Positions 1 to 64,000 of a stretch of DNA of 64,000 nucleotides are shown here, piece after piece. Source of the stretch: an uncultured Ruminococcus sp. (GTDB lineage: Bacteria; Bacillota; Clostridia; Oscillospirales; Acutalibacteraceae); assembly GCA_902773325.1 (NCBI GenBank), contig CACYDW010000173.1, forward strand, positions 11,315 through 75,314, read 5' to 3'. Under the pieces are notes generated by a model. That model was not told the origin of the DNA and did not search any database. It was given only the letters and a program-made list of their open reading frames with translations. The position numbers and the translations under genes are program-made. The number at the start of each line of letters is the position of its first letter. Position 1 is the first letter of the stretch.

Positions 1-1
1 G

Positions 2-1015
2 CGCGGCAAGAGCACCCTTGCGGTCAAGGCAGGTACTGTCGTAAAAGAACCGGATCGGCTGATCCGTCAGATTGCATCCGAGCTTGAAAGAACGGGACTC
101 AGAGTAAAAACCGATATAGGCTTCTCGGAATACAGGATCGACATCGGTATTATAGATCCTGATGATCCTGAAAAATACATACTCGGTATTATGCTTGACG
201 GAACAGAGAGCACATCTGCAACGTCAACGGACAGATTCATACTCCAGCCGTCCGTACTCAATGGACTTGGCTGGCGCATTATGCGGCTCTGGACACTGGA
301 ATGGCTCGACGACAAGAAAAAGGTTCTGAAAATGATAACTGACGAAGTCAGTCGCTGCAAACAATCGGATATTTCTCAGGAAGCCTCCTCAGCTCCCGAC
401 CGCCGGAATGAAATTGAAAAGCTGTATGAGCAAAAGGAGGAAAAATATTGTTCTGCCGGTGTTGGATATAAGTCATATCCGCTTTCGGGAATGGGTACTC
501 CCGAGGACTTTGGTTCGGATTCTGCTGACAGAAAAATCCTCACTGCCTTCCGCCGCATTATCGATGCAGAAGCGCCGATAAGCCGGAAAGCACTTTTCCG
601 TAAGGTGATTTCTGCATGGGGTATTACAAGGCTCAGCCCCCGTGTGGAGACCAAGCTAGACAATGCTTTGGCGAAAATGGATCTTAAAATAACCAAAGAT
701 GAGGACAGGGTATTCTATTGGCGCGGTGATCAGCAGCCCGATGAATATAAAGCTTACCGCACAGAAGAGGAAACGGATTCCAAGCGTTCTATGGACGAAA
801 TATCCTCTTATGAAATAGCTAATGCCATCAGAGAGGTTCTTGAGGAACAGGTCAGTTTGACGAGGAAGGATCTGATTCGTGAAACTGCAAAGAAATTCGG
901 ATATCTGCGTCTGGGAGCGGTGATCGAGAACACGATCAGCTATGCTATTGATTCTGCCGGGAAGCATGGGCTTATCAAAGAAGAAAACGGTGACAGATTT
1001 ATACTTGTAAAATGA
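2..1015 (+). CDS. C-terminal fragment of a large helicase-like protein: endonuclease-like module plus DUF3320 tail (5' end outside window)
   Basis: The frame is open from the window edge, in the frame of listed ORF 191..1015. 'YRIDIGIIDPDDPEKYILGIMLDG...GWRIMRLWTLEW' resembles the restriction-endonuclease-like module. 'RKALFRKVISAWGITRLSPRVE...RVFYWRGDQ' resembles the DUF3320 tail of DUF4011/AAA_11/AAA_12 superfamily-I helicase-like proteins. Recognised by eye only. Confidence 0.6.
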   Translation, partial: RGKSTLAVKAGTVVKEPDRLIRQIASELERTGLRVKTDIGFSEYRIDIGIIDPDDPEKYILGIMLDGTESTSATSTDRFILQPSVLNGLGWRIMRLWTLEWLDDKKKVLKMITDEVSRCKQSDISQEASSAPDRRNEIEKLYEQKEEKYCSAGVGYKSYPLSGMGTPEDFGSDSADRKILTAFRRIIDAEAPISRKALFRKVISAWGITRLSPRVETKLDNALAKMDLKITKDEDRVFYWRGDQQPDEYKAYRTEEETDSKRSMDEISSYEIANAIREVLEEQVSLTRKDLIRETAKKFGYLRLGAVIENTISYAIDSAGKHGLIKEENGDRFILVK

Positions 1016-1099
1016 TGACGGTAATAGTATTTTTGGTTTGCGTGAAACTCTGATCGCAATTCTAAAGAAAACCGCACAAAGCCGTTGACAACAAACAGA

Positions 1100-1155
1100 A
1101 GCAGCTCCCTTGCGATGTCAGTGATATGGCATCGCAAGGGAGCTGCTATTTTCTG
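1100..1155. terminator. Rho-independent terminator hairpin between convergent genes
   Basis: A 17-nt perfect inverted repeat, agcagctcccttgcgat / atcgcaagggagctgct, is followed by attttctg. It lies between the stop at 1015 (+) and the stop at 1192 (-). Confidence 0.65.
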
Positions 1156-1191
1156 ATGAAATAATTTCATCAACGGTACTTGATCAAAGCT

Positions 1192-2169
1192 TTACCGGCT
1201 GTCAAAAATCGACAGCTCCAGATCATTATCCCGGAGAAATGTGTCAAGAGCCTCATTCCAACTGTTATATGCCGGGTCATCCTTATGGCTTGAGAGGAGC
1301 TCGGTCTCCTCAAGATACATTCCTAAATACGAGGTTGCCTTTATTGCGCCGAATATGTTAAGATGGTCGCCTTTATCTCTGGTATCGTGCTTCCAGTCGA
1401 TCGGGATTTCCGAACGCAATGTGTTCATATCAATAAAGTCTACACCGATCTCCTCTGCAAACCGCTCGATACTGTTGTGCTTTGACATATTCCAGTTTTT
1501 CGTACTCGGTGTACTCATTAAAACAAGTTTTGCTCCATGATTTGAACAAAATGACTGAATCATCTTGACATACGTTTCATTTGCCGGAGTTATTTCTGCA
1601 TAATTGTTTGAAGGCTTCATATATTTACCGGTCTTTGCGGGAGCAATTTTGTCGCTGTAAATATATCCCTTTCCGGAATGCAGATATGTATAATCTACAG
1701 GAGCTATCACATCGTTGAACGAAATGTTTTTCCAGCGATCGTGGTATTTCAGAGCAGGAAAGAGTATTTCAGTGCTATGGAGGAGTGCGTTATCCATAGT
1801 AAAATACCTGAAAATCATATCCGTTTCAAGAATCACGATCTTCGGCGACTGGTGTTTGAATGTGTCCAGAAGAAATTGTGTGGTATACCAGAGATGCTGT
1901 CCCTTGCTGCTGCAGGAAAAAGAGGTATAACCATATTTTTCCCAAAGCTGAAGAGGAACTATCGAGCTATAGAGTTCACTGTCGCCAAGCAAAAGAACGT
2001 CAACCGTGTTTTCAGGCTCTCCAAGCACACCGTAGGCAATATAATCGTGCTTCCATTGGTTTTTAGTATTGTCTTTCGGACTAAGAATCTGAGATATGCC
2101 GGATAAAATAATCAGGAAGATCATTATAAACAGGATAGCCTTTGCTGTATGGATGTATTTTGACTGCAT
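1192..2169 (-). CDS. Membrane-anchored GDSL/SGNH-family protein (DltD/AlgJ-like position in the operon)
   Basis: It has an N-terminal TM helix (AILFIMIFLIILSGI) and a GDSL block I, 'VDVLLLGDSELYS'. It is the last gene of the operon, 12 nt after the MBOAT gene. Confidence 0.6.
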   Translation of the reverse strand: MQSKYIHTAKAILFIMIFLIILSGISQILSPKDNTKNQWKHDYIAYGVLGEPENTVDVLLLGDSELYSSIVPLQLWEKYGYTSFSCSSKGQHLWYTTQFLLDTFKHQSPKIVILETDMIFRYFTMDNALLHSTEILFPALKYHDRWKNISFNDVIAPVDYTYLHSGKGYIYSDKIAPAKTGKYMKPSNNYAEITPANETYVKMIQSFCSNHGAKLVLMSTPSTKNWNMSKHNSIERFAEEIGVDFIDMNTLRSEIPIDWKHDTRDKGDHLNIFGAIKATSYLGMYLEETELLSSHKDDPAYNSWNEALDTFLRDNDLELSIFDSR

Positions 2170-2181
2170 AGCTGTCCTCCC

Positions 2182-3813
2182 TCAGAATTGTGCATACATC
2201 GGATCTACAGGCAGATACCCGAACCCGTATGCTCCGAAAATAATGATATAAAAAATCAACGCATATAATACGCCCCAGCGAACAACAATATTCTTCTTTG
2301 CGAGTGTTTCACGGATGCTGATACCCTTTTCGTTTATCAGACTGACTATGAAAACGATTATAACCGTTATTCCGACAATAAGAATATCATGTCCATCGAT
2401 TCCAAGCTTATGGAATGTTTGCAGGCTCAGTTCGTTTATAGAGAGGGAAGTAAAAATCCTGCGGAACAGCGATAATCCTGCCATAAATCCATTTGCCCTG
2501 AAGAAAAGCTCTCCGATCACAACAAGAATCGTTGTGCGTATGATCTGCATGAAACGGTACGGTTTTCCGTCTGTATTGATATGCAGTCTTGCATTGAATG
2601 CCGCAGCGGCAGGTGCAGTCATACTCTCCAGAAGAATCAGTGTAAAGTGGTACATTCCGAAAAAAATGAAGCTCCACGCAGCACCGTGCCAGAGACCGTT
2701 GCAGAACCAGACACAGAAAAGTGCAATTCCTCCGGCAACCAGAGGACCAAAATGATTTCCAAGCTTTTTACGTGCCGAAGAGGTCAATTGTTTCATTCTT
2801 TTTGTACTGGTAACGGGATAGAATATATAGTCACGAAACCAGGCACCGAGAGATATGTGCCATCTTTTCCAGAACTCCGAGATAGAACGCGAGAAAAACG
2901 GTCTTTCAAAGTTTTCGGGCATTGTCAATCCGAAGATCTGACCGATACCGGCAACAGCATCCATTACACCTGAAAAATCCATATAAAGCTGAATGGTATA
3001 GCAAACAGCTCCAAGAAGAATGATCACTCCGCCATAGCTGTTTGATTTGTCAAAAATCCCTGTAACAAGCGGGTTGAGTCGGTCTGCAATAACAATTTTT
3101 TTCATCATGCCGTAGAGCATACGCTGAAGTCCGAGAGTGAGATCGTTATACTTGATCGGACCTGCCTGCCAGAGCTGTTCGGCTGTCTGGGAATAACGGC
3201 AGATCGGTCCTTCCACGATCTGCGGAAAAAAGCTCATGAACAAGGCAAGACGAAAAAAGCTTCTGTCACACTTTACAAGTCCATGATACACATCAATAAT
3301 ATATGACACGGCCTGAAGAGTAAAGAAAGAGATTCCGATGGGCATCGCAAATTGGGGAATATCCAACACGACTGTGCTTTTGCTGAGTGAAAGAAGAAGG
3401 TTGATATTTCCTACAAAAAATCCGGAATATTTGACCACAAGTAAGAATCCGATATGCAAAAGTACTCCTAAAAAAACCACGCGCTGCTGACGATGTATAA
3501 ACTTCTGCTTAGCGATCTTACGTTCTTCCTTCGGTAACTCTTTGATATGCTCCTTCATCTGCATTTGGATCCTGTCGATCCAAATGCCAAGAAGAAAAAC
3601 CGACAGGGTCGACAATATCAGATATACGACCAGTGTTCCGCTTACGAACCAGTAAAAAAGATAGCTTGCAAAAAGCAGAAAATACTTTTTCCAGGATTTC
3701 GGAACAATCGAATAAACAAGCAAACAGGCAGGAAAAAACAAGAACAAAAAGGTCATAGAAAAGAAGGATGTCATATCCTTTCCACAGCCTGCAAGCAGAA
3801 AAGTCGGATCCAT
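2182..3813 (-). CDS. MBOAT-family membrane O-acyltransferase (DltB/AlgI-like)
   Basis: It is a polytopic membrane protein. The invariant MBOAT histidine context is present in 'FWKRWHISLGAWFRDYIFYP'. An AGGAGGAA RBS precedes the ATG at 3813. Confidence 0.85.
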   Translation of the reverse strand: MDPTFLLAGCGKDMTSFFSMTFLFLFFPACLLVYSIVPKSWKKYFLLFASYLFYWFVSGTLVVYLILSTLSVFLLGIWIDRIQMQMKEHIKELPKEERKIAKQKFIHRQQRVVFLGVLLHIGFLLVVKYSGFFVGNINLLLSLSKSTVVLDIPQFAMPIGISFFTLQAVSYIIDVYHGLVKCDRSFFRLALFMSFFPQIVEGPICRYSQTAEQLWQAGPIKYNDLTLGLQRMLYGMMKKIVIADRLNPLVTGIFDKSNSYGGVIILLGAVCYTIQLYMDFSGVMDAVAGIGQIFGLTMPENFERPFFSRSISEFWKRWHISLGAWFRDYIFYPVTSTKRMKQLTSSARKKLGNHFGPLVAGGIALFCVWFCNGLWHGAAWSFIFFGMYHFTLILLESMTAPAAAAFNARLHINTDGKPYRFMQIIRTTILVVIGELFFRANGFMAGLSLFRRIFTSLSINELSLQTFHKLGIDGHDILIVGITVIIVFIVSLINEKGISIRETLAKKNIVVRWGVLYALIFYIIIFGAYGFGYLPVDPMYAQF

Positions 3814-3819
3814 CAGATA

Positions 3820-4047
3820 TTATTCCTCCTGCAAACGCTCGATCATTTTCATCATGGCTGCAGCGGAGTTGAAATTTGCAGGAACAATCTCCACAGCGGG
3901 GACAGTGATATCATATTCATCTTCAAGCTCTGCGACCAAGGCGATAATATCAAGAGAAGACAGAAAATGACCGTCTACCAGATCAGTGCAGTTTTCATAG
4001 TCTGTACCCGGGCGAATATCCTCCAGTATTTCGATAAGTCTTTCCAT
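3820..4047 (-). CDS. Acyl/aminoacyl carrier protein (DltC-like, 75 aa)
   Basis: 'MERLIEILEDI...DGHFLSSLDIIALVAELEDEY' carries a phosphopantetheine-type Ser in the LSSLD context. I start it at the ATG at 4047, because the listed 112-aa ORF (to 4158) would overlap the upstream decarboxylase. Confidence 0.75.
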   Translation of the reverse strand: MERLIEILEDIRPGTDYENCTDLVDGHFLSSLDIIALVAELEDEYDITVPAVEIVPANFNSAAAMMKMIERLQEE

Positions 4048-4048
4048 T

Positions 4049-5236
4049 TTAATACATCCTTTCATATTCAGGTTTATTGATCGTACAGGTTTCAAAGGAA
4101 GAACGTACACGATAAAGATCGCCGTTCTCTTTAAGAATATATGCAGCGGGAAGATCACGGCTGAGCAGAAGGGAAATGCCTTCTGTCATGCAGTATGCGC
4201 CTGCTTTTTCAAAGCAAAGCACATCTCCGACATGGATAGGCGGAAGGTTGATTTGTTTGACCATGATGTCATTCATCGTACACAAAGCTCCACAGATCGT
4301 CCATTCTTTTTCAGGACTGATATCTTCTTTTCCAACGACAGAAACAAACGGGTGCTTCATTGCCATATACTGTCCGAAATATGTAATATGGTGCATTCCA
4401 CCGTCTGTAATAGCATAAGCTGTGCCTTTGTTTTCCTTGATATCCACAATATGTGTATAATATCGTCCGCAGGACGCGGCAATGCTCCGACCGGATTCTA
4501 TGATCAGCGAAGCTTTACATTTCATATTTCCGATCATGGCTGAGAATTCCGTGAGAATACTCTGTTCATCCAGTTTTTCTTCCGAAAAATACGAAACCGG
4601 GAATCCGGTTCCATATTCGAGTGCGGGCACAGAATATCCGAAACGCTCCTCAAGGCTGAGAATATATCGGTCAAGATAGGAAAGCTCTCTGGCATATTTC
4701 TTTACAGAAGTCTTTTGAGTACCGGAAAAAAATTGTATTCCGGTGATATCAAGCAGAGGATACTTTTCCCTGTCACGGATCATTCTATCAAGATCCTGTT
4801 CGTCAAGTCCGAACTGACTTCCGTTTGTAAGCCTCGGAAGGATCCGGAGCGGATTCCCGCATTCTCCCGACAATTCGCAAAGCTGCTCGTACTGAAGAAC
4901 AGACTCAACAGTAATAATACCATGAAAGTCCTGATCCGATGCAAGTCTTTTCAGAAATGCAGGGCTTTTGTAAATACCGGAAATGACCATCTTCCGGGTG
5001 TCTATTCCAAGTGAAAAGCATATTTCAGCTTCACCCGGAGAACAGATCTCGAGCCGTTCGACATAGTCTGCGATTTCTCCCGTTATAAGTGGATTCGCCT
5101 TTACTGCATAGCACAGTCCCGTACCTGCGGGCAGATTTTCACGCAAATATGCAGTCCTTTGCTTCAATTGCTCAGCATCAAACAAATAAAAAGCTTTATC
5201 GTTGATGCTGAGCAGATTTTTTGTCAGATCAGTCAA
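4049..5236 (-). CDS. Fold-type-III PLP-dependent decarboxylase (Orn/DAP/Arg decarboxylase family, LysA-like)
   Basis: 'LCYAVKANPLITGEI' is the PLP-lysine motif of the family-2 decarboxylases. 'EICSPGEAEI' and the C-terminal 'ICGALCTMNDI' beta-barrel region are also present. Confidence 0.8.
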   Translation of the reverse strand: MTDLTKNLLSINDKAFYLFDAEQLKQRTAYLRENLPAGTGLCYAVKANPLITGEIADYVERLEICSPGEAEICFSLGIDTRKMVISGIYKSPAFLKRLASDQDFHGIITVESVLQYEQLCELSGECGNPLRILPRLTNGSQFGLDEQDLDRMIRDREKYPLLDITGIQFFSGTQKTSVKKYARELSYLDRYILSLEERFGYSVPALEYGTGFPVSYFSEEKLDEQSILTEFSAMIGNMKCKASLIIESGRSIAASCGRYYTHIVDIKENKGTAYAITDGGMHHITYFGQYMAMKHPFVSVVGKEDISPEKEWTICGALCTMNDIMVKQINLPPIHVGDVLCFEKAGAYCMTEGISLLLSRDLPAAYILKENGDLYRVRSSFETCTINKPEYERMY

Positions 5237-5239
5237 GCT

Positions 5240-6754
5240 TTATTTCCCCCCTATTTGTTTGATTGTTTTCTTACGATCAATCTTTCCGTTCTTATTGAGA
5301 ACCATTGATTCGATCTGCCGGATAGAACCCGGAATCATAAAAAACGGAAGAGTTTCCTGTAAGGTTCTGTGAAGGGTATTTTTATCTATTGTTCCGACAT
5401 AATAACCCTTAAGACGCTGTTTTTTTTCATCAAAGATGCAGATGCATCTCTCTACTCCATCGACAGCGGACATTGCTTTTTCAATTTCCTCAAGCTCCAC
5501 CCGATGACCGAGGTATTTGATCTGATTATCAGCTCTTCCGCAATAAACAAGTTCGCCGTCCGAATTGTAATATCCAAGATCGCCGGTAAGATATACCGTT
5601 TCAGGATAATCTGACTGGAGTGGATTGTTGATAAAGCTTTCCGCAGTCTTTTCGGGACACCCGTAATATCCCAGCGCGAGAGCCGAGCCGCGGACGGTGA
5701 TCATACCGGTTTCGCCGACAGAATCAATTCTCTTGTGCTCACTATCCAGAAGAAAAACATCTTCGTTCGGAAAAGGCTGTCCGATCGGTATCCCATCAGA
5801 ATAGTCCCTGTCTTTGCTGAGAATATGGTAAGTGCAGTTGCAGGTGATTTCTGTCGGTCCGTAAAGATTGACATACATTGCATCGGGAAGATGCTTTTTC
5901 CATTCAGAAAGATGTTTGTAAGGCATGACCTCACCGCTGAAAAGAATCTTTTTGACGGTTTCGGGAGTTTTGTAATCCAGTCCGTGAAAAGTGCTTATAA
6001 GGCACAAAGCGGAAACAGCCCAGATCATGACGGTTATACGACGCTCGCACAGGTAGTCGATCAGCGCAGCGGGTGCCGAAAACAGTGCTCGCGGAACGAT
6101 TACAAGAGTTGCACCTACTGACATCGCGGAATATATATCCTTTACGGAAACGTCAAAATCAAACGGAGCCTGATTTGCAATCACATCGTTTTCCGTAATT
6201 CCGAAAATATCTGTAAAAAAGCCGATAAAATCAATGACGCTTCTGTGTGAAACGGCAATTCCCTTCGGTATGCCGCTTGAACCGGAGGTGAAATTGATGT
6301 AGAGGGGGTCTGTATCGATCATCGTTCTGCGAAGCTTGCAAAGGGAATCCTCATCAGGGATACCATTAAAAATATCCTCCGTCAGAAGAATACATGTCCC
6401 CGGGAAGAGTGCCGCTGCTTTTTCGGAGAGGCTTTTTTCAGTAATAATATACTGTGTCCGGAGAACAGACTGTATCTGACAAAGACGATTATCAGGAAGC
6501 CCGACATTCAGCATACAATAACAGCATCCGGCATATACCGCTCCGAAAAAAGCACAGAGTGCATCCATGCCTTTTTCCATAAACACTCCTACAGTTGTTT
6601 TCTCAGCACCGCTTTTCAGAAGCGACGTTCCCGCAGCTTTGCTTCGCAGAAGCAGTTCCGCAAACGACAAGGATTTTTCACCTTCGGAAACAGCAGCTTT
6701 TTCAGGGAATTTTTTTGCACTATTTTCTATAAGCTCCAATACATTTATTCTCAT
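5240..6754 (-). CDS. Stand-alone amino-acid adenylation enzyme (DltA-like, AMP-binding superfamily)
   Basis: The core motifs are 'FTSGSSGIPKGIAVSH', 'YGPTE', 'YLTGDLGYY' and 'GRADNQIKYLGHRVELEEIE'. 'APFDFDVSV' retains the Asp typical of alpha-amino-acid-activating A domains. At 504 aa it has no condensation or thiolation domains. Confidence 0.85.
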   Translation of the reverse strand: MRINVLELIENSAKKFPEKAAVSEGEKSLSFAELLLRSKAAGTSLLKSGAEKTTVGVFMEKGMDALCAFFGAVYAGCCYCMLNVGLPDNRLCQIQSVLRTQYIITEKSLSEKAAALFPGTCILLTEDIFNGIPDEDSLCKLRRTMIDTDPLYINFTSGSSGIPKGIAVSHRSVIDFIGFFTDIFGITENDVIANQAPFDFDVSVKDIYSAMSVGATLVIVPRALFSAPAALIDYLCERRITVMIWAVSALCLISTFHGLDYKTPETVKKILFSGEVMPYKHLSEWKKHLPDAMYVNLYGPTEITCNCTYHILSKDRDYSDGIPIGQPFPNEDVFLLDSEHKRIDSVGETGMITVRGSALALGYYGCPEKTAESFINNPLQSDYPETVYLTGDLGYYNSDGELVYCGRADNQIKYLGHRVELEEIEKAMSAVDGVERCICIFDEKKQRLKGYYVGTIDKNTLHRTLQETLPFFMIPGSIRQIESMVLNKNGKIDRKKTIKQIGGK

Positions 6755-7121
6755 GTCTGTCCCTTATTCACTCCTTTTATTTATTATTATATCATCTATT
6801 ATAGATCTTCCTCCAGAATTCTACACTTATTTTGAATGATAGTCAAGTATAATTAACGCTTTTTTCAATGCAAACGTATGAAAATCAATCAGGAAATGTT
6901 ATAAATATACGATACTGCAATGTATAAACAATCATGGAATCTATCGTGTTTTGCGGATCAATCATCTGAGCTGTGTCGATAAACAATTCCGACATGATTT
7001 TCGGTTTTCAAGCAGTATAATCAGGTTGAAATCATAACCCCCGTTCAGCAGCCGGAAAAGCAGCTAATAGAACGGCATTTTGGAGATTATCAAACAGAAC
7101 TGATGAAACAGGAGGTATTCT

Positions 7122-8027
7122 ATGCTTGACAGTATTATTCTCAGGAGCAAGGCAGACAGAAAAACACGCGAGATCCTGATCGGCAGTCTGCTCACAGATT
7201 ACGGCTTTCTTACCCGCGATACAATTGGAGAGAGCCGCTGTGCAAGGCCCATCGACCTGCTCAGTGTCGGCAGCCGCAGAAAGCAGGTATTGCTGACAGC
7301 AGGCTATCACGGTATGGAATGGATCACAACATTATTGTTGTTAAGATTTATGGACGATGTGTGTCATTCTATACTGACAGGAGAAACCATGTGCGGTGTG
7401 AAGCTTGCGCCGCTCCTTAATCAGCGGGGACTTGCACTGATACCGTGCGTCAATCCCGACGGGGTCGAGATACAAATCAACGGTGCCGGTACTGCGGGAG
7501 CATACGAAGCACTTGTAACAGATGCGAGCGGAGGCGATACATCCCATTGGCAGGCAAATGCCTGTGGAGTAGACATCAATCATAATTTTGCTGCCTGTTG
7601 GAACGAACTGAAAGCTATGGAGCTTTCCAATGGCATCAAAGCGCCGGCTCCCACCCGATACGGAGGCGAATATCCCGAAAGTGAACCGGAGAGCCGTTCG
7701 GTTGCATCGTATTGCCGTACCGGAAATATCACACACGCACTTGCATTTCATAGTCAGGGGGAGGAAATCTATTGGGATTTCGGCGAATACCGCGCAGAGG
7801 AATCCAGACAAATGGCACTTTCTATGTCACAATCCAGCGGATATACCGTCAGTGAACCGACAGGGCTTGCTGTTGGGGGTGGCTTTAAGGATTGGTTTGT
7901 CAGTAAGTTCGGACGCCCGGCTTTTACGATCGAGGTAGGGAAGGGCACAAACCCGCTTCCAATGAAGGACTTTGACGGTATATATGATAAAATCAAGGAA
8001 ATGCTTGTGCTTTCTCTGGTACTGTAA
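7122..8027 (+). CDS. M14-family zinc peptidase, gamma-D-glutamyl-(L)-meso-diaminopimelate peptidase-like
   Basis: 'GYHGMEWIT' supplies the HxxE zinc ligands. 'NPDGVEI', 'DINHNF', 'FHSQGEEIYW' and 'AFTIEVGKG' are also present. An AGGAGG RBS sits 7 nt upstream. Confidence 0.8.
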   Translation: MLDSIILRSKADRKTREILIGSLLTDYGFLTRDTIGESRCARPIDLLSVGSRRKQVLLTAGYHGMEWITTLLLLRFMDDVCHSILTGETMCGVKLAPLLNQRGLALIPCVNPDGVEIQINGAGTAGAYEALVTDASGGDTSHWQANACGVDINHNFAACWNELKAMELSNGIKAPAPTRYGGEYPESEPESRSVASYCRTGNITHALAFHSQGEEIYWDFGEYRAEESRQMALSMSQSSGYTVSEPTGLAVGGGFKDWFVSKFGRPAFTIEVGKGTNPLPMKDFDGIYDKIKEMLVLSLVL

Positions 8028-8052
8028 ATTTCAGTAGCTCTCTCTTGTATGC

Positions 8053-8081
8053 TTGTAAAATGGTTTGACTTGTGGTATAGT
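8053..8081 (+). promoter_or_regulatory. SigA-type promoter candidate
   Basis: TTGTAA, then 17 nt, then TATAGT, with a TG extended -10. It lies upstream of the lipoprotein and met genes. Confidence 0.4.
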
Positions 8082-8111
8082 AATATAAAACATTATGCAA
8101 GGAGAATCAGT

Positions 8112-8609
8112 ATGATAAGGAAAAATAATGTCACGTTTTTAACGTTGCTTCTGGTTGCCCTGATGCTTGGCATCTTTGCAGGCGGTTGTAATATGGAACA
8201 TCAGAAGCAAAATGAAGAGTATGTTGCATCAGTAAAGCAGCTCGTGAATGATGCTGTCACATATACAAGAGCCATGCGGGAACAGGCGGACGCTTTTGAT
8301 TGTCAGAATACAGCCTCCGGCAAGGATTACATCGAAGTGCTTACTTCGATTGAGGATATCTGCTCAAAGCTGCTTGCACTGGATACACCGGAATACTTTG
8401 CGGAGTCGGGAGGCTCACTTCATGCTGCTGCACAGGATTCGCTTGATGCCGTATCCGAAATAAAAGGTCTTGCCGTATATGCACTTGATAACAAGGATGA
8501 TACACTGTATCGGCGCAGCGTACAGGAGCTTACCGAACGTTATCAGACAGGTTATGAGAGCGTGGTCAATTGTTCTTCTTTGATTCAGACGGACTGGCGT
8601 AATGCGTGA
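8112..8609 (+). CDS. Putative lipoprotein, unknown function
   Basis: The signal peptide plus lipobox is 'LLLVALMLGIFAGGC'. An AGGAGA RBS precedes the ATG at 8112, so the listed start at 8049 is probably too early. Confidence 0.55.
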   Translation: MIRKNNVTFLTLLLVALMLGIFAGGCNMEHQKQNEEYVASVKQLVNDAVTYTRAMREQADAFDCQNTASGKDYIEVLTSIEDICSKLLALDTPEYFAESGGSLHAAAQDSLDAVSEIKGLAVYALDNKDDTLYRRSVQELTERYQTGYESVVNCSSLIQTDWRNA

Positions 8610-8637
8610 AGAAATGCAGCAAGAAGGTGATACCGTT

Positions 8638-9234
8638 ATGAACAGCGGTGATATCAGAATCATCGAGGCGACCTATGACGAGGTCGCTGTCAATCCCTGT
8701 GAGCTTGCTCTCAGGCTTCATACCGAAAGAGGATATGTTGATGAACATATCCTCAGGTGTATGGATATGCTCCGCAGAACAGCACATTATAAATGTGTAT
8801 ATATCCGTACAGATGTTGATTTATCCCGAAACGGTCAATGTGACTTCGGATTCATGAATATTCACAGTAAACATCTTTATACGAATCTGAATCAGTGCCG
8901 ACAGGCTTTTGTGATGGCACTGACGATCGGAAGAGATGTAGACCGGCTGCTTCAACGATTGAATATCACTTCTCAGGCGGATCATTTTATTGCAGACGGT
9001 ATTGCTTCTGCCGCTATAGAGTCCTTTTGCGATTATGCATCGGATATCATGAAGGCAGATCTCAATTGTGCACCGCGGTTCAGTCCGGGGTATGGAGATG
9101 TATCAATTGAATATCAGAAGCCGCTTCTGGAACGGCTTCATGCAGCCAGACTGCTGGGGATTACGCTTAATCAGGCGTATTTTATGACACCGTCAAAATC
9201 TATTACAGCTATAATGGGGATTCAAAATGAATAA
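8638..9234 (+). CDS. Methionine synthase reactivation (AdoMet-binding) domain protein, stand-alone
   Basis: 'APRFSPGYGDVSIEYQKPLLERL...ITLNQAYFMTPSKSITAIMGI' matches the Met_synt_B12 activation domain. The start at 8638 has a GAAGGTGA RBS; 8602 is an alternative. Confidence 0.75.
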   Translation: MNSGDIRIIEATYDEVAVNPCELALRLHTERGYVDEHILRCMDMLRRTAHYKCVYIRTDVDLSRNGQCDFGFMNIHSKHLYTNLNQCRQAFVMALTIGRDVDRLLQRLNITSQADHFIADGIASAAIESFCDYASDIMKADLNCAPRFSPGYGDVSIEYQKPLLERLHAARLLGITLNQAYFMTPSKSITAIMGIQNE

Positions 9235-11593
9235 AATAACGGATTTAATGAAATCAAAAAGACTGTATTTCGACGGCGGTACAGGTACTGTACTGCAAAA
9301 AATGGGACTGCCCTCGGGTCAGCCGCCAGAGCTTTGGAATCTTATGGAGCCGCAAAAGATCATTTCACTGCATAAAGCGTACCTCGACGCGGGCTGCAAT
9401 ATTATCAAAACCAATACCTTCGGCATTAACCGCGATAAATACCCGAATTACCGCGAATTGATTCGTGCGGGTATAGACTGCGCAAAAAAAGCGGTAGAAA
9501 ACCGCAGTGAAAAATTTATTGCTTTTGACATGGGACCTACCGGAAGGCTTTTAGAACCGTTGGGTGACCTGCCGTTTGAAGAAGCGGTTTCGCTTTTTGC
9601 AGATAATGTCAGAGCTGCATCAGAGTGCGGCATTGATCTGATACTGATCGAAACCATGAATGACAGCTATGAAACGAAAGCGGCAGTGCTTGCGGCAAAA
9701 GAAAACGCTGATGTACCTGTTTTTGTGACAAATGTATATGATGCAGACGGCAAACTGATGACAGGAGCTGATCCGGCGGCAATGATTGCTGTGCTGGAGG
9801 GTCTGAAGGTGGATGCACTCGGCATGAACTGTTCGTTAGGTCCTGATATCATGCTGAATATTATCGGAGAATTCAGGAAATATGCTTCTGTGCCGGTCAT
9901 TGTGAATCCAAATGCGGGACTGCCGGAGATTCGTGACGGTGAAACCGTTTTCAATATAGATGAAGATGATTTTTCGGACTATATGGTCAGTCTTGCACAG
10001 CAGGGTGCTTCTATTCTTGGCGGCTGCTGCGGCACCACACCCGACTATATAGCAAAAACGATTGCGAAAACCCGGTCGATACCTTATGAATACCCAACTG
10101 CTAAACCCGTTACGATGGTTTCCTCCTATACACATGCAGTTATAATCGATGATGACCCGATCCTGATCGGAGAACGAATCAATCCGACAGGTAAGCCGAA
10201 GCTTAAAGAAGCATTGAAAAACGGCGACATGAATTATCTGCTGAATGAAGCAGTCAGGCAGACCGATGCGGGTGTGCATATCCTTGATGTGAATGTCGGA
10301 CTTCCTGAAATCAATGAAACAGAAATGATGGTGCAAAGTGTTTCGGCTATTCAGGCGATCAGTGATACGCCGCTGCAAATTGATTCCACCAATTTTGATA
10401 CACTTGCTGCCGCTATGAGAGTCTATAACGGTAAGCCCCTTGTAAACTCCGTGAACGGTACAGAAGAAAGCATGATACATGTATTTCCCATTGTCCAAAA
10501 GTACGGCGGCGCGCTGATCGCACTGACTATTGATGAGAAGGGTATTCCGGATTCTGCACAGGAAAGAGCAGAAATTGCCAAAAAAATCATTGTCCGCGCT
10601 GCAGAGTATGGTATTTCCAAAAAGGATATTATAGTTGACCCGCTTGCACTCACGATCTCGTCAAACCCTGAAAGTGCAAGGGTTACACTTGAGGCAGTCC
10701 GGCTCATACGCGCACTCGGTGTAAAAACCAGTCTGGGAATCTCCAATATTTCCTTTGGTCTGCCGCAGAGAAATCTGATAACCAGCACCTTTTATGCAAA
10801 CGCACTTCAAAACGGTCTGAATTGTGCCATCATGAATCCCTTTGCTGCTGAAATGATGAATACCTATTATGCTTACCGTGCGCTGAATCAGTTGGATAAC
10901 GGCTGTGTGGATTACATCCGGTATGCTTCGGCATCCGAACAGCCTGCGGCTGCTGCTTCTCAGCCCAAAACGGAAACGCTGCACACCTGTATCGTGAAGG
11001 GACTTAAAGACAGAGCCGCTGCACAGACGATCAGTCTTTTGGAAACGTCTGAACCTATTGATGTTATCAATCATCATATTATACCCGCTCTGAACGAGAT
11101 CGGCACTGCCTTTGAACAAAAAAAAGCCTATCTGCCGCAGCTTCTGATGAGTGCCGAAACCGCTTCTGTTGCTTTTGAAGAGGTCAAGAAGAAAATACCG
11201 GTTGAACAAAAGGACAGCAGCAAGGCCATCGTTTTAGCAACCGTCAAGGGTGATATACATGATATCGGCAAAAATATCGTCAAGGTCCTGATGGAAAGCT
11301 ATGGCTTTACGGTGTATGATCTTGGCAGAGATGTTGCACCCGAAACAATACGCGACTGCGCTCTGGAGCATAACTGTATGCTTGTAGGGCTTAGTGCGCT
11401 TATGACAACAACAGTGCCGTCTATGGAGGAAACCATCAGATTGCTCCATGAAACGGATCCGGCTATCAAAACTCTTGTTGGCGGAGCGGTGCTGAATCAG
11501 GAATATGCGGATATGATCGGTGCGGATTTTTATGGGGCAGATGCCATGGACAGTGTAAGGTTCGCCGAGCGGTATTATAGCGGCCGTACCTGA
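9227..11593 (+). CDS. metH: Cobalamin-dependent methionine synthase core (Hcy-binding, pterin-binding and B12-binding modules)
   Basis: The homocysteine S-methyltransferase N-terminus ends with 'LGGCCGTTP'. The pterin-binding region contains 'INPTGKPKL' and 'SLGISNISFGLP'. The B12 loop is 'GDIHDIGKNIV' (DxHxxG). It overlaps the upstream gene by 8 nt. Confidence 0.9.
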   Translation: MNKITDLMKSKRLYFDGGTGTVLQKMGLPSGQPPELWNLMEPQKIISLHKAYLDAGCNIIKTNTFGINRDKYPNYRELIRAGIDCAKKAVENRSEKFIAFDMGPTGRLLEPLGDLPFEEAVSLFADNVRAASECGIDLILIETMNDSYETKAAVLAAKENADVPVFVTNVYDADGKLMTGADPAAMIAVLEGLKVDALGMNCSLGPDIMLNIIGEFRKYASVPVIVNPNAGLPEIRDGETVFNIDEDDFSDYMVSLAQQGASILGGCCGTTPDYIAKTIAKTRSIPYEYPTAKPVTMVSSYTHAVIIDDDPILIGERINPTGKPKLKEALKNGDMNYLLNEAVRQTDAGVHILDVNVGLPEINETEMMVQSVSAIQAISDTPLQIDSTNFDTLAAAMRVYNGKPLVNSVNGTEESMIHVFPIVQKYGGALIALTIDEKGIPDSAQERAEIAKKIIVRAAEYGISKKDIIVDPLALTISSNPESARVTLEAVRLIRALGVKTSLGISNISFGLPQRNLITSTFYANALQNGLNCAIMNPFAAEMMNTYYAYRALNQLDNGCVDYIRYASASEQPAAAASQPKTETLHTCIVKGLKDRAAAQTISLLETSEPIDVINHHIIPALNEIGTAFEQKKAYLPQLLMSAETASVAFEEVKKKIPVEQKDSSKAIVLATVKGDIHDIGKNIVKVLMESYGFTVYDLGRDVAPETIRDCALEHNCMLVGLSALMTTTVPSMEETIRLLHETDPAIKTLVGGAVLNQEYADMIGADFYGADAMDSVRFAERYYSGRT

Positions 11594-11675
11594 CAGCGGT
11601 TATCATATCGGGCACTCCGTTTTCATAAACATTATCAAAACACATCGGATAAAACAAACGGTGGGAGCGATGTTT

Positions 11676-12317
11676 ATGAAAAGGATCATCTATTCCAATA
11701 CGATAGGGAAGAAGTTGCATTTTCTGAGGTGGGATTTCAAGCGGTATGTACCGCTTATTGCCTTGACATTTTTATTGTTTTGCGGTATTGTTTTTGGTGC
11801 TGTCAGTGCCAGAAATGTTGATAAGAGATTTATTGATGAGTTTGATTTTATTTTCAGAGCGAATTATGATATAAAGGCTTCACAAGGTCTGTTATCCGTT
11901 TTTGTTGCCTCACTTGCTTCTTCCGGTATTTTTTTAGCGGTTTTGTTTTTATTCGGATTATCGCTCTGGACGCTGCCGTTTACGGTTATGATCCCGTTCT
12001 GTAAGGGCTACGGTTATGGACTGTGCGTAGGGCTGCTGTATCAGCTATACGGTATGAACGGAATCCTGTATAATATACTGATTGTCCTTCCGGGTGTGTT
12101 TGTGACCTCTGCGATATTGATCAAGGCATCAGAAACAGCAGCAAAAAATACCTGTAAGATGATTCTCTGCTTTGTTCGTTCTGCGGTCAGAGATGACCCG
12201 CATTTACAGATGAAAAGATACTTTTTGAACATGCTCTGGCTGCTTGGCGGCTGTATAGCGGCAGCAGTGCTGGATATGTTGTTTTCATTGCTGTTTTCAT
12301 GGATATTTGCGTTATGA
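11676..12317 (+). CDS. spoIIM: Stage II sporulation protein M-like membrane protein
   Basis: It is about 213 aa and polytopic. 'FLLFCGIVFGAV', the later 'IVLPGVF' pattern, and its size resemble SpoIIM. A GGTGGGAG RBS precedes the ATG at 11676. Confidence 0.55.
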   Translation: MKRIIYSNTIGKKLHFLRWDFKRYVPLIALTFLLFCGIVFGAVSARNVDKRFIDEFDFIFRANYDIKASQGLLSVFVASLASSGIFLAVLFLFGLSLWTLPFTVMIPFCKGYGYGLCVGLLYQLYGMNGILYNILIVLPGVFVTSAILIKASETAAKNTCKMILCFVRSAVRDDPHLQMKRYFLNMLWLLGGCIAAAVLDMLFSLLFSWIFAL

Positions 12318-12363
12318 TTACGGGTGTCCGCTGTCCGGTGACAGAAGGATAACTTGATTCGGG

Positions 12364-13281
12364 ATGTGTGTAATTGTGTCGGAATTAAAAAAGGACAAAT
12401 ATAGTTTTTCTGCATTTTTTTCAGGTTATTTCAATAGCTTTTCAAAGCTGCTGCTGGTCAATCTGTTATTCTGCATTCCCCTTGCGATATGGGTGGGAGG
12501 ACTTTTTCTGCTGAACGGCCTGCTGGGGGAACTGAGTATTTTTTTGATCTGTATGCTCATTCCGCTCATGTCGCCGTTTTTCGGAGGACTTGTCTATGTC
12601 TGTAAAAAGCTTAGTGCAGGAGATACGATCAGACCTTTTAAAGACTATTTCAAAGGAATAAAAGACAACTGGCTGTTTTTTGCAGTCAATTCCATACTTC
12701 TTTACTTTGTTTCTGTAGGCTTGTGGGTCGTATATTATTTTTATCGAGGCTTTCCGCAGGAGCTTTCTGTAACGGTCTATTTTGCCTTTAGTGCTGTGAC
12801 AGCTCTCATCTTTTTTTTGATGGACTCCTCAGCTATTGTGATGGCGGTTTCGGTAGAACTGAAATTTACTGAGATCATCAGAAACTCCCTGCTTTTGATT
12901 GTCAAGGGATTCACAAATCATCTTAAAACCTTTGTGGCATTACTGTTCGTTCTGTGCTTATGTCTTTCGGTCATGATGACGACCGGCAACGCGGTCGTGT
13001 CGCTGACTATTATGGGGGTTCTTACAGCGGCAGTGCTTCCGGTTCTTGTAACTTACATTATCGTTTTCAATTCCTATCAGACAATTGAGCGTCTTGTGAT
13101 CATGCCATATACAACTCAGCAGAATGATCAGCACGAAAAGAAAGAAATTACATTAGAGGAGCTGGAAAAGCTGATCAAGGGCGATCCGAACGAGTATGTG
13201 TATCTTCATGGAAAGATGATCAAACGGTCAAGTGCTGTCAAAATGTATGAGGTCAAAAAGGCTTCTTCAGAGGACGCGTGA
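12364..13281 (+). CDS. Polytopic membrane protein, YesL/DUF624-like
   Basis: The N-terminus 'FFSGYFNSFSKLLLVNLLFCIPLAIW' is typical of DUF624. Several TM helices follow, and the tail is charged and soluble. Confidence 0.45.
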   Translation: MCVIVSELKKDKYSFSAFFSGYFNSFSKLLLVNLLFCIPLAIWVGGLFLLNGLLGELSIFLICMLIPLMSPFFGGLVYVCKKLSAGDTIRPFKDYFKGIKDNWLFFAVNSILLYFVSVGLWVVYYFYRGFPQELSVTVYFAFSAVTALIFFLMDSSAIVMAVSVELKFTEIIRNSLLLIVKGFTNHLKTFVALLFVLCLCLSVMMTTGNAVVSLTIMGVLTAAVLPVLVTYIIVFNSYQTIERLVIMPYTTQQNDQHEKKEITLEELEKLIKGDPNEYVYLHGKMIKRSSAVKMYEVKKASSEDA

Positions 13282-13315
13282 AATGCATACAGCAGGGGTG
13301 AAAATCCAAATAAAG

Positions 13316-13358
13316 CAGCCGGCACAAAGAAAACGTTTTGTGCCGGCTGTGCTGTTTT
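13316..13358. terminator. Bidirectional terminator hairpin
   Basis: cagccggcacaaa / tttgtgccggctg forms a 13-bp stem. It is flanked by T-rich runs in both directions and lies between convergent stops at 13281 and 13361. Confidence 0.65.
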
Positions 13359-13360
13359 GG

Positions 13361-14149
13361 TTACATGGCATTTCTGATCTTCATCAGCGTGTTTTTTTCA
13401 AGCCGTGATACCTGTGCCTGACTGATGCCGATTTCTTCGGCGACCTCTGTTTGTGTTTTTCCTTTATAGTATCGCAGTGCAAGAATTTGTTTTTCCCGTA
13501 TACTGAGGGATTTGACGGCATCCTTGAGTGCAAGCTCGCTGAGCCATTTTTCGTCATCGTCAGAACTGCCGATCTGATCCATCACGTAGATGGTGTCTGT
13601 ACCATCGGAAAAAACAGGTTCATACAGCGAAATCGGTTCAACGATGGATTCAAGAGCTATGACGACATTTTCTTTCGGAATATCAAGCTCCTGAGCAATT
13701 TGCTCAATTGTAGGTTCACGGTTGTTGCGTGTAGTAAGCTCCTCCTTTATCTGCATGGCACGATAGGCAATATCGCGCATGGAACGGCTCACCTTGACGG
13801 TATTGTAATCCCGCAGATGTCGTCTGACCTCTCCTATGATCATCGGAACACCGTAGGTGGAAAATTTCACATCTTTTTCACAGTCAAAGTTGTCGATCGC
13901 CTTGATCAGACCAATGCAGCCCACCTGAAATAAATCGTCCGGATTTTCACCTCTGCCTGCGAATTTTTGTATCACACTCAGAACAAGCCGTAGATTGCCG
14001 TTGATCATTTCATCTCTGGCAGCTTTCTTTTGCTGATCTGTACCGTTTTTTATGATCATCAGAAGCTGCTGCTTGCGTTCTTCGGATAGAACAGGCAGCT
14101 TTGAAGTATTTACGCCGCATATTTCGACCTTGTTGTATAACACCTTCAT
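13361..14149 (-). CDS. sigG: Sporulation sigma factor SigG (forespore, late)
   Basis: 'NKVEICGVNTSKLPVL', 'INGNLRLVLSVIQKF', 'DLFQVGCIGLIKAIDNFD' and 'KFSTYGVPMIIGEVRRHLRD' closely follow the SigG signature regions. Confidence 0.85.
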   Translation of the reverse strand: MKVLYNKVEICGVNTSKLPVLSEERKQQLLMIIKNGTDQQKKAARDEMINGNLRLVLSVIQKFAGRGENPDDLFQVGCIGLIKAIDNFDCEKDVKFSTYGVPMIIGEVRRHLRDYNTVKVSRSMRDIAYRAMQIKEELTTRNNREPTIEQIAQELDIPKENVVIALESIVEPISLYEPVFSDGTDTIYVMDQIGSSDDDEKWLSELALKDAVKSLSIREKQILALRYYKGKTQTEVAEEIGISQAQVSRLEKNTLMKIRNAM

Positions 14150-14173
14150 ACCTCCATTTCTTTTTGCTGAGAA

Positions 14174-14202
14174 TAGTATTGTCTTTTGAGAAATGCTTAT
14201 GC
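14174..14202 (-). promoter_or_regulatory. Forespore-type (SigF/SigG-like) promoter candidate upstream of sigG
   Basis: The minus strand reads GCATA, then about 17 nt, then AATACTA. This resembles the GnATA / CATAnTA forespore promoter pattern and lies about 25 nt before the sigG RBS. The match is weak. Confidence 0.25.
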
Positions 14203-14237
14203 AGCCGAAAAGAAATATGGACAGATGATGAAGGCAT

Positions 14238-14278
14238 AAAAACAGAAAAAAGCAGCCGATACAAAAGTACCGACTGCT
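14238..14278 (-). terminator. Rho-independent terminator after the ferredoxin gene
   Basis: The minus strand has AGCAGUCGGU / AUCGGCUGCU as a 10-bp stem with two G-U pairs, followed by UUUUUUCUGUUUUU. Confidence 0.6.
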
Positions 14279-14302
14279 ATTGTGGTCAGACGATGTTCAA
14301 AA

Positions 14303-14473
14303 TCAGCCCTCTGACGGAGCACCAACAGGGCAAACACCTGCGCAGGAACCGCAGTCGATGCAAACATCAGGGTTGATCTCATACTGAGAATCGCCCTCAG
14401 AAATAGCGCCTACAGGGCACTCGCCTGCACATGCACCGCAAGAAATGCAATCTTCTGAAATTTTATAAGCCAT
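14303..14473 (-). CDS. fdx: Clostridial-type 2x[4Fe-4S] ferredoxin (56 aa; too short for the ORF track)
   Basis: Hand translation gives MAYKISEDCISCGACAGECPVGAISEGDSQYEINPDVCIDCGSCAGVCPVGAPSEG*. It has two CxxCxxCxxxCP motifs, an AAGGAGG RBS 8 nt upstream, and its own terminator. Confidence 0.9.
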   Translation of the reverse strand: MAYKISEDCISCGACAGECPVGAISEGDSQYEINPDVCIDCGSCAGVCPVGAPSEG

Positions 14474-14820
14474 AATTACAGCCTCCTTGTTGATTTATTG
14501 AATATATTATAGCATTTTATAAAAAAAAATCAATGCTTTTCTGTTAGATTAAGTTTGTCTAACCTGTAAATAAATATAGGAAAAATTGTAGCAAATTGAC
14601 TATATTATTGCTGTAAAATTCATAGAGTGATTTTAAGATTCTCATGCCGTAAAAACAGACTTTTGTGTGCAAACAAAAACCGGATAAAACTCCTTTACGA
14701 AATTGACGCTGTATGCTATAATAATCATGTACCGACTTTCGACACAACAGCGGTGTATGGTTTTTTTCAGGATTCTGCCGAAGTGTCGTTCGATCATTTA
14801 GTAATATGGGAGGAACAATC

Positions 14821-15564
14821 ATGCTGAAGGACGGAGAAAAGCTTGAACCTCTTGGAAACGGCATAAGGGTTATTGTATCGCTGAACCATGTGTTTGGAAC
14901 AGATACCGTACTGCTTGCACATTTTTCTGCACCGCGAAAAAACGACAAGGCTTGCGAATTGGGAACGGGCTGCGGTGCGATTCCGCTGATCTGGCGCAGA
15001 GAGCGTGTTCCTGCTCATGTTACTGCCGTAGAAATACAGGAGGAAGCCTGTTCCATGCTGGAAAGAAGTATTGCTCTCAACTCGCAGGAGGAATATATTT
15101 CGGTGCTTCACAGTGATTTGCGGGAGCTTGACGGCAAGCTGATGCCTTCCTCCTTTGATCTTGTGGTGTCGAATCCGCCTTATAAAGCAGAGGGAACAGG
15201 CATCGTCAACCCACAGCAGTCACACAGAATAGCCCGTCATGAAACCCTGTGTACGATGGAGGATATTATCTGCGCGGCATCACGTTTGCTGAATTTTTCC
15301 GGCAGATTGTGTATGTGTCAGCGTCCGGAACGCCTCAGTGATATGATCACCCTCATGCGGAAATATGCGGTTGAACCCAAGCGTATACGCTTTGTGCAGC
15401 AGCGGGCAGCAAAAGCACCAAAGCTGGTGCTTATAGAGGGAAAACGAGGCGGCAGACCCAACGGTCTGGTCGCGGAACCGGTGCTGCTGATTGAAAATGA
15501 AGGCGGTACGCTTTCTGATGAAATGATTAAGATATACGGAGCATACAAGGAGGCATATCTTTGA
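14821..15564 (+). CDS. SAM-dependent N6-adenine methyltransferase (tRNA1(Val) m6A37 TrmN6/YfiC-like)
   Basis: 'ACELGTGCGAIPL' is the SAM-binding motif and 'VVSNPPYK' is the NPPY catalytic motif. The start at 14821 follows a GGGAGG RBS. Confidence 0.7.
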   Translation: MLKDGEKLEPLGNGIRVIVSLNHVFGTDTVLLAHFSAPRKNDKACELGTGCGAIPLIWRRERVPAHVTAVEIQEEACSMLERSIALNSQEEYISVLHSDLRELDGKLMPSSFDLVVSNPPYKAEGTGIVNPQQSHRIARHETLCTMEDIICAASRLLNFSGRLCMCQRPERLSDMITLMRKYAVEPKRIRFVQQRAAKAPKLVLIEGKRGGRPNGLVAEPVLLIENEGGTLSDEMIKIYGAYKEAYL

Positions 15565-16406
15565 ATATGAGCGGTAAACTGTACGTTGTTGGCACGCCGA
15601 TCGGCAATCTGTCCGATTTTTCGCCACGTGCGATCGAAACACTTTCATCGGTTGATTTTGTAGCGGCGGAGGATACAAGGGTCACGATCAAGCTGCTGAA
15701 CAGATTCAATATCAAAACCCCTATGCTTAGTTATCATAAATACAATACGATCGAACGCGGTGATGAGATCTGCCGCCGTATTCTGGCGGGAGAGAATTGT
15801 GCGATCGTGACCGATGCGGGTATGCCGTGCATTTCGGATCCCGGTGAACAGTTGATCCGGCTGTGTGCTCAGAACAATATCACGGTCTGTGTTGTACCCG
15901 GTCCCACTGCACTGGCATCAGCACTGGCAGTTTCGGGACTGCCCACAGGAAGGTTTGCTTTTGAGGGGTTCCTGAGCGTCAATAAGCCAAGCCGCCGTGA
16001 GCATCTGCTGTCACTTGTCAATGAACCGCGCACGATGATTTTTTATGAAGCTCCTCATAAGCTCTCGGCAACTCTGAAGGATATGTACAAAGCATTCGGA
16101 AACAGAAAAATATCCATTGTCCGTGAGCTTACCAAAGTACATGAGGAGATTATCAGAACCACGCTGGAACGTGCATCAGAGGATTATGCAGACGACAGCA
16201 TCAAGGGAGAGATTGTGCTTGTGATCGAGGGCGCTCCAAGACCGGAAGAACCCGATAATACACTGGAATATGCAGTTGCTCTTGCCAGAACACTCATTGA
16301 AAAAGGCGCTTCAAGCTCAGATGCCGCCAAGGAAAGTGCAAAACTTACCGGCTTCAAAAAGGGCGATATATACAAGCTGTTGTTGGATCATGATCAAGAA
16401 TCATAA
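15561..16406 (+). CDS. rsmI: 16S rRNA (cytidine1402-2'-O)-methyltransferase
   Basis: 'KLYVVGTPIGNLSDFSPRAIETL..VDFVAAEDTR' and 'FYEAPHKL' are the RsmI tetrapyrrole-methylase-fold signatures. Confidence 0.9.
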   Translation: MNMSGKLYVVGTPIGNLSDFSPRAIETLSSVDFVAAEDTRVTIKLLNRFNIKTPMLSYHKYNTIERGDEICRRILAGENCAIVTDAGMPCISDPGEQLIRLCAQNNITVCVVPGPTALASALAVSGLPTGRFAFEGFLSVNKPSRREHLLSLVNEPRTMIFYEAPHKLSATLKDMYKAFGNRKISIVRELTKVHEEIIRTTLERASEDYADDSIKGEIVLVIEGAPRPEEPDNTLEYAVALARTLIEKGASSSDAAKESAKLTGFKKGDIYKLLLDHDQES

Positions 16407-16430
16407 AACTACTGAAAAGAGGAATTCAAA

Positions 16431-17033
16431 ATGGACGTAATACTTGCGTCAGCATCTCCCAGAAGAAAAGAGCTATTAACCAAGCTGTATGATGACTTTA
16501 AGGTCATACCGTCAGATATCCGTGAAATGGTGCCGAGAGATCTCGGTGTGGAGCAGTGTCCCGAATATCTGGCTTGCGTAAAGGCAGACAACATTTCCAA
16601 AGGAAGGGAACGATGTCTGGTGATCGGCTGCGATACATCCGTTGTGATTGACGGAAAAATACTCAATAAGCCCAGAAGCACCAATGATGCCCGTACCATG
16701 ATGGAGCTGCTTTCGGGCAGAGTACATCGTGTCATTACGGGCTGCTGCCTGTTTTATATGGAGCAGTTCAAGAGCTTTACAGAGGTTACGGAGGTGGAGT
16801 TTTATCCGCTGACGGAAGAGGAAATCGAAGAATACGTCAACTCCACCGAACCATACGATAAAGCGGGCGGCTACGGAATTCAAAGCAGGGGCGGCTTGTT
16901 CGTCAAGGGGATCAGGGGCGATTATTTCAACGTAGTTGGTTTGCCGGTAGCCCGATTGAAGCGTGAAATAGACGAATTCCTTGCACAGGATTTTGATGTT
17001 GACAACGCAAAGAAAAAAGAAAAAAATAAATAA
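16431..17033 (+). CDS. maf: Maf-family nucleoside triphosphate pyrophosphatase
   Basis: 'ILASASPRRKELL', 'KAGGYGIQ' and 'NVVGLP' are present. Confidence 0.9.
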   Translation: MDVILASASPRRKELLTKLYDDFKVIPSDIREMVPRDLGVEQCPEYLACVKADNISKGRERCLVIGCDTSVVIDGKILNKPRSTNDARTMMELLSGRVHRVITGCCLFYMEQFKSFTEVTEVEFYPLTEEEIEEYVNSTEPYDKAGGYGIQSRGGLFVKGIRGDYFNVVGLPVARLKREIDEFLAQDFDVDNAKKKEKNK

Positions 17034-17082
17034 ACCTCAAATATACTGCATCCTTCCGGCATATACATAAACAGAATATATT

Positions 17083-17112
17083 AAACTTCCTCGGAATCTT
17101 CCGAGGAAGTTT
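17083..17112 (+). terminator. Perfect hairpin after maf, immediately before the dac RBS
   Basis: aaacttcctcgg(aatctt)ccgaggaagttt is a 12-bp perfect stem followed by TTTATT. The GGAGGTG RBS of the next gene starts 5 nt later. Confidence 0.5.
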
Positions 17113-17126
17113 ATTGGAGGTGCGGT

Positions 17127-18269
17127 ATGAGGTTTATCAAGGTTTTATCGGTATTCATGTCGGCATTAACTGCCGTGCTGCTGTTTTCACCATGTGCTTA
17201 TGCCATATCAGAGAAAGAGCTTACAGCACCGTCTGCTGTTCTGATGGATGCTCAAACGGGTGCGGTATTGTTTGAAAAGAACAGTCATGAGGTCAGAGCA
17301 TGTGCCTCTATTACCAAGGTTATGACACTGATTCTGGTAATGGAGGCAATTGACAGCGGCAAGATCTCATGGAATGACATCGTCACGGCATCTGCCCATG
17401 CGGCATCAATGGGTGGTTCTGATATATGGCTTGAAGCGGGAGAAACCATGACGGTCGATGAAATGGTAAAAGCAACGATCGTTGCCAGTGCCAATGATGC
17501 TGCGGTGGCATTGGCAGAGCTTGTCAGCGGAACAGAAGACGCATTTGTTGCACAGATGAATGAAAAGGCAAAAGCACTCGGTATGAAGGAAACCGTGTTC
17601 AAAAACTGCAACGGACTGGATGAGGACGGTCATGTTACAAGTGCTTATGACGTTGCATTGATGTCGCGGGAGCTCCTCAGGCATCCGAAAATACTGGAAT
17701 ACAGCGGTATCTGGATGGATTATCTGCGCGGCGGAAAAACGCAGCTCGTTAATACCAATAAACTGCTCAAATCCTATAACGGAATTACAGGTCTGAAAAC
17801 AGGTACCACCTCGCAGGCCGGAAGCTGCATCAGCGCAACGGCACAGCGTGACGAATTAAGCCTCATTGCTGTTGTGTTAGGCTGTACCAACGGTAAAGAC
17901 CGGTTTGCAGATGCTGCGAAATTACTGGATTATGGCTTTGCGGATTATGCCATGTATTTACCGTCCGTTCCTGAAGAAGCTGTCATAGATATATCCGTAA
18001 GTAACGGAATGCATCCGACCGTAAGAACGGCATCGAAGGTAAATACGTCATTTCTGATCAAAAAGGGGAGTGACTCTGCCATTACCTCAGAGGTCATTCT
18101 GCCCGCAGAGGTTGAAGCCCCCATTGAAAAGGGGGAGGTGCTCGGCAAGCTGATTTATAAGCAAAACGGCAGGCAGATCGCAGAGTATCCCGTTACCGCT
18201 GCTGCATCGGTAGAGCAGATCAGCTTCTGGAAAATCTTCTGTATCATATTTTCTCATATAGCATCTTAA
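17127..18269 (+). CDS. D-alanyl-D-alanine carboxypeptidase (PBP5/DacF-like, S11)
   Basis: It has a signal peptide, the SxxK motif 'SITKVMT', the SxN motif 'SANDAA', 'KTGTT', and a C-terminal PBP5_C-like region. Confidence 0.85.
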   Translation: MRFIKVLSVFMSALTAVLLFSPCAYAISEKELTAPSAVLMDAQTGAVLFEKNSHEVRACASITKVMTLILVMEAIDSGKISWNDIVTASAHAASMGGSDIWLEAGETMTVDEMVKATIVASANDAAVALAELVSGTEDAFVAQMNEKAKALGMKETVFKNCNGLDEDGHVTSAYDVALMSRELLRHPKILEYSGIWMDYLRGGKTQLVNTNKLLKSYNGITGLKTGTTSQAGSCISATAQRDELSLIAVVLGCTNGKDRFADAAKLLDYGFADYAMYLPSVPEEAVIDISVSNGMHPTVRTASKVNTSFLIKKGSDSAITSEVILPAEVEAPIEKGEVLGKLIYKQNGRQIAEYPVTAAASVEQISFWKIFCIIFSHIAS

Positions 18270-18310
18270 AAAGCGGGTCACGACTCTACAAAGTGTCGTG
18301 ACCCGCTTTT
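18268..18310. terminator. Bidirectional terminator between convergent DD-carboxypeptidase genes
   Basis: gcgggtcacgac / gtcgtgacccgc is a 12-bp perfect stem, flanked by AAAAA on one side and TTTT on the other. Confidence 0.7.
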
Positions 18311-18352
18311 GGAAATAATGACGCGAAGAAATCATTCTTTGCTGTGTCTGTA

Positions 18353-19759
18353 TCAGGCATCGCCGTAGGTATAGTTCAGATCATACAGGTCAAATGCAGC
18401 CTTAAAGAGCCTGTTGGTATCGTCATATTTGGTGTAGAGCGTATAGCTGTTCATGACCACGGCAATCATGGTATGATCGTTCATGGTGGCGGAAGCGATC
18501 ACACATGTGCCGGCTTCATCGGTAAATCCTGTCTTCATTCCATCACAGTACTCGGAGTATTGTCCGGAATCCCAGAGTATCAGACGATTGGAGTTATACC
18601 ATTCAAGTGTTTCACCGCTTTTCAGTTCCCATACAGCGTGAGCCTTTGCGCAGGATTTTTTGATCAGCGGAATCGACTTTGCGTAGGCAGCAAATTTTGC
18701 CAAATCCTCGGCTGATGTGTAATGATTGTCATCATGAAATCCGTCCGGAGCCGTAAAGTGAGTAGATTTTGCGCCAAGCTGCTGTGCGGCATCGTTCACC
18801 AGCTCCATAAATACCTTTACGGATTTTTTATTGGATAGCTTTGGATCGCCGGAATAGATCCTGCCGCAGGTTACTGCCATGGTATAAGCCGCATCGTTAC
18901 CGGAGGGCAGAAGAAGTGCGTCCATGAGTTGTTCAAAGGTCAGTACCATACCGGGCTCAAGACCTGCGGTGCTGGAGTCCTCACCGATCAGCTTCACTTC
19001 ATCGCCGACGGTGATCTCTGTTTTCGGGTCGGTGATAATTCTGCTTGCAACTACGGCAGTAAGGATTTTTGTCGTACTGGCCGGGTAGCATTTGTTAGTG
19101 CCCTTAGCGGAATAAATGATCTCATCTGCTGTCATATCATACAGCACGATATACTCTGATGACAATTCTTCCTGGAGCTGCAAAAGGGTTTCCGCAGGCA
19201 GCCGGTTTGTGTTGACCGTGAATGTTCTGCCGGTATCGTAGGAAGGCTTTTGCATGGGTTCTTCAGATGCTTCTTCAGAGGATTGATGGGAGTCACCTGT
19301 CAGTTCGGAAACATCACTGTTCAGATAAGGCAGTCCGGTCGTTTCGTTTGCCGCAGGCTCGGCAGAAGCCTCTTGTTCAGCTAAAGCTTCTCCGGCGGAT
19401 ATAGCGCAGTATATCCCGATAATGGATACAATGCTGAGCAGAATAACCAGAACAACAAGAACAGCAATAATCCGATTTTGTCTTTTGAGCTTTTTATGCT
19501 GTTCTGCAAGATATAGACTGCGTCGATTTACATACTGATAACTGCTGGGTTTGGGTGTTTCTGTTTGCTTCGGTAAATTTTTTCTGCGGACAGTTCGCAT
19601 TTCACTGTGTTTCCGCTGCTGTTCGTACTTGGATCTATTGATATTCTGATTACGTGCGTTATTCTGATAGTACTTTCCTGTATTGCTTTGCTTTTTATTT
19701 CCGGAATCGGAGTAGCTATCCTGCCCGTTTTTTCCGTTTGAGTATGCCATAGAACGCAT
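18353..19759 (-). CDS. DD-carboxypeptidase-family (S11) protein with a long low-complexity N-terminal tail and a TM anchor
   Basis: 'PASTTKILT' is SxxK, 'SGNDAA' is SxN, and 'KTGFT' is present. Residues 1 to about 95 are rich in N/Q/K/S/Y, and a TM helix 'IIAVLVVLVILLSIVSIIGIY' follows. Confidence 0.75.
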   Translation of the reverse strand: MRSMAYSNGKNGQDSYSDSGNKKQSNTGKYYQNNARNQNINRSKYEQQRKHSEMRTVRRKNLPKQTETPKPSSYQYVNRRSLYLAEQHKKLKRQNRIIAVLVVLVILLSIVSIIGIYCAISAGEALAEQEASAEPAANETTGLPYLNSDVSELTGDSHQSSEEASEEPMQKPSYDTGRTFTVNTNRLPAETLLQLQEELSSEYIVLYDMTADEIIYSAKGTNKCYPASTTKILTAVVASRIITDPKTEITVGDEVKLIGEDSSTAGLEPGMVLTFEQLMDALLLPSGNDAAYTMAVTCGRIYSGDPKLSNKKSVKVFMELVNDAAQQLGAKSTHFTAPDGFHDDNHYTSAEDLAKFAAYAKSIPLIKKSCAKAHAVWELKSGETLEWYNSNRLILWDSGQYSEYCDGMKTGFTDEAGTCVIASATMNDHTMIAVVMNSYTLYTKYDDTNRLFKAAFDLYDLNYTYGDA

Positions 19760-20118
19760 CCTTTCAAAGTAAGATTGATCATTTTTTGAATGGATTGAGC
19801 ATCAGAAAAAATGCCACACAATAAGAATTTACAATATCTTAGCAATAATGTCAAGTAAAATAAATGAATTTATAGCGAATTAAACAATTTTGATCTGTTT
19901 GGTTTTCGATGGTATGGGAACAATTTGTTGAATGATTATAATGTGTTTTCTCTGCATTAGCTCTTTTTTGAAATGCCTGATTATAAACGATAGAAATATG
20001 GATTTTGTTATCATAAAGACGCCATAAGAAATAATGAATCAATGAAATAATGAGAAAATATGAGCAATTAAGAGAAAAATAGAGGATCCTCCGTATGAGG
20101 GCATCAAAAAAGCTGCTG

Positions 20119-20141
20119 TTTGACTTTTATTGACTTTGACC
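20119..20141 (-). promoter_or_regulatory. CtsR operator (three GTCAA(A/T) heptads, minus-strand orientation) overlapping the -35
   Basis: The reverse complement is GGTCAAAGTCAATAAAAGTCAAA. It contains AGTCAAT-AAA-AGTCAAA, one mismatch from RGTCAAA-NAN-RGTCAAA, plus a third heptad. Confidence 0.65.
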
Positions 20142-20164
20142 TTTCCTGACTTTAGGAATACAAT
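20136..20164 (+). promoter_or_regulatory. SigA-type promoter of the ctsR operon
   Basis: TTGACC, then 17 nt, then TACAAT. It is sandwiched between the two CtsR operator copies. Confidence 0.55.
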
Positions 20165-20174
20165 ATAATTGCAA

Positions 20175-20191
20175 GGTCAAAGAAAGTCAAA
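20175..20191 (+). promoter_or_regulatory. CtsR operator (canonical direct heptad repeat)
   Basis: GGTCAAA-GAA-AGTCAAA matches the consensus RGTCAAA-NAN-RGTCAAA exactly. It lies just downstream of the -10 element. Confidence 0.8.
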
Positions 20192-20218
20192 GTACTCCTT
20201 TCAGAGGAAGTGATAACC

Positions 20219-20686
20219 ATGAAGATGAGCGATATTGTAGCAGAATACATCTCCCGTATGCTGGACGAGAGCAACGGCAACGCGGAAATACAGCGTAATG
20301 AGCTGGCTAATCTTTTGGGGTGTGTGCCGAGTCAGATCAATTATGTCATTACATCGCGCTTTACGCCTGAGCATGGGTATATTGTTGAAAGCAGGCGCGG
20401 CGGCGGCGGATATATCAGGATCACCCGCGTAACGGTTGACCGCAGAGTTGCTGTGATGCATGTTGTTAATTCTTTAGGCAATTCCGTTTCCGCGCTTTCA
20501 GCCAATACGATTCTTTCCAATATGGCGGCGCAGAATATGATATCGGAGTATGATAAGCTGCTCATACTCTCCGCTCTGTCCGATAAGGCTTATACAGCCG
20601 TTCCGCAGGAGGTGCGCGATACGCTCCGGGCATCTGTGATGAAAAATATGCTCATTACGCTTGTTATGTATAATACTGATATCTGA
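20219..20686 (+). CDS. ctsR: Class III stress-gene repressor CtsR
   Basis: 'SDIVAEYISRML...IQRNELANLLGCVPSQINYVITSRFTPEHGYIVESRRGGGGYIRI' includes the glycine-rich loop. Confidence 0.9.
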   Translation: MKMSDIVAEYISRMLDESNGNAEIQRNELANLLGCVPSQINYVITSRFTPEHGYIVESRRGGGGYIRITRVTVDRRVAVMHVVNSLGNSVSALSANTILSNMAAQNMISEYDKLLILSALSDKAYTAVPQEVRDTLRASVMKNMLITLVMYNTDI

Positions 20687-20718
20687 TAAAATCATAATAG
20701 TAAACGGAGGTAATCATT

Positions 20719-21228
20719 ATGTTATGTCAATCATGTGAGAAAAAGCAGGCGACTACACACATTAAGACCATCGTTAACGGTGAGCTGAAAGAATACAATC
20801 TTTGCAGCGAATGCGCTCAAAAGCTTGGATACGGTTCATTTTTCGGAAGCTTCGGCTTTGACCTTGACAAACTTTTTGGCAGCTTTATGGAAGGAAAAAG
20901 CGGTACCGGAGGAAAAAAGCGGTGTCAGTGCTGCGGCAGCAGCTTTGAGGATATTGCGAAATCCGGAAAAATCGGCTGTGCCGAATGCTATGAGGTGTTC
21001 CGCGATGAGCTGATGCCGTCCGTTCAGAGAATACACGGGCGAACCAACCATACAGGCAAGCTTGCCCATGCGGCAGGCACAGAGGTGAAAATCAAGAATG
21101 AAATCGCCAAGTGCCGTTATGAGCTTGAAAAAGCGATCAAAGCACAGGAGTTTGAAAAAGCTGCCGAGCTGAGAGACCGTATCAGAGAGCTTGAACAGGC
21201 AAACGCTGCCAATAAAGGGGAGGAGTGA
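20719..21228 (+). CDS. mcsA: Protein-arginine kinase activator McsA (zinc-finger plus UVR motif)
   Basis: CxxC pairs are present ('CQSCEKK..CSEC', 'CQCCGSS..CAECY'). The C-terminal UVR motif is 'EFEKAAELRDRIRELE'. Confidence 0.85.
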   Translation: MLCQSCEKKQATTHIKTIVNGELKEYNLCSECAQKLGYGSFFGSFGFDLDKLFGSFMEGKSGTGGKKRCQCCGSSFEDIAKSGKIGCAECYEVFRDELMPSVQRIHGRTNHTGKLAHAAGTEVKIKNEIAKCRYELEKAIKAQEFEKAAELRDRIRELEQANAANKGEE

Positions 21229-21233
21229 TTGTT

Positions 21234-22289
21234 ATGTCAGAGAATAAATATGAAAACCTGAAAGACGTCAGTGATGTTGTGATCAGTACCAGAATACGTT
21301 TTGCGAGAAACCTGCGGGAATATCCTTTTCCGTGCCGACTGAATGACGAGGGAAGGCGAAAGGTCGCTTCCATCGTGAAGGAAGCAGTTCTGGACGGACA
21401 CTCTGCGATTTCCGGTCGATTCAGATACATTCAGATGTCCGAGCTGACGCAGGAGGAAGCGGTATCACTGGTGGAGCGACATCTTGTCAGTCCCGAATTC
21501 ATCTCCAACAGACAAGGCAGAGGCTTGCTGCTGCTGGATGACGAATCTGTCAGCATCATGATCAATGAGGAAGATCACGTGCGGATACAGGTCATCAGCG
21601 CAGGCATGAAGCTTGATGAAGCTTACGACCTTGCGGATAAGATCGACACGCTTCTTGATGAGCAATTGAATTTTGCGTTCGATGACACACTCGGATATCT
21701 TACACAGTGTCCTACCAATATCGGTACCGGAATGAGGGCATCGCTGATGCTGCACCTGCCGGCACTTCTGCAAAGCGGAGCGATGGGAAGGATCGCCGCC
21801 TCTCTCTCAAAGTTAGGATTGGTGATCAGAGGACAATATGGTGAGGGTACAGATTCAAGAGGTGCGATCTATCAGCTTTCCAATCAGGTCACACTGGGAA
21901 TCTCCGAGCAGGAGGCGGTGAAGAACCTCAGGGATATTGCCCATCAGCTCATTGTGCAGGAAAGGAACGCGCGTGAAAGTATTGCTGAAAATATCACCAT
22001 ACAGGATAAGGTTTATCGCTCCTACGGTGTGCTGCAATATGCGAAGCTGATCAGCAACGATGAGTGCATGGAGCATCTGTCCAACCTGCGCTTTGGCATA
22101 GAGGCGGGGTATTTCAAGGATATCGAGTTCAGCACCGTTAATAGGCTGATGATGGAGATACAGCCCGCAACACTGATGAAAAATATCGGTAAAAAGCTCT
22201 CACCTGCCGAGCGTGATCGCATCAGGGCAGAGCTTGTTAAAACTGCTCTCAGCCAGAAAACCGTACCCGCCAACCGCCGCCTTGAATAA
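21234..22289 (+). CDS. mcsB: Protein-arginine kinase McsB (ATP:guanido phosphotransferase)
   Basis: 'ISTRIRFARNLREYPFP', 'NEEDHVRIQ' and 'CPTNIGTGMRAS' are present. The ATG at 21234 follows a GGGGAGGAG RBS. Confidence 0.9.
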   Translation: MSENKYENLKDVSDVVISTRIRFARNLREYPFPCRLNDEGRRKVASIVKEAVLDGHSAISGRFRYIQMSELTQEEAVSLVERHLVSPEFISNRQGRGLLLLDDESVSIMINEEDHVRIQVISAGMKLDEAYDLADKIDTLLDEQLNFAFDDTLGYLTQCPTNIGTGMRASLMLHLPALLQSGAMGRIAASLSKLGLVIRGQYGEGTDSRGAIYQLSNQVTLGISEQEAVKNLRDIAHQLIVQERNARESIAENITIQDKVYRSYGVLQYAKLISNDECMEHLSNLRFGIEAGYFKDIEFSTVNRLMMEIQPATLMKNIGKKLSPAERDRIRAELVKTALSQKTVPANRRLE

Positions 22290-22346
22290 CGGTTGACAGG
22301 TACATCACAGCCATTCAGAATGATCTGCAACAGAGGAGGTTATAAT

Positions 22347-24872
22347 ATGTATAAATTCAACGGATTTACAGGAAAAGCAAACAATGCGATCAATCTTGCC
22401 ATTACAAGCGCGCAGGAGTTCGGGCATACCTACGTGGGCAGTGAGCATATCCTGCTTGGCCTGCTTAAAAGCGGCGACGGTGTTGCTTATACCGTACTCA
22501 GTCAATGTGGTGCAACTGCCGAAGCGGCAGAAGAGCTGATCAGAACCGAGATCGGAACGGGCGACAGAACAAGACTGACTCCCGAGGATTTTACCCCCAG
22601 AACCAAACGGATACTCCAGACCGCGATCATGCAGGCTGCCAATATCGGACACAACTATGTCGGGACGGAGCATATCCTTATTGCTCTGCTTGCAGACGGC
22701 AGCAGCTACGCAGTACGCTTTCTCAGCGCTATGAATGTACGTCCGGACGATCTGGTAAAACAACTCAATGAGGCACTCGGCGGAAGTGATGATTTTATCG
22801 GCGGAGAAGATACACATGAGCATCATCAGACAAAAACGGACGGTAAAACACAAACACTTGATAAATTCGGACGCGATCTCACCGCCGCTGCTTCCAAAGG
22901 CGAAATCGACCCTGTTATCGGCAGACAAAGCGAGATAGAAAGAGTTATTCAGATCCTTTCCCGCAGAACCAAAAACAATCCCTGTCTGATCGGTGAACCC
23001 GGTGTTGGTAAAACTGCCGTTGCCGAAGGTCTTGCGCTTAAAATCGTATCAGGCGATGTTCCTGAACCCCTCAGGAATAAACGCATTATCTCCCTTGACC
23101 TCACAAGCATGATTGCCGGAACAAAATACAGGGGTGACTTTGAGGACAGGATCAGCAGTGCTATTGACGAGGTGAAAAAGTCGGGCAATATCATTCTGTT
23201 CATTGACGAATTGCACACAATTATCGGTGCCGGTTCGGCAGAGGGTTCTGCCGATACAGCCAATATTCTCAAGCCGTCATTGGCAAGAGGTGATTTTCAG
23301 GTCATCGGTGCGACAACTATCAACGAATACCGCAAGTATATCGAAAAGGATTCCGCACTTGAAAGACGTTTCCAGCCTGTGACGGTGGGAGAACCGACAG
23401 AGGACGAAGCGGTACAGATCCTCAAAGGGCTTCGTGACAGATATGAGGCTCATCATAAAGTCAGGATCAGTGATGAGGCGGTCAACGCGGCTGTCAAGCT
23501 TTCATCAAGATATATCGCAGACCGTTTTCTGCCGGACAAAGCAATCGATCTGGTCGATGAAGCTGCTTCACGCGTAAGACTTCGTGCCTACACCGCTCCT
23601 GACGATCTGATAGAAATCGAAAACCGTCTGAAAGCTCTTGAGCAGGAAAAGGCGGAGGCTGTCAATACACAGGATTTTGAGCGTGCTGCGAAGCTGCGTG
23701 ATGAACAGAAAAAAGTAACAGAGGAACTGAATCATAAGAAAAAAGTCTGGGAAGAAAAGAACGAGCATAAAGAAGGAGAGGTTACTGCCGAGGATATTGC
23801 TGCGATCGTATCCGGTTGGACGGGAATTCCTGTTGTACAGCTTACCCAGCAGGAAAGCGAACGTCTTTTGAAGCTGGAGGAAGTTCTCCACGAAAGAATC
23901 GTGGGTCAGGACGAGGCGGTTTCTGCGGTAGCAAGAGCCATCCGCCGCGGCAGAGTAGGATTGAAGGACCCCAACCGACCTGTAGGCTCCTTCATCTTCT
24001 TAGGTCCCACCGGTGTAGGCAAAACCGAGCTTTGCAAGGCATTGGCACAGGCAATGTTCGGTGATGAAAATGCGATGATACGATTTGATATGTCTGAATT
24101 CATGGAAAAGCATACCGTATCGAAGCTGATCGGTTCACCTCCGGGATATGTCGGATTTGATGAAGGCGGACAGCTCACCGAGCGTGTGCGCCGCCGTCCG
24201 TATTCAGTATTGCTTTTTGATGAGATCGAAAAAGCGCATCCCGATGTTTTCAATATGCTTTTGCAGATTCTTGATGACGGCAGACTGACCGATTCACAGG
24301 GCAGGCACGTTAATTTCAGAAACACAGTCATCATTATGACCTCCAACATCGGTGCCAGATTGATTACCGAAAAACAAAGCAATCTCGGATTTCATAGTGG
24401 CGATGAATCAGGCGGATCTGACAATGAAAGAATCAGACAAGCGGTACTTTCCGAACTGAAAACAGTATTCAAGCCGGAGTTCCTTAACAGAATTGACGAT
24501 ACCATTGTGTTCAATAAACTGACAAGCGGGGATATCCGCAAAATTGCCGAACGGCTTCTTGCAGGACTTAACGGCAGACTGTTGGAAATCGGTATTACGG
24601 CACGGTTCAGTGATGAGGCGGTTTCCGCTATTGCAGATGCAGGCTTTGATGAGTTGTATGGTGCAAGACCGCTGAAACGTGCTATTCAGTCAAAAATCGA
24701 GGACGCTGTTTCGGAAAAGATCCTCGATGGTTCTGTCAAAAGCGGTGATACAGTCCAATGTGATTTCAGTGACGGAAGGTTTACCTTTACGGTCACCGAA
24801 AACGTTCCCGCCGATGCAGGGCAGCTTTCATACAGTGAACAGGACGACAGCGATACGGAGGAACAGACATGA
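22347..24872 (+). CDS. clpC: ATP-dependent Clp protease ATP-binding subunit ClpC
   Basis: It has Clp_N repeats and two Walker A motifs ('GEPGVGKTA' and 'GPTGVGKTE'). The UVR linker is '[12 protein letters not shown]'. The start at 22347 follows a GAGGAGG RBS. Confidence 0.92.
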
Positions 24873-25345
24873 AAATAAGGGTAGGACACGGTTACGATGT
24901 ACATCGTTTTGCAGAAAACCGCAGGCTGATACTTGGCGGTGTTGAAATTCCATACGAAAAGGGCTTACTCGGACATTCCGATGCGGATGTGCTGGTTCAT
25001 GCTGTTATGGATGCACTACTCGGTGCTGCCGCCCTCGGCGATATCGGAACACATTTTCCCGACACAGACGAACGATATCGCGGTGCAGACAGCATAGAGC
25101 TTCTCAAAGAGGTCTGCCGCCTGCTACAGCAGAACGGCTATACTGTTTCCAATATTGATGTTACCGTTATTGCCCAGCAGCCGAAGCTCAAACCGTATAT
25201 TGAAGCCATGCGTTCTGTTGTTGCGGTAGCGGCAGGACTGGATACAGACGAGGTCAGCATTAAGGCGACCACCGAAGAAAAGCTGGGATTTACCGGCAGA
25301 CTGGAGGGAATATCGGCACACGCCGTAGCCCTTATCACAAAATAA
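24869..25345 (+). CDS. ispF: 2-C-methyl-D-erythritol 2,4-cyclodiphosphate synthase
   Basis: '[11 protein letters not shown]', '[11 protein letters not shown]' and 'IGTHFPDTD' are present. It overlaps the clpC stop by 4 nt (ATGA). Confidence 0.92.
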
Positions 25346-25354
25346 CGACCTGAC

Positions 25355-25407
25355 GATGCTCCGGACTATTCTGCACAGGGTGCAGTAATGCTCCGGAGCA
25401 TCTTTTT
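25355..25407 (+). terminator. Terminator after ispF
   Basis: gatgctccgga / tccggagcatc is an 11-bp perfect stem. An inner ctgcac/gtgcag stem sits within it, and TTTTT follows. Confidence 0.65.
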
Positions 25408-25441
25408 GGCATCTTTTTTTGCAGCAACGTTCAAATAATAA

Positions 25442-25470
25442 TTGACAAAATGCCCGAGAATCATTATACT
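25442..25470 (+). promoter_or_regulatory. SigA-type promoter for the tyrS leader
   Basis: TTGACA, then 17 nt, then TATACT. Confidence 0.7.
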
Positions 25471-25477
25471 TAGAATA

Positions 25478-25739
25478 ATAGCTGTGAAAAGAAGAAGTAT
25501 GTCGGGAAACAAGGTGCAGAGAGAATATGGCGGGTGAAAATATTCCCTTGTGCCGACAGAAATACATCTTGGAGCTGTCAGTCTGAGAAACGATGATTAG
25601 GTCTGACCGTTTCGCCCGCGTTATGGGGCTTAGGGTGCATAGTAACCCGTGAGGCCGGTGTTGAGAGATATCGGTAAATTGAGGTGGTACCACGGTATTT
25701 TATCGTCCTCTGTTTAAGCAGGGGACATTTTGTTTTTTG
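25478..25739 (+). promoter_or_regulatory. T-box leader (tRNA-Tyr-sensing transcription attenuator)
   Basis: The Stem I region has an AGAGA motif. The specifier loop is 'AGAAAUACA', with the UAC (Tyr) codon at 25563-25565 followed by a purine. The T-box sequence is 'AAUUGAGGUGGUACCACGG' at about 25677-25695. The terminator GUCCUCUG/CAGGGGAC (25705-25726) is followed by AUUUUGUUUUUU. Confidence 0.85.
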
Positions 25740-25842
25740 TCCCCCATTATGGACTGATACGATCAGTATGAAGAAAGGACAGAAACGTATGAAGGATTTT
25801 GAAGCACTGAACCAATTTATGCCCGATGGTGAGCCTGAAAAA

Positions 25843-27090
25843 ATGAGCGTTTCACAAGAACTGGAACGCAGAGGGCTGATCGCACAGATGACAGACGAAA
25901 AGGAAATCAAAGAATTGATCGACTCTGGAAAAGCAGTTTTTTATATCGGCTTTGACCCTACAGCAGACAGCCTCCATGTTGGACACTTTATGGCTCTCTG
26001 TCTGATGAAAAGACTCCAGATGGCAGGCAATAAGCCGATCGCACTGCTGGGCGGCGGCACAGGCATGGTGGGCGACCCGTCCGGCAAAACCGATATGCGT
26101 AAGATGCTGACAAAAGAAGATATCGACCATAATATTGAATGCTTCAAGCATCAGATGAGCCGTTTCATTGATTTTACCGATGGCAAAGCACTTATGGTCA
26201 ATAATGCCGATTGGCTTCTGAAGCTGAATTATGTGGAATTGCTCAGAGAAGTCGGCGCGTGCTTCAGCGTGAACAGAATGCTCACCGCAGAATGCTACAA
26301 GCAGCGTATGGAGCGCGGACTCAGCTTTCTGGAGTTCAACTACATGATCATGCAAAGCTATGATTTCTACCGTTTGTTTACGGAGTACGGCTGTAATCTC
26401 CAGTTTGGCGGTGACGACCAGTGGAGCAATATGCTCGGCGGTACGGAACTGGTCAGAAGAAAGCTCGGCAAGGATGCCTATGCCATGACGATCAATCTGC
26501 TGCTCAACTCCGAGGGCAAAAAAATGGGTAAAACCGAAAAGGGCGCTGTATGGCTCGATCCGGAGAAAACATCTCCGTTTGATTTCTTCCAGTACTGGAG
26601 AAATGTGCCCGACAGTGATGTGATCAAGTGCCTTAAAATGCTGACATTTGTTCCGATCGGATTCATCGATGGTATTGAAAAAGCATTTTCACTCGGTCAG
26701 CTTACTGACGCACAGATCAATACCACAAAAGAGCTTCTTGCCTTTGAGCTTACCAAGCTGGTTCACGGCGAAGACGAAGCACAGAAGGCTCTCAGCAGTG
26801 CAAGAGCATTGTTCTCAGGAAAAGCGGATATTGATAGTATGCCTTTTTCGGAGCTTGATGCGGAGGTATTTACTGACGGGAAAATCGGTTTACTTGACCT
26901 GCTTGCTGTTACCAAGCTTGCTCCTTCCAAGTCGGAGGCAAGACGTCTTGTGCAGCAGGGCGGTATCGCGGTAGACGATGAAAAAATCACCGATGCGAAA
27001 GCAGAGATTTCCATCGACAGCTTTTCAAAGGGCTATGTTGTCATCAAAAAAGGAAAAAAAGTATTTCATAAGGCTGTTTTGAAAAAATGA
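25843..27090 (+). CDS. tyrS: Tyrosine--tRNA ligase
   Basis: 'FDPTADSLHVGHF' is the HIGH motif and 'KMGKTE' is KMSKS. A C-terminal S4 domain is present. The start at 25843 gives the N-terminal length usual for TyrS; 25789 is also possible. The listed start at 25684 lies inside the T-box terminator. Confidence 0.9.
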   Translation: MSVSQELERRGLIAQMTDEKEIKELIDSGKAVFYIGFDPTADSLHVGHFMALCLMKRLQMAGNKPIALLGGGTGMVGDPSGKTDMRKMLTKEDIDHNIECFKHQMSRFIDFTDGKALMVNNADWLLKLNYVELLREVGACFSVNRMLTAECYKQRMERGLSFLEFNYMIMQSYDFYRLFTEYGCNLQFGGDDQWSNMLGGTELVRRKLGKDAYAMTINLLLNSEGKKMGKTEKGAVWLDPEKTSPFDFFQYWRNVPDSDVIKCLKMLTFVPIGFIDGIEKAFSLGQLTDAQINTTKELLAFELTKLVHGEDEAQKALSSARALFSGKADIDSMPFSELDAEVFTDGKIGLLDLLAVTKLAPSKSEARRLVQQGGIAVDDEKITDAKAEISIDSFSKGYVVIKKGKKVFHKAVLKK

Positions 27091-27111
27091 TCTAATGAAG
27101 GAATTGATAAT

Positions 27112-27579
27112 ATGAGCCATTCAGACAACAAAAAGCTGACAAGACGTGAAGAAAGACAGCAGGCACTGGATTTTCTTTTTGAACGCCTTTTCAGAGATGA
27201 TACTGTGTCGGATCAATATGCCGATGCAGCGGATGCCCGTGATGTTGCCGCAGGAAAATATGCCGGACAGTTGATCAACGGTGTGGGAGAGCATCTGACA
27301 GAGATAGATGGAATTATTTCCGATAATCTCAAGGGCTGGAAGCTCAACAGAATATCCAGAGTAGCTTTGGTGCTTCTGAGAATTGCTGTATATGAAATCA
27401 GGTACGTTGATAATGTGCCCGACGGAGCAGCGATCAATGAGGCAGTAGAGCTTGCAAAGATCTATTCTACCGCTGAGGACGCATCCTTCATCAATGGTGT
27501 GCTCGGAGCAGTGGTGAGAACAGCACCTGCTGCCGATGCAGCTCCTGCTCCTGATGAATCCGGCAGTACCAATATGTGA
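27112..27579 (+). CDS. nusB: Transcription antitermination factor NusB
   Basis: 'RISRVALVLLRIAVYEIRYVDNVPDGAAINEAVELAKIY...SFINGVLGAV' is present. Confidence 0.85.
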   Translation: MSHSDNKKLTRREERQQALDFLFERLFRDDTVSDQYADAADARDVAAGKYAGQLINGVGEHLTEIDGIISDNLKGWKLNRISRVALVLLRIAVYEIRYVDNVPDGAAINEAVELAKIYSTAEDASFINGVLGAVVRTAPAADAAPAPDESGSTNM

Positions 27580-27623
27580 GTGCTTTCTCTGTTTATTTTT
27601 ATCCATGCGGGAGGACTGTATTC

Positions 27624-28574
27624 ATGGCATACTATCTCGGAATAGATACCAGCAACTACACTACCTCTGCGGCACTTTACAGTGACAGCGGAGAAATGCT
27701 GCAAAAGAAAAAGCTGCTCCCCGTCAGATCCGGTGAATGTGGTTTAAGGCAGAGTGATGCGGTGTTTCATCATGTACAGCAGCTTCCTCAGATCATAGGA
27801 GAACTGATGGAAAATTTTGACGGCAAAATTGCGGCGGTTGGTGTTTCTGCAAAGCCCCGCGATGTGGAAGGCTCTTATATGCCGTGCTTTACGGTTGGAT
27901 ATGGAACGGCATCTGCTTTGGCAGATGTGCTGCAGGTTCCGCTGTATTCGTTTTCGCACCAGTGCGGACATATTGCGGCAGCCATTTTTTCGTCAGGGAA
28001 TATATCGCTATTAAAGCAAAGATTTCTTGCCTTTCATGTTTCGGGCGGCACAACGGAAGCACTTCTTGTGGAGCCTGACAATAACGATATCTTCACTGTC
28101 ACGCGTGCTGCCGGAACACTTGATCTGAATGCGGGACAGTTGATCGACAGAGTCGGCGTTATGCTCGGACTTGATTTTCCGTGCGGCAGAGCATTGGAGG
28201 CTCTTGCAGCAAAATGCACAGACAAGATCCGGGTCAAACCCACTTTGAAAGGGTTTGACTGCTGTCTGTCGGGTATCGAAAATAAATGTGCCAAGGCATA
28301 TAGTGACGGACTTTCCAAAGAAGCTGTTGCCACTATGTGTCTGCGATATGTAGAAGCAACGATCAGTGAAATGTGCCGCAGGCTTCTCAGGCAGTACGGT
28401 GATATTCCCGTGCTGTTTGCCGGCGGGGTGATGTCGGACAAGCTGATTCAGGATGCACTCGGGGTGCAGTTTGATGCTTCTTTTGCGCAGCCCGCATTTT
28501 CTGCCGATAATGCTGCCGGAACAGCATATCTGACTTATCTCAGGCATACGATACACCGTGGTATGATTGAATGA
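27624..28574 (+). CDS. Kae1/TsaD (glycoprotease, ASKHA-fold) family paralogue
   Basis: 'YYLGIDTSNYTTSAAL', 'AVFHHV', 'LAFHVSGGT' and 'FAGGVMSDK' are present. The start at 27624 follows a GGGAGG RBS. Confidence 0.6.
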   Translation: MAYYLGIDTSNYTTSAALYSDSGEMLQKKKLLPVRSGECGLRQSDAVFHHVQQLPQIIGELMENFDGKIAAVGVSAKPRDVEGSYMPCFTVGYGTASALADVLQVPLYSFSHQCGHIAAAIFSSGNISLLKQRFLAFHVSGGTTEALLVEPDNNDIFTVTRAAGTLDLNAGQLIDRVGVMLGLDFPCGRALEALAAKCTDKIRVKPTLKGFDCCLSGIENKCAKAYSDGLSKEAVATMCLRYVEATISEMCRRLLRQYGDIPVLFAGGVMSDKLIQDALGVQFDASFAQPAFSADNAAGTAYLTYLRHTIHRGMIE

Positions 28575-28632
28575 TCATAAATAACACTTTTATATATAAT
28601 ATAAATTTGATTTTAAGCAAAGGAGTTTGGCT

Positions 28633-29991
28633 ATGGGAAGATTATTTGGAACAGACGGTGCCAGAGGCGTTGCCAATAGGGAGCTTACCTGTGAGCTTGC
28701 GTTGAATATTGGCAGAGCCGCCGCTATGGTTCTTACCGAAAACAAAAAAAATGATACCCCTAAAGTGCTTATCGGCAAAGATACAAGAATATCCTCCGAT
28801 ATGCTCGAAGGAGCTTTGACAGCAGGTCTTTGTTCTATCGGTGTTGATGTTGTACTGCTGGGTGCAATACCTACTCCTGCTGTTGCCTATCTTATCAGAC
28901 AGTATCACGCAGATGCAGGAATCATGATTTCCGCATCACACAATCAGTTTCAGGATAACGGCATCAAGCTTTTTTCCGGTGAGGGCTATAAGCTGCCCGA
29001 CCGGCTTGAAGAACAAATCGAGTCTATCGTATTGGATGGCTCAAAGCCCTTCGCTGTTCCGGAGGGTGCCGGAATCGGCAGGGTCTGTCATGCAGAGCAT
29101 GCTGCAGAGGAATACATAAATCATGTGATAGAATCTGTTCCGGAACGTTTTGACGGTATCAGGGTCGCTATTGACTGTTCCAACGGTTCCGCATCTACGA
29201 CAGCGGAAAAACTGTTTACACGTCTTGGCGCAGAGTGCTTTATGCTTGCCGATAAGCCTGACGGCATCAACATCAACGATGGCTGCGGTTCTACCCACCT
29301 TGAAATGCTTCAGAAATATGTTCGGGAGCATGATGTACAGTTAGGTGTTGCCTTTGACGGAGATGCCGACAGATGTCTTGCTGTCGACGAAAACGGCAAT
29401 ATCGTGGACGGCGATATGATCATTGCCGCTTGTGCGAAAGATCTGGCGGAGAGAGGAAAACTCCATAAAAATATGGTTGTTGGCACGATTATGTCCAATA
29501 TGGGATTGAGTTGTTTTTGCGCTGATAATCATCTCGGATTTGTTGCCGCTGATGTAGGCGACCGCTACGTGCTGGAGGAAATGCTCCGAAACGGTTATAA
29601 CTTCGGCGGTGAACAGTCCGGACACGTGATTTTCCTTGATTATTCAACTACCGGTGACGGTCAGATGACAGCAGCACAGCTTATCAGCCTTGTTTGCAGA
29701 AAGAATAAAAAGCTGTCTGAAATAGTCGCTTGTATGACGAAATATCCGCAGGCACTTCGCAATGTGCTCGTAACACAAGAAGGCAAGGAAAACCTGAAAA
29801 CAAACGAGGTAATTCAAAGAAAAACTGCCGAGGTAACGGAGCTGCTGGGCAGCGATGGAAGAATCCTTGTTCGTCCTTCCGGAACAGAGAAGATTGTGCG
29901 TGTGATGCTGGAGGGTCTTGACGAGAAAAAAATCAAACAGCTTGCAGATGAAACCGCTGCTCTTATCAAACAGACTATCGGTTCAGAATAA
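28633..29991 (+). CDS. glmM: Phosphoglucosamine mutase
   Basis: 'GRLFGTDGARGVAN', the phosphoserine loop 'SASHNQFQDNGIK', 'DGDADR' and 'RPSGTE' are present. Confidence 0.92.
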   Translation: MGRLFGTDGARGVANRELTCELALNIGRAAAMVLTENKKNDTPKVLIGKDTRISSDMLEGALTAGLCSIGVDVVLLGAIPTPAVAYLIRQYHADAGIMISASHNQFQDNGIKLFSGEGYKLPDRLEEQIESIVLDGSKPFAVPEGAGIGRVCHAEHAAEEYINHVIESVPERFDGIRVAIDCSNGSASTTAEKLFTRLGAECFMLADKPDGININDGCGSTHLEMLQKYVREHDVQLGVAFDGDADRCLAVDENGNIVDGDMIIAACAKDLAERGKLHKNMVVGTIMSNMGLSCFCADNHLGFVAADVGDRYVLEEMLRNGYNFGGEQSGHVIFLDYSTTGDGQMTAAQLISLVCRKNKKLSEIVACMTKYPQALRNVLVTQEGKENLKTNEVIQRKTAEVTELLGSDGRILVRPSGTEKIVRVMLEGLDEKKIKQLADETAALIKQTIGSE

Positions 29992-30037
29992 TCGGATGAA
30001 TCTGCTATTTTACGATCTATTGGTTTAAAGCCTGGTG

Positions 30038-30086
30038 CCTGTATGATACTTGAAAAAACAGTATCATACGGGTTTCGTTGTTTCTT
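30038..30086 (+). terminator. Terminator after glmM
   Basis: cctgtatgatact / agtatcatacggg forms a 13-bp stem with one mismatch, followed by tttcgttgtttctt. Confidence 0.6.
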
Positions 30087-30182
30087 ACAAAAAATCAAGT
30101 CGGTTATAACAAATAATCTACATAATTGATTTAAAAAAACGGAGTTGACTTGTTTTTCTTATGCTATAATGATTACATATGC

Positions 30183-31151
30183 ATGAGAATTATAGGGGGG
30201 ATAGATGTGGCAAATGTTGATATATCAGTGATTATTCCGTCAAAGAATAACCAGAATCAAACCGCAGAGATCATTCGCGGTATTTCAGAAGAGCTTGACG
30301 GAAAAGAGGTCGAGTTTATTATTATTGATATGAATTCAACTGATAGAACTGTTCTTTTCACATTAAATGCTATCAAGAAATATCATCTCAGAGGCTGTGT
30401 GATCCAGAGCGGCAGCGGTAATGTCGGTTCGGCACTCAATACAGGCATTTACCGTTCCAATGGAAAATATGTGACTTTTGTCTATCCGAGCAGACTGTAT
30501 AAAAGCTATCTGGGAGCATATTATACGGCGGCTTACGAAGCGGATGCGGACTTTGTTTTTTCTGTTCCGGCCGACAAGTCCGGCAAAACAACATTAGTTG
30601 GCTCGGGATTGAACAGTATTGCAGGAGAGGAGCTTGCCTGCTGTCTGATCAACTCACAGGTTCATATTGACTTTGGTGCGGTTATGATCAGACGCGATTA
30701 TCTGCTCAATCATCACATCAGCTTTTTTGAGGATATTCCCTCCGGATATTCCGAGGCATTTATTTTTTTGCTGATGCTTTATAACCCCCGTATTGCCTAT
30801 GCGGATGTTACGCTGACACTGGATCATGAAAACAGTACGCCAAAAGAAGCTCCTTCCAACAGCAACTCCTGCTTTGACAGAATCGAGGGAATGCTGAGAG
30901 TCGGAGAGATATTGAAGGGCATTCAAGGCGTCGGAAAACTGAACGCTCTGTTTTTTTATCGTAAGATTCCGTCTGTTGTAATGGCGGCAGTAGACAGTCT
31001 GATGCGCGACGGCTTTCATGCGGCTCCCATCAATAAAACCCTTCGTCTTAAAAAGTATAACAGGCTTCTGAGAATCTCCAAAGCAACACCTCCGAAGCTG
31101 CGTCATAAAATCATTATGTGGAAAACCGCTCCGTGGCTTTATAAGCCATAA
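30183..31151 (+). CDS. Family-2 glycosyltransferase (GT-A)
   Basis: 'ISVIIPSKNNQ...EFIIIDMNSTDRT' is the GT2 N-terminal signature. An alternative GTG start at 30207 follows an AGGGGGG RBS. No TM segment was seen. Confidence 0.75.
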   Translation: MRIIGGIDVANVDISVIIPSKNNQNQTAEIIRGISEELDGKEVEFIIIDMNSTDRTVLFTLNAIKKYHLRGCVIQSGSGNVGSALNTGIYRSNGKYVTFVYPSRLYKSYLGAYYTAAYEADADFVFSVPADKSGKTTLVGSGLNSIAGEELACCLINSQVHIDFGAVMIRRDYLLNHHISFFEDIPSGYSEAFIFLLMLYNPRIAYADVTLTLDHENSTPKEAPSNSNSCFDRIEGMLRVGEILKGIQGVGKLNALFFYRKIPSVVMAAVDSLMRDGFHAAPINKTLRLKKYNRLLRISKATPPKLRHKIIMWKTAPWLYKP

Positions 31152-31160
31152 CATTCTGCA

Positions 31161-31220
31161 AAAATCCTTTTTCGGGGTTCTCTGTATCAAGGGAGCAGAA
31201 AGAGGATTTTTTCGTTTATT
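31161..31220 (+). terminator. Possible intercistronic hairpin or weak terminator
   Basis: aaaatcctttttc / gaaagaggatttt is a 13-bp stem with one G-U pair and a loop of about 24 nt, followed by ttcgtttatt. Confidence 0.35.
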
Positions 31221-31243
31221 ACATCAGTCAAAGGAGTATCATT

Positions 31244-32803
31244 ATGAATCCATCCGAACCGGTGCAAAAGCTCTTGTTATACAATTGGGTGCGCTTCGAC
31301 CATCCGTGGGGGTGGGGCGGCGGTGTTACGATCTACTGCAAAAATTTAGTTGAGGCTTTTTTACAGTATGCACCCGATACGGAAATCTATTTTCTCAGCA
31401 GCGGTACGGTTTATGAAGCCGATCAAACGGAAACATTCTGCCGTAAAAGTCAAGCTGTTTTCGGAGAGCGGGTGCATTTGTATGAGATCGTCAATTCCCC
31501 TGTACCTGCCGACCAGTCGTTTATTCTGTCCAATCCTGCGGCAGCTGTAAAGAATGAAAAGCTTAAGTCTGTTTTTGCGGATTTTATGAGAGAACACGGC
31601 AGCTTTGATGCCGTACATTTTCATAATTTAGAAGGTCTGTCGACTGATGCTTTAGAGCTTAAAAAGGAATTTCCGGATACGCAGTTTGTTTTTTCAATAC
31701 ACAATTATAATACGATCTGTCTTACCGGAATGTATTATATGCGCGGGAAACACTGTATTTGCAGTCCTGACCATACCGAAGCCGACTGTTTTGACTGTGC
31801 GCGAAGAGGGTCAAAAAGCGACCCTGCGGGGGCGATTTTCCGTCGTGCGCTTGTCGGCGGACATTTCGGAAAAAATTGCAGGAAAAATCAGTGGCTTGCG
31901 GAAACGGAGCTTGATTGCTTTATGATGTCTGCCGATAAGGAGCATATCAATGCTTATACCCGCGCTGCTGTGGAAAATCTCAACACATACTGCGACAATA
32001 TTCTTGCTGTATCGGAGCGTGTATATGAGATTGCTGTCAAAAACGGCTTTGACAAGAAAAAACTCCGTGTGATGTATATCGGCACGAAAATAGCTGCTCG
32101 TCAAGGTCGGCCCTTACAGCATGATAAAGCTGTATCGGACAGGCTGAAAATTGTTTTTTTGGGCAATGATATCCATAACGAAGAAAAGGGATATCCGTTT
32201 TTGCTACGGGCACTGGGACAGCTTCCGCCGGAATATGCCTCTGAGATTGATCTTTTTTTTACTGTAAGGCAGCACAAATCGGGCTATATTAAAAAGTGCC
32301 TGAAAAACTTCCACTCCGTCACAGTCAAAAGAGGATATACCCACGATGACTTTGACGTTATCTTTCACGATGCGGATTTAAGTATTGTCCCGGTTCTTTG
32401 GGAGGATAATCTGCCGCAGATCGCTATTGAGTCGGCTGCCTGCGGTGTACCGGTGCTTTCAAGCTCGGCAGGCGGGGCAAAGGAGCTTTGTGATGATGAA
32501 CGCTTTGTATTTGAATGCGGTAATGAACAGTCGCTGATTGACAGAATCAAGGCGATTGCGGATGAGCCTGCGATTCTTGAGGATTATAGAAAGAAGCTCG
32601 TAAGACTCGAAACATTGGAAAGTCATATCCATAAGCTTGCAGAAATCTATCATATAAAGCTGACCGATACAGAACCTGCTTTTGTTCCTTCGCAAAGGGT
32701 GAGAAAGCGCGGCATGATATACAGGAAGCTGCAGCGGCTGCGTTACTGTCTTAAAAAAGGGACAGTAATTGTTTTTGAAAAGCTTGGTGCCTATCGCGGC
32801 TGA
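31244..32803 (+). CDS. GT-B fold glycosyltransferase (GT4-like) with a Cys-cluster insertion
   Basis: The C-terminal half, 'VPVLWEDNLPQIAIESAACGVPVLSSSAGGAKEL', is GT1/GT4-type. The N-terminal half contains 'WGWGGGVTIYCKN' and the Cys cluster 'C..x10..CICSPDHTEADCFDC'. It is a paralogue of the central module of the next gene. Confidence 0.75.
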   Translation: MNPSEPVQKLLLYNWVRFDHPWGWGGGVTIYCKNLVEAFLQYAPDTEIYFLSSGTVYEADQTETFCRKSQAVFGERVHLYEIVNSPVPADQSFILSNPAAAVKNEKLKSVFADFMREHGSFDAVHFHNLEGLSTDALELKKEFPDTQFVFSIHNYNTICLTGMYYMRGKHCICSPDHTEADCFDCARRGSKSDPAGAIFRRALVGGHFGKNCRKNQWLAETELDCFMMSADKEHINAYTRAAVENLNTYCDNILAVSERVYEIAVKNGFDKKKLRVMYIGTKIAARQGRPLQHDKAVSDRLKIVFLGNDIHNEEKGYPFLLRALGQLPPEYASEIDLFFTVRQHKSGYIKKCLKNFHSVTVKRGYTHDDFDVIFHDADLSIVPVLWEDNLPQIAIESAACGVPVLSSSAGGAKELCDDERFVFECGNEQSLIDRIKAIADEPAILEDYRKKLVRLETLESHIHKLAEIYHIKLTDTEPAFVPSQRVRKRGMIYRKLQRLRYCLKKGTVIVFEKLGAYRG

Positions 32804-32863
32804 TCTGTGTCGTTTCCTTGCAAAATGCACTGTTTTTTGTTGAAATCAGGAAATAAATATGAC

Positions 32864-32891
32864 TTGACATAATTCCCGAAACTGTTATAAT
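32864..32891 (+). promoter_or_regulatory. SigA-type promoter with a long leader
   Basis: TTGACA, then 16 nt, then TATAAT, with a TGT extended -10. It lies about 165 nt upstream of the ATG at 33059. Confidence 0.55.
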
Positions 32892-33058
32892 AAAAGTATC
32901 ATCAGTATAAGATAAAATGAGCTTGTTGTGTTTGCTGACGGCATACACCATAGCTTTGCGCTTATTCTGATTTTTCGGTTATTTGTCCGAACCTGTGTGT
33001 TCGGCATTGAAGCTGAAAAGACTGACTGCCAAATAAGTAAATCGGAGGACTTGTGCAA

Positions 33059-36000
33059 ATGAGTAATGAAACTATCAAAAATGCTTCTGAAACAGCCGAG
33101 AGTACTGCTGCTGTATCAGAAGAAAAAACGACCGAAGCAGATGTGCCAAAGGTGTCTGTTGTTATTCCTATCTACAATGTTTCCAAGTATCTGAGAAAGT
33201 GCGTGTCCAGCGTCATGAACCAGACTCTCAAGGAAATTGAGATTATCTGTGTTAACGATGGCAGCACTGATGATTCACTTGAAATCATTCAGGAGCTTGC
33301 AGCAGAAGATTCAAGGATCCGTATTATTGACAAGCCAAACAGCGGTTATGGCAATTCCATGAACAGAGGCTTTAAGGCTGCGACCGGTGAGTATATCGGT
33401 ATTGTTGAGAGTGATGACTTTATCGCTCCCAATATGTTTGAAACCCTCTACGGTCTTTCGTTTGATGGTACTGTTGACCTTGTCAAGGGCAATTTCTACG
33501 ACTACTATGTAGACGGCAACCAGCCTCCCCGTACCATCATCAACAGAGAACGTGATATGATTCCCGACAGTAAAAGACCCTTTACGCTCCGTCAGGACGC
33601 TCAGATCTCATGGGGACATCCTTCTGTATGGACTGCTATTTACAGAAGAGAGTTCATTGTCAAGAATGATATCAAATTCATCGAAGCTAAAGGCGGCGGT
33701 TGGGTAGATAATCCGTTCTTCTATGAAACTCTCTGCAAGGCAGAGAGCATTATGTGGACAAAAGAGCCGCTTTATTACTATATGAAGAGCAACCCGAATT
33801 CTTCCTCCAATCTCCAGATGGATCCGCGTCTGCCCTTTGAAAGAATGCTTGATAATCTTGATGTTCTTGAAGCAAACAATATGAATGACGATGCAAATAA
33901 GCGTTGTGCATATGCAAGAGCACTGATGTATCTTAACGGTGCGCTCCAGGATTTTGACTACGATAAAGACGGCGAAGTGATCAATGACTATGCTATGCGC
34001 CTGATGCGTCGCCTTGACGAAGATACACTGATGAATGACTTCAATCAGCGCGATCAGCTTCGTTATGTTACTTACGCTTCACCGCTCAAATATATCAAAT
34101 CCAAAGCTCCTAAGATTCTGATTTATAACTGGCTTCCCTTTGATAACCCCTGGAACTGGGGCGGCGGTGTTACCGTATACTGCAAGAATGTAATTTCGGA
34201 GATTCTGAAAAGTGATCCGTCAGTCAATATCTACTTCCTCAGCAGCGGTTTTGCTTATGCAGCAAACACCACCAAGACATTTTTCAGAAAGATCAACAAT
34301 ATGTTCGGCGACAGAGTACACCAGTTTGAGATCGTTAACTCTCCTGTTCCCGCAGACCAGAGAAACCTCTATATCAATCCGCTGGTAGCTCTCGAAAATG
34401 AAGGACTCAAAGAATTATTTGCCGACTTCATGAAGAAATATGGACCGTTCAATGCAGTTCACTTCAACAACATTGAAGGTCTTTCACTTGATGTATTTGA
34501 CCTCAAGGAGCAGTTCCCCAATACCAGATTCATCTATTCTATCCATAACTATATGCCGATGTGTGCAACAGGCATTTACTATATGCGTCATAAACACTGC
34601 AACTGCTATCCCGGCAGAACCGGTGAGGACTGCATGGCTTGTACAAGAAGTGACATCAAAGACCATATCGCAGAAGAAACCTACAAAAGAGGTCTTTTCG
34701 GTCTTGAGCCTAAGGACTGCATTTCTCAGAGCCGTTGGATCAAGAGCTTCGGCTTTGAAAGACTTGATCAGTCTGTAACCGCTGACAACATTCAGGACTT
34801 TGCCAATACTGCGACCGCTAAAATCAACAAGAACTGCGATGATATCCTTGCTGTATCTCAGAGGGTTTATGATATCGCAGCGGAAAACGGCTTTGATGAG
34901 AGCAAAATGAGAGTGCAGTATATCGGCACAAAGGTTGCTTCCAAGCAGCTTGGTTTTGCAGCCGCAAAGGCGGAGGACGGTCTGAAGATCGTATTCCTCG
35001 GCAGTGATATCAACTATGAAGAAAAGGGCTATGCGTTCCTGCTGGATACTCTCGAAAAACTCGATAAGGACTATGCTTCCAAGATTGATCTTGTTCTTAC
35101 CGTAAAGCAGGCAGAGCATGCCGAAATCTATAGTATGTGCAGGAACTTCCGTTCACTCAAGGTTATTCAGGGTTATACACATGCAGATCTTCAGTGGATT
35201 TTTGAGGGTGCTCATCTGAGTATTGTGCCTGTACTGTGGGAGGATAACCTTCCCCAGATTGCAATCGAATCGGTTGCATACGGTGTACCTGTACTTGCAA
35301 GCACTGCCGGCGGTGCGAAGGAGCTTTGTGACAGTGAGCTTTTCCGTTTTGAATGCGGAAATTCTGATGATATGAATGCAAAGCTTATGCACTTCGTAGA
35401 TCATCCTGAGGATCTTCTGACATACTGGGAGCATCATCATGGACTTGTTACAATGAAGATGCACTGGAACGAGCTTTCTGAGATCTATGGTATTTCTCAT
35501 GATACGTCCGTTTCACTTTCTGTTGAGGATCTCAACTATATCCTCAAAGAGAATGAGTATCTGCATAAACATCTTTCTATTGATGGTCACAGCGTCGCTG
35601 ATGACTCTGCATTAGAGGATCTTCGCAGAAGACTCAGAGAAGCAGAAACGAAAAATGATCAATTAAAACAGGAGATGAGTGAGATGGGTGGTATTTCAGG
35701 CAAGGTTGTTTTCCAGAATGAGGTAAAGGATCATCGTCAGGGTGCAGGAGCGGATATGTTCAAGCTTGTCCTCGATGATTATGATTTCAGCGATTTCTAT
35801 GCAGAGATCAAATTCATCAGGGTCAACAATATTGCTGCTTCTTACTCCAGTACACTTACCATTTCCGGTACACTCCTTGATATCGGTTCCGGCAGAGAAA
35901 TGGTACTCCATCAGGCAGAGTGGTCAGATACCGAGAACGGAGTTAAGGATCACATCTTTTTCTACATCAGAAATAACTCGATCGTATTCTTTGCTGAAAA

Positions 36001-36148
36001 TCTGGAGCAGTACGGCGGTGTCGCTTATGAGATTCAGGCTCTTACCAGCCGTGCAGCCCATGATTCTGTTAAATTCCAGGCTCTTAACGATACCTTTGTT
36101 TATAAAAACGAGCTTGTTCCCAATGATGCTGTCAATAGTATCGAATAA
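33059..36148 (+). CDS. Tri-modular glycosyltransferase: GT2 (N-terminal), GT4-like GT-B (centre), then a coiled coil and an unknown C-terminal domain of about 140 aa
   Basis: GT2: 'VSVVIPIYNVSKYL...EIICVNDGSTDDS...ESDD'. GT-B: 'WNWGGGVTVYCKN ... VPVLWEDNLPQIAIESVAYGVPVLASTAGGAKEL'. Coiled coil: 'LEDLRRRLREAETKNDQLKQEMSEM'. I prefer the ATG at 33059 (GGAGG 10 nt upstream) over the GTG at 33053. Confidence 0.8.
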   Translation: MSNETIKNASETAESTAAVSEEKTTEADVPKVSVVIPIYNVSKYLRKCVSSVMNQTLKEIEIICVNDGSTDDSLEIIQELAAEDSRIRIIDKPNSGYGNSMNRGFKAATGEYIGIVESDDFIAPNMFETLYGLSFDGTVDLVKGNFYDYYVDGNQPPRTIINRERDMIPDSKRPFTLRQDAQISWGHPSVWTAIYRREFIVKNDIKFIEAKGGGWVDNPFFYETLCKAESIMWTKEPLYYYMKSNPNSSSNLQMDPRLPFERMLDNLDVLEANNMNDDANKRCAYARALMYLNGALQDFDYDKDGEVINDYAMRLMRRLDEDTLMNDFNQRDQLRYVTYASPLKYIKSKAPKILIYNWLPFDNPWNWGGGVTVYCKNVISEILKSDPSVNIYFLSSGFAYAANTTKTFFRKINNMFGDRVHQFEIVNSPVPADQRNLYINPLVALENEGLKELFADFMKKYGPFNAVHFNNIEGLSLDVFDLKEQFPNTRFIYSIHNYMPMCATGIYYMRHKHCNCYPGRTGEDCMACTRSDIKDHIAEETYKRGLFGLEPKDCISQSRWIKSFGFERLDQSVTADNIQDFANTATAKINKNCDDILAVSQRVYDIAAENGFDESKMRVQYIGTKVASKQLGFAAAKAEDGLKIVFLGSDINYEEKGYAFLLDTLEKLDKDYASKIDLVLTVKQAEHAEIYSMCRNFRSLKVIQGYTHADLQWIFEGAHLSIVPVLWEDNLPQIAIESVAYGVPVLASTAGGAKELCDSELFRFECGNSDDMNAKLMHFVDHPEDLLTYWEHHHGLVTMKMHWNELSEIYGISHDTSVSLSVEDLNYILKENEYLHKHLSIDGHSVADDSALEDLRRRLREAETKNDQLKQEMSEMGGISGKVVFQNEVKDHRQGAGADMFKLVLDDYDFSDFYAEIKFIRVNNIAASYSSTLTISGTLLDIGSGREMVLHQAEWSDTENGVKDHIFFYIRNNSIVFFAENLEQYGGVAYEIQALTSRAAHDSVKFQALNDTFVYKNELVPNDAVNSIE

Positions 36149-36190
36149 TGAGATTGCAGCAGAATGATCTGCTGCCAATATACAACAAAT

Positions 36191-36247
36191 TATCCGACAG
36201 TATGTTCCGGAAAGTCGGGAATGGCATTTCCGGAAAGCTGTCGGATA
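36191..36247 (+). repeat. Nested palindrome between the two giant genes
   Basis: The outer perfect 10-bp inverted repeat is tatccgacag / ctgtcggata. It encloses two copies of the self-complementary TTCCGGAAAG. Confidence 0.7.
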
Positions 36248-36351
36248 TCGTATATTGCCGTTTATGCGGCAGTGCTTAGCAGGAAGATTGTTTCGGGCGG
36301 CAGATGAGTGTTTACCGCCTTTTACTTGCATAAGTCAGGAGGCTATCGTCA

Positions 36352-39300
36352 ATGGAAATGTATGAAGGCATTGCATCTGTAAAAAGACTGTCGGTTTATT
36401 TGCAGGAGCTGAAAACAATACTGAACGAGCAAAAGCTCATTGCCGTAATTTGTGTAAAGGATACGGCCGGGTATTGGCTCGATTCCGGAATACAAAACGA
36501 ATTGGAAGAACTGGGAATTCAAGAAAACCTGGTCAAGGCACTGATGTCAGGCTATATTGCCATTGTTAAAAGCAGTGTTGGTATACTCCACGAAAAGCTC
36601 AATCACAATGATGTCGAAGAATATCATGGCGAAATCGACGGTCATCGCTTCGACATTATCAGTCAACCCTATAACAAGGGAAATGTATGTTCGGTCAAAA
36701 TAGATGATCAGGAGTATGCTATCGGCAGAAGAGGGCTAAATATCGTTCTGTTTGATGCCGAAAATAATCAGGTTATGGATTCGGTTGCCTTTGATACGCA
36801 CGTACAGAATTATGCTTGCAGCAGAATGAAGCCGCATTATGATGTCGGTGTAGTGGGCTGCTGGTGGGGTGCCAATTACGGTTCCTGCCTGAACGGCTAT
36901 GCCGTATACAGGGTGCTCAAGGATATGGGAAAATCCGTGCTGATGATCAGCAAGCCTAATGCGACTCTCAATGACTGGGAGGTTGTAAACACCCATAATG
37001 CAAGATTTGTTGACAGATTTTATGACCCTACAGAGGTGAGTCCCTGCCTTTCCACTAAAAGTCATGAAGAGCTGAATGACTACTGCGATACCTTTATTTC
37101 AGGTTCAGACCAGATCTGGAATTATTTTGTCAACAAGATTTTTGACATGACCTTCATGCTCAATTTTGCTCATTCTGAGAAGAAAAAGCTCAGCTTTGGC
37201 ACATCCTTCGGTAAAGAGGTCGATATTACCCCGAAGGATAAAAGAGCTTACTCTGCAAGTCTGCTCAAACAATATAACGCGATCGCTGTCAGGGAAGAAA
37301 GCGGCGTCCGTATTTGTAACGAAATCTATGGGATCAATGCTACAACCGTTGTTGAGCCGGTATTCTGTCTGCCGCTGTCGGAATATCAGAAGCTGGCAGA
37401 GTGCTCACAGCTCCAGTTGGAACAGCCGTATATTCTGACGTATATCCTTGACCCCACACCGGAGAAGCGGGAAGCAATCCAATATTACTGCGAGATTTCC
37501 GGAATGAAGGCATATAATGTTCTTGACGGTGACCCGAGAAAATATGATAAGAATAAGCTATTGCTTGACTTGCCTGATATAATGGATAAAATAGGTGCAG
37601 ACGACTTTATGAAGCTATATATGAATGCTTCTCTTGTCATCACGGATTCCTTCCATGGTTCGGCATTTGCAATTATCTTCAATAAACCGCTGCTGTCTAT
37701 TACCAACATTACACGCGGTGCAGTCAGATTCAATGAGCTTTTGGGCAAGTTTAAGGTGCTTGACAGACTCTGCACGAATCCTGCCGAAATCCCGCATGAT
37801 CCGAGGTTCCTCGAACCGATCGACTACACGGAAACCAATCGGATTATTGAGTCCGAGAGAAACAGATCCATTGAGTGGCTGCGTCATGTGCTGGAAACAC
37901 CTGTGGAAGAGCTGCCTCCCATTGAAATACCTATGAAAGCGATAAAAGAAAATGCCGTAACAACGAAGTTAGAGAAGAAATTCTGTACGGGCTGCTCTGC
38001 TTGTGTCAATGCCTGTCCGCACGATGCGCTTTCGATTCGTCCCGATGAATACGGATATTATCGCTCTGTGATAGACAGTGAAAAATGTATCGACTGCGGA
38101 CTTTGTTCACGGGTATGTCCTGTTATTACGACTAAGGAAAACAAGAACAGTGCGGAACCGGATTGCTATGCACTGGTGGCAGCAGATGAAGACATCGTTA
38201 TGAAAAGCTCCAGCGGCGGCGCGTTTTCACTGCTTGCCAATGAGGTGTTCCGCAGAGGCGGCATTGTTGCCGGTGCGGCATGGAACGAGGACAATCTTAC
38301 GGTCGGGCATATTCTTGTTGACAAGCCGGAGGAGCTTTATAAGCTGAGAAAGTCAAAATATCTGCAAAGCTATATGGGAGATTCCTTTACACAGGTAAAG
38401 GAAAAACTGGATGATGGACAGCTTGTGCTCTTTACAGGCTGTGCGTGTCAGATAGCAGGTTTGAAGTCTTTTTTGAGAAAGGATTATGACAACCTGATTC
38501 TTGTGGATATTTTCTGTACGTATGTACCGTCCGCAGGATTCTTCAAAAAGTATATTGAAAGCAGCTTCAAGGATTTTGGAAGCTATGAATTCAGACACAA
38601 AGAAGGAGAAAAATGCTGGGACTGCTATACCGTTCAGATTACCGATAAAAACGGTAATGTTGAAGTACGGCGCGGTCCTGCCGAAGATGATTTCCAGCGC
38701 GTATTCCATAATCACACCATGACGGATGCCCACTGCGAAAAATGCAAGTTCCAGAACACAAAGCGTGAAGGCGACATTACACTCGGTGATTTCTGGGATA
38801 TCGGCAAGAAAAAGACGGATATTCCCTCCAACAAGGGTGTGTCTTGTGTTCTTATCAACAACGAAAAGGGCAGAGCCTTCTTTGAAAGTATTCCGGATGA
38901 AGAGATTGCCTTCAAGGAGAGTGCACCGCTGTCGTGGCTGGGCGGCAACGGCGGGGTAGGCAATACCAAGAATTATGCCTCCTCCAAAAGAAATGACTTC
39001 TTTAAGGCATACAGAACCATGCCGTTTGATAAGGCTGTCAACTATGCTCTTAAACCGAACCACGGTCAATACAGCAGTGACTACGTCATCAAGGGTGCGC
39101 CGCTGCATTTCAAATCCAACAAAAAGGTATTCAGCTTTGATGATAATGTGTGGGAGGAGCATAACATCAAAGGCTATACAACGCTGTTTGTAAAGCCCGG
39201 ACAGAGTGCTCCCGGCAAGTTTGCCACTATACCGTTGAACCGGCTTCTCGAAAAGGGTCAGACTTATACGCTGCTGATTCGTTTCAGAGCAAGAACAGAC

Positions 39301-39522
39301 AGTGAGTTTATCAACTTCCACGTCAAGGATTCCGGTTCTAATCAGTGGCAGGTTATGCACTACTGCAAGATGTCAAAGCATAAGGGAGAGGGATGGATCG
39401 AGATCACCCAAAGCTTTGTTCCCAACTCTCATGTGTATGATGAGTTTATGATCACCGCCTCCCAGATCGTCGGTGAAGATGCCTATATTGCCATAGATTA
39501 TATTTCGATTCAGAAGCTGTAA
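36352..39522 (+). CDS. Multi-domain fusion: unknown N-terminal domain, polysaccharide pyruvyl transferase, 2x[4Fe-4S] ferredoxin motif, FrhB-like (F420 hydrogenase/dehydrogenase beta-like) flavoprotein module, C-terminal beta-sandwich-like domain
   Basis: Pyruvyl transferase: 'VGVVGCWWGANYGSCLNGYA', 'FISGSDQIWNY' and 'VITDSFHGSAFAIIFNKP'. Fe-S: 'CTGCSACVNACPHDA' and 'CIDCGLCSRVCPV'. FrhB-like: 'SSSGGAFSLLA', 'KSKYLQS' and 'FTGCACQIAGLKSF'. The last ~150 aa are beta-rich and CBM-like. An AGGAGG RBS is present. Confidence 0.75.
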   Translation: MEMYEGIASVKRLSVYLQELKTILNEQKLIAVICVKDTAGYWLDSGIQNELEELGIQENLVKALMSGYIAIVKSSVGILHEKLNHNDVEEYHGEIDGHRFDIISQPYNKGNVCSVKIDDQEYAIGRRGLNIVLFDAENNQVMDSVAFDTHVQNYACSRMKPHYDVGVVGCWWGANYGSCLNGYAVYRVLKDMGKSVLMISKPNATLNDWEVVNTHNARFVDRFYDPTEVSPCLSTKSHEELNDYCDTFISGSDQIWNYFVNKIFDMTFMLNFAHSEKKKLSFGTSFGKEVDITPKDKRAYSASLLKQYNAIAVREESGVRICNEIYGINATTVVEPVFCLPLSEYQKLAECSQLQLEQPYILTYILDPTPEKREAIQYYCEISGMKAYNVLDGDPRKYDKNKLLLDLPDIMDKIGADDFMKLYMNASLVITDSFHGSAFAIIFNKPLLSITNITRGAVRFNELLGKFKVLDRLCTNPAEIPHDPRFLEPIDYTETNRIIESERNRSIEWLRHVLETPVEELPPIEIPMKAIKENAVTTKLEKKFCTGCSACVNACPHDALSIRPDEYGYYRSVIDSEKCIDCGLCSRVCPVITTKENKNSAEPDCYALVAADEDIVMKSSSGGAFSLLANEVFRRGGIVAGAAWNEDNLTVGHILVDKPEELYKLRKSKYLQSYMGDSFTQVKEKLDDGQLVLFTGCACQIAGLKSFLRKDYDNLILVDIFCTYVPSAGFFKKYIESSFKDFGSYEFRHKEGEKCWDCYTVQITDKNGNVEVRRGPAEDDFQRVFHNHTMTDAHCEKCKFQNTKREGDITLGDFWDIGKKKTDIPSNKGVSCVLINNEKGRAFFESIPDEEIAFKESAPLSWLGGNGGVGNTKNYASSKRNDFFKAYRTMPFDKAVNYALKPNHGQYSSDYVIKGAPLHFKSNKKVFSFDDNVWEEHNIKGYTTLFVKPGQSAPGKFATIPLNRLLEKGQTYTLLIRFRARTDSEFINFHVKDSGSNQWQVMHYCKMSKHKGEGWIEITQSFVPNSHVYDEFMITASQIVGEDAYIAIDYISIQKL

Positions 39523-39572
39523 GTCGGTACTTCATAAAATGAAACCGGCTGTATAGAGTGCGGAGGTATCAG

Positions 39573-40226
39573 GTGAAGAAGTATAAGCTTGTTATTTTTG
39601 ATTTGGACGGCACACTTGCTGATACCTCCCCCGGCATTTATAACTCCATTCGCTACACACAGCAAAGAATGCTGCTTCCTGCCATTTCCACAGAACAGAT
39701 GCGTTCCTTTATTGGTCCGCTCTCGCGGGACAGCTATCACCGTTGTTTTCATCTCAGTGGTGAACAGCTCGATGCGGCGCTTTCGTTTCATAAGGAATAT
39801 GCCATGAATCGGGGATACAGGGAACTGACATTCTATGACGGTATCCCCAGGCTGCTCGGTTTACTGCGTGACGAAGGTATGCAGACGGCAGTTGCGACCC
39901 TTAAAGCTCATACAACTGCTGTAAAGATTTTAGAAACGTTCGGAATGATGAACACTTTTGACGTTGTGGCCGGCACAGACAACTATCACCCTGTGACAAA
40001 AGCACAGCTTCTGGAGCATTGTATGGAAAGCTTGTCCGTTTCTGAAAAGGATGCCGTATTGATTGGTGACAGTACGTTTGATGCCCTCGGGGCGGCACAG
40101 GCAGGAATTGATTTTATTGCGGTGACCTACGGCTTTGGGTTCCGGAATGCTGCCGATGCTGAAGGGTATTCTTGTATAGCCGTGTGTGATTCACCTGATG
40201 AATTGGAACACATATTACTGCTATAG
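39573..40226 (+). CDS. HAD-superfamily phosphatase (phosphoglycolate phosphatase-like)
   Basis: 'LVIFDLDGTLADT' is HAD motif I, and 'GDSTFD' is motif IV-like. The GTG start at 39573 follows a GGAGG RBS. Confidence 0.75.
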   Translation: MKKYKLVIFDLDGTLADTSPGIYNSIRYTQQRMLLPAISTEQMRSFIGPLSRDSYHRCFHLSGEQLDAALSFHKEYAMNRGYRELTFYDGIPRLLGLLRDEGMQTAVATLKAHTTAVKILETFGMMNTFDVVAGTDNYHPVTKAQLLEHCMESLSVSEKDAVLIGDSTFDALGAAQAGIDFIAVTYGFGFRNAADAEGYSCIAVCDSPDELEHILLL

Positions 40227-40290
40227 TTCATAATTTTTTGTAAAAACAGAACAGTTTGTTTTCTGCCTGAAAACAAATCGGATTATTCAA

Positions 40291-40345
40291 AAATCGCCTG
40301 ATACATCGCATTGCCCCCTTGAATATGTATCGGCGATTTTTTTTC
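40291..40345 (+). terminator. Terminator after the HAD gene
   Basis: aaatcgcctgatacat / atgtatcggcgattt forms the stem, with one bulge, followed by TTTTTTTT. Confidence 0.6.
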
Positions 40346-40398
40346 TGAAAAAATCAGACAAATTCGATGAATTAAAGCAATTTTTTTGACTAAAAAGA

Positions 40399-40427
40399 TT
40401 GATTTTAACGTCGAAATATGGTTTAAT
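40399..40427 (+). promoter_or_regulatory. SigA-type promoter candidate for the ntp operon
   Basis: TTGATT, then 17 nt, then TTTAAT, with a TG extended -10. Confidence 0.4.
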
Positions 40428-40492
40428 GGTAGTGTGCTGAACTACGGTTTTGCATAATTTTTTTGTGAAGCTGCAAAAAAGGAGAATACGGT

Positions 40493-40807
40493 ATGGCGAG
40501 TGAAATGATGAAAGCCATTCTTAAGACGGAGGAGGAGTGCAGACAAAACGAAGCCAAAGCAAAGACGGAGGCGGATACTGCCAAAGCCGAAGCTTTGAAA
40601 CAAGCCAAAACGCTTGTCAGCAATGCCAGCAGCAAGGCACAAACCCTGCTTTCTCAGTCTGAGGAACAGGAAACCGCTGATTATGCGGGGAAGCTTGAAA
40701 AAAAACGTAAGGAATTTGAAAAAAGCTCCCAGTCCATCACGGAAAAGGCAAGCAAAAACCGCGATAAGGTCACTCAGTCGGTTGTAAAATTTCTGACAGA
40801 AGGCTGA
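40493..40807 (+). CDS. V/A-type ATPase peripheral-stalk subunit (G/H-like, first gene of operon)
   Basis: It is a 104-aa all-helical, Lys/Glu/Ala-rich protein. It has an AAGGAG RBS and sits ahead of subunit I, as in ntp operons. Confidence 0.6.
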   Translation: MASEMMKAILKTEEECRQNEAKAKTEADTAKAEALKQAKTLVSNASSKAQTLLSQSEEQETADYAGKLEKKRKEFEKSSQSITEKASKNRDKVTQSVVKFLTEG

Positions 40808-40845
40808 TCGCCTTATCAATTGAATTAAAGTGTGGTGATAATCGT

Positions 40846-42834
40846 TTGGCAAAGATGAAAATGAAGTCAGTGCGTATTTTCGCACTGAAACAGGACAGAA
40901 AACGTCTTCTCGAACATCTTCAGGATAGCGCGCTTGTCCATGTAAAGCATACCAATGAAGCGGAGCAGGGTTTTCTGAGAACAGATACCTCCGCTCAGAT
41001 CAAGCAGTTTGAGCGGAATATTGGCATAACGGAACAGGCACTGAAAATACTTGCACAGATCGTTCCCGAGAAAAAAGGATTGCTTGCAAGCTTTAAGGGC
41101 AGACCGGAGATCGACCCCGATGAGATCGGCATTATTGCCTCTAATTCGCCTAAGATCATCAGTGTGTGCAACAAAATCATCAAGCTTGATAAACAACGGG
41201 CAGACTATGCTGCCGAGCAGGTCAGGATCAAGACAGCTCTGGCACAGCTTGAACCGTGGAAAAAGCTTGATATCCCTCTCAATTCCAAAGATACCGCATC
41301 AACCGCTGTGTTGATCGGTACGCTGCCAAGACTCTATGACAATACTTCGCTGTCAGAAGCGTTGGCAGCAGAAAGCTCTGATTTGGTTTTTGAGTTTGAA
41401 ATCCTTTATGCTTCTGCAAGTATGACCTGTATTGTATTGTATGCGCCGAAATATCAGCGGACTTTGGCTGAACAATCTCTTCGTACATTAGGCTTTTCAC
41501 AGCCAATCAATCCTACCAGCAGAACCCCTCAGGTAAAATCGGAGCGACTCCTGAAAAAGAGTGAAGAAATCAAAGTGAAAAGCGAAGAGGCAAAGGATAA
41601 AATTGAGTCTTATGCAGAGTACCGCGAAGCAATTGCCCGGACGCAGGATTATTTTTTGCTGCGTTCCGAGAAATACCGCGTGATCTCGGAGCTTGATCAG
41701 TCCAGACATGTGTTTGTTCTCAACGGTTATATTCCCGAGGAGGACTGCGAAAAGCTGAAAAAGATCTGCGATTCTGTTTCCTCCTGTGTTCTTGAAATTG
41801 AGGACGCTGACGAGGATGCTCCAATCAAGCTGAAAAACAATGCATTTGCAGAACCGGCTCAGAGTATTGTGACGATGTATTCTACACCGTCCAAAAACGA
41901 CATTGATCCGACACCTGTCCTTGCATTTTTCTTTTACTTCTTCTTCGGCATGATGTTTTCTGATGCAGGCTACGGTCTGCTGATGATATTGGCAACAACC
42001 ATAGCCATTCATGCCTTGAAGCCCGACAAAAAGATGCGCAGCAATCTCCGGCTGTTTCAGTACTGCGGTGTATCCACCGTGTTCTGGGGACTGGTTTTCG
42101 GCAGTATTTTCGGAGATGCACCTGCCGTGATCAGCAATCTGATCACCGGCGGCAATATGACAATGGCAGATCTGCTGCCGTGGCCGATTCTCGATACCCA
42201 GAAGGACGCTCTTATGATCATGATCATGTCTATAGCGTTCGGTCTGGTGCATATTCTCGTGGGTATGGGCTGTAAATTCTTTGTTTGTCTGAAACAGAAG
42301 CGATATGCGGAGGCATTTTTTGATACAGGGCTATGGATGCTTCTGCTGGTTGGATTTGCGGTTTTAGCAGCCGGTATGGCTGTTTCACAAACGCTTGTAT
42401 ATGCCGGCGGCGGGATCGCGATTGCCTGTGCAGTCGGTCTGGTGCTGACGCAGGGCAGAGGAAAAAAGGGAATTGTTGGTAAATTCATCGGCGGACTTGC
42501 TTCGCTGTATGATATCACCAGCTATGTCAGCGATCTGCTCAGTTATTCCAGACTGCTGGCACTCGGTCTGACGACCGGCGTCATGGCGCAGGTGTTCAAT
42601 ATGCTGGCTACACTTTTCGGCACAAGCGTTTTTGGGATCATTCTGATGGTTCTGGTGTTTGTGGTCGGCCATGCCATTACCATCGGACTCAACGCGTTGG
42701 GCTCTTATGTACACACCATGAGATTACAGTATGTAGAGATGTTCAGCAAGTTCTATGAGGGCGGCGGAAAGCCGTTTGAGCCTTTTGCACTTCACAGCAA
42801 AAGCTTTAAGGTAAAAAACAGCAACGAGGATTGA
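40846..42834 (+). CDS. ntpI: V-type ATPase subunit I (membrane a-subunit)
   Basis: A ~340-aa cytoplasmic coiled N-terminal half is followed by a polytopic C-terminal half containing 'SYSRLLALGL', which holds the essential Arg. Confidence 0.88.
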   Translation: MAKMKMKSVRIFALKQDRKRLLEHLQDSALVHVKHTNEAEQGFLRTDTSAQIKQFERNIGITEQALKILAQIVPEKKGLLASFKGRPEIDPDEIGIIASNSPKIISVCNKIIKLDKQRADYAAEQVRIKTALAQLEPWKKLDIPLNSKDTASTAVLIGTLPRLYDNTSLSEALAAESSDLVFEFEILYASASMTCIVLYAPKYQRTLAEQSLRTLGFSQPINPTSRTPQVKSERLLKKSEEIKVKSEEAKDKIESYAEYREAIARTQDYFLLRSEKYRVISELDQSRHVFVLNGYIPEEDCEKLKKICDSVSSCVLEIEDADEDAPIKLKNNAFAEPAQSIVTMYSTPSKNDIDPTPVLAFFFYFFFGMMFSDAGYGLLMILATTIAIHALKPDKKMRSNLRLFQYCGVSTVFWGLVFGSIFGDAPAVISNLITGGNMTMADLLPWPILDTQKDALMIMIMSIAFGLVHILVGMGCKFFVCLKQKRYAEAFFDTGLWMLLLVGFAVLAAGMAVSQTLVYAGGGIAIACAVGLVLTQGRGKKGIVGKFIGGLASLYDITSYVSDLLSYSRLLALGLTTGVMAQVFNMLATLFGTSVFGIILMVLVFVVGHAITIGLNALGSYVHTMRLQYVEMFSKFYEGGGKPFEPFALHSKSFKVKNSNED

Positions 42835-42897
42835 CTGTGTGGATACTCTTTGAATTCAATAAGGGTTTAATGCCCGATTAACGGAGGTAATTTATTT

Positions 42898-43374
42898 ATG
42901 ACTGGTATTATTTTAGCTATTTTGGGAATCGCGACCGCAACAGTTCTGGCAGGCATTGGCTCTGCTAAAGGTGTAGGAAGTGCAGCGCAGTCTGCCATGG
43001 GTGTTCTTTCTGAGGATTCTTCCATGTTCGGTAAGATGCTCGTTCTTACGCTTCTTCCCGGTACACAGGGACTTTACGGCTTTATCGTAGGCTTCCTGAT
43101 CCTTATCAACGCAGGTGTTCTCGGCGGAGGTGCTCTGCCCACCGTTGGACAGGGACTTGCTTATCTCTGCGGTGCGCTCGCAATTGGATTCGGCGGTATG
43201 TTCTCAGGCTTTGCACAGGGAAAGGCAGCCGTTTCCGGTATTCTGATGTGTGCTAAGGACGAAAAGAATTTCTCTAAAGCAATGGTATCTATTACACTGG
43301 TAGAAATCTATGCACTTCTTGCCTTTATCGTATCGCTTCTCATCGTTATTTCTGTTCCGGGTTTTGCAGGCTGA
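42898..43374 (+). CDS. ntpK: V-type ATPase proteolipid subunit K (4-TM, duplicated c)
   Basis: 'GIGSAKGVG', 'LLPGTQGLYGF', 'FSGFAQGK' and 'LVEIYALLAF' align with Enterococcus hirae NtpK. Confidence 0.9.
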   Translation: MTGIILAILGIATATVLAGIGSAKGVGSAAQSAMGVLSEDSSMFGKMLVLTLLPGTQGLYGFIVGFLILINAGVLGGGALPTVGQGLAYLCGALAIGFGGMFSGFAQGKAAVSGILMCAKDEKNFSKAMVSITLVEIYALLAFIVSLLIVISVPGFAG

Positions 43375-43416
43375 TTCAGGAAAAAGAACATAGAACGAAA
43401 TAAAGGTGGGTTGCAG

Positions 43417-43998
43417 ATGAGCGGAGAAAAAATTCTGTCGAGTATCAGGGAAGAAAGCGAAAAGAATATCGCCGCAATCAAAGAGGATTCCGAAAAAAAG
43501 TGCAAAGAAATACTTGATAAGGCAGATTCGACCGTGAAAACGATCAAGAGCGATGCCGACCGCCGTCTTAAGGAGCAGTCGGCTCGTCTGAAAGGCTCCT
43601 ATGAAAGAAGCGTGGAGCTGTTAAAGCGCAATACTCTTTTGAAAATCAGAAGAACGGAAATTGATAAAACCATCAGCTATATATGCGATTACATGACCGG
43701 GCTTAATGATCAGGCATATTTTGAACTGATTTATAAGCTTGCGGGAACGCTCGGTAAAAAAAGCGGTGTTGTTTATCTTAACGAAAAGGATTTGAAACGA
43801 GCGCCCAAGGATTTCGTACTGCAAATGAATAGGGCGGGATTGGATGTAACGCTTTCGTCAACGCCCGATAACAGCATCGCAAGCGGATTTATCATTAAAA
43901 AAGGTGATATAGAGGAAAACATGAGCTTTTCTGCCATTATTGCCGACAAGCGTGAGGCGATTGAGGATATCATCAGCCGAGAGCTGTTTACAGACTAA
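43417..43998 (+). CDS. ntpE: V-type ATPase subunit E
   Basis: It has a long N-terminal helix and a C-terminal globular region, and sits after subunit K. The ATG at 43417 follows an AAAGGTGGG RBS. Confidence 0.8.
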   Translation: MSGEKILSSIREESEKNIAAIKEDSEKKCKEILDKADSTVKTIKSDADRRLKEQSARLKGSYERSVELLKRNTLLKIRRTEIDKTISYICDYMTGLNDQAYFELIYKLAGTLGKKSGVVYLNEKDLKRAPKDFVLQMNRAGLDVTLSSTPDNSIASGFIIKKGDIEENMSFSAIIADKREAIEDIISRELFTD

Positions 43999-44009
43999 GG
44001 AGGCATTAT

Positions 44010-44981
44010 ATGGCTTTATCGTATGAGTTTTCCATAGGTTCTGTACGTGCAAGGGAGCTGCGGCTGCTTTCAAAGTCGGATATTGAACAGATGATCGCAC
44101 TCGGTGATGTTCAGGCTCTGGTACGTTTTTTGAAAGATAAGGGTTTTGGCGAAGGCGAAACGATCGATGAGATCATCGAAAGCAATACGGAACAAATGTG
44201 GACATATCTCAGGAGCGTTACACCGGATTTCAGTATTTTTGAGCCTTTTCTGTGCCAGAATGATATTCACAATTTCAAGACGATCCTGAAAGGGATCATG
44301 TCCGAACGGAAATATCAAGGCTTGCTGGCTTCCCCCAGCGTTGTCAGCCTTGATGATATGACGAAGGCGGTTGAAAACAGACGCTTTGATTTGCTTCCTG
44401 AATGGCTTCAAAAATCTGCCGATCAGGCATACTCTCTGCTTGCAGAAACCAAAGATGCCCGCATGAGTGATGCAGCCGTTGACAGAGCTATGCTTGAGAA
44501 GCTCTTGTATGAAGGCAAAAAATCAAAATCAAGATTCTTGATGCTTTATTTTGAAACAATGGTGTTCTATGCCAATATTAAAATTGCGCTTCGTGCAGCC
44601 CGGACGGGAACGAAGGATTATTATCTTGATATGGCACTCTGTGAGGTAAGGGATTTCGACAAAGAAGTTGTAAAGCGTGCAGCTTTACAAAGCAGTGATA
44701 TGCTTTGTAAGTATCTCGATAAGCTGAAAGCCTATGACTGTTATAAAGCAATGGAGGCTTATTATCAGTCCCCGTCAGATCTTGAACGCTTTGTTGACAA
44801 TATGCTGATGGGAATTGCGAGAAAATACTGTCGCTATGCAAGCGAAGGCTCTGAGCCGCTTATGGGATACTATCTTGCCTGCGGACAGGAGAGAAAGCTG
44901 ATTCATATTATAGCCAGCGGACTTGGAACCAACTCCACTGTCGATGTTATCAGAGAAAGGCTGCGTGAAACCTATGGCTAA
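44010..44981 (+). CDS. ntpC: V-type ATPase subunit C (d-like)
   Basis: It is a 323-aa helical protein, 'GSVRARELRLLS...', in the operon position of NtpC. Confidence 0.8.
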   Translation: MALSYEFSIGSVRARELRLLSKSDIEQMIALGDVQALVRFLKDKGFGEGETIDEIIESNTEQMWTYLRSVTPDFSIFEPFLCQNDIHNFKTILKGIMSERKYQGLLASPSVVSLDDMTKAVENRRFDLLPEWLQKSADQAYSLLAETKDARMSDAAVDRAMLEKLLYEGKKSKSRFLMLYFETMVFYANIKIALRAARTGTKDYYLDMALCEVRDFDKEVVKRAALQSSDMLCKYLDKLKAYDCYKAMEAYYQSPSDLERFVDNMLMGIARKYCRYASEGSEPLMGYYLACGQERKLIHIIASGLGTNSTVDVIRERLRETYG

Positions 44982-45297
44982 GAGTATAGCAATGATCGGC
45001 GACAGTGAAAGCGTTAAAGGCTTTGGCGCGGTCGGCTTTGATTTGTTTATCTGTGATGATATACAAAACAGCGCGGCTGTTTTGAAGCAGATCACAGAAG
45101 ATGATTATTATGCGATTATTTTTATGACCGAGGAGATTTTTCAGCAAACAGCAAAGGAAAGAGAAAAATTCGCTGAAATGTTGACCCCCGCTATGATACC
45201 TCTGCCTGGTACAAGAGGAAACGCGGGAATCGGCACACAGCGTTTATCGTCCTTTGTAGAAAAAGCAGTAGGCTCCGACATTCTCTTCAAAAATTGA
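44974..45297 (+). CDS. ntpF: V-type ATPase subunit F
   Basis: '[25 protein letters not shown]' is present. The start at 44974 overlaps the subunit C stop by 8 nt; the listed start at 44923 is too early. Confidence 0.8.
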
Positions 45298-45307
45298 GGT
45301 GTATAAT

Positions 45308-47074
45308 TTGACTAAAGGAATCATAACTAAGGTTGCAGGTCCTCTGGTAATTGCAGAGGGTATGCGTGACGCAAATATGTTTGATGTTGTTCGTGTAAGC
45401 AACCAGAGGCTGATCGGTGAGATCATTGAAATGCACGGCGACAAAGCATCTATTCAGGTTTATGAAGAAACCTCGGGTCTTGGTCCCGGCGAGGTAGTGG
45501 AATCCACCGGTGTACCGCTTTCCGTTGAGCTTGGCCCGGGTCTGATTGGTTCAATCTATGACGGTATTCAGCGTCCGCTGAATGAGATCATGAAGGTTGC
45601 GGGCAATAACCTGACCCGTGGTGTTGAGGTGCCTTCTCTCGACCACAAGAAAAAGTGGCATTTTACTCCTGCTGTCAAAACGGGCGACAAGGTATCAGCA
45701 GGCGATTGTCTTGGCACGGTAAAAGAAACCAATGCGGTTGTTCATAAAATTATGGTGCCTAACAAGATTTCCGGTACTGTCAAAAGCGTAAAGGAAGGCG
45801 ACTTTACAATCGATGATACTGTTGCAGTTCTCGATAATAACGGCAAAAAAGAAAATATAACGATGACAGTCAAGTGGCCTGTGCGTGTCGGCAGACCCTA
45901 TAAACGCAAGCTCTCACCGGATATTCTCCTTACTACCGGACAGAGAACCATCGACACGCTGTTCCCGATTGCAAAAGGCGGTGTTGCCGCTGTTCCCGGA
46001 CCGTTCGGCTCCGGAAAAACGGTCGTTCAGCATCAGCTTGCAAAGTGGGCGGCAGCAGATATTATCGTATACATCGGCTGCGGCGAACGCGGCAATGAGA
46101 TGACGGACGTTCTTAATGAGTTTCCGGAGCTGAAAGACCCGAGAACCGGCAATTCACTGATGGAACGTACCGTACTGATTGCCAATACCTCCGATATGCC
46201 CGTTGCAGCACGTGAAGCCTCCATTTATACAGGTATTACTATTGCGGAATATTTCAGAGATATGGGCTTTACGGTAGCACTTATGGCGGATTCTACCTCA
46301 CGTTGGGCAGAGGCACTCCGTGAGATGTCCGGACGTCTGGAAGAAATGCCCGGTGAGGAGGGCTATCCTGCCTACCTTGGCAGCCGACTGGCACAGTTCT
46401 ATGAAAGAGCCGGCCGTGTGATTGTTAACGGAACAGGTGACACCGAGGGTGCGCTTTCAGTAATAGGCGCGGTTTCTCCTCCGGGCGGCGATATTTCGGA
46501 GCCCGTTTCACAGGCAACTCTGAGAATCGTAAAGGTGTTCTGGGGACTCGATGCCAATTTGGCATATAAGCGGCATTTTCCGGCTATCAACTGGCTGACA
46601 AGCTATTCACTTTACACAGATCAGCTTCAGAAATGGTTTGCACAGAATGCTTCTGAGGACTTTATGGAGCTGCGCGGCAGACTGATGTCTTTGCTTCAGG
46701 ACGAAGCCGAGCTGCAGGAAATCGTCAATCTTGTTGGTATGGACGCTCTTTCTGCCAATGACCGTATGAAGCTTGAAACGGCACGTTCCATTCGAGAGGA
46801 CTATCTGCACCAGAATGCTTTTGACCCGGTAGATACCTATACCTCTCTTAAAAAACAGGTTCTCATGATGAGAGCTATTCTCCTGTGCTATGATAAATCC
46901 GTGGAAGCTCTGAAGGATGGTGCAGATATTGACCTCCTTGTCAATATTTCCGTCAGAGAGCGTATCGGCAGACTGAAATATGAGGACGAGAAAAACATTG
47001 ATGAGGAGTTTGACTCGATCAGTGCGATTCTTGATAAAGAAATCAAAGACGTTATCGAAAGGAGTGAGGACTGA
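45308..47074 (+). CDS. ntpA: V-type ATPase catalytic subunit A
   Basis: '[16 protein letters not shown]' is present, the Walker A is 'GPFGSGKTV', and '[11 protein letters not shown]' follows. The TTG start at 45308 follows a GAGGTG RBS. Confidence 0.92.
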
Positions 47075-48444
47075 TGCCAAAGGAATACCGTACAATCAAG
47101 GAGGTAGCAGGTCCTCTGATGATGATAAGCGACGTTGAGGGGGTCACCTATAACGAGCTTGGTGAGATCGAGCTTCCCAACGGCGAGATCCGCCGCTGTC
47201 AGGTGTTGGAGGTTAACGGCAGTAATGCGCTTGTACAGCTTTTTGATTCTGCTGCGGGTATCAATCTTGCACAGTCAAAGGTGCGTTTTATCGGTAAGTC
47301 CATGGAACTGCCCGTGTCGGGTGATATGCTGTCAAGAGTATTTGACGGTCTTGGCAACCCGATCGATGACGGTCCTGCCATCATTCCCGAAAAGCGTCTG
47401 GATATCAACGGTACGCCTATGAATCCCGCTGCCCGTGACTATCCGCAGGAGTTTATTCAGACGGGTATCTCGGCAATTGACGGACTCAACACACTCGTCA
47501 GAGGGCAGAAGCTGCCTATTTTCTCGGCTTCCGGTCTGCCTCATGCACAGCTTGCCGCTCAGATCGCAAGGCAGGCGGCAGTAAGAGGAAAAAATGAACA
47601 GTTTGCGGTGGTATTTGCTGCAATGGGTATTACCTATGAGGAATCGGATTATTTTATCCAGTCCTTCCGTGAAACCGGCGCGATCGACAGAACGGTTATG
47701 TTTGTCAACCTTGCTAATGACCCTGCTATCGAGCGAATTGCTACACCGCGTATGGCATTGACCGCTGCCGAATATCTTGCATTTGACCTCGGAATGCACG
47801 TTCTTGTTATCATGACCGATATTACCAACTATGCTGATGCACTGCGTGAGGTATCTGCGGCACGTAAGGAAGTGCCCGGCAGACGCGGCTATCCCGGTTA
47901 TATGTATACTAACCTTGCTACACTCTATGAACGCGCAGGCAGACAAAAGGGTAAGGCGGGTTCTATTACGATGATCCCGATTCTGACCATGCCTGAGGAC
48001 GATAAGACACACCCGATCCCCGATCTGACAGGCTATATCACAGAGGGACAGATTATACTCAGCCGTGAGCTGTACAGAAAGGGTGTCACACCGCCAATTG
48101 ACGTACTTCCGTCGCTTTCACGTCTGAAGGATAAGGGTATTGGTGTAGGAAGAACCAGAGAGGATCATGCAGCAACTATGAATCAGCTTTTCTCTGCTTA
48201 TGCAAGAGGAAAAGATGCACGTGAACTGATGATCGTACTCGGTGAAGCGGCTCTGACAGATATAGATAAGAAATATGCTGAGTTTGCAGAAGCCTTTGAG
48301 CAGGAGTATGTTTCTCAGGGCTATACAACGAACCGTTCTATCGAGGATACGCTCGATACCGGTTGGCGGCTGCTCCATATTCTTCCAAGAAGTGAGCTGA
48401 AACGTATCAAGGACGATATGCTCGATAAGTATTACGGCAAGTAA
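47074..48444 (+). CDS. ntpB: V-type ATPase subunit B
   Basis: '[15 protein letters not shown]', 'SASGLPH' and '[12 protein letters not shown]' are present. It overlaps the subunit A stop as TGATG. Confidence 0.92.
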
Positions 48445-48456
48445 GGAACTGTTCAT

Positions 48457-48603
48457 CAATAACTTTCCATTTTTGCTTGTCTGATTTGCCCTGTACTGCG
48501 TTGCACTCCCTTGAAATACGGCAGTGTTCCTGCGGTCGTGCGCCTTGTACAGTGCAAATCATCCTAAGCATCAATTGAAAATTTATTTCTTCACAGTTCC
48601 TAA
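48457..48603 (+). repeat. 147-nt structured intergenic repeat, copy 1 (between ntpB and ntpD)
   Basis: It aligns without gaps to 57149-57295, with 8 mismatches in 147 nt by hand alignment. The orientation is the same. It begins 13 nt after the ntpB stop and ends just before the ntpD RBS. Confidence 0.9.
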
Positions 48604-48618
48604 TCAAGGAGAGTTATC

Positions 48619-49278
48619 ATGGACATTATGAATGTAAACCCTACCAGAATGCAGATGACAAAGCTCAAAAAGCAGCTTGTTACTGCCAAAAGGGGACATA
48701 AAATGCTCAAGGATAAGCGTGATGAACTGATGCGTCAGTTTATTGAGCTTGTGCAGGAGAATAAAAAGCTGCGTGATAAGGTTGAAGCAGAGCTTGCAGC
48801 GTGTAATGCCCACTTTGTGAATGCCGGTGCTGTCATGAGCAAAAAAGCTCTTGATTCTTCTTTGATGTCGTCCAAACAGCAGACCGGCGTTGAGGTCGCT
48901 TCTAAAAACATCATGAGCGTTGATGTTCCCATGTTTGAAACGGTGAGCAAGAGCGAAGATGAGGGTGATATTTTTCCCTACGGTTTTGCTTTTACCTCTT
49001 TTGAGCTGGATGATGCGGTATCTTCACTGGGCGCATTGCTGCCCGACCTGATCAAGCTTGCCGAAATCGAAAAAAGCTGTGAACTGATGGCTGCCGAAAT
49101 CGAACGTACACGCCGGCGCGTTAATTCGCTGGAGCACGTAATGATCCCGAGGTATGAGGATACCATCAAATATATCGCAATGAAGCTTGAAGAAAATGAC
49201 AGAAGCAGCCGTACCCGCCTGATGAAGGTCAAGGATATGCTGCTCGAGAAAGCGCATCACTATTCGGAAAAGGAATGA
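48619..49278 (+). CDS. ntpD: V-type ATPase central-stalk subunit D
   Basis: 'NPTRMQMTKLKKQLVTAKRGHKMLKDKRDEL' and the C-terminal 'RRVNSLEHVMIP' are present. An AAGGAGAG RBS precedes it. Confidence 0.9.
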   Translation: MDIMNVNPTRMQMTKLKKQLVTAKRGHKMLKDKRDELMRQFIELVQENKKLRDKVEAELAACNAHFVNAGAVMSKKALDSSLMSSKQQTGVEVASKNIMSVDVPMFETVSKSEDEGDIFPYGFAFTSFELDDAVSSLGALLPDLIKLAEIEKSCELMAAEIERTRRRVNSLEHVMIPRYEDTIKYIAMKLEENDRSSRTRLMKVKDMLLEKAHHYSEKE

Positions 49279-49291
49279 TGATGTGCTGCTG

Positions 49292-49336
49292 AAAAAAGTG
49301 CCCCGAATGCAGGATATACATTCGGGGCACTTTCTG
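49292..49336. terminator. Bidirectional terminator
   Basis: gtgccccgaatg / cattcggggcac is a 12-bp perfect stem, flanked by AAAAAA and TTTCTG. It lies between convergent stops at 49278 and 49343. Confidence 0.7.
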
Positions 49337-49342
49337 TAGTTA

Positions 49343-50533
49343 TCAGCTGTTTCTTCTCATTCTGCGTATTTTTACAGCCTCTTTGTAGGTTTTTATGTAT
49401 TTATCTGCCATTTCTGTATCGTTTGTATCCTTGAGTGTACTCCTTACCAGACGTCTGAGATGACCTTTGTTTTTTTCGTTTAAGGTGGAGAATTTTTTCA
49501 GGTACTTTACAAAATCCGATTGACTGTTGTATACAAAGCCGTTGACGCCGTTTTTGATCATGTTGTAAACGTATTCTTCCTTATCCTCCTTGATCAATAC
49601 GGGCAGTCCGCATGAAATTGCTTCCAGACAAGACATAGACATCAGTCCGTCCTCAGATGAACATACATAAATATCACAGGCAGAATAAATACCCGGCATT
49701 ATGCTGTGTGACTGAGCACCGATAAAGAAAACCATCTCCTGAATTCTGAGCTTTTGTGTCAGCTTTTTCAGATGCGCCGTTTCTGTACCGTCACCAACAA
49801 TCAGGAGTTGTATGTTGTCTTTAGGTTTGATGTTCTTTGCAAATGAGGTCAGAATAAATTCCAGATTTTTATCGACCGAAAGGCCACCGGCAAATATAGC
49901 TATGCAGGCAGTGGGGGAAAGTCCATAGCGGGTTCTTGTTGCCTTGATATCCGATGGGGAAACGCCCCTGTAATCAAAGCGCACGGAATCGGTATTGCTT
50001 TGTATCATCTTGACCTTGCAATTCCTTCCGGCAGTATTGACAAACGAAGATGCACGGCTGCACGAAGATGTAATAATTTCAGCATTATCGATCATATCTA
50101 AAAAATGCTGTTTTTCAATTCTGGTTTTAAGACGCCATGTCAGCCGATTTTCTGATGCAAAGCGGTCGTTAAAGTAATCATGAATGGTAAACACTACCGG
50201 CAGATCCAGCGCATCTGCTACAAACAGTCCGAGATAACCGATTTTTGTATCGGTGTGAATATGGACAATATCCGGTTTGAATTTTTTGATAAAACCCAGT
50301 TCTTTTGGATTCAGATACTCAAGACTGCATTCATACCCATAGATATTGTTTGATTTTTTTGCCGGCAGAAAAATAACGTTGCTGCGAAATATCGCGTCGG
50401 TTACATGCGTGTCTGATGTTACGATCAAAACATTGTGTCCAAGCTTTTCGAGTCCTTTTTTCAAAACATCTACGTAACTGGAAATACCGCATATATAAGG
50501 AGAAATAACCTCCGTGAAAATCATGACCTGCAT
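49343..50533 (-). CDS. GT4-family (GT-B) glycosyltransferase
   Basis: The N-terminus is 'MIFTEVISPYICGISSYVDVLKKGLEKLGHNV'. The C-terminal region contains 'CLEAISCGLPVL' in an EX7E-like context. Its G+C is visibly lower than that of its neighbours. Confidence 0.75.
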   Translation of the reverse strand: MQVMIFTEVISPYICGISSYVDVLKKGLEKLGHNVLIVTSDTHVTDAIFRSNVIFLPAKKSNNIYGYECSLEYLNPKELGFIKKFKPDIVHIHTDTKIGYLGLFVADALDLPVVFTIHDYFNDRFASENRLTWRLKTRIEKQHFLDMIDNAEIITSSCSRASSFVNTAGRNCKVKMIQSNTDSVRFDYRGVSPSDIKATRTRYGLSPTACIAIFAGGLSVDKNLEFILTSFAKNIKPKDNIQLLIVGDGTETAHLKKLTQKLRIQEMVFFIGAQSHSIMPGIYSACDIYVCSSEDGLMSMSCLEAISCGLPVLIKEDKEEYVYNMIKNGVNGFVYNSQSDFVKYLKKFSTLNEKNKGHLRRLVRSTLKDTNDTEMADKYIKTYKEAVKIRRMRRNS

Positions 50534-50948
50534 AATACTATCACCGTTGAAAAAAATATCGTGTCAGGAGATTCCCGTGTATTGCAAGGAGTGTCCGGAA
50601 TACAGACAGCCTGCAAAAGGTTCTACTGCTTTAGTTTATTATAGCATAGATCAGCTACTTTCAAAAGTGTTTTTTAAAAGAATCTAAAATAAATATATTA
50701 TTTATAAAAATTGCTTTAAATTTATTATAAAGTAGTGTATAATGTATATAATTCGGTGTTTTGTACCCTTTTCTATTATTATAAAGATATTGATAATCTG
50801 TAATAGTTATAGTAGGCGACAAAAATATTCTTACTTAGAGTGATGTCCCAAGGGGTGTGGGGGCGACCGGAAAGCCAACACGGTCAGACTATAATCTATC
50901 AAAGTATAAAAAATAATGTCGTTTACTATAAAAACGGAGGTGCTTTTT

Positions 50949-51911
50949 ATGGAAACCAAATTTTCCGTATCATTAAAAAAAATAATTGATGAGCTTGATC
51001 TTACCGTTGCTTATATGCCGTCATCTCCTGAGGATATCAGCGTGTCATCCAAGGATATCACCAGACCCGGTCTGGAGCTGACAGGCTTCCTTGATTTCTT
51101 CGATAATTCGCGGATCATGCTTTTCGGCAATACTGAAAACAGCTATCTGAACAAATTCAGCTCCGAACAGCGATACCATGTTATTGAAAGGTTGTTTGCT
51201 CTGATGCCGCCTGCCATTATTGTTACGCGCGGTATTGTGCCTTATGATGAACTGATGTCTGCCGCAGATAAATACAAAATACCGGTGCTCCGGTCTGCCG
51301 ATTCCACTTCCACGCTTTCTGCATCGTTGGTTTCGTTTCTGAATTCAGAGCTTGCACCTCGCGTTACAAGACATGGCGTACTTGTGGAGGTATATGGTGA
51401 AGGAATCCTGATTGTCGGCGACAGCGGTGTTGGTAAGAGTGAAACAGCTATCGAGCTTATCAAAAGAGGTCACCGTCTGATTGCCGATGATGCCGTAGAA
51501 ATCAGGCGCGTATCCAACAAACAGCTGATCGGTTGTGCACCTGCAAATATCCGTCATTTTATCGAGCTGAGAGGCATAGGTATTATTAACGCACGACGTA
51601 TTTTCGGTATGGGTTCTGTCAAGCTCAACGAGAAGATTGACATGGTGATCAATCTGGAGGTCTGGGATAATAAAAAGGTCTATGACCGCATGGGTATGAG
51701 CAATGAGATGACAGAGATCCTCGGTATTCAGGTTCCGATCCTGACTATTCCTGTCAAACCCGGAAGAAATATTGCTGTTATTATTGAGGTTGCTTCTATG
51801 AACAATCGTCAGCGCAAGATGGGTTATAATGCTGCAAGAGAGCTTTTCCAGCTTCTCGGTCTGGAATATCCGGAGGAAGAGGAAGGCGGCGTACAGCCAA
51901 TAGCGTTCTGA
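50949..51911 (+). CDS. hprK: HPr kinase/phosphorylase
   Basis: 'GVLVEVYGEGILIVGDSGVGKSETAIELIKRGHRLIADD' is present. The start at 50949 follows a GGAGGTG RBS. Confidence 0.92.
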   Translation: METKFSVSLKKIIDELDLTVAYMPSSPEDISVSSKDITRPGLELTGFLDFFDNSRIMLFGNTENSYLNKFSSEQRYHVIERLFALMPPAIIVTRGIVPYDELMSAADKYKIPVLRSADSTSTLSASLVSFLNSELAPRVTRHGVLVEVYGEGILIVGDSGVGKSETAIELIKRGHRLIADDAVEIRRVSNKQLIGCAPANIRHFIELRGIGIINARRIFGMGSVKLNEKIDMVINLEVWDNKKVYDRMGMSNEMTEILGIQVPILTIPVKPGRNIAVIIEVASMNNRQRKMGYNAARELFQLLGLEYPEEEEGGVQPIAF

Positions 51912-51959
51912 TAGTTTCATGTACAATAAAAATATACCATGATGTTATGAGGTAATACC

Positions 51960-52868
51960 ATGTTAGATCAAAAATTTATTGAATTACTTTCCGAGAATGA
52001 TGCAGAGCTTTTCTTTGATGAACCAATGAGCAAGCGGACAACCTTTCGTATCGGCGGAAATGCCGATTGTGTTTGTGAGGTTCATACGCTTACGGCACTC
52101 CGGAGCATTATGAAGCTTTGCAATGAATATGATGTTCCGTATTATGTGCTTGGGCTTGGTTCCAATCTTCTTGTTTCTGATCAGGGTGTGAGGGGACTGA
52201 TGATCAGGCTCACCGGCGAATTTAACGATATCACCCTTAAGAACGATAACATCGTTTGCTGCAAAGCCGGTGCGACACTTGCAGGACTGTGTGTGTTTGC
52301 ACGTGACAGAAGTCTGAGCGGTGTGGAATTCGCGTGGGGCATTCCCGGCTCGGTGGGCGGTGCGGTGTATATGAATGCAGGTGCCTACGGCGGTGAAATG
52401 AAAGATGTTGTTATATCCGTAACCTGTGTTGACAAAAACGGATGTATCAGAACCTACACCGGTGAAGAACTTGATTTTTCCTATCGCCACAGTGCTTTTT
52501 CCGATACCGACAGTGTGATTACGGATGTGTCTTTTCAACTGAAAAAAGGCGATGCGGCGGTAATAGCCGACCGTATGCAGGAACTGATGAATCGAAGAAA
52601 ACAAAAGCAGCCGATCAATCACCCCAGCGCAGGAAGCGTGTTCAAACGTCCCTCCGGCTATTATGCGGCGGCATTGATTGACGAATGCGGTCTGAAGGGA
52701 TATACGGTCGGAGGCGCAAACGTTAGTGAAAAGCATGCCGGCTTTATTGTAAATGACCACAATGCCTCTGCGGAAGATGTTAAAGAACTGATTAAATATA
52801 TACAAAAAGTTGTAAAAGAGAAAAAAGGAGTTCAACTCACCTGTGAAATCAGGATGATCGGTGAGTGA
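51960..52868 (+). CDS. murB: UDP-N-acetylenolpyruvoylglucosamine reductase
   Basis: 'TTFRIGGNAD', 'LGLGSNLLV' and 'PSAGSVFKRP' are present. Confidence 0.9.
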   Translation: MLDQKFIELLSENDAELFFDEPMSKRTTFRIGGNADCVCEVHTLTALRSIMKLCNEYDVPYYVLGLGSNLLVSDQGVRGLMIRLTGEFNDITLKNDNIVCCKAGATLAGLCVFARDRSLSGVEFAWGIPGSVGGAVYMNAGAYGGEMKDVVISVTCVDKNGCIRTYTGEELDFSYRHSAFSDTDSVITDVSFQLKKGDAAVIADRMQELMNRRKQKQPINHPSAGSVFKRPSGYYAAALIDECGLKGYTVGGANVSEKHAGFIVNDHNASAEDVKELIKYIQKVVKEKKGVQLTCEIRMIGE

Positions 52869-52898
52869 TAAATAGTCAATGCTGTTAGGTGATATATT

Positions 52899-53759
52899 AT
52901 GGAATTTATTATAATTACAGGCTTGTCAGGAGCAGGTAAGTCGGTTGCAATGAAAAATATGGAGGATATCGGATTTTATTGTGTTGATAATATTCCGCCG
53001 ATGCTGATATCTATTTTTTATGATCTGTGTGAGAAATCCTCGGACAAACATCTTAAGAAGGTAGCGATCGTTACCGATATCCGTTCGGGAGAGGTGTTCG
53101 ACGAGCTGTTCAGTTCGCTTGATAAGCTGAAAGCCTCGGGGAAGATCTACAAAATCCTGTTTCTTGATGCACGTGATGATGTGCTTCTCAGGAGATACAA
53201 GGAAACCCGCCGCAAGCACCCTCTCACGGATATCAGCCGCGGTTCAACCGAAGATGCGGTACGCCTTGAAAGAGAACTGCTCATGCAGGTAAAGGCGCGT
53301 GCCGATTATGTCATAGATACTTCCTTGTTATCTCAAACACAGCTAAAAGAACGGATCACTTCGCTGTTTCTGGGCAATATTGCAATGGGAATGACAGTGA
53401 ATTGCCTGTCGTTTGGCTTTAAGTACGGTCTGCCGGCAGAAGCCGATCTGGTATTTGACGTAAGATGCCTGCCCAATCCGTTTTATATTCCCGAATTAAA
53501 GACTCATACAGGACTTGAAGCCTGTGTATTTGACTATGTTATGCAGTTTGATCAATCAAAGGGTTATGCAGAGAGAATGATATCTCTGGTAGATTTCTCG
53601 CTGCCGCTTTATCTCTCAGAGGGCAAAAGTCAGCTTGTAATTGCCGTGGGCTGCACAGGCGGTAAACACCGATCTGTCACACTCACAAGAGTGCTTTATA
53701 ATCATATTCTCGAAACAGGACAGCGTGTTATTGTACATCACAGGGACGTAAGCAAGTAA
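52899..53759 (+). CDS. rapZ: RNase adapter / nucleotide-binding protein RapZ (YvcJ)
   Basis: 'IITGLSGAGKSVAMKNMEDIGFYCVDNIPP', 'DVRCLPNPF' and 'CTGGKHRSV' are present. Confidence 0.9.
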   Translation: MEFIIITGLSGAGKSVAMKNMEDIGFYCVDNIPPMLISIFYDLCEKSSDKHLKKVAIVTDIRSGEVFDELFSSLDKLKASGKIYKILFLDARDDVLLRRYKETRRKHPLTDISRGSTEDAVRLERELLMQVKARADYVIDTSLLSQTQLKERITSLFLGNIAMGMTVNCLSFGFKYGLPAEADLVFDVRCLPNPFYIPELKTHTGLEACVFDYVMQFDQSKGYAERMISLVDFSLPLYLSEGKSQLVIAVGCTGGKHRSVTLTRVLYNHILETGQRVIVHHRDVSK

Positions 53760-53775
53760 ACGGCGGTGAGCTATT

Positions 53776-54705
53776 ATGTCATTTTCAAAGGATACCAAGC
53801 AGGAGCTTTGCAAGGCTGAAATACTTACGGATGAACAGCGCACAGCATTGATTTACGGAATGTTGTTGTTTTCTCGTCCGTTTTCGGCATTATCCATTAC
53901 ATTAACTACCGAATGCCGTCATGCTGCCATGCTCTATTCGGAACTGCTTTCCTCGTATGAAGGTGTGATTGTCGATGTAAACGTTAACCTTACGCGCCGC
54001 AGAGGGAACAGCCGGATCTATACCGTTTCCATTCCTGACAGAAGTGACTGCGCAATGCTTTTTGATAAATTCGGTCATTCCTCCAGACAGCTCAGTCTTC
54101 GCATTAACCGTGCCAATATTGACAGTGATGACTGCATAGCCTGCTTTTTGCGCGGTGTGTTTATTGCCTGCGGTAACGTAACTGACCCTGAAAAGGATTA
54201 TCATCTGGAATTTGTAGTGCCGCATAAGAATCTTGCAGGTGATCTGGAGCGTATTATCTCTGAGGTTGAAGAGATCAATACCGAACCGGGTGTTATCAAC
54301 CGTAAGGGCAGCTATATTGTTTATATCAAGGGAAGCGAAAACATTGCCGATATGCTCACCTATATCGGCGCGCCGATGTCATCGCTCAATATCATGCAGA
54401 GCAAAATCATCAAATCCGTCCGTAATAACGTAAACCGTAAAATCAATTCCGAAACAGCAAACAGCAATAAAACAGCACTGGCATCTGCCCGACAGATCAA
54501 CGCAATCAGACAGATACAAAAGCATGGCTTATTTGACTCGCTGCCTGATGAGCTTCGGGAACTTGCCGAGATCCGTCTGGAATATCCCGAATATAATCTG
54601 CGTGAGCTTGGCGATGCACTTACCCCGCCGATCACCCGTTCCGGCGTCAATCACAGACTGCAAAGGCTGCTGCTGATTGCTGAGGGTCTTTTGTCTGAAA
54701 AATGA
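53776..54705 (+). CDS. whiA: DNA-binding sporulation/cell-division regulator WhiA
   Basis: The N-terminus is 'SFSKDTKQEL'. A degenerate LAGLIDADG region 'FLRGVFIACG' and the C-terminal HTH 'PPITRSGVNHRLQRL' are present. Confidence 0.88.
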   Translation: MSFSKDTKQELCKAEILTDEQRTALIYGMLLFSRPFSALSITLTTECRHAAMLYSELLSSYEGVIVDVNVNLTRRRGNSRIYTVSIPDRSDCAMLFDKFGHSSRQLSLRINRANIDSDDCIACFLRGVFIACGNVTDPEKDYHLEFVVPHKNLAGDLERIISEVEEINTEPGVINRKGSYIVYIKGSENIADMLTYIGAPMSSLNIMQSKIIKSVRNNVNRKINSETANSNKTALASARQINAIRQIQKHGLFDSLPDELRELAEIRLEYPEYNLRELGDALTPPITRSGVNHRLQRLLLIAEGLLSEK

Positions 54706-54738
54706 TTCGTTTTACTATTTCTCGGAGGTGTTCTGTTT

Positions 54739-55383
54739 ATGAGGGCTGTTTTTCTGTATCTGACAGGTTTTCTGACCGATGGTATTCCTTATGTTTTGAT
54801 CACACTTCCGTTTTATCTGATACTCCGGAGTCTTTATCTCAGTCACCAAAAGAAAAAACGACTGCACGAGGTCAATACGCGGCGTGAGGTCGTTATGTTT
54901 TTTTACTTTGTATTCATGATTCTGCTGTTTACACAGACCTTCATAGTAAATCCGGGAATCAACGATATCAATCTTGTGCCGTTCAGAATCATTATCACAC
55001 AAATCGCCAACCGAAATTACAGTTATGAAGCGAACCTGGTTTTTCTCCTCAATATAATCGGAAATATCGGTATTTTTGTTCCGGTTGGCATGTTCGTTGC
55101 CTATTTGTTCCGGACGAATTTCATTAAAACTGCTCTTGCAGGACTTTGTACTTCTTTGTTTATTGAGATCGTTCAGCTTCCGCTGGAGCGTACCAGTGAT
55201 GTGGACGATCTGATTCTGAACACTGTAGGCGCAGTAATCGGCTATGTGGTTTATAAAATGCTTTACCTGATTTATTTCAGAATGAAGAATCATTCCTCCG
55301 GGCATCAATGGCTGTTCAGGGCTGAACCTTATACAGAAGAATCTCCGAATTCCGTCTGTGGCAAAAAGCACCGCGGATCCTGA
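54739..55383 (+). CDS. VanZ-family membrane protein
   Basis: 'NLVPFR', 'NIIGNIGIFVPVGMF' and 'SLFIEIVQLPL..R.SDVDDLILNTVGAVIGY' are present. Confidence 0.8.
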   Translation: MRAVFLYLTGFLTDGIPYVLITLPFYLILRSLYLSHQKKKRLHEVNTRREVVMFFYFVFMILLFTQTFIVNPGINDINLVPFRIIITQIANRNYSYEANLVFLLNIIGNIGIFVPVGMFVAYLFRTNFIKTALAGLCTSLFIEIVQLPLERTSDVDDLILNTVGAVIGYVVYKMLYLIYFRMKNHSSGHQWLFRAEPYTEESPNSVCGKKHRGS

Positions 55384-55420
55384 GCTGTGATTCAACGGCT
55401 CGGAATCTGCGGTGCTTTGA

Positions 55421-56260
55421 TTATGAGTTTTCCTGAATGATCGTATAGTCTGATGGAATAACGAACAAACTGCTGTCGGTATCAGATGTAAAGCGGTTGA
55501 CCGTAATAACGGATTGCTTGCCGTCTGTGTCTGTTCTGACGATATATTCCGGTACAGTATGATTAAAATATATCTTGATGGTTCCGCCGGCGGCATTGTA
55601 TTCCTCATATTCATAATCGGTACTGCGGAACGTTTCATTGCCGCTGCCGCTATAAGATATCTGGTCAAGTGCCAGTCCGGACAAAAGATAAGAAAAAGCT
55701 TTTTGGGTGTCTGAGTCGGTAAAGGTATGATTACCGTTAAGCGATTCATTGGTCAGAACGGGTACTGCCGTTTTATTTTCCGTATCAAGTGTATAGGTGC
55801 CGTTGGAGTTTTTGAGGGTAACAAACTCTTTTCCCCCGAATACTATCCTGTTATATTCCTTATTGCCGTCCTTTGCGAACAGGAACTGGAAATCGGTTGT
55901 CAGACCGTCGGCGACGGCAAGCTCTCCGGTCATGCTCACGGTGTATTGTGATTTTGAGAGAAGATTCAGAGCATCGGCTGTTTTTTCTCCAAAAGCAGCA
56001 GTATCGAACCATGCAGCTTCTGCGTCGGATTCATCGGTTCTGCTTTCGACTATGGAAGCTGAGGATAGATCATCGCCGTCGGAGGATATGATCGATGAAC
56101 CGGAATCGTTCTCCCTCGCTCTGCCTTCAGATAAATCAAAGGCAATCTCTGATACGGAACTGCTGTCAGACATCGCCGAAGCATCGTCCGCTTGTTTGTT
56201 ACAGGCAGATAAGAGCAAAGATGCAGATAGTAAAACGACCGCCACATATTGCAGCTTCAT
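55421..56260 (-). CDS. Putative lipoprotein, unknown function
   Basis: The signal peptide plus lipobox is 'VLLSASLLLSAC'. A Ser/Asp-rich linker follows, then a beta-rich body. Confidence 0.55.
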   Translation of the reverse strand: MKLQYVAVVLLSASLLLSACNKQADDASAMSDSSSVSEIAFDLSEGRARENDSGSSIISSDGDDLSSASIVESRTDESDAEAAWFDTAAFGEKTADALNLLSKSQYTVSMTGELAVADGLTTDFQFLFAKDGNKEYNRIVFGGKEFVTLKNSNGTYTLDTENKTAVPVLTNESLNGNHTFTDSDTQKAFSYLLSGLALDQISYSGSGNETFRSTDYEYEEYNAAGGTIKIYFNHTVPEYIVRTDTDGKQSVITVNRFTSDTDSSLFVIPSDYTIIQENS

Positions 56261-56419
56261 AACAACACACTCCTTTTTGATAATGCTGACATTATATCAC
56301 GCTTCGTTTTTATATACAAGAAATAATGGTCTGATTTTGTATGTTTTTTTATTGAATTTTTTGCCGCTGTATATTAAAATAAGAGTATACCGATTGAATA
56401 TTTGCAAAGGAGCTTTTCT

Positions 56420-57148
56420 ATGTATAAGAATTATATTTTTGATCTGTACGGCACATTAGTAGACATCAATACCAATGAATATAAAACCAGTCTGTGGAAA
56501 AACATGGCACTGATTTATTCGATGGGCGGAGCACCTTATAAGCCGTCCGAGCTGAAAAAGGATTATTCTCGTTATCTTGCTGAACAAATTCAGGCGATAC
56601 CCGCCGAAAAGTATACCACCAATCCTGAACCGCAGATCGAATATGTGTTTCAGCGGCTCTATACGGCAAAAGGTGTAGAATGTGACCTTGCGCTTGCCGC
56701 AGCAACGGGAAGAACCTTTCGTGCACTCTCCATGAAATTCATCCATCTGTATGACGGGGTGCAGGAGCTGTTTGATACCATTCATCAAAGCGGCGGAAAG
56801 GCATATCTGCTGTCGAATGCACAGCGCATCTTTACCGAACCCGAGATTCGTATGCTGGGAATATATGACCTGTTTGATGATATTATGATCTCCTCGGACG
56901 AGGGCTGTGCAAAACCTGATATCATGTTTTACCGCCGTATTCTGGAAAAGCACGGTCTGGATCCCAAGGAATCCATTATGATCGGCAACGACTACAAGAC
57001 CGATATCAGAGGCTCCTATGAAGCCGGAATGGATTCGCTTTATCTTCATACCGATATTTCACCCGAGATCAAGGGTGAGCTGCTCGCAAAATATAAAGTA
57101 ATGGACGGCAGCCTGATCGAAGCAAGAAAAATACTTTTTGGTGCATAA
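56420..57148 (+). CDS. HAD-superfamily hydrolase
   Basis: 'YIFDLYGTLVDI' is motif I, and 'LLSNA' and 'IGNDYKTDI' are present. The ATG at 56420 follows an AAGGAG RBS. Confidence 0.75.
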   Translation: MYKNYIFDLYGTLVDINTNEYKTSLWKNMALIYSMGGAPYKPSELKKDYSRYLAEQIQAIPAEKYTTNPEPQIEYVFQRLYTAKGVECDLALAAATGRTFRALSMKFIHLYDGVQELFDTIHQSGGKAYLLSNAQRIFTEPEIRMLGIYDLFDDIMISSDEGCAKPDIMFYRRILEKHGLDPKESIMIGNDYKTDIRGSYEAGMDSLYLHTDISPEIKGELLAKYKVMDGSLIEARKILFGA

Positions 57149-57295
57149 CAATAACTTTTCATTTCTGCTTGTCTGATTTTCCCTGTACTGCGTTGCACTC
57201 CCTTGAAATACAGCAGTATTCCTGCGGTCGTGCGCCTTGTACAGTGCAAATCATCCTAAGCGTAAATTGAAAACTTATTTCTTCACAGTTCCTAA
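57149..57295 (+). repeat. 147-nt structured intergenic repeat, copy 2 (directly after the HAD gene stop)
   Basis: See copy 1. This copy starts at the nucleotide right after the TAA at 57146-57148, and ends 31 nt before the -35 of the next promoter. Confidence 0.9.
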
Positions 57296-57326
57296 GCATT
57301 TATTTGCCGTTGAAAATATAAATTTC

Positions 57327-57355
57327 TTGCAACCCCCTCCGATATATGGTATAAT
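57327..57355 (+). promoter_or_regulatory. SigA-type promoter of the GH13 gene
   Basis: TTGCAA, then 17 nt, then TATAAT, with a TG extended -10. Confidence 0.65.
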
Positions 57356-57387
57356 ATATAAAAATTACCTGTATCGGAGGTTTTATT

Positions 57388-58941
57388 ATGCCAAAATGGT
57401 TAAAAGATGCTGTGTTTTATGAGATCTATCCCCAGACATTCTATGACACCAACGGTGACGGTATCGGTGATATCAAGGGCATAGAGCAGAAGCTGGACTA
57501 CGTGAAAAGTCTGGGCTGCAATGCGATCTGGCTGAATCCGCTGTTTGATTCACCGTTTATGGATGCCGGTTATGACGTTCGTGACTACTATAAGGTTGCT
57601 GAGCGTTACGGCACGAACGACGATCTGAAACACCTTTTTGAAACTGCTCACGAAAAGGGCATCAGAATCCTTCTCGATCTGGTTCCCGGTCATACCTCAG
57701 ACCAGAACGAATGGTTCCTGAAGAGCAAGCTGCCCGAAAAAAACGAGTACACCAATCGTTATATCTGGACAGACAGCGTATGGGAAGCACCTCCGCAGTA
57801 TCGTCTGCTCTGCGGCATAACCGACCGTGACGGCAACTATATGGTGAACTTTTTCAGCTCACAGCCTGCACTGAATTATGGCTTCAATAATATTACACAC
57901 CCTGCATGGCAGCTCCCGCCCTCACATCCCGATTGTCAGGCTACAGTAGAAGCACTCAAGGATATCATGCGTTTCTGGCTGGATATGGGCTGTGACGGAT
58001 TCCGTGTTGATATGGCAGATTCCCTCGTTAAGGGTGAAGACGGTGAAAAGCCCGAAACCTGTAAGGTGTGGAAAAATGTCCGCGCTATGCTCGACAAGGA
58101 CTACCCCGAAGCTGCTATTATTTCGGAGTGGTGTAATCCGAAGGTTTCTATTGGTGCAGGCTTCCACAGTGATTTTTATCTCGATCATGACACCAACGGT
58201 TATCGTATTCTGTTCCGCGATAAGGATCCCAAAACAGGGGAGTGCAGGGCAGTATTCGGCAAGAACGGCAAGGGCGACATCACAAGGTTCCTTGAGGAAT
58301 ATCTTGACGATCTCAAGTGCACGAAGGGAAAGGGCTATATCAGCTTTATTACCTGTAATCATGATACACCGCGTATGACGCGCTTGTTTACACCGGAAGA
58401 AGCAAAGCTTGCCTATGCGTTTGTGTTCCTCATGCCGGGCGTACCGTTCCTGTATTATGGTGATGAGATCGGCATGAGCTACAGAGAGGGGCTTACAAGC
58501 AAGGAAGGCGGTTTCAGCCGTACAGGTACGAGAACGCCTATGCAGTGGAATAACGAAGCAAACTGCGGCTTCTCTTCTGCACCTGCTGAAAAGATCTATC
58601 TGCCTGTTGATACAAGTGAAGATGCTGTTTCGGTAGAGAAGTGTGAAAACGACCCGGACTCTATTCTCAACACTCTCAGAAGGGTCATAGCCATTCGTCA
58701 TGCAAACGCTGATTTGCAGTCTGACGGTGATTTTGAGGTAGTATATGCCGAGAAAAATACATATCCGTTTATTTTCAAGCGCGGAGAGTTCCTGATCGCA
58801 GTCAATCCGACCGACAAAGAACAGAGCGCACCCTGTGATTATAACGGAGAATCCGTTTTTGCTGTTGGAAAAGTGTGTGTGGAAAAGAAAAAAATTACCA
58901 TGCAGCCGCAGTCACTCAGCTTGATAAGGATTCAGAAATAA
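57388..58941 (+). CDS. GH13 alpha-glucosidase / oligo-1,6-glucosidase-like enzyme
   Basis: 'AVFYEIYPQTFYDTNGDGIGDIKGI' is present. 'GFRVDMAD' holds the nucleophile Asp, 'IISEW' the acid/base Glu, and 'TCNHDTPR' is present. Confidence 0.88.
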   Translation: MPKWLKDAVFYEIYPQTFYDTNGDGIGDIKGIEQKLDYVKSLGCNAIWLNPLFDSPFMDAGYDVRDYYKVAERYGTNDDLKHLFETAHEKGIRILLDLVPGHTSDQNEWFLKSKLPEKNEYTNRYIWTDSVWEAPPQYRLLCGITDRDGNYMVNFFSSQPALNYGFNNITHPAWQLPPSHPDCQATVEALKDIMRFWLDMGCDGFRVDMADSLVKGEDGEKPETCKVWKNVRAMLDKDYPEAAIISEWCNPKVSIGAGFHSDFYLDHDTNGYRILFRDKDPKTGECRAVFGKNGKGDITRFLEEYLDDLKCTKGKGYISFITCNHDTPRMTRLFTPEEAKLAYAFVFLMPGVPFLYYGDEIGMSYREGLTSKEGGFSRTGTRTPMQWNNEANCGFSSAPAEKIYLPVDTSEDAVSVEKCENDPDSILNTLRRVIAIRHANADLQSDGDFEVVYAEKNTYPFIFKRGEFLIAVNPTDKEQSAPCDYNGESVFAVGKVCVEKKKITMQPQSLSLIRIQK

Positions 58942-58989
58942 ACGTTCCGAAACCATTGCTTGTTTATAGCCGGGGGGAGAGCGCAGAAC

Positions 58990-59958
58990 ATGAGCTATGC
59001 TATATTCAGAGAAGCACCGCCGATCATCAGGGAGTTTCTGAATTATATTGGTAATATCAAGGGAAGATCAGACCAGACCGTTGATGAATACTATCGTGAT
59101 CTGCGTACCTTTTTCCGGTTTATTATTAAAGACCGCGGACTGATTAAAGAAGATATAGAGATCGATCAGATAGATATCTCTTGTGTCGATCTTGAAATGA
59201 TCAAGAGTGTAACGTTTTCGGAAATACTTCTTTTTTTGAATTACTGCAAGGACGAAAGAGGCAATAACGCTGCTACCCGATCCAGAAAAACTTCCAGTCT
59301 GAGAGATTTTTTTAATTACCTGACTGTGAAAACGCATAAACTATCCTATAATCCGACAGAAGAACTGGAAGCCCCTAAAAAAGGAAAAAAATTGCCCAAA
59401 TATCTGACGTTGGAGGATAGCCTCAGGCTTCTGGAAGCAGTTGATGGAGAATTCAAGGAGAGAGATTATTGTATTCTGATATTTTTCCTGAATTGCGGAT
59501 TAAGACGTTCAGAACTTGTAGGTATCAATCTTTCCGATATTAACAGTGAGTATATGCTGACCGTCAGAGGAAAGGGCAACAAAGAAAGAACACTCTATCT
59601 GAATCCTGCTTGTGTAAAGGCACTGGAGGATTACTTGAAAGTCAGACCGGTTAATGGTATTGCCGATAAAAATGCGTTGTTTATCAGCAGAAAAAACTGC
59701 CGTATCACCGGCAAGGGTGTTTACCACATGGTCAATCATTATCTTGAGAAGATCGGTCTTGGCAATCAGGGCTATTCGCCGCATAAGCTCCGGCATACCG
59801 CTGCGACATTGATGTATCAGAAGGGCGGGGTCGATATCAGAACGCTTCAGGCGATTCTCGGACACTCCAATCTTGGCACAACACAAATCTATACCCATGT
59901 AGCTGACGAACAGATTCAAAGGGGACTGAATGCAAATCCTCTGGCAAATCTTGGGTGA
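58990..59958 (+). CDS. Tyrosine recombinase (XerC/XerD-like integrase family)
   Basis: An N-terminal SAM-like domain is present. The catalytic region has 'GLRRSEL', 'HKLRHTAAT' and 'LGHSNLGTTQIYTHV'. Confidence 0.85.
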   Translation: MSYAIFREAPPIIREFLNYIGNIKGRSDQTVDEYYRDLRTFFRFIIKDRGLIKEDIEIDQIDISCVDLEMIKSVTFSEILLFLNYCKDERGNNAATRSRKTSSLRDFFNYLTVKTHKLSYNPTEELEAPKKGKKLPKYLTLEDSLRLLEAVDGEFKERDYCILIFFLNCGLRRSELVGINLSDINSEYMLTVRGKGNKERTLYLNPACVKALEDYLKVRPVNGIADKNALFISRKNCRITGKGVYHMVNHYLEKIGLGNQGYSPHKLRHTAATLMYQKGGVDIRTLQAILGHSNLGTTQIYTHVADEQIQRGLNANPLANLG

Positions 59959-59977
59959 TTTTGTCTACTACACGGTT

Positions 59978-60016
59978 AAGGCATTTCAGACCTCTAAGGT
60001 ATGAGATGCCTTTTTG
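59978..60016 (+). terminator. Terminator after the recombinase gene
   Basis: aaggcatttca / tgagatgcctt is an 11-bp stem with one G-U pair, followed by TTTTT. Confidence 0.6.
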
Positions 60017-60059
60017 TATAGTAATATCACCATAAACTTGTTAGTCAGGAGGGTTTGAG

Positions 60060-60233
60060 ATGACGCAAACTAAAGCTGAAACATTCTATAAGCGATTCAA
60101 AGGTGTTGCGGGACACATCAAGCAGGTCGGAAAAGCTCCGCCCTACTCAATTTATTTCGGTTACAAATTTATTACAGATTTGGATTTAAATTGTGGTGTC
60201 AATTATAAAAGTAAAGCTTGTATTTCCGGATAA
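60060..60233 (+). CDS. Candidate small protein (57 aa, not in ORF track)
   Basis: Hand translation gives MTQTKAETFYKRFKGVAGHIKQVGKAPPYSIYFGYKFITDLDLNCGVNYKSKACISG*. An AGGAGGG RBS sits 7 nt upstream of the ATG. No family was recognised. Confidence 0.35.
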   Translation: MTQTKAETFYKRFKGVAGHIKQVGKAPPYSIYFGYKFITDLDLNCGVNYKSKACISG

Positions 60234-60300
60234 TGTATGATACAATGAATCTCGGTTATTGATTTAAAGTACAAAATATGGTACTAACCTCGGAGGATAT

Positions 60301-60804
60301 ATGACAGAAAATGAATTAAAGCATCTGAACCGCAGAGAGCTTCTGGAAATGCTGATCATACAAAGCAAAAAAATCGACCGCCTGCAGGCTGAACTGGATG
60401 AGGCGAATGAGAAGCTTGAACAAAGGAAGCTGGATATCAAAAACTCTGGTTCCATAGCTGAGGCCTCCATCAGGATCAACAATGTTTTTGCAAGTGCCCA
60501 GACCGCAGCCGAACAGTATTTGGAAAATGTTCATAATTTGCATGCCGCAACGGAAGAGGAGTGCAGGAAGCTTCGTGAGGAAACGGAAGCGGAATGTCAG
60601 AAAATGAAATTGCACGCTAAAGAACAGGCTGATAAATATATTCAGGAAACCAAACAAATCTATGAGCAGAATGCAGATGAGTTTATCGCTCAATTACAAA
60701 AACTGATAGAAACATCTTTTGACCGGGAGAGTATCAAAAAACGATTATTTGGTGATATAGATGAAGAGGAGAAAGAAGGAAGTAGTACTGAATGTAACAA
60801 CTGA
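60301..60804 (+). CDS. Coiled-coil protein, unknown function
   Basis: It is 167 aa, strongly helical and charged (ELLEMLIIQSKKIDRLQAELDEANEKLEQRK...). A GGAGGA RBS precedes it, and it overlaps the next gene by 44 nt. Confidence 0.55.
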   Translation: MTENELKHLNRRELLEMLIIQSKKIDRLQAELDEANEKLEQRKLDIKNSGSIAEASIRINNVFASAQTAAEQYLENVHNLHAATEEECRKLREETEAECQKMKLHAKEQADKYIQETKQIYEQNADEFIAQLQKLIETSFDRESIKKRLFGDIDEEEKEGSSTECNN

Positions 60805-61351
60805 CCAGCTGGTGACGGAGCTTAAGAGAGAAAAGTATAAGTCACGGTATTTCAGGTTGTTGAGGAGTACAATAGCAGCTCTGATCGTTACGGCTGCCGC
60901 AGCGGCATTGATCGCAACGTTAGTGCTGCCTGTTTTGCAGATATACGGCGGGTCGATGACTCCGACTCTGTATGAAGGAGATATTGTTTTATCGGTCAAG
61001 ACGACCAGTTTCAACCAGGGTGATGTTTGCTGCTTTTACTACGCAAACAAAATTCTTGTCAAAAGAATCATAGGAAAACCGCTTGACACGATTGAAATAG
61101 ATGAGAACGGCAATGTGTATGTCAACGGAGCGTATCTTGATGAGCCATACATTGAAACAAAAGCACTGGGAGAGTGTGATATTGATTTCCCGTATCAGGT
61201 TCCGGAGGGACAGTATTTTGTATTGGGAGATCACAGAGATACGTCACTGGATTCGCGGTATTCGGAAATTGGCTGTATTTCTGCCGATGAGATCGTAGGA
61301 AAAATTATTTTTACGGTGTGGCCGCTGAATCATTTCGGGACGGTCAACTAA
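60761..61351 (+). CDS. lepB: Signal peptidase I (S26A, P-type)
   Basis: It has a TM anchor. 'GGSMTPTL' holds the catalytic Ser, 'VKRIIG' the catalytic Lys, and 'VLGDHRDTSLDSRY' is present. Confidence 0.88.
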   Translation: MKRRKKEVVLNVTTDQLVTELKREKYKSRYFRLLRSTIAALIVTAAAAALIATLVLPVLQIYGGSMTPTLYEGDIVLSVKTTSFNQGDVCCFYYANKILVKRIIGKPLDTIEIDENGNVYVNGAYLDEPYIETKALGECDIDFPYQVPEGQYFVLGDHRDTSLDSRYSEIGCISADEIVGKIIFTVWPLNHFGTVN

Positions 61352-61369
61352 TCAAAATGGAGAATTAGA

Positions 61370-63232
61370 ATGAAACAAGATATTCAGTTAGCATTAAAAA
61401 AACTGAATAAAATGCATAGGCTTCGGCATATCTGGTATCGGATCGTCAGCATACTTGCGTGTATTACCGTGTTTGTCACCACCTATGCCCTGATACTTCC
61501 TGCCGTTACGCTGGAAAGTGCATCTGATGATGAAATACGTGCGCAGCTTCCTTCAAACACCGGAATTCTGTGCTGCGGGCTTGAAGTGCATCAACATACT
61601 GATGAATGCTATGATCAGAATGGAGAGTTGATCTGCGGGTATGCGGATTTTGTTGTTCATAAGCATAACGCAAGCTGCTTTTCGCCGGACGGAGAGTTGA
61701 TTTGTCAATTGCCGGAGATCGAAGTCCATCAGCATGATGCAAGCTGTGAAAACGATCAGCACGAGCTGATATGCGGAAAAGATGAAGTCACGCTGCATAA
61801 GCACGACAGGAGCTGTTATGATGAGAACGGCACACTGATATGCAAAAAGCTTGAGGTCACGGAACATATTCATAGCAGTAAATGCTTTCAGACGACTGCT
61901 GTCAGCTATGAGAAAGAGTATGACGGAATGGATATCGGGCTGGACGCAGACGAGGGTATATTTCCGGTTGCTGCTTCTCAGCTTGAGATGCAGGTCGGTG
62001 AACCGTCTGAATCCGTCAGAAATGCTGTCAGCAGCAAGATCGGCAGCACCTTTGTATATCGGGTGATGGATATTCGTGTAGTGTCAGACGAAAAAGCAGT
62101 AAGTCCGACAGGCAGTCTGACGCTCACCTTCAAAAACATCGGCACTGAGATCAGAATGGATGAAGCAATCGTCTGTTTTGTTGATAGTGACGGCAATGAA
62201 GAGCAGCTTGAAGCAACAAGCGTTGATGACGATACGCTAAAGGTCAATACAGAAGCTCTTGGTTCTTTTGTGATTGCATCACCTGCCCCGGACAGAAATG
62301 TCCGGAAAAGCGCACCTCTCAGAGCACCCTCTGCTATGACGGGCGCGGCGGATGCAAAGTATTATACAGACCGGTCGGGCAATATCGGCGTAAGTACGGA
62401 AGGATTTACGGATGCTACCGCTAATCTGATTATAAATATGAATCATTTTTTGAAGCATGATCTTGTGCAATATGTTACCAATGACGTAGAGGATATTGGA
62501 GGAACTCTCTATCTTACAGAGTCGTGGGAAGCATATATGAGTCAGCAGGATTGGAACGGTAATGCCCCCTTCAGAATCACAGGAGAGGGAAATGCTTCCG
62601 GAGGAGACGTTATTGAGGCTTGGCAAGATGATTTCAGACTTGAAGACGGTGACTCCGCAGGACTTATTCTTCCTGCTCCCAATAATCCGCTCAAGTTTGA
62701 TCATCTGACTTACCAGTCACGACGATCCTCGATGAATTTCTGGGCACGGGGCAACAAGCTTGTAATGGGTGAAGGTTTCACAACCTATTCCCATAGCCAA
62801 ATAGGACAGGATACGAAATTCAGGGTTTTCGGCGGGGCAGAGCATCAGACAGTGTTTACTACCAAGCCTAAAACTCTGTATCCGACAAATGTCGTTATTG
62901 AAAGCGCACATTGGGATGAGATCTTTGGCGGAGGTCAGGCAAACACCGCTTACGGAACAAATGTCACTGTCAGAGGAACTGCGGATATCGACTATCTTGC
63001 AGGCGGCGGTGACGATGAAGGTCAGGTCGGCGTTTATGAGCAGGATGATACAAAAGGAGATTCCTCGCTGAAGGGCGTTGGTGTGAATGTTTATGTTGAA
63101 GGAGGAAATGTTGAAACGCTGTACGGCGGTTCAAGAATAACTCCTGCATCCGTGCTGGGGCTGTTTGACAAAAAAGCTCTTAATGTCTACACTCCCGTCA
63201 CGGTTGATATAAGCGGCGGATATGTTCACTAA
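61370..63232 (+). CDS. Giant cell-surface protein, N-terminal segment: signal anchor, five His2Cys2 repeats, beta-helix-like Gly-rich repeats; ends at an in-frame TAA
   Basis: The TM segment is 'IVSILACITVFVTTYALILPAV'. A 23-aa periodic H-x-H-x3-C-x8-C unit spans aa 68-172. Later repeats are of the type 'IFGGGQANT', 'LAGGGDDE' and 'LYGGSRIT'. Confidence 0.7.
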   Translation: MKQDIQLALKKLNKMHRLRHIWYRIVSILACITVFVTTYALILPAVTLESASDDEIRAQLPSNTGILCCGLEVHQHTDECYDQNGELICGYADFVVHKHNASCFSPDGELICQLPEIEVHQHDASCENDQHELICGKDEVTLHKHDRSCYDENGTLICKKLEVTEHIHSSKCFQTTAVSYEKEYDGMDIGLDADEGIFPVAASQLEMQVGEPSESVRNAVSSKIGSTFVYRVMDIRVVSDEKAVSPTGSLTLTFKNIGTEIRMDEAIVCFVDSDGNEEQLEATSVDDDTLKVNTEALGSFVIASPAPDRNVRKSAPLRAPSAMTGAADAKYYTDRSGNIGVSTEGFTDATANLIINMNHFLKHDLVQYVTNDVEDIGGTLYLTESWEAYMSQQDWNGNAPFRITGEGNASGGDVIEAWQDDFRLEDGDSAGLILPAPNNPLKFDHLTYQSRRSSMNFWARGNKLVMGEGFTTYSHSQIGQDTKFRVFGGAEHQTVFTTKPKTLYPTNVVIESAHWDEIFGGGQANTAYGTNVTVRGTADIDYLAGGGDDEGQVGVYEQDDTKGDSSLKGVGVNVYVEGGNVETLYGGSRITPASVLGLFDKKALNVYTPVTVDISGGYVH

Positions 63233-63241
63233 GTTTATGGA

Positions 63242-64000
63242 ATGAGCGATTTTACAGGTTTGTCCAATTCATCCCGTGAGCTTACGGATTATGTCCGGAA
63301 CTCTTATATTTATGCCGATTCAACGGTCAATATTTCCGCAGCCGACAGCGCCGGTTATGTAGTGGGAGATCTGTACAGAAACCTGCCGGTCGCAGCTACC
63401 AATCAAAGGCATGTTCTTGGTACAACAAGAGCCAATATTACAGCCAGCAACCGCTTTGAACGGCTCAATTATTTCGATGTAATCAATATTTCGGGATCAA
63501 ATGTAGTTGTTTCGTCAAATGAGTCCATAGGAGGAAGCATGACGGACAGCAGCATTACTGCCTACGGTTCTGTTTTTCCCGGTTATGTCGGTCAGATTGC
63601 CGTAACCAACGGCGCAAAGCTGGTTCTTGATCATCAGGCTATAATAAATAATTATTACAGCAACCCGGCACAGGGAAATTCACATTATCAGGAAACTGAC
63701 AGGACAATTAAAGCCAACAGCTATGACGATTCCTATCTGTTATCACACAGTTGGGTGGGAGAATCCAGCGAGAACAGGCGTTCTATGAGTACTGTATCGA
63801 TCAACGGTCCGAGCGTAGGCATAACGGCCGCTTCGGCAACAGTCTTTAACGAGGCAACAGATGTTTGCGGTCTTTTGATTCACGGAACGGTTCAGGGACA
63901 GCTTGGTTCTCAAACCGACTTCGGCAGAACAGCCGGCTATTCCACTCTTGAGGTTACGGGAACACCTCTTTACAGTCACGATGATGACTACTATTACTAT
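63242..64000 (+). CDS. Continuation of the giant surface protein (same frame, open to the window end)
   Basis: This is the same reading frame as 61370..63232, only 3 codons after the TAA. There is no signal peptide and no obvious RBS. The frame stays open for 253 codons to the window end. Confidence 0.6.
   Translation, partial: MSDFTGLSNSSRELTDYVRNSYIYADSTVNISAADSAGYVVGDLYRNLPVAATNQRHVLGTTRANITASNRFERLNYFDVINISGSNVVVSSNESIGGSMTDSSITAYGSVFPGYVGQIAVTNGAKLVLDHQAIINNYYSNPAQGNSHYQETDRTIKANSYDDSYLLSHSWVGESSENRRSMSTVSINGPSVGITAASATVFNEATDVCGLLIHGTVQGQLGSQTDFGRTAGYSTLEVTGTPLYSHDDDYYYY

Follow-up and report, generated by a model that had tools for sequence, protein, structure and literature searches.

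Given the presence of a PLP decarboxylase gene within a cluster that otherwise has the architecture of a D-alanylation (dlt) operon, we questioned whether the decarboxylase is an integral part of the cluster and which residue such a pathway would place on the cell envelope. The window, a 64,000-nucleotide stretch of DNA from an uncultured Ruminococcus sp., contains five minus-strand ORFs at positions 1192-6754, with intergenic gaps of 3, 1, 6 and 12 nt in the ORF listing, as an earlier sequence-only reading had described. The motifs quoted there were all located: FDFDVS at residues 198-203 of the adenylation enzyme (A), CYAVKANP at 42-49 of the decarboxylase (DC), LSSLD at 29-33 of the carrier protein (CP), RWHISLG at 317-323 of the MBOAT, and LLLGDSELYS at 59-68 of the SGNH protein (protein 5). 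Pfam searches matched all of the families it had named (AMP-binding, Orn_Arg_deC_N/Orn_DAP_Arg_deC, PP-binding and MBOAT). The features of the region are as follows.

6818..6846, minus strand: promoter-like site TTGACT-17 nt-TAGAAT (consensus match only)
5240..6754, minus strand: stand-alone adenylation (ANL) enzyme, 504 aa (Pfam AMP-binding, 201 bits)
4049..5236, minus strand: fold-type-III PLP decarboxylase, BtrK-like, 395 aa, TTG start (Pfam Orn_Arg_deC_N, 62 bits, and Orn_DAP_Arg_deC, 60 bits)
3820..4047, minus strand: aminoacyl carrier protein, 75 aa, start MERLIEIL (Pfam PP-binding, 21.2 bits; cutoff 20.8)
2182..3813, minus strand: MBOAT with a DltB-like core, 543 aa (Pfam MBOAT, 49 bits)
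2185..2202, minus strand: codons of the MBOAT C-terminal hexapeptide P538-M-Y540-A-Q-F543, a fused acyl-shuttle motif of the FxYxxF type
1192..2169, minus strand: membrane-anchored SGNH-fold protein, 325 aa (AlphaFold2 model and Foldseek)
1100..1147, no strand assigned: hairpin with a 20-bp stem (position and stem length only)

A relative is encoded in at least 513 species genomes, including that of Ruminococcus bromii, and the cassette is distributed among hundreds of gut and rumen Clostridia species. Among the best 80 loci, each from a different species, the gene order A-DC-CP-MBOAT-SGNH was the same in essentially all, wherever the contig was long enough. The decarboxylase had A directly upstream and CP directly downstream in every locus with sufficient contig, and two loci (L038 and L067) held the A-DC-CP trio only, without the MBOAT and SGNH genes. 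The five-gene arrangement is far beyond chance. Because gene order is conserved across the 80 species examined, the decarboxylase is an integral part of a real conserved operon and no stray lysA; its tie to the other four genes is the linkage that the sequence-only reading had proposed to look for across genomes, and the opposite of the unlinked housekeeping lysA that it had set out as the counter-case.

In 16 of the 50 loci with enough flank (R. bromii included), the cassette is immediately preceded, on its own strand, by genes for an OmpR-type response regulator and a histidine kinase, an arrangement compatible with envelope-stress control. The flank survey recovered no further conserved flank family (exosortase/PEP-CTERM genes were not specifically searched), no linked polymer-synthesis gene and no other biosynthetic gene conserved near the cassette, the last of which points to a primary metabolite as substrate. 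In the window, about 65 nt separate the promoter-like site from the A start downstream, with an AAGGAG ribosome-binding site after it; sites of this kind are no more frequent in the region than shuffling predicts, and the candidate promoter is plausible by position alone. The hairpin, between the operon end and the convergent upstream gene, is likely to be a shared terminator.

Adenylation enzyme, decarboxylase and carrier protein

No member of the cassette reaches the curated NCBIfam cutoffs for Dlt, LysA or exosortase-associated families. The A enzyme matched TIGR01733 (308.6 bits) and fell below the cutoff of the DltA model NF003417 (276 bits, cutoff 476), and its top PDB matches were about equal between NRPS A domains (LgrA, 177 bits) and DltA (174 bits). 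Alignment to two verified references, GrsA (1AMU) and B. subtilis DltA (3E7W), gave the pocket residues that the sequence-only reading had singled out for comparison, namely the code DVKSLSLCNK (D201, V202, K205, S248, L271, S273, L297, C305, N306 and K491, with position 278 ambiguous between S248 and I245). Of 75 sequences (one from the window and 74 from the loci), 73 had exactly this code and the other two had DVKSISVCNK. The second Asp of FDFDVS, D201, aligns with GrsA Asp235, the classical alpha-amine ligand of A domains, in agreement with the reading's claim that this Asp is retained. The pocket is not of the D-Ala type: it differs from the DltA code, DLMS[L/M]CTVAK, at 6 of 10 positions in B. 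cereus and 7 of 10 in B. subtilis (changes including C269 to S, V301 to C, and M to K), which favours the earlier proposal of a non-alanine residue.

An invariant Lys occupies pocket position 239, alongside Asp235, and the substrate of A would therefore carry an ammonium and an extra anionic group. The Lys also implies that a second carboxylate is still present on that substrate and that decarboxylation follows loading, as the two-carboxyl logic of the sequence-only reading had anticipated. This pattern fits a dicarboxylic amino acid before decarboxylation, and not Lys, beta-Ala, GABA or D-Ala. Two points count against the tethered acidic route proposed below. In VinN, the free carboxylate is bound by basic residues at positions 330/331; here Cys and Asn occupy these positions and the basic side chain is instead at 239, so the binding mode should differ from that of VinN. 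In addition, Asp235 and Lys239 would equally fit alpha-activated DAP or alpha-activated Glu, the latter being no substrate for a PLP alpha-decarboxylase.

The decarboxylase has TIGR03099 as its top NCBIfam match (160.7 bits, under the cutoff of 478.45) and its lysA-model score of 138.6 bits, for a cutoff of 297.9, does not qualify it as a LysA equivalog. Its closest solved relative is BtrK (2j66/7ru7), the L-glutamyl-[BtrI carrier protein] decarboxylase, with which it has the motifs DGGMHH and GTQ in common and which outranked every DAP decarboxylase in PDB searches (113.7 bits with the single sequence and 134.9 with the profile, vs 81 and 115). The second-best PDB match, 6knh, is probably SbnH, which we take also to act on a conjugated amino acid. 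Decarboxylase-type catalytic residues (K46, E247, R250, C319, D323 and Y348) are invariant in the homologues. LysA has the fold and clade in common with this enzyme, and the PLP-binding Lys, Gly loop, EPGR-like ESGR, catalytic Cys and GAY Tyr are kept; unlike LysA, the decarboxylase is embedded in a conserved cassette and has an invariant Tyr286 in place of the Arg of RPxxY and Ser/Thr320 in place of the Glu of CE(S/T)GD, two residues that presumably bind the distal end of DAP in DAP decarboxylases. The closeness to BtrK and these replacements speak against LysA as the precedent, which the sequence-only reading had chosen. Of the two roles that reading had offered, decarboxylation of a carrier-tethered amino acid is favoured and supply of a free amino acid is not, and we predict from the sequence comparisons that the enzyme acts on a tethered substrate. 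To our knowledge, no thiotemplated decarboxylase other than BtrK has a solved structure, so closeness to BtrK does not separate Glu from Asp.

The carrier protein has its phosphopantetheine site at Ser31 in FLSSLD, and neither S31 nor L32 varies among 77 sequences. Its top NCBIfam match was DltC (26 bits, below the cutoff of 68), its PDB matches were the aminoacyl carrier protein 4h2s, PCPs and DltC, and the start giving 75 aa is backed by homologue lengths.

The same combination of loading enzyme, CP and fold-type-III decarboxylase is co-encoded in the thiotemplated modules BtrJ/I/K (butirosin), CtaD/E/F (closthioamide), and VinN/L/O and FlvN/L/O (macrolactams). VinN and FlvN are ANL adenylation enzymes, like A (PMC11284099), and work with an ACP and a PLP decarboxylase (VinL/VinO and FlvL/FlvO; PMC11284099, PMC11350588), whereas BtrJ and CtaD are ATP-grasp enzymes. 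CtaD/E/F works in the same way, with free Asp not accepted by CtaF (PMC7183216), and BtrJ/I/K is the glutamate case of thiotemplated decarboxylation (PMC7857480). All characterised precedents use Asp, 3-methyl-Asp or Glu (PMC7183216, PMC11284099, PMC11350588), which weakens the lysyl product suggested earlier. These modules feed secondary-metabolite lines (PKS, NRPS-like, aminoglycoside tailoring), and in several of them an aminoacyl group is added for protection; in contrast, the only downstream partners in the operon are the MBOAT and the SGNH protein, and its output would therefore be an envelope modification.

MBOAT, fused shuttle motif and SGNH protein

The MBOAT scored below the cutoff of the DltB model TIGR04091 (154 bits, cutoff 375), and its only PDB sequence matches were DltB (8jem and 6bug, 99 bits). 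W318 and H319 are invariant, with His319 of RWHISLG the predicted catalytic His. Hydropathy indicated two extra C-terminal transmembrane helices (475-493 and 509-527), and P[IMLV]YAx[FY] stood at the extreme C-terminus in all 68 loci (68/68) with the Tyr invariant. FIYANF of NgPatA and FxYxxF of DltX are comparable shuttle motifs, and an acyl-Tyr shuttle has been demonstrated in both PatA and DltX (PMC12148441); by analogy, Tyr540 is the predicted acyl acceptor. The O-acetyltransferase systems PatA/PatB and AlgI/AlgJ/AlgX have the same two extra helices ending in a Tyr hexapeptide and a separate SGNH partner, but use acetyl-CoA without a carrier protein (PMC12148441), whereas the operon has a dedicated CP and loading enzymes. 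The motif itself is PIYANF or PMYAQF in the operon MBOATs and FIYANF in N. gonorrhoeae PatA, the first position being Pro in the former and Phe in PatA-type proteins.

Protein 5 had no match in sequence searches of Pfam, NCBIfam and PDB, and all of its homologues are annotated as hypothetical. Its AlphaFold2 model (pLDDT 92.1) has an SGNH fold and an N-terminal transmembrane helix at 2-29, in line with the membrane-anchored GDSL protein recognised by the sequence-only reading. Foldseek searches with the model returned TesA (1e-5), DltD 6pfx (7.7e-5, rank 9) and PatB 8tlb (rank 32), and the invariant residues are G62-D63-S64-E65, D265, G267, H269 and N271. We predict from the model that protein 5 is an extracytoplasmic transferase moving the acyl group from Tyr540 onto an acceptor polymer.

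The Dlt pathway (DltA, DltC, DltB, DltX and DltD), which D-alanylates teichoic acids, likewise comprises an A enzyme, a small CP, an MBOAT and an SGNH partner, and the logic of carrier thioester, Tyr ester, Ser ester and polymer would be alike. The operon adds a PLP decarboxylase and a Lys at pocket position 239, and no similarity to DltD is detectable in the sequence of its SGNH protein. A DltX-like small ORF was looked for upstream and none was found; the MBOAT itself carries the shuttle hexapeptide, on its two extra helices, which accounts for the lack of DltX in the operon. The description of the locus as Dlt-like therefore holds for architecture but not for family membership. Similarly, the exosortase-A trio (TIGR03098 ligase_PEP_1, TIGR03099 dCO2ase_PEP1 and an ACP), to which the operon had been compared, also joins an AMP-ligase, a decarboxylase and an ACP in envelope/EPS loci and is a real relative, but membership fails for the decarboxylase (160.7 vs 478) and for A (188.2 bits against TIGR03098, cutoff 592.35; NRPS and DltA models score higher), and the partners here are the MBOAT and SGNH protein.

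Proposed route and alternative readings

The overall interpretation of the sequence-only reading stands in part: the operon, a tethered route and a residue other than D-Ala are retained, LysA-type chemistry with a lysyl product is weakened, and exosortase membership is not supported. From the observed gene content, conservation, fold and family assignments, residue patterns and nearest solved relatives, we infer the step order, amino acid identity, acceptor polymer and physiological role as follows. The cassette would be a self-contained envelope aminoacylation machine joining two known modules, one cytoplasmic and on the CP, the other at the membrane. The A enzyme would activate a dicarboxylic amino acid, most likely L-Asp (beta-carboxyl) or L-Glu (gamma-carboxyl), and thioesterify it to the Ser31-phosphopantetheine of the CP, and the BtrK-like decarboxylase would strip the free alpha-carboxylate to leave beta-alanyl-S-CP or gamma-aminobutyryl-S-CP. 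The DltB-like MBOAT, via His319, would pass the aminoacyl group from the CP through its tunnel onto its own Tyr540, from which Ser64 of the SGNH protein would accept it and esterify an extracytoplasmic polymer (teichoic acid or wall polysaccharide). We consider it probable that a tethered acidic amino acid is loaded, decarboxylated on the CP and exported onto an envelope polymer, with beta-alanyl or gamma-aminobutyryl esters, not D-alanyl, the most likely product. Against this route, gamma-aminobutyryl thioesters and esters can lactamise and the cassette has no protecting-group enzyme, and the two loci with the A-DC-CP trio lack the membrane pair.

A lysyl product, the tethered version of the sequence-only reading, is the weaker rival, and would arise if A activated one alpha-carboxylate of meso- or LL-diaminopimelate and the decarboxylase took off the distal one on the CP to make lysyl-S-CP, with lysylation of an envelope polymer. 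A pocket with Asp235 and Lys239, polar but uncharged side chains (S, S, C, N) and hydrophobic V, L, L walls would suit an alpha-amino acid with a distal zwitterion, and a thioester at the end where the Arg presumably binds a carboxylate would explain the loss of this Arg; yet the Glu that we take to contact the distal amine is also lost, as in BtrK. The enzyme does lie within a DAP decarboxylase-related clade (PMC7857480), but BtrK ranks above every DAP decarboxylase, no characterised thiotemplated decarboxylase uses DAP, and Lys is abundant and directly adenylatable, leaving the detour with no obvious rationale, so that we regard this route as unlikely. A decarboxylase working on free amino acids (for instance meso-DAP to Lys, Asp to beta-Ala, or Glu to GABA), with A activating the product, seems highly improbable: most Orn/DAP/Arg-family decarboxylases do take free substrates and annotation pipelines label the protein 'diaminopimelate decarboxylase family protein', but the Lys at 239 has the wrong charge for Lys and is unneeded for beta-Ala or GABA, the nearest solved relatives use conjugated substrates, CtaF does not decarboxylate free Asp (PMC7183216), and the enzyme falls below the lysA cutoff with two DAP decarboxylase-conserved residues changed.

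The dltA-dltC-dltB-dltD architecture could also suggest an ordinary D-alanylation operon whose PLP enzyme is a housekeeping LysA or a D-Ala-supplying racemase, and NCBI names some homologues 'alanine racemase' (Ala_racemase_N 22.5 bits, below the cutoff of 24.1). This explanation is largely refuted by the unreached Dlt cutoffs, the A pocket, the PLP gene linkage kept in 80 species, and the PLP enzyme itself, which has a decarboxylase C-terminal domain, the pyridine-N Glu E247 and Cys319 instead of the racemase Arg and Tyr, and we give it almost no credence. Finally, the trio could act as proposed while the MBOAT-SGNH pair acylates a membrane lipid, secreted glycan or protein, or while the SGNH protein is an esterase releasing the product. 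Protein 5 is no DltD orthologue, TesA-like SGNH esterases top its fold search, and no polymer-synthesis gene is linked; however, its transmembrane anchor and conserved pairing fit a transferase, and the characterised bacterial MBOAT-SGNH pairs with a Tyr shuttle all acylate envelope polymers (PMC12148441), which makes such an outcome doubtful.

We found no earlier description of such an operon or of its chemistry in the literature. If true, export of a decarboxylated residue onto an envelope polymer would be a D-alanylation-like decoration made with a decarboxylated amino acid, a cationic modification that would serve as a functional analogue of D-alanylation.

Organisation and conservation of the cassette

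The cassette comprises five minus-strand genes, and the ORF listing bore out the sequence-only reading in the genes themselves, in the gaps of 3, 1, 6 and 12 nt between them, and in every motif that it had quoted, all of which were found in the ORF translations. Pfam searches matched the expected families throughout (AMP-binding, Orn_Arg_deC_N and Orn_DAP_Arg_deC, PP-binding, and MBOAT). Features of the operon and its ends are listed in window coordinates, with the promoter-like site and the hairpin assigned on a positional argument.

6846-6818: promoter-like site 5' of the adenylation enzyme gene, with an AAGGAG ribosome-binding site
5240-6754, minus strand: adenylation (ANL) enzyme, 504 aa (ORF listing)
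4049-5236, minus strand: fold-type-III PLP decarboxylase, 395 aa, TTG start
3820-4047, minus strand: carrier protein, 75 aa
2182-3813, minus strand: MBOAT, 543 aa
1192-2169, minus strand: protein 5, the SGNH protein, 325 aa
1100-1147: hairpin with a 20-bp stem (12 G-C pairs), between the operon end and a convergent DUF3320 gene

The hairpin looks like a bidirectional terminator. The product of the convergent gene (191-1015, plus strand) has DUF3320 and an incomplete REase_MTES_1575 domain and represents the C-terminal portion of a protein; the gene probably begins 5' of the listed ORF, and may extend past the start of the window. The start assigned to the carrier protein differs between gene callers (window 4048-4065), giving 81 aa and an overlap with the end of the decarboxylase gene in one homologous locus (L081) and 75 aa in another (L082). 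The 75-aa form starting MERLIEIL agrees better with the lengths of homologues and with conservation at the N-terminus.

An alignment of the decarboxylase family was scanned against one genome per GTDB species, and a relative was found to be encoded in at least 513 genomes. We searched the 80 best loci from these at least 513 genomes (51-76% identity to the window decarboxylase) with the five window proteins using tblastn. The order adenylation enzyme, decarboxylase, carrier protein, MBOAT and SGNH protein was kept wherever the contig was long enough, which upholds the suggested linkage of the decarboxylase to the other four genes. With the same proviso, the carrier protein and loading enzyme adjoined the decarboxylase in all 80. 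This conserved linkage argues against the decarboxylase being a housekeeping lysA without ties to its neighbours. A search of the 64-kb window detected neither another decarboxylase or lysA nor any canonical dlt gene. Two loci from Clostridiaceae MAGs (L038:221-3198 and L067:4980-7896) carry the adenylation enzyme, decarboxylase and carrier protein only, followed by dnaJ/dnaK or thrS. Their export half (MBOAT and SGNH protein) is either elsewhere, lost, or missing by misassembly, and we treated these loci as rare exceptions or MAG artefacts.

Nearly all of the 80 best loci are from Clostridia, with the cassette occurring in Ruminococcaceae, Oscillospiraceae, Acutalibacteraceae, Lachnospiraceae and Christensenellaceae, and carriers including Ruminococcus bromii ATCC 27255 and Ruminococcoides intestinale. 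These gut bacteria are an important group, and the cassette is widespread among them. A complete or near-complete cassette was also present in two loci labelled Bacteroidaceae (L021, CAVGCY010000031.1) and Erysipelotrichaceae (L009, CACXDM010000142.1), all others being clostridial; these two labels may reflect binning errors or horizontal transfer.

Clustering of ORFs flanking the 80 loci revealed no conserved clue to substrate or acceptor (racemase, mutase, LtaS or glycosyltransferases), and a two-component system was the sole recurrent neighbour family. In 16 of the 50 loci with enough flanking sequence, the roughly 2.5 kb immediately upstream of the adenylation enzyme gene encode, on the same strand as the cassette, an OmpR-type response regulator and a HisKA/HATPase histidine kinase (L028, L031, L039, L044, L047, L051-L055, L058, L059, L067, L070, L076 and L078). 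The pair is present 5' of the cassette in R. bromii ATCC 27255 and missing from this position in the window, and points to regulation by envelope stress in some members of the family. In the window, a divergent Peptidase_M14 zinc carboxypeptidase gene (7122-8027, plus strand; 96 bits) adjoins the operon promoter region; this neighbour also occurs in L081, and other species showed no such linkage. Beyond it on the plus strand are two ORFs of 186 and 210 aa without a Pfam match (8049-9234), then a B12-dependent methionine synthase (9227-11593; S-methyl_trans, Pterin_bind, B12-binding_2 and B12-binding domains), the start of which is overlapped by the end of the 210-aa ORF by 8 nt.

Adenylation pocket, decarboxylase type and candidate substrates

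The adenylation enzyme reached neither DltA model (NF003417, 276.2 bits against a cutoff of 476; TIGR01734, 266.9 against 559.85), and was roughly equidistant from NRPS A domains (LgrA, 177 bits) and DltA (174 bits). Its pocket code was read from alignments to B. subtilis DltA and GrsA, with reference sequences that matched 3E7W and 1AMU exactly or almost so, and a numbering control on DltA returned the B. cereus residues D197, C269 and V301. The second Asp of FDFDVS aligned with GrsA Asp235, in agreement with the earlier statement that the Asp of this motif is retained. The resulting code, DVKSLSLCNK (D201, V202, K205, S248, L271, S273, L297, C305, N306 and K491), was shared unchanged by 73 of 75 sequences (the window and 74 loci), with position 278 ambiguous by alignment between S248 and I245. 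This code is not of the D-Ala type: compared with that of DltA (DLMS[M/L]CTVAK), S273 takes the place of C269, C305 that of V301, and K205 that of Met.

The last of these exchanges puts an invariant Lys at position 239 (GrsA numbering) on the pocket floor, alongside Asp235, implying that the substrate has an ammonium and an extra anionic group. Lys239 also occurs in classical Glu-activating domains. The pocket, as predicted from these alignments, is wrong for D-Ala, Lys, beta-Ala and GABA, and right for a dicarboxylic amino acid prior to decarboxylation. Given that the substrate would still be dicarboxylic at the adenylation enzyme, decarboxylation should come after loading.

Kinship with the exosortase-A-associated trio, which the sequence-only reading had proposed, stands insofar as the best NCBIfam match of the decarboxylase was TIGR03099 (exosortase-A-associated decarboxylase). 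Membership does not, as both cutoffs were missed (160.7 bits against 478.45 for TIGR03099, and 188.2 against 592.35 for the adenylation enzyme with TIGR03098). The decarboxylase also remained below the lysA cutoff (TIGR01048, 138.6 bits against 297.9). Its best match in the PDB was BtrK (113.7 bits with the single sequence, 134.9 with the family profile), compared to 81 and 115 bits, respectively, for the best DAP decarboxylase. The second-best profile match was 6knh (121.6 bits), which we take to be SbnH, the decarboxylase of N-citryl-diaminopropionate.

Residues K46 (the PLP lysine), E247 and R250 (ESGR), C319 (catalytic), D323 and Y348 (GAY) are invariant in the family alignment, and this retained catalytic set marks the enzyme as decarboxylase-type rather than racemase-type. 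DGGMHH and G(T)Q are common to it and BtrK. In DAP decarboxylases, the Arg of RPxxY and the Glu of CE(S/T)GD bind the far end of DAP, as in the M. tuberculosis and M. jannaschii structures. Alignment with the Aquifex enzyme (2p3e) showed the Arg replaced by an invariant Tyr (Tyr286) and the Glu by Ser/Thr320. By score and by both replaced residues, the enzyme falls outside LysA; with its intact catalytic set and greater similarity to BtrK than to free-amino-acid decarboxylases, it falls within the BtrK type. It is predicted to work on a carrier-tethered, rather than a free, amino acid.

Such enzymes have precedents. BtrK converts Glu-S-BtrI to GABA-S-BtrI (PMC7857480), and CtaF converts Asp-S-CtaE to beta-Ala-S-CtaE without accepting free Asp (PMC7183216). 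VinO acts only once the adenylation enzyme VinN has loaded 3-methyl-Asp on the ACP VinL, and FlvN/FlvL/FlvO follow the same route with Asp (PMC11284099, PMC11350588, PMC10662134). From these precedents, the trio of adenylation enzyme, decarboxylase and carrier protein is a known module, hitherto from antibiotic pathways. The operon contains a module like those of the Btr, Cta, Vin and Flv systems, in a new context.

Which dicarboxylic amino acid is loaded is a matter on which the indications lean in two directions. The BtrK match and Lys239 would point to Glu; the lack of a protecting-group enzyme, together with the fact that beta-alanyl thioesters resist lactamisation, points by chemical inference to Asp. 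The lysyl-type modification envisaged earlier would require a third substrate: DAP may be loaded and then decarboxylated to a lysyl group on the carrier, but this route has neither precedent nor rationale, and the decarboxylase has lost the Glu of CE(S/T)GD, which serves as an amine binder in DAP decarboxylases.

Carrier protein, MBOAT and SGNH protein

The carrier protein belongs with the aminoacyl-carrier or PCP/DltC proteins and has an invariant Ser31. It matched PP-binding (21.2 bits against a cutoff of 20.8) and had DltC among its PDB matches, and did not reach the DltC model NF003464 (26.2 bits, cutoff 68). The MBOAT similarly scored below the DltB model (TIGR04091, 154.3 bits against 375), with DltB its sole sequence match in the PDB (99 bits). 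W318-H319 of RWHISLG, aligning with WHMSL of DltB, were invariant in 69 MBOAT sequences, so the catalytic His is present as H319.

The MBOAT is around 130 residues longer than DltB, with extra C-terminal hydrophobic segments at 475-493 and 509-527, and ends in PMYAQF. Its last six residues conform to P[IMLV]YAx[FY] in 68 of 68 loci, with the Tyr invariant. This is a hexapeptide of the FxYxxF type on two extra helices, with Pro for Phe at the first position. Dlt systems carry the acyl-shuttle motif FxYxxF on the microprotein DltX, apart from the MBOAT. PatA (FIYANF) and other MBOATs that draw on acetyl-CoA have it as a fusion with two additional helices; an acyl-Tyr intermediate has been shown there, and the fused-motif systems are without a carrier protein (PMC12148441). 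With a fused motif as well as a carrier protein, the operon is a cross between these architectures. No DltX-like ORF was found upstream of the operon. The operon appears to work as Dlt does, but reaches none of the DltA, DltC and DltB equivalog cutoffs, is without DltX, and has one enzyme extra.

Protein 5 had no match in Pfam, NCBIfam or the PDB, including with its family profile, and its homologues are 'hypothetical' in all annotations. An AlphaFold2 model (33 sequences; pLDDT 92.1, pTM 0.89) has an N-terminal helix (2-29), and Foldseek assigned it the SGNH fold, matching TesA (1e-5), DltD 6pfx at rank 9 (E 7.7e-5, TMq 0.40, outranked by TesA-type esterases) and PatB 8tlb at rank 32. Fold and helix agree with the membrane-anchored GDSL protein read from the sequence. 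S64 (GDSE) and H269 are invariant, providing a separate SGNH partner with Ser and His. Residues 262-271 are D-T-R-D-K-G-D-H-L-N, which places H269 outside the canonical DxxH spacing; candidates for the triad Asp are D265 (position -4, invariant) and D268 (-1, nearly invariant).

Proposed pathway and significance

In the proposed pathway, the adenylation enzyme would load Asp via its beta-carboxyl, or Glu via its gamma-carboxyl, on the carrier protein, and the decarboxylase would strip the alpha-carboxylate while the residue sits there. His319 of the MBOAT would then transfer the beta-alanyl or gamma-aminobutyryl group to Tyr540, and Ser64 of the SGNH protein would hand it to an extracytoplasmic polymer. 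Hundreds of gut and rumen Clostridia, including the keystone starch degrader R. bromii, might place beta-alanyl or gamma-aminobutyryl esters on a polymer of the wall or membrane via on-carrier decarboxylation of Asp or Glu and a carrier-dependent MBOAT with a fused Tyr shuttle, a tentative proposal that we consider slightly more apt to be wrong than right. We found no earlier description of the operon in the literature, including under beta-alanyl teichoic acid and combinations of MBOAT, decarboxylase and carrier protein. The prediction lends itself to direct testing by intact-protein MS on four proteins, soluble or membrane-bound.

If true, the envelope modification would be one not yet described, and the operon would link the Dlt and the PatA/AlgI-type systems in evolution. 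We know of no earlier MBOAT that is both carrier-protein-dependent and equipped with a fused acyl-shuttle motif, and such a hybrid would inform the origin of DltX. Thiotemplated PLP decarboxylation, to our knowledge hitherto known only in antibiotic biosynthesis, would enter primary envelope biogenesis. Cassette genes are currently annotated as 'DAP decarboxylase family protein', 'alanine racemase' or 'hypothetical protein'. Moreover, as beta-Ala and Ala are isobaric, the modification could pass for alanylation by mass alone. D-alanylation would then not be the sole carrier-protein-dependent cationic esterification of Gram-positive envelopes, and an omega-amino acid would stand in place of D-Ala in a large part of the Firmicutes of gut and rumen, with altered surface charge, ester stability, cationic-peptide resistance, phage adsorption and innate immune recognition.

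Follow-up and report, generated by a model that had tools for sequence, protein, structure and literature searches.

A pyruvyl transferase fused to an FrhB-like redox module: a putative lactyl-ether synthase of bacterial surface glycans

The locus

The window (the whole 64,000-nucleotide stretch of DNA analysed here) carries on its forward strand an open reading frame of 1056 amino acids plus stop, continuous in frame and with zero internal stops. Its component domains and the features that surround it are as follows:

28627-29991, + strand: phosphoglucomutase/phosphomannomutase (Pfam)
30150-31151, + strand: GT2 glycosyltransferase (Pfam)
31244-32803, + strand: GT4 glycosyltransferase (Pfam)
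32864..32891, + strand: perfect sigma-70 consensus, TTGACA-16-TATAAT with TG
33053..36148, + strand: GT2 + GT4 double glycosyltransferase, 1031 aa (Pfam)
36338..36343, + strand: Shine-Dalgarno sequence AGGAGG
36352..39522, + strand: the whole fusion ORF
36352..36846, + strand: N-terminal alpha/beta domain, residues 1-165
36853..37866, + strand: pyruvyl transferase domain (PS_pyruv_trans; CsaB/WcaK/Pvg1p-type), GT-B-like, residues 168-505
37972..38127, + strand: 2x[4Fe-4S] ferredoxin domain, residues 541-592
38167..38901, + strand: FrhB-like flavin/[4Fe-4S] module, FrhB_FdhB N (606-675) and C (691-850) domains
39049..39519, + strand: CBM4/CBM22-like beta jelly-roll tail, residues 900-1056
39558..40226, + strand: HAD-family phosphatase

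Working upstream from the fusion, we see that a Shine-Dalgarno sequence lies 8 nt 5' of its ATG, reading as a good ribosome-binding site, and is preceded by the double glycosyltransferase gene, a conserved neighbour: it is 73% identical to the neighbour in locus L011, and in 12 of 53 related loci a member of its family immediately precedes the fusion. The sigma-70 element ahead of this gene, picked out by consensus scan alone, is a possible promoter for an operon comprising the GT2-GT4 gene, the fusion and the HAD phosphatase gene. The last of these (Pfam HAD_2, E 6.7e-33) begins 36 bp downstream of the fusion and is probably co-transcribed with it; related loci do not conserve it as a neighbour. 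Among the window ORFs scanned, none encodes a flippase, polymerase or ABC exporter.

The genes from 28627 to 32803 (+) form the rest of a small glycan island around the fusion, with the GT4 protein sharing 51% identity with the C-terminal half of GT2-GT4 family proteins.

Architecture of the fusion protein

The original prediction had split this protein into five parts; that anatomy, together with all of its family assignments, is upheld by Pfam profiles and by structural matches to an AlphaFold model of the whole protein (mean pLDDT 89.4). No membrane segment is predicted (maximum Kyte-Doolittle 19-residue mean 1.42). Our best explanation, which taken as a whole we consider probable on balance, is that the protein would be a soluble, cytoplasmic and bifunctional glycan-modifying enzyme.

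The pyruvyl transferase domain is recognised by Pfam PF04230 (E 2.3e-25; residues 175-452, scoring 90.5 bits where the cut-off is 25.3 and covering profile positions 1-278 of 280) and adopts the GT-B-like two-lobe fold, with Foldseek matches to Pvg1p (5ax7_A, E 1e-5) and, at E 6e-7 to 6e-5, to further GT-B enzymes. CsaB, WcaK, Pvg1p, PssM and WcfO share both the Pfam family and the fold; these known ketal transferases are, however, single-domain proteins that work without a redox partner, whereas that of the fusion is welded to a predicted three-cluster flavoreductase and to two accessory domains. Residues S252-D253-Q254, R314, D432-S433-x-H435-G436, R455 and R459 are invariant across 43 homologues. 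This conserved Arg/His/Arg set resembles, by residue type, the PEP-binding residues of CsaB (R148, H308, K328) and Pvg1p (R217, R337, H339) (PMC10435577), a profile search of PDB sequences having given no match by which to place the positions.

The ferredoxin domain (Fer4_7, E 4.8e-11; also Fer4 and related Pfam models) contains two CxxCxxCxxxCP motifs, CTGCSACVNACP and CIDCGLCSRVCP, at residues 545-556 and 579-590 (nt 37984-38019 and 38086-38121), just where they had been predicted. Beyond it, FrhB_FdhB_N (PF04422; E 2.6e-8, 34.3 bits against a cut-off of 22) and FrhB_FdhB_C (PF04432; E 1.2e-17, 64.6 bits against 23.3) are both present, and the FrhB fold is matched in Foldseek by 8rja_E (2e-15; TM 0.65 on target) as well as by 8riu_B, Fsr (7npa), FrhB (6qii_B), HCAR (5dqr) and 4ci0_C. 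The redox module has twelve invariant cysteines in total: the eight of the ferredoxin motifs, and C699, C722, C795 and C798, all present in 43 of 43 homologues. Judging by conservation, the latter four would be the ligands of a third cluster, and the conserved SSSGG (619-623) and KSKYLQS (667-673) motifs the flavin site; the predicted cofactor sites of the module are intact.

The best structural matches of the module fall in the FrhB-type group, which comprises the beta subunit of F420-reducing hydrogenase, FpoF, the N-terminal half of Fsr and the plant/cyanobacterial HCAR, along with F420-reducing formylmethanofuran and CO dehydrogenase subunits; the arrangement of a 2x[4Fe-4S] ferredoxin domain followed by FrhB_FdhB N and C domains is shared with FpoF and Fsr. 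Unlike FrhB-type subunits, the module has no hydrogenase or dehydrogenase partner, being tied instead to a pyruvyl transferase. No NCBIfam equivalog matches it, scores being far below every cut-off (FpoF, 48.5 bits against 475), and we found no paper in the literature searched that gives this redox partner a function. In contrast to F420-using FrhB systems, the hosts of the module are Enterobacteria and gut anaerobes in which F420 is not known; use of this coenzyme is unlikely given the host range (Clostridia, Succinivibrionaceae and Klebsiella). Clostridium sporogenes and Eubacterium limosum, neither of which is known to make F420, carry stand-alone relatives of the module. Within the same fold group HCAR is a ferredoxin-dependent reductase of an organic (chlorophyll) substrate rather than an F420 enzyme, and BciB belongs beside it among FrhB-type ferredoxin-dependent enzymes.

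The two ends of the protein are accessory. The N-terminal ~165 amino acids constitute a genuine, conserved domain (E 3e-62 with its own HMM), present also in P0002, P0070 and other proteins, and modelled with confidence in isolation (pLDDT 87.6, pTM 0.85); a search of PDB folds gave no match with E<0.5, and thus no solved structural relative. The domain also takes a C-terminal position in other proteins, and it occurs in the product of L011 6830-8986 and in proteins of redox-transferase-N-domain order. An ILEI/PANDER-like (PF15711) identity was considered and rejected, at 21.3 bits against a cut-off of 27 over 31 of 90 profile positions and with no PDB fold match; the related domain in L011 barely reaches that cut-off (27.3 bits against 27).

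The CBM-like fold that had been proposed for the tail is borne out: this all-beta region of ~155 aa matches CBM4/CBM22/CBM6 jelly rolls in Foldseek at E 3e-6 to 3e-5 (1k42, 3e-6; 3p6b, 4e-6; 4xuo, 8e-6; 4qpw, 8e-6; 5fui, 3e-5; also 2y64). A Pfam search of the fusion protein gave no PF02018 (CBM_4_9) match at E<=1; several homologues carry a precomputed one. The tail occurs on other enzymes too (L034). Both ends are interchangeable modules, whose probable task is to keep the enzyme attached to its glycan or to the machinery of assembly.

Coupling of the two catalytic modules

At E<=1e-30 the redox module has matches in 7,044 protein clusters. Amongst the best 150 of these 7,044 (50%-identity representatives), ~80% carry the module and a pyruvyl transferase in one chain, the order varying: ~85 have the redox module first, ~33 the transferase first (with or without a tail), and ~31 stand alone. 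In 53 related genome loci we see the transferase-first order in 35 ORFs and in 8 more whose transferase is partial, and the reverse order in 4 to 6; in five loci (L037, L038, L040, L042, L045) a separate transferase gene adjoins the redox module. In annotated records the two genes likewise lie apart but paired in Ruminococcus albus 7, Pseudobutyrivibrio xylanivorans and Desulfotalea; such records and the MAG loci confirm the earlier statement that separate genes of the two kinds are frequent neighbours. The pairing is not simply one-to-one, since three loci (L001, L003, L051) combine one redox module with three to five transferase domains, and rarer fusions link the module to epimerase/dehydratase (PF01370) or hexapeptide acyltransferase domains (P0039, P0088, P0106, P0113).

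This is a genuine fusion, and one that gut and rumen anaerobes commonly carry. The original prediction was right to see the two catalytic modules as coupled, fused as they are in both orders and adjacent when split. The fusion is nothing unusual: most members of a very large family are built this way, which makes the ORF itself less surprising. Formation of a ketal needs no redox step; with modules so tightly coupled, a redox step acting on the substrate or product of the transferase is called for.

Transferases and oxidoreductases in Klebsiella capsules

Four Klebsiella capsule types, K8, K22, K37 and K66, have pyruvyl transferase genes and no pyruvate (Pan et al.; PMC4616057). The supplement to that study, which lists homology groups by K type, restricts a nitroreductase (HG127) to K22/K37, the same distribution as the transferase WclZ, and a group annotated 'coenzyme_F420_hydrogenase' (HG203) to K66, as for WcqF; no function was assigned to these partner oxidoreductase genes. 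Table 1 of PMC6856556 lists beta-GlcpA-O-lactyl in K22 and K37 and, as read from its column positions, beta-Glcp-O-lactyl in K66; the K22 sugar is named as 4-O-[(S)-1-carboxyethyl]-GlcA in a title cited in PMC3857182.

The lactyl-ether capsules K22, K37 and K66 share a pattern that has gone unremarked in the published data: a transferase gene, no ketal, and a private oxidoreductase gene. The fusion pairs the same two functions that here share a K-type distribution, although the Klebsiella genes are separate and lie in Wzx/Wzy-type Gram-negative capsule loci, whereas the fusion is one gene. This link amounts to two independent loci, K22/K37 being counted as one, and the tie between K66 and the redox module of the fusion is through the HG203 annotation label, that is, by name rather than sequence. 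Saying this, K8 has a transferase gene, no pyruvate and no listed reductase, indicating that such discordance can have other causes.

Discussion

We propose, by analogy, that the fusion transfers an enolpyruvyl group from PEP and then, driven by ferredoxin, reduces it to a lactyl ether, a scheme we lean towards. Going by its family, the GT-B-type domain would place a PEP-derived three-carbon carboxy unit on a hydroxyl of the nascent polysaccharide, probably lipid-linked; the adduct, instead of closing to a cyclic ketal, would remain, or be trapped, as an enolpyruvyl (1-carboxyvinyl) ether. Ferredoxin is the likeliest source of the low-potential electrons, which would then enter the two ferredoxin-type [4Fe-4S] clusters and pass via the FrhB-type cluster and flavin to reduce the C=C bond, yielding a lactyl (1-carboxyethyl) ether; the substrate would occupy the pocket used by F420 in FrhB, or by the chlorophyll substrate in HCAR. 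The product would thus be an open-chain ether, unlike the ketal of the CsaB/Pvg1p group, and we know of no characterised PS_pyruv_trans enzyme that releases an enol ether. Whether the transferase and FrhB-like pair in general constitutes a 'lactyl-ether synthase' of bacterial surface glycans, with the transferase halting once the enol ether is made and ferredoxin driving its reduction by a flavoenzyme of FrhB fold, we regard as evenly balanced.

The alternative that survives best, albeit one we think unlikely, is that an ordinary ketal transferase has been joined to the reductase of another step in the same pathway (acting on a keto-sugar or another repeat-unit substituent), fusion serving to co-localise both on one polymer. 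All PS_pyruv_trans members studied biochemically (CsaB, Pvg1p and others) do make ketals (PMC10435577; PMC6801904); the N-domain and tail are common to unrelated enzymes of the same loci, a sign of free domain shuffling, and the epimerase and acyltransferase fusions exist. Such fusions to other pathway enzymes are rare, however, whilst pairing with the transferase is both specific and pervasive, and in the K66 and K22/K37 capsules the transferase is present with the ketal absent.

A redox-gated pyruvylation, with the Fe-S/flavin module acting as a sensor or allosteric switch on ketal formation and having no substrate of its own, would be in keeping with the frequent use of Fe-S domains as sensors; we judge it improbable, given that a predicted three-cluster electron wire and conserved flavin-site motifs are the layout of catalytic FrhB-type subunits, and that stand-alone modules beside separate transferases suit an enzyme better than a regulatory domain. 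Very improbable is a reduction, or other reductive processing, of the finished pyruvate ketal, which had been offered earlier as a second option: domain co-occurrence is all that speaks for it, the ketal carbon has no readily reducible bond, and we know of no polysaccharide substituent matching a reduced-ketal product. Nor is there residual ketal in the lactyl-bearing Klebsiella capsules (PMC4616057). The idea that an assembly or sequencing error joined two adjacent genes is scarcely credible; whilst the internal Met169 coincides with the start of common ~890-aa forms (MKKHYDV...), the frame is continuous, an identical protein (P0001) comes from an independent assembly, many full-length homologues include the N-domain, more than 100 homologues share the architecture, and the transferase-redox junction, for which an artefact was already refuted, is conserved in hundreds of proteins.

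Returning to enolpyruvyl transfer and reduction, lactyl ethers themselves decorate numerous bacterial surface polysaccharides, Butyrivibrio exopolysaccharides among them. They are likewise found in E. coli O58, O69, O124, O146 and O150 (PMC7685785) and in the Enterococcus faecalis capsule (PMC3060912); in the literature searched, we found no genes assigned to their formation outside peptidoglycan. Genes labelled 'coenzyme F420 hydrogenase beta-like' meanwhile stand unexplained in thousands of capsule/EPS loci of organisms without F420. If our proposal is true, a large block of mis-named genes gains a function, the FrhB family, with its thousands of unassigned gut-bacterial members, gains a role outside F420 and energy metabolism, and charged lactyl epitopes become predictable from genomes, with a bearing on serotyping, phage receptors and gut-microbe surface chemistry. 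For enzymology it would supply a ferredoxin-dependent analogue of MurB and an enolpyruvyl reductase of separate evolutionary origin, the third alongside MurB and FbiB, for which the fused enzyme makes a convenient single-protein test object.

MurB reduces the enolpyruvyl group of UDP-GlcNAc-enolpyruvate to lactyl, and the proposed likeness to MurA/MurB is one of reaction logic: an enol ether is first built from PEP on a hydroxyl of the sugar, and a flavin then mediates its reduction to a lactyl ether. Support for such a reading from the K22/K37/K66 correlation and the FbiB precedent is real but indirect. In FbiB, the enolpyruvyl group of dehydro-F420-0 is converted to (S)-lactyl by a C-terminal reductase domain of nitroreductase fold that is joined to a second enzyme of the pathway (PMC6450877); this domain differs from the fusion in its fold, in using FMNH2 with no Fe-S cluster, and in acting on a cofactor precursor rather than a glycan. 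There is likewise no homology with the Mur enzymes, MurA having the MurA/EPSP-synthase fold against a GT-B-like transferase here, and MurB an NADPH/FAD PCMH fold against an FrhB fold with Fe-S clusters. Membership of either family was rejected, the fusion giving no EPSP-synthase-like, FAD_binding_4 or MurB_C Pfam match at E<=1; the canonical MurB of the window is encoded at 51960-52868, apart from the fusion.

Domain content and predicted structure of the fusion

The fusion gene, with an AGGAGG sequence eight bases 5' of its ATG, encodes the following features.

36352-39522, + strand: fusion ORF, 1056 residues, uninterrupted reading frame
Residues 175-452: PS_pyruv_trans, the pyruvyl transferase domain (Pfam, E 2.3e-25, nearly the whole profile covered)
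Residues 541-592: 2x[4Fe-4S] ferredoxin domain (Pfam)
nt 37984-38019 and 38086-38121: two CxxCxxCxxxCP motifs
Residues 606-675: FrhB_FdhB_N (Pfam)
Residues 691-850: FrhB_FdhB_C (Pfam)

The original prediction of a five-part ORF, joining a pyruvyl transferase to an FrhB-like module, is borne out by both the Pfam profiles and the folds recovered with Foldseek, and the two cysteine motifs it described are present. Profile and fold alike place the protein in the PS_pyruv_trans and FrhB/FdhB families; its 2x[4Fe-4S] domain is of the standard kind, and it also has a CBM4/22-like fold. No hydrophobic run of membrane-segment length is found in its 1056 residues, as would be expected of a cytoplasmic Fe-S protein.

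Twelve cysteines of the redox module are invariant across 43 homologues—the eight of the ferredoxin motifs together with C699, C722, C795 and C798—and its SSSGG and KSKYLQS motifs are also conserved. At residue 791 (window positions 38722-38724), in the HNHTMCxxHCExC motif, the fusion has Thr where 40 of the 43 have Cys; its four strictly invariant cysteines are intact. In the transferase domain, the residues invariant among the 43 homologues are SDQ (252-254), R314, DSxHG (432-436), R455 and R459; a set resembling, in general character rather than by residue-for-residue alignment, the PEP-binding Arg/His/Lys set of CsaB and Pvg1p.

Our AlphaFold2 model of the fusion, built on 43 homologues, has a mean pLDDT of 89.4 and a pTM of 0.59, the latter in keeping with a beads-on-a-string protein. 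Foldseek comparison with the PDB assigns folds to three of the five parts: the transferase domain is GT-B-like, and Pvg1p, a pyruvyl transferase of yeast, is among its matches (1e-5); the redox module resembles FrhB-type subunits (8rja_E at 2e-15, F420-dependent sulfite reductase, FrhB itself and HCAR, a chlorophyll enzyme dependent on ferredoxin); and the final ~155 residues, predicted earlier to form a beta-rich, CBM-like tail, match the jelly rolls of CBM4, CBM22 and CBM6 (3e-6 to 3e-5). Searched against PDB sequences, the transferase-domain profile finds no match, and the alignment obtained with the redox-module profile is confined to the module's ferredoxin and N-domain parts. Modelled alone, the N-terminal ~165 residues give a pLDDT of 87.6 and a pTM of 0.85; a search of the PDB with this model finds no structural relative (best E 0.58), and in Pfam the domain matches only ILEI, partially and below threshold.

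The N-terminal domain and the tail are mobile modules, shuffled among the enzymes of related loci. Two alpha/beta-hydrolase-like proteins of locus L034 (9586-11073 and 11046-12578) end in the CBM-like tail, a 719-aa protein of locus L011 (6830-8986) ends in the N-terminal domain—there with ILEI just at threshold—and this domain is also seen C-terminal to the transferase, in a Redox-PvT-Ndom arrangement. Such mobility fits recognition by both modules of a common polymer or scaffold.

Abundance and architectures of the family

A protein identical to the fusion is found in an independent assembly, and all five parts recur in homologues P0002 (60% identical) and P0070, among others; an assembly artefact is therefore rejected. 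Homologues number 513 at E<=1e-5, most of them ~890 aa in length and starting exactly at the position of the fusion's Met169, hence without the N-terminal domain. Larger still are six homologues of 1470-1830 aa (P0039, P0088, P0106, P0113, P0116 and P0118), in which the transferase-redox core is extended by NAD-dependent epimerase/dehydratase and hexapeptide acyltransferase domains. The redox module alone, scanned against 1.84 billion cluster representatives, gives 16,743 matches at E<=1e-3, of which 7,044 reach E<=1e-30. In a family so large, and without assigned function, the fusion is an unexceptional member and not in itself surprising.

Architectures among the best 150 of the 16,743 redox-module matches (classified with custom domain HMMs) and among redox-carrying ORFs of 53 loci from species-representative genomes (Ndom, N-terminal domain; PvT, pyruvyl transferase domain)
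Redox-PvT (opposite order) and variants: about 85 of the best 150 representatives
PvT-Redox(-Tail): about 33 of the best 150
Stand-alone redox: about 31 of the best 150
PvT-Redox-Tail: 27 ORFs in 53 loci
Ndom-PvT-Redox-Tail: 3 ORFs
PvT-Redox: 5 ORFs
Partial PvT-Redox-Tail: 8 ORFs
Redox-PvT: 4 to 6 ORFs
Stand-alone redox modules: 10 ORFs

The hosts of the 53 loci are Ruminococcus, Lachnospiraceae, Oscillospiraceae, Succinivibrionaceae, Gastranaerophilales, one Eggerthellaceae MAG and one alphaproteobacterial MAG. In at least five loci a separate transferase gene adjoins the stand-alone redox gene, and the same split pair, in most cases with a flippase gene in between or close by, is seen in annotated records of Ruminococcus albus 7 (pRUMAL02), Pseudobutyrivibrio xylanivorans (pNP95) and a Desulfotalea plasmid; the earlier statement that the two genes are frequent neighbours thus holds. 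No Enterobacteria are listed among the best 120 matches to the Desulfotalea stand-alone gene in a protein search, and two proteobacterial genes gave no match in 5,426 E. coli genomes by distant blastn at the nucleotide level.

That transferase and redox module are fused in either order argues strongly that their activities belong to a single step or to two successive steps. Some loci carry one redox module alongside several transferase domains. In a variant locus of uncultured Ruminococcus / Ruminococcaceae (L001, L003, L005, L006 and L051), a redox-tail protein with a partial transferase domain is followed by two to three more pyruvyl transferase genes, including in four of the five a 1296-aa PvT-PvT double enzyme; a pattern of one reductase to up to five transferase domains.

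Locus context

The commonest neighbour of the PvT-Redox-Tail subfamily, present in 25 of 53 loci, is a GT2 whose N-terminus is GlfT2-like; a GT2+GT4 double transferase of ~1020 aa lies directly upstream in 12, with a UDP-galactopyranose mutase nearby in six and an ABC-transporter ATPase in four. Together these neighbours point to polymers assembled entirely on the cytoplasmic face, where an enzyme that modifies the polymer could plausibly carry a glycan-binding module. O-antigen ABC transporters have a carbohydrate-binding domain, and by analogy the tail may bind glycan.

Of these neighbours, only the GT2+GT4 double transferase is present in the window.

32864-32891: predicted promoter, perfect consensus match
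33053-36148: GT2+GT4 double transferase, 73% identical to that of L011
Rest of the island: phosphoglucomutase/phosphomannomutase, GT2, GT4 and, downstream, HAD phosphatase

The window ORFs scanned include neither a Glf nor a GlfT2-like gene, nor a polysaccharide exporter, and those outside the island are housekeeping. Compared with the C-terminal half of the GT2-GT4 family, to which the neighbouring double transferase belongs, the 519-aa GT4 (31244-32803) shows 51% identity and is thus a paralogue of that half. The double transferase itself (1031 aa) has no Pfam match over its last ~200 residues; compared with the CBM-like tail, this region proved unrelated. Just past its stop, in the 203-bp spacer 5' of the fusion gene, lies a perfect 7-bp hairpin without a T run (GCAGCAG-AATGAT-CTGCTGC, 36156-36175).

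A pattern in Klebsiella capsule types

In the searchable literature, pyruvyl transferases are linked with F420/FrhB-like genes in the Klebsiella cps catalogue only, and we found nothing useful on genes for lactyl-ether biosynthesis; a review of pyruvylation makes no mention of F420 or lactyl groups (PMC6801904). According to the catalogue, K8, K22, K37 and K66 have pyruvyl transferase genes although pyruvate is absent from all four capsule types (Pan et al., PMC4616057). According to its supplement, nitroreductase HG127 and transferase WclZ are both limited to K22 and K37, and 'coenzyme_F420_hydrogenase' HG203, known by its annotation label, and transferase WcqF are both limited to K66 (PMC4616057). 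These genes are under GenBank AB819893 and AB924575 for K22/K37 and AB924602 for K66. In a later composition table, the O-lactyl columns are confined to beta-GlcpA-O-lactyl, given for K22 and K37, and beta-Glcp-O-lactyl, given for K66; the K66 entry was read from column positions and cross-checked against the K22/K37, K54 and K64 rows (PMC6856556). The K22/K37 sugar is described in one source as 4-O-[(S)-1-carboxyethyl]-glucuronic acid (PMC3857182).

Taken together, each lactyl-ether type combines a 'pyruvyl transferase' with an oxidoreductase and lacks ketal, a co-occurrence that passed unremarked in the source catalogue. The oxidoreductases have two unrelated folds, and the support comes from two independent loci, that of K66 resting on an annotation label. 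K8 has the transferase gene without pyruvate and no reductase listed.

Further afield, lactyl ethers occur in E. coli O58, O69, O124, O146 and O150 (PMC7685785). E. coli O112ac, O149 and O156 are ketal types. 1-Carboxyethyl sugars are abundant in Butyrivibrio exopolysaccharides, and the capsule locus of E. faecalis presumably combines glf and an ABC transporter with a gene (cpsG) annotated 'MurB family protein'. In the E. faecalis capsule, O-3 of galactofuranose bears lactic acid, whose methyl doublet lies at 1.37 ppm (PMC3060912). Our five-domain homologue P0070 was named 'murB family protein' by JGI, yet has no MurB domain; the name may have been carried over from the annotation of a capsule gene, for instance E. 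faecalis cpsG.

A proposed role for the redox module

Ketal formation from PEP is redox-neutral, so a dedicated three-cluster flavoreductase implies different chemistry. We propose that the transferase domain would make an enolpyruvyl ether, the ferredoxin domain would gather low-potential electrons and the FrhB-like flavin site would reduce the double bond, yielding a lactyl ether. In light of the Klebsiella pattern, the FbiB and MurB precedents and the use of the FrhB fold beyond F420, enolpyruvyl transfer followed by reduction is the most economical reading of the fusion and, on balance, probably the right one. That an ordinary ketal transferase has been fused to a reductase serving another step we consider rather unlikely, redox gating of pyruvylation by the Fe-S/flavin module improbable, and reduction of the pyruvate ketal itself by the redox module scarcely credible.

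As to precedents for the lactyl-ether route, MurB is the classical case of enolpyruvyl-to-lactyl reduction. The FrhB fold is not tied to F420: HCAR, a structural match of the redox module, uses ferredoxin as the electron donor for reducing an organic substrate. Clostridium sporogenes and Eubacterium limosum, which like Klebsiella are not known to make F420, have stand-alone relatives of the module. The nitroreductase-fold domain of FbiB converts the PEP-derived enolpyruvyl group of dehydro-F420-0 to (S)-lactyl (PMC6450877), a proven precedent for one of the two Klebsiella oxidoreductase folds. Fusion architecture and Klebsiella pattern thus yield a directly testable hypothesis on the origin of lactyl ethers in bacterial glycans.

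F420-dependent energy metabolism was rejected, the hosts and context being wrong and the scores far below equivalog cut-offs, as was membership in the MurA or MurB families (Pfam); the fusion shares no family with these enzymes but probably copies their logic. A canonical MurB (FAD_binding_4 + MurB_C; 51960-52868, + strand) adjoins an HPr kinase (50916-51911), and this Ruminococcus sp. has the classical enolpyruvyl reductase beside the FrhB-like module. A 63-codon ORF (14306-14494, - strand), similar to the 2x[4Fe-4S] part of our custom redox HMM (E 1.5e-8), looks like a small clostridial-type ferredoxin and, judged by its sequence, could conceivably serve as electron donor of the redox module.

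Other features of the window

25475-25713, + strand: T-box leader (128.5 bits)
2182-6754, - strand: successive genes for an MBOAT membrane acyltransferase, a PLP-dependent decarboxylase and an AMP-binding enzyme

The leader lies directly 5' of the tyrosyl-tRNA synthetase gene (25684-27090), and the three successive genes appear to form a Dlt-like set for polymer acylation, of which the decarboxylase is an unusual member.
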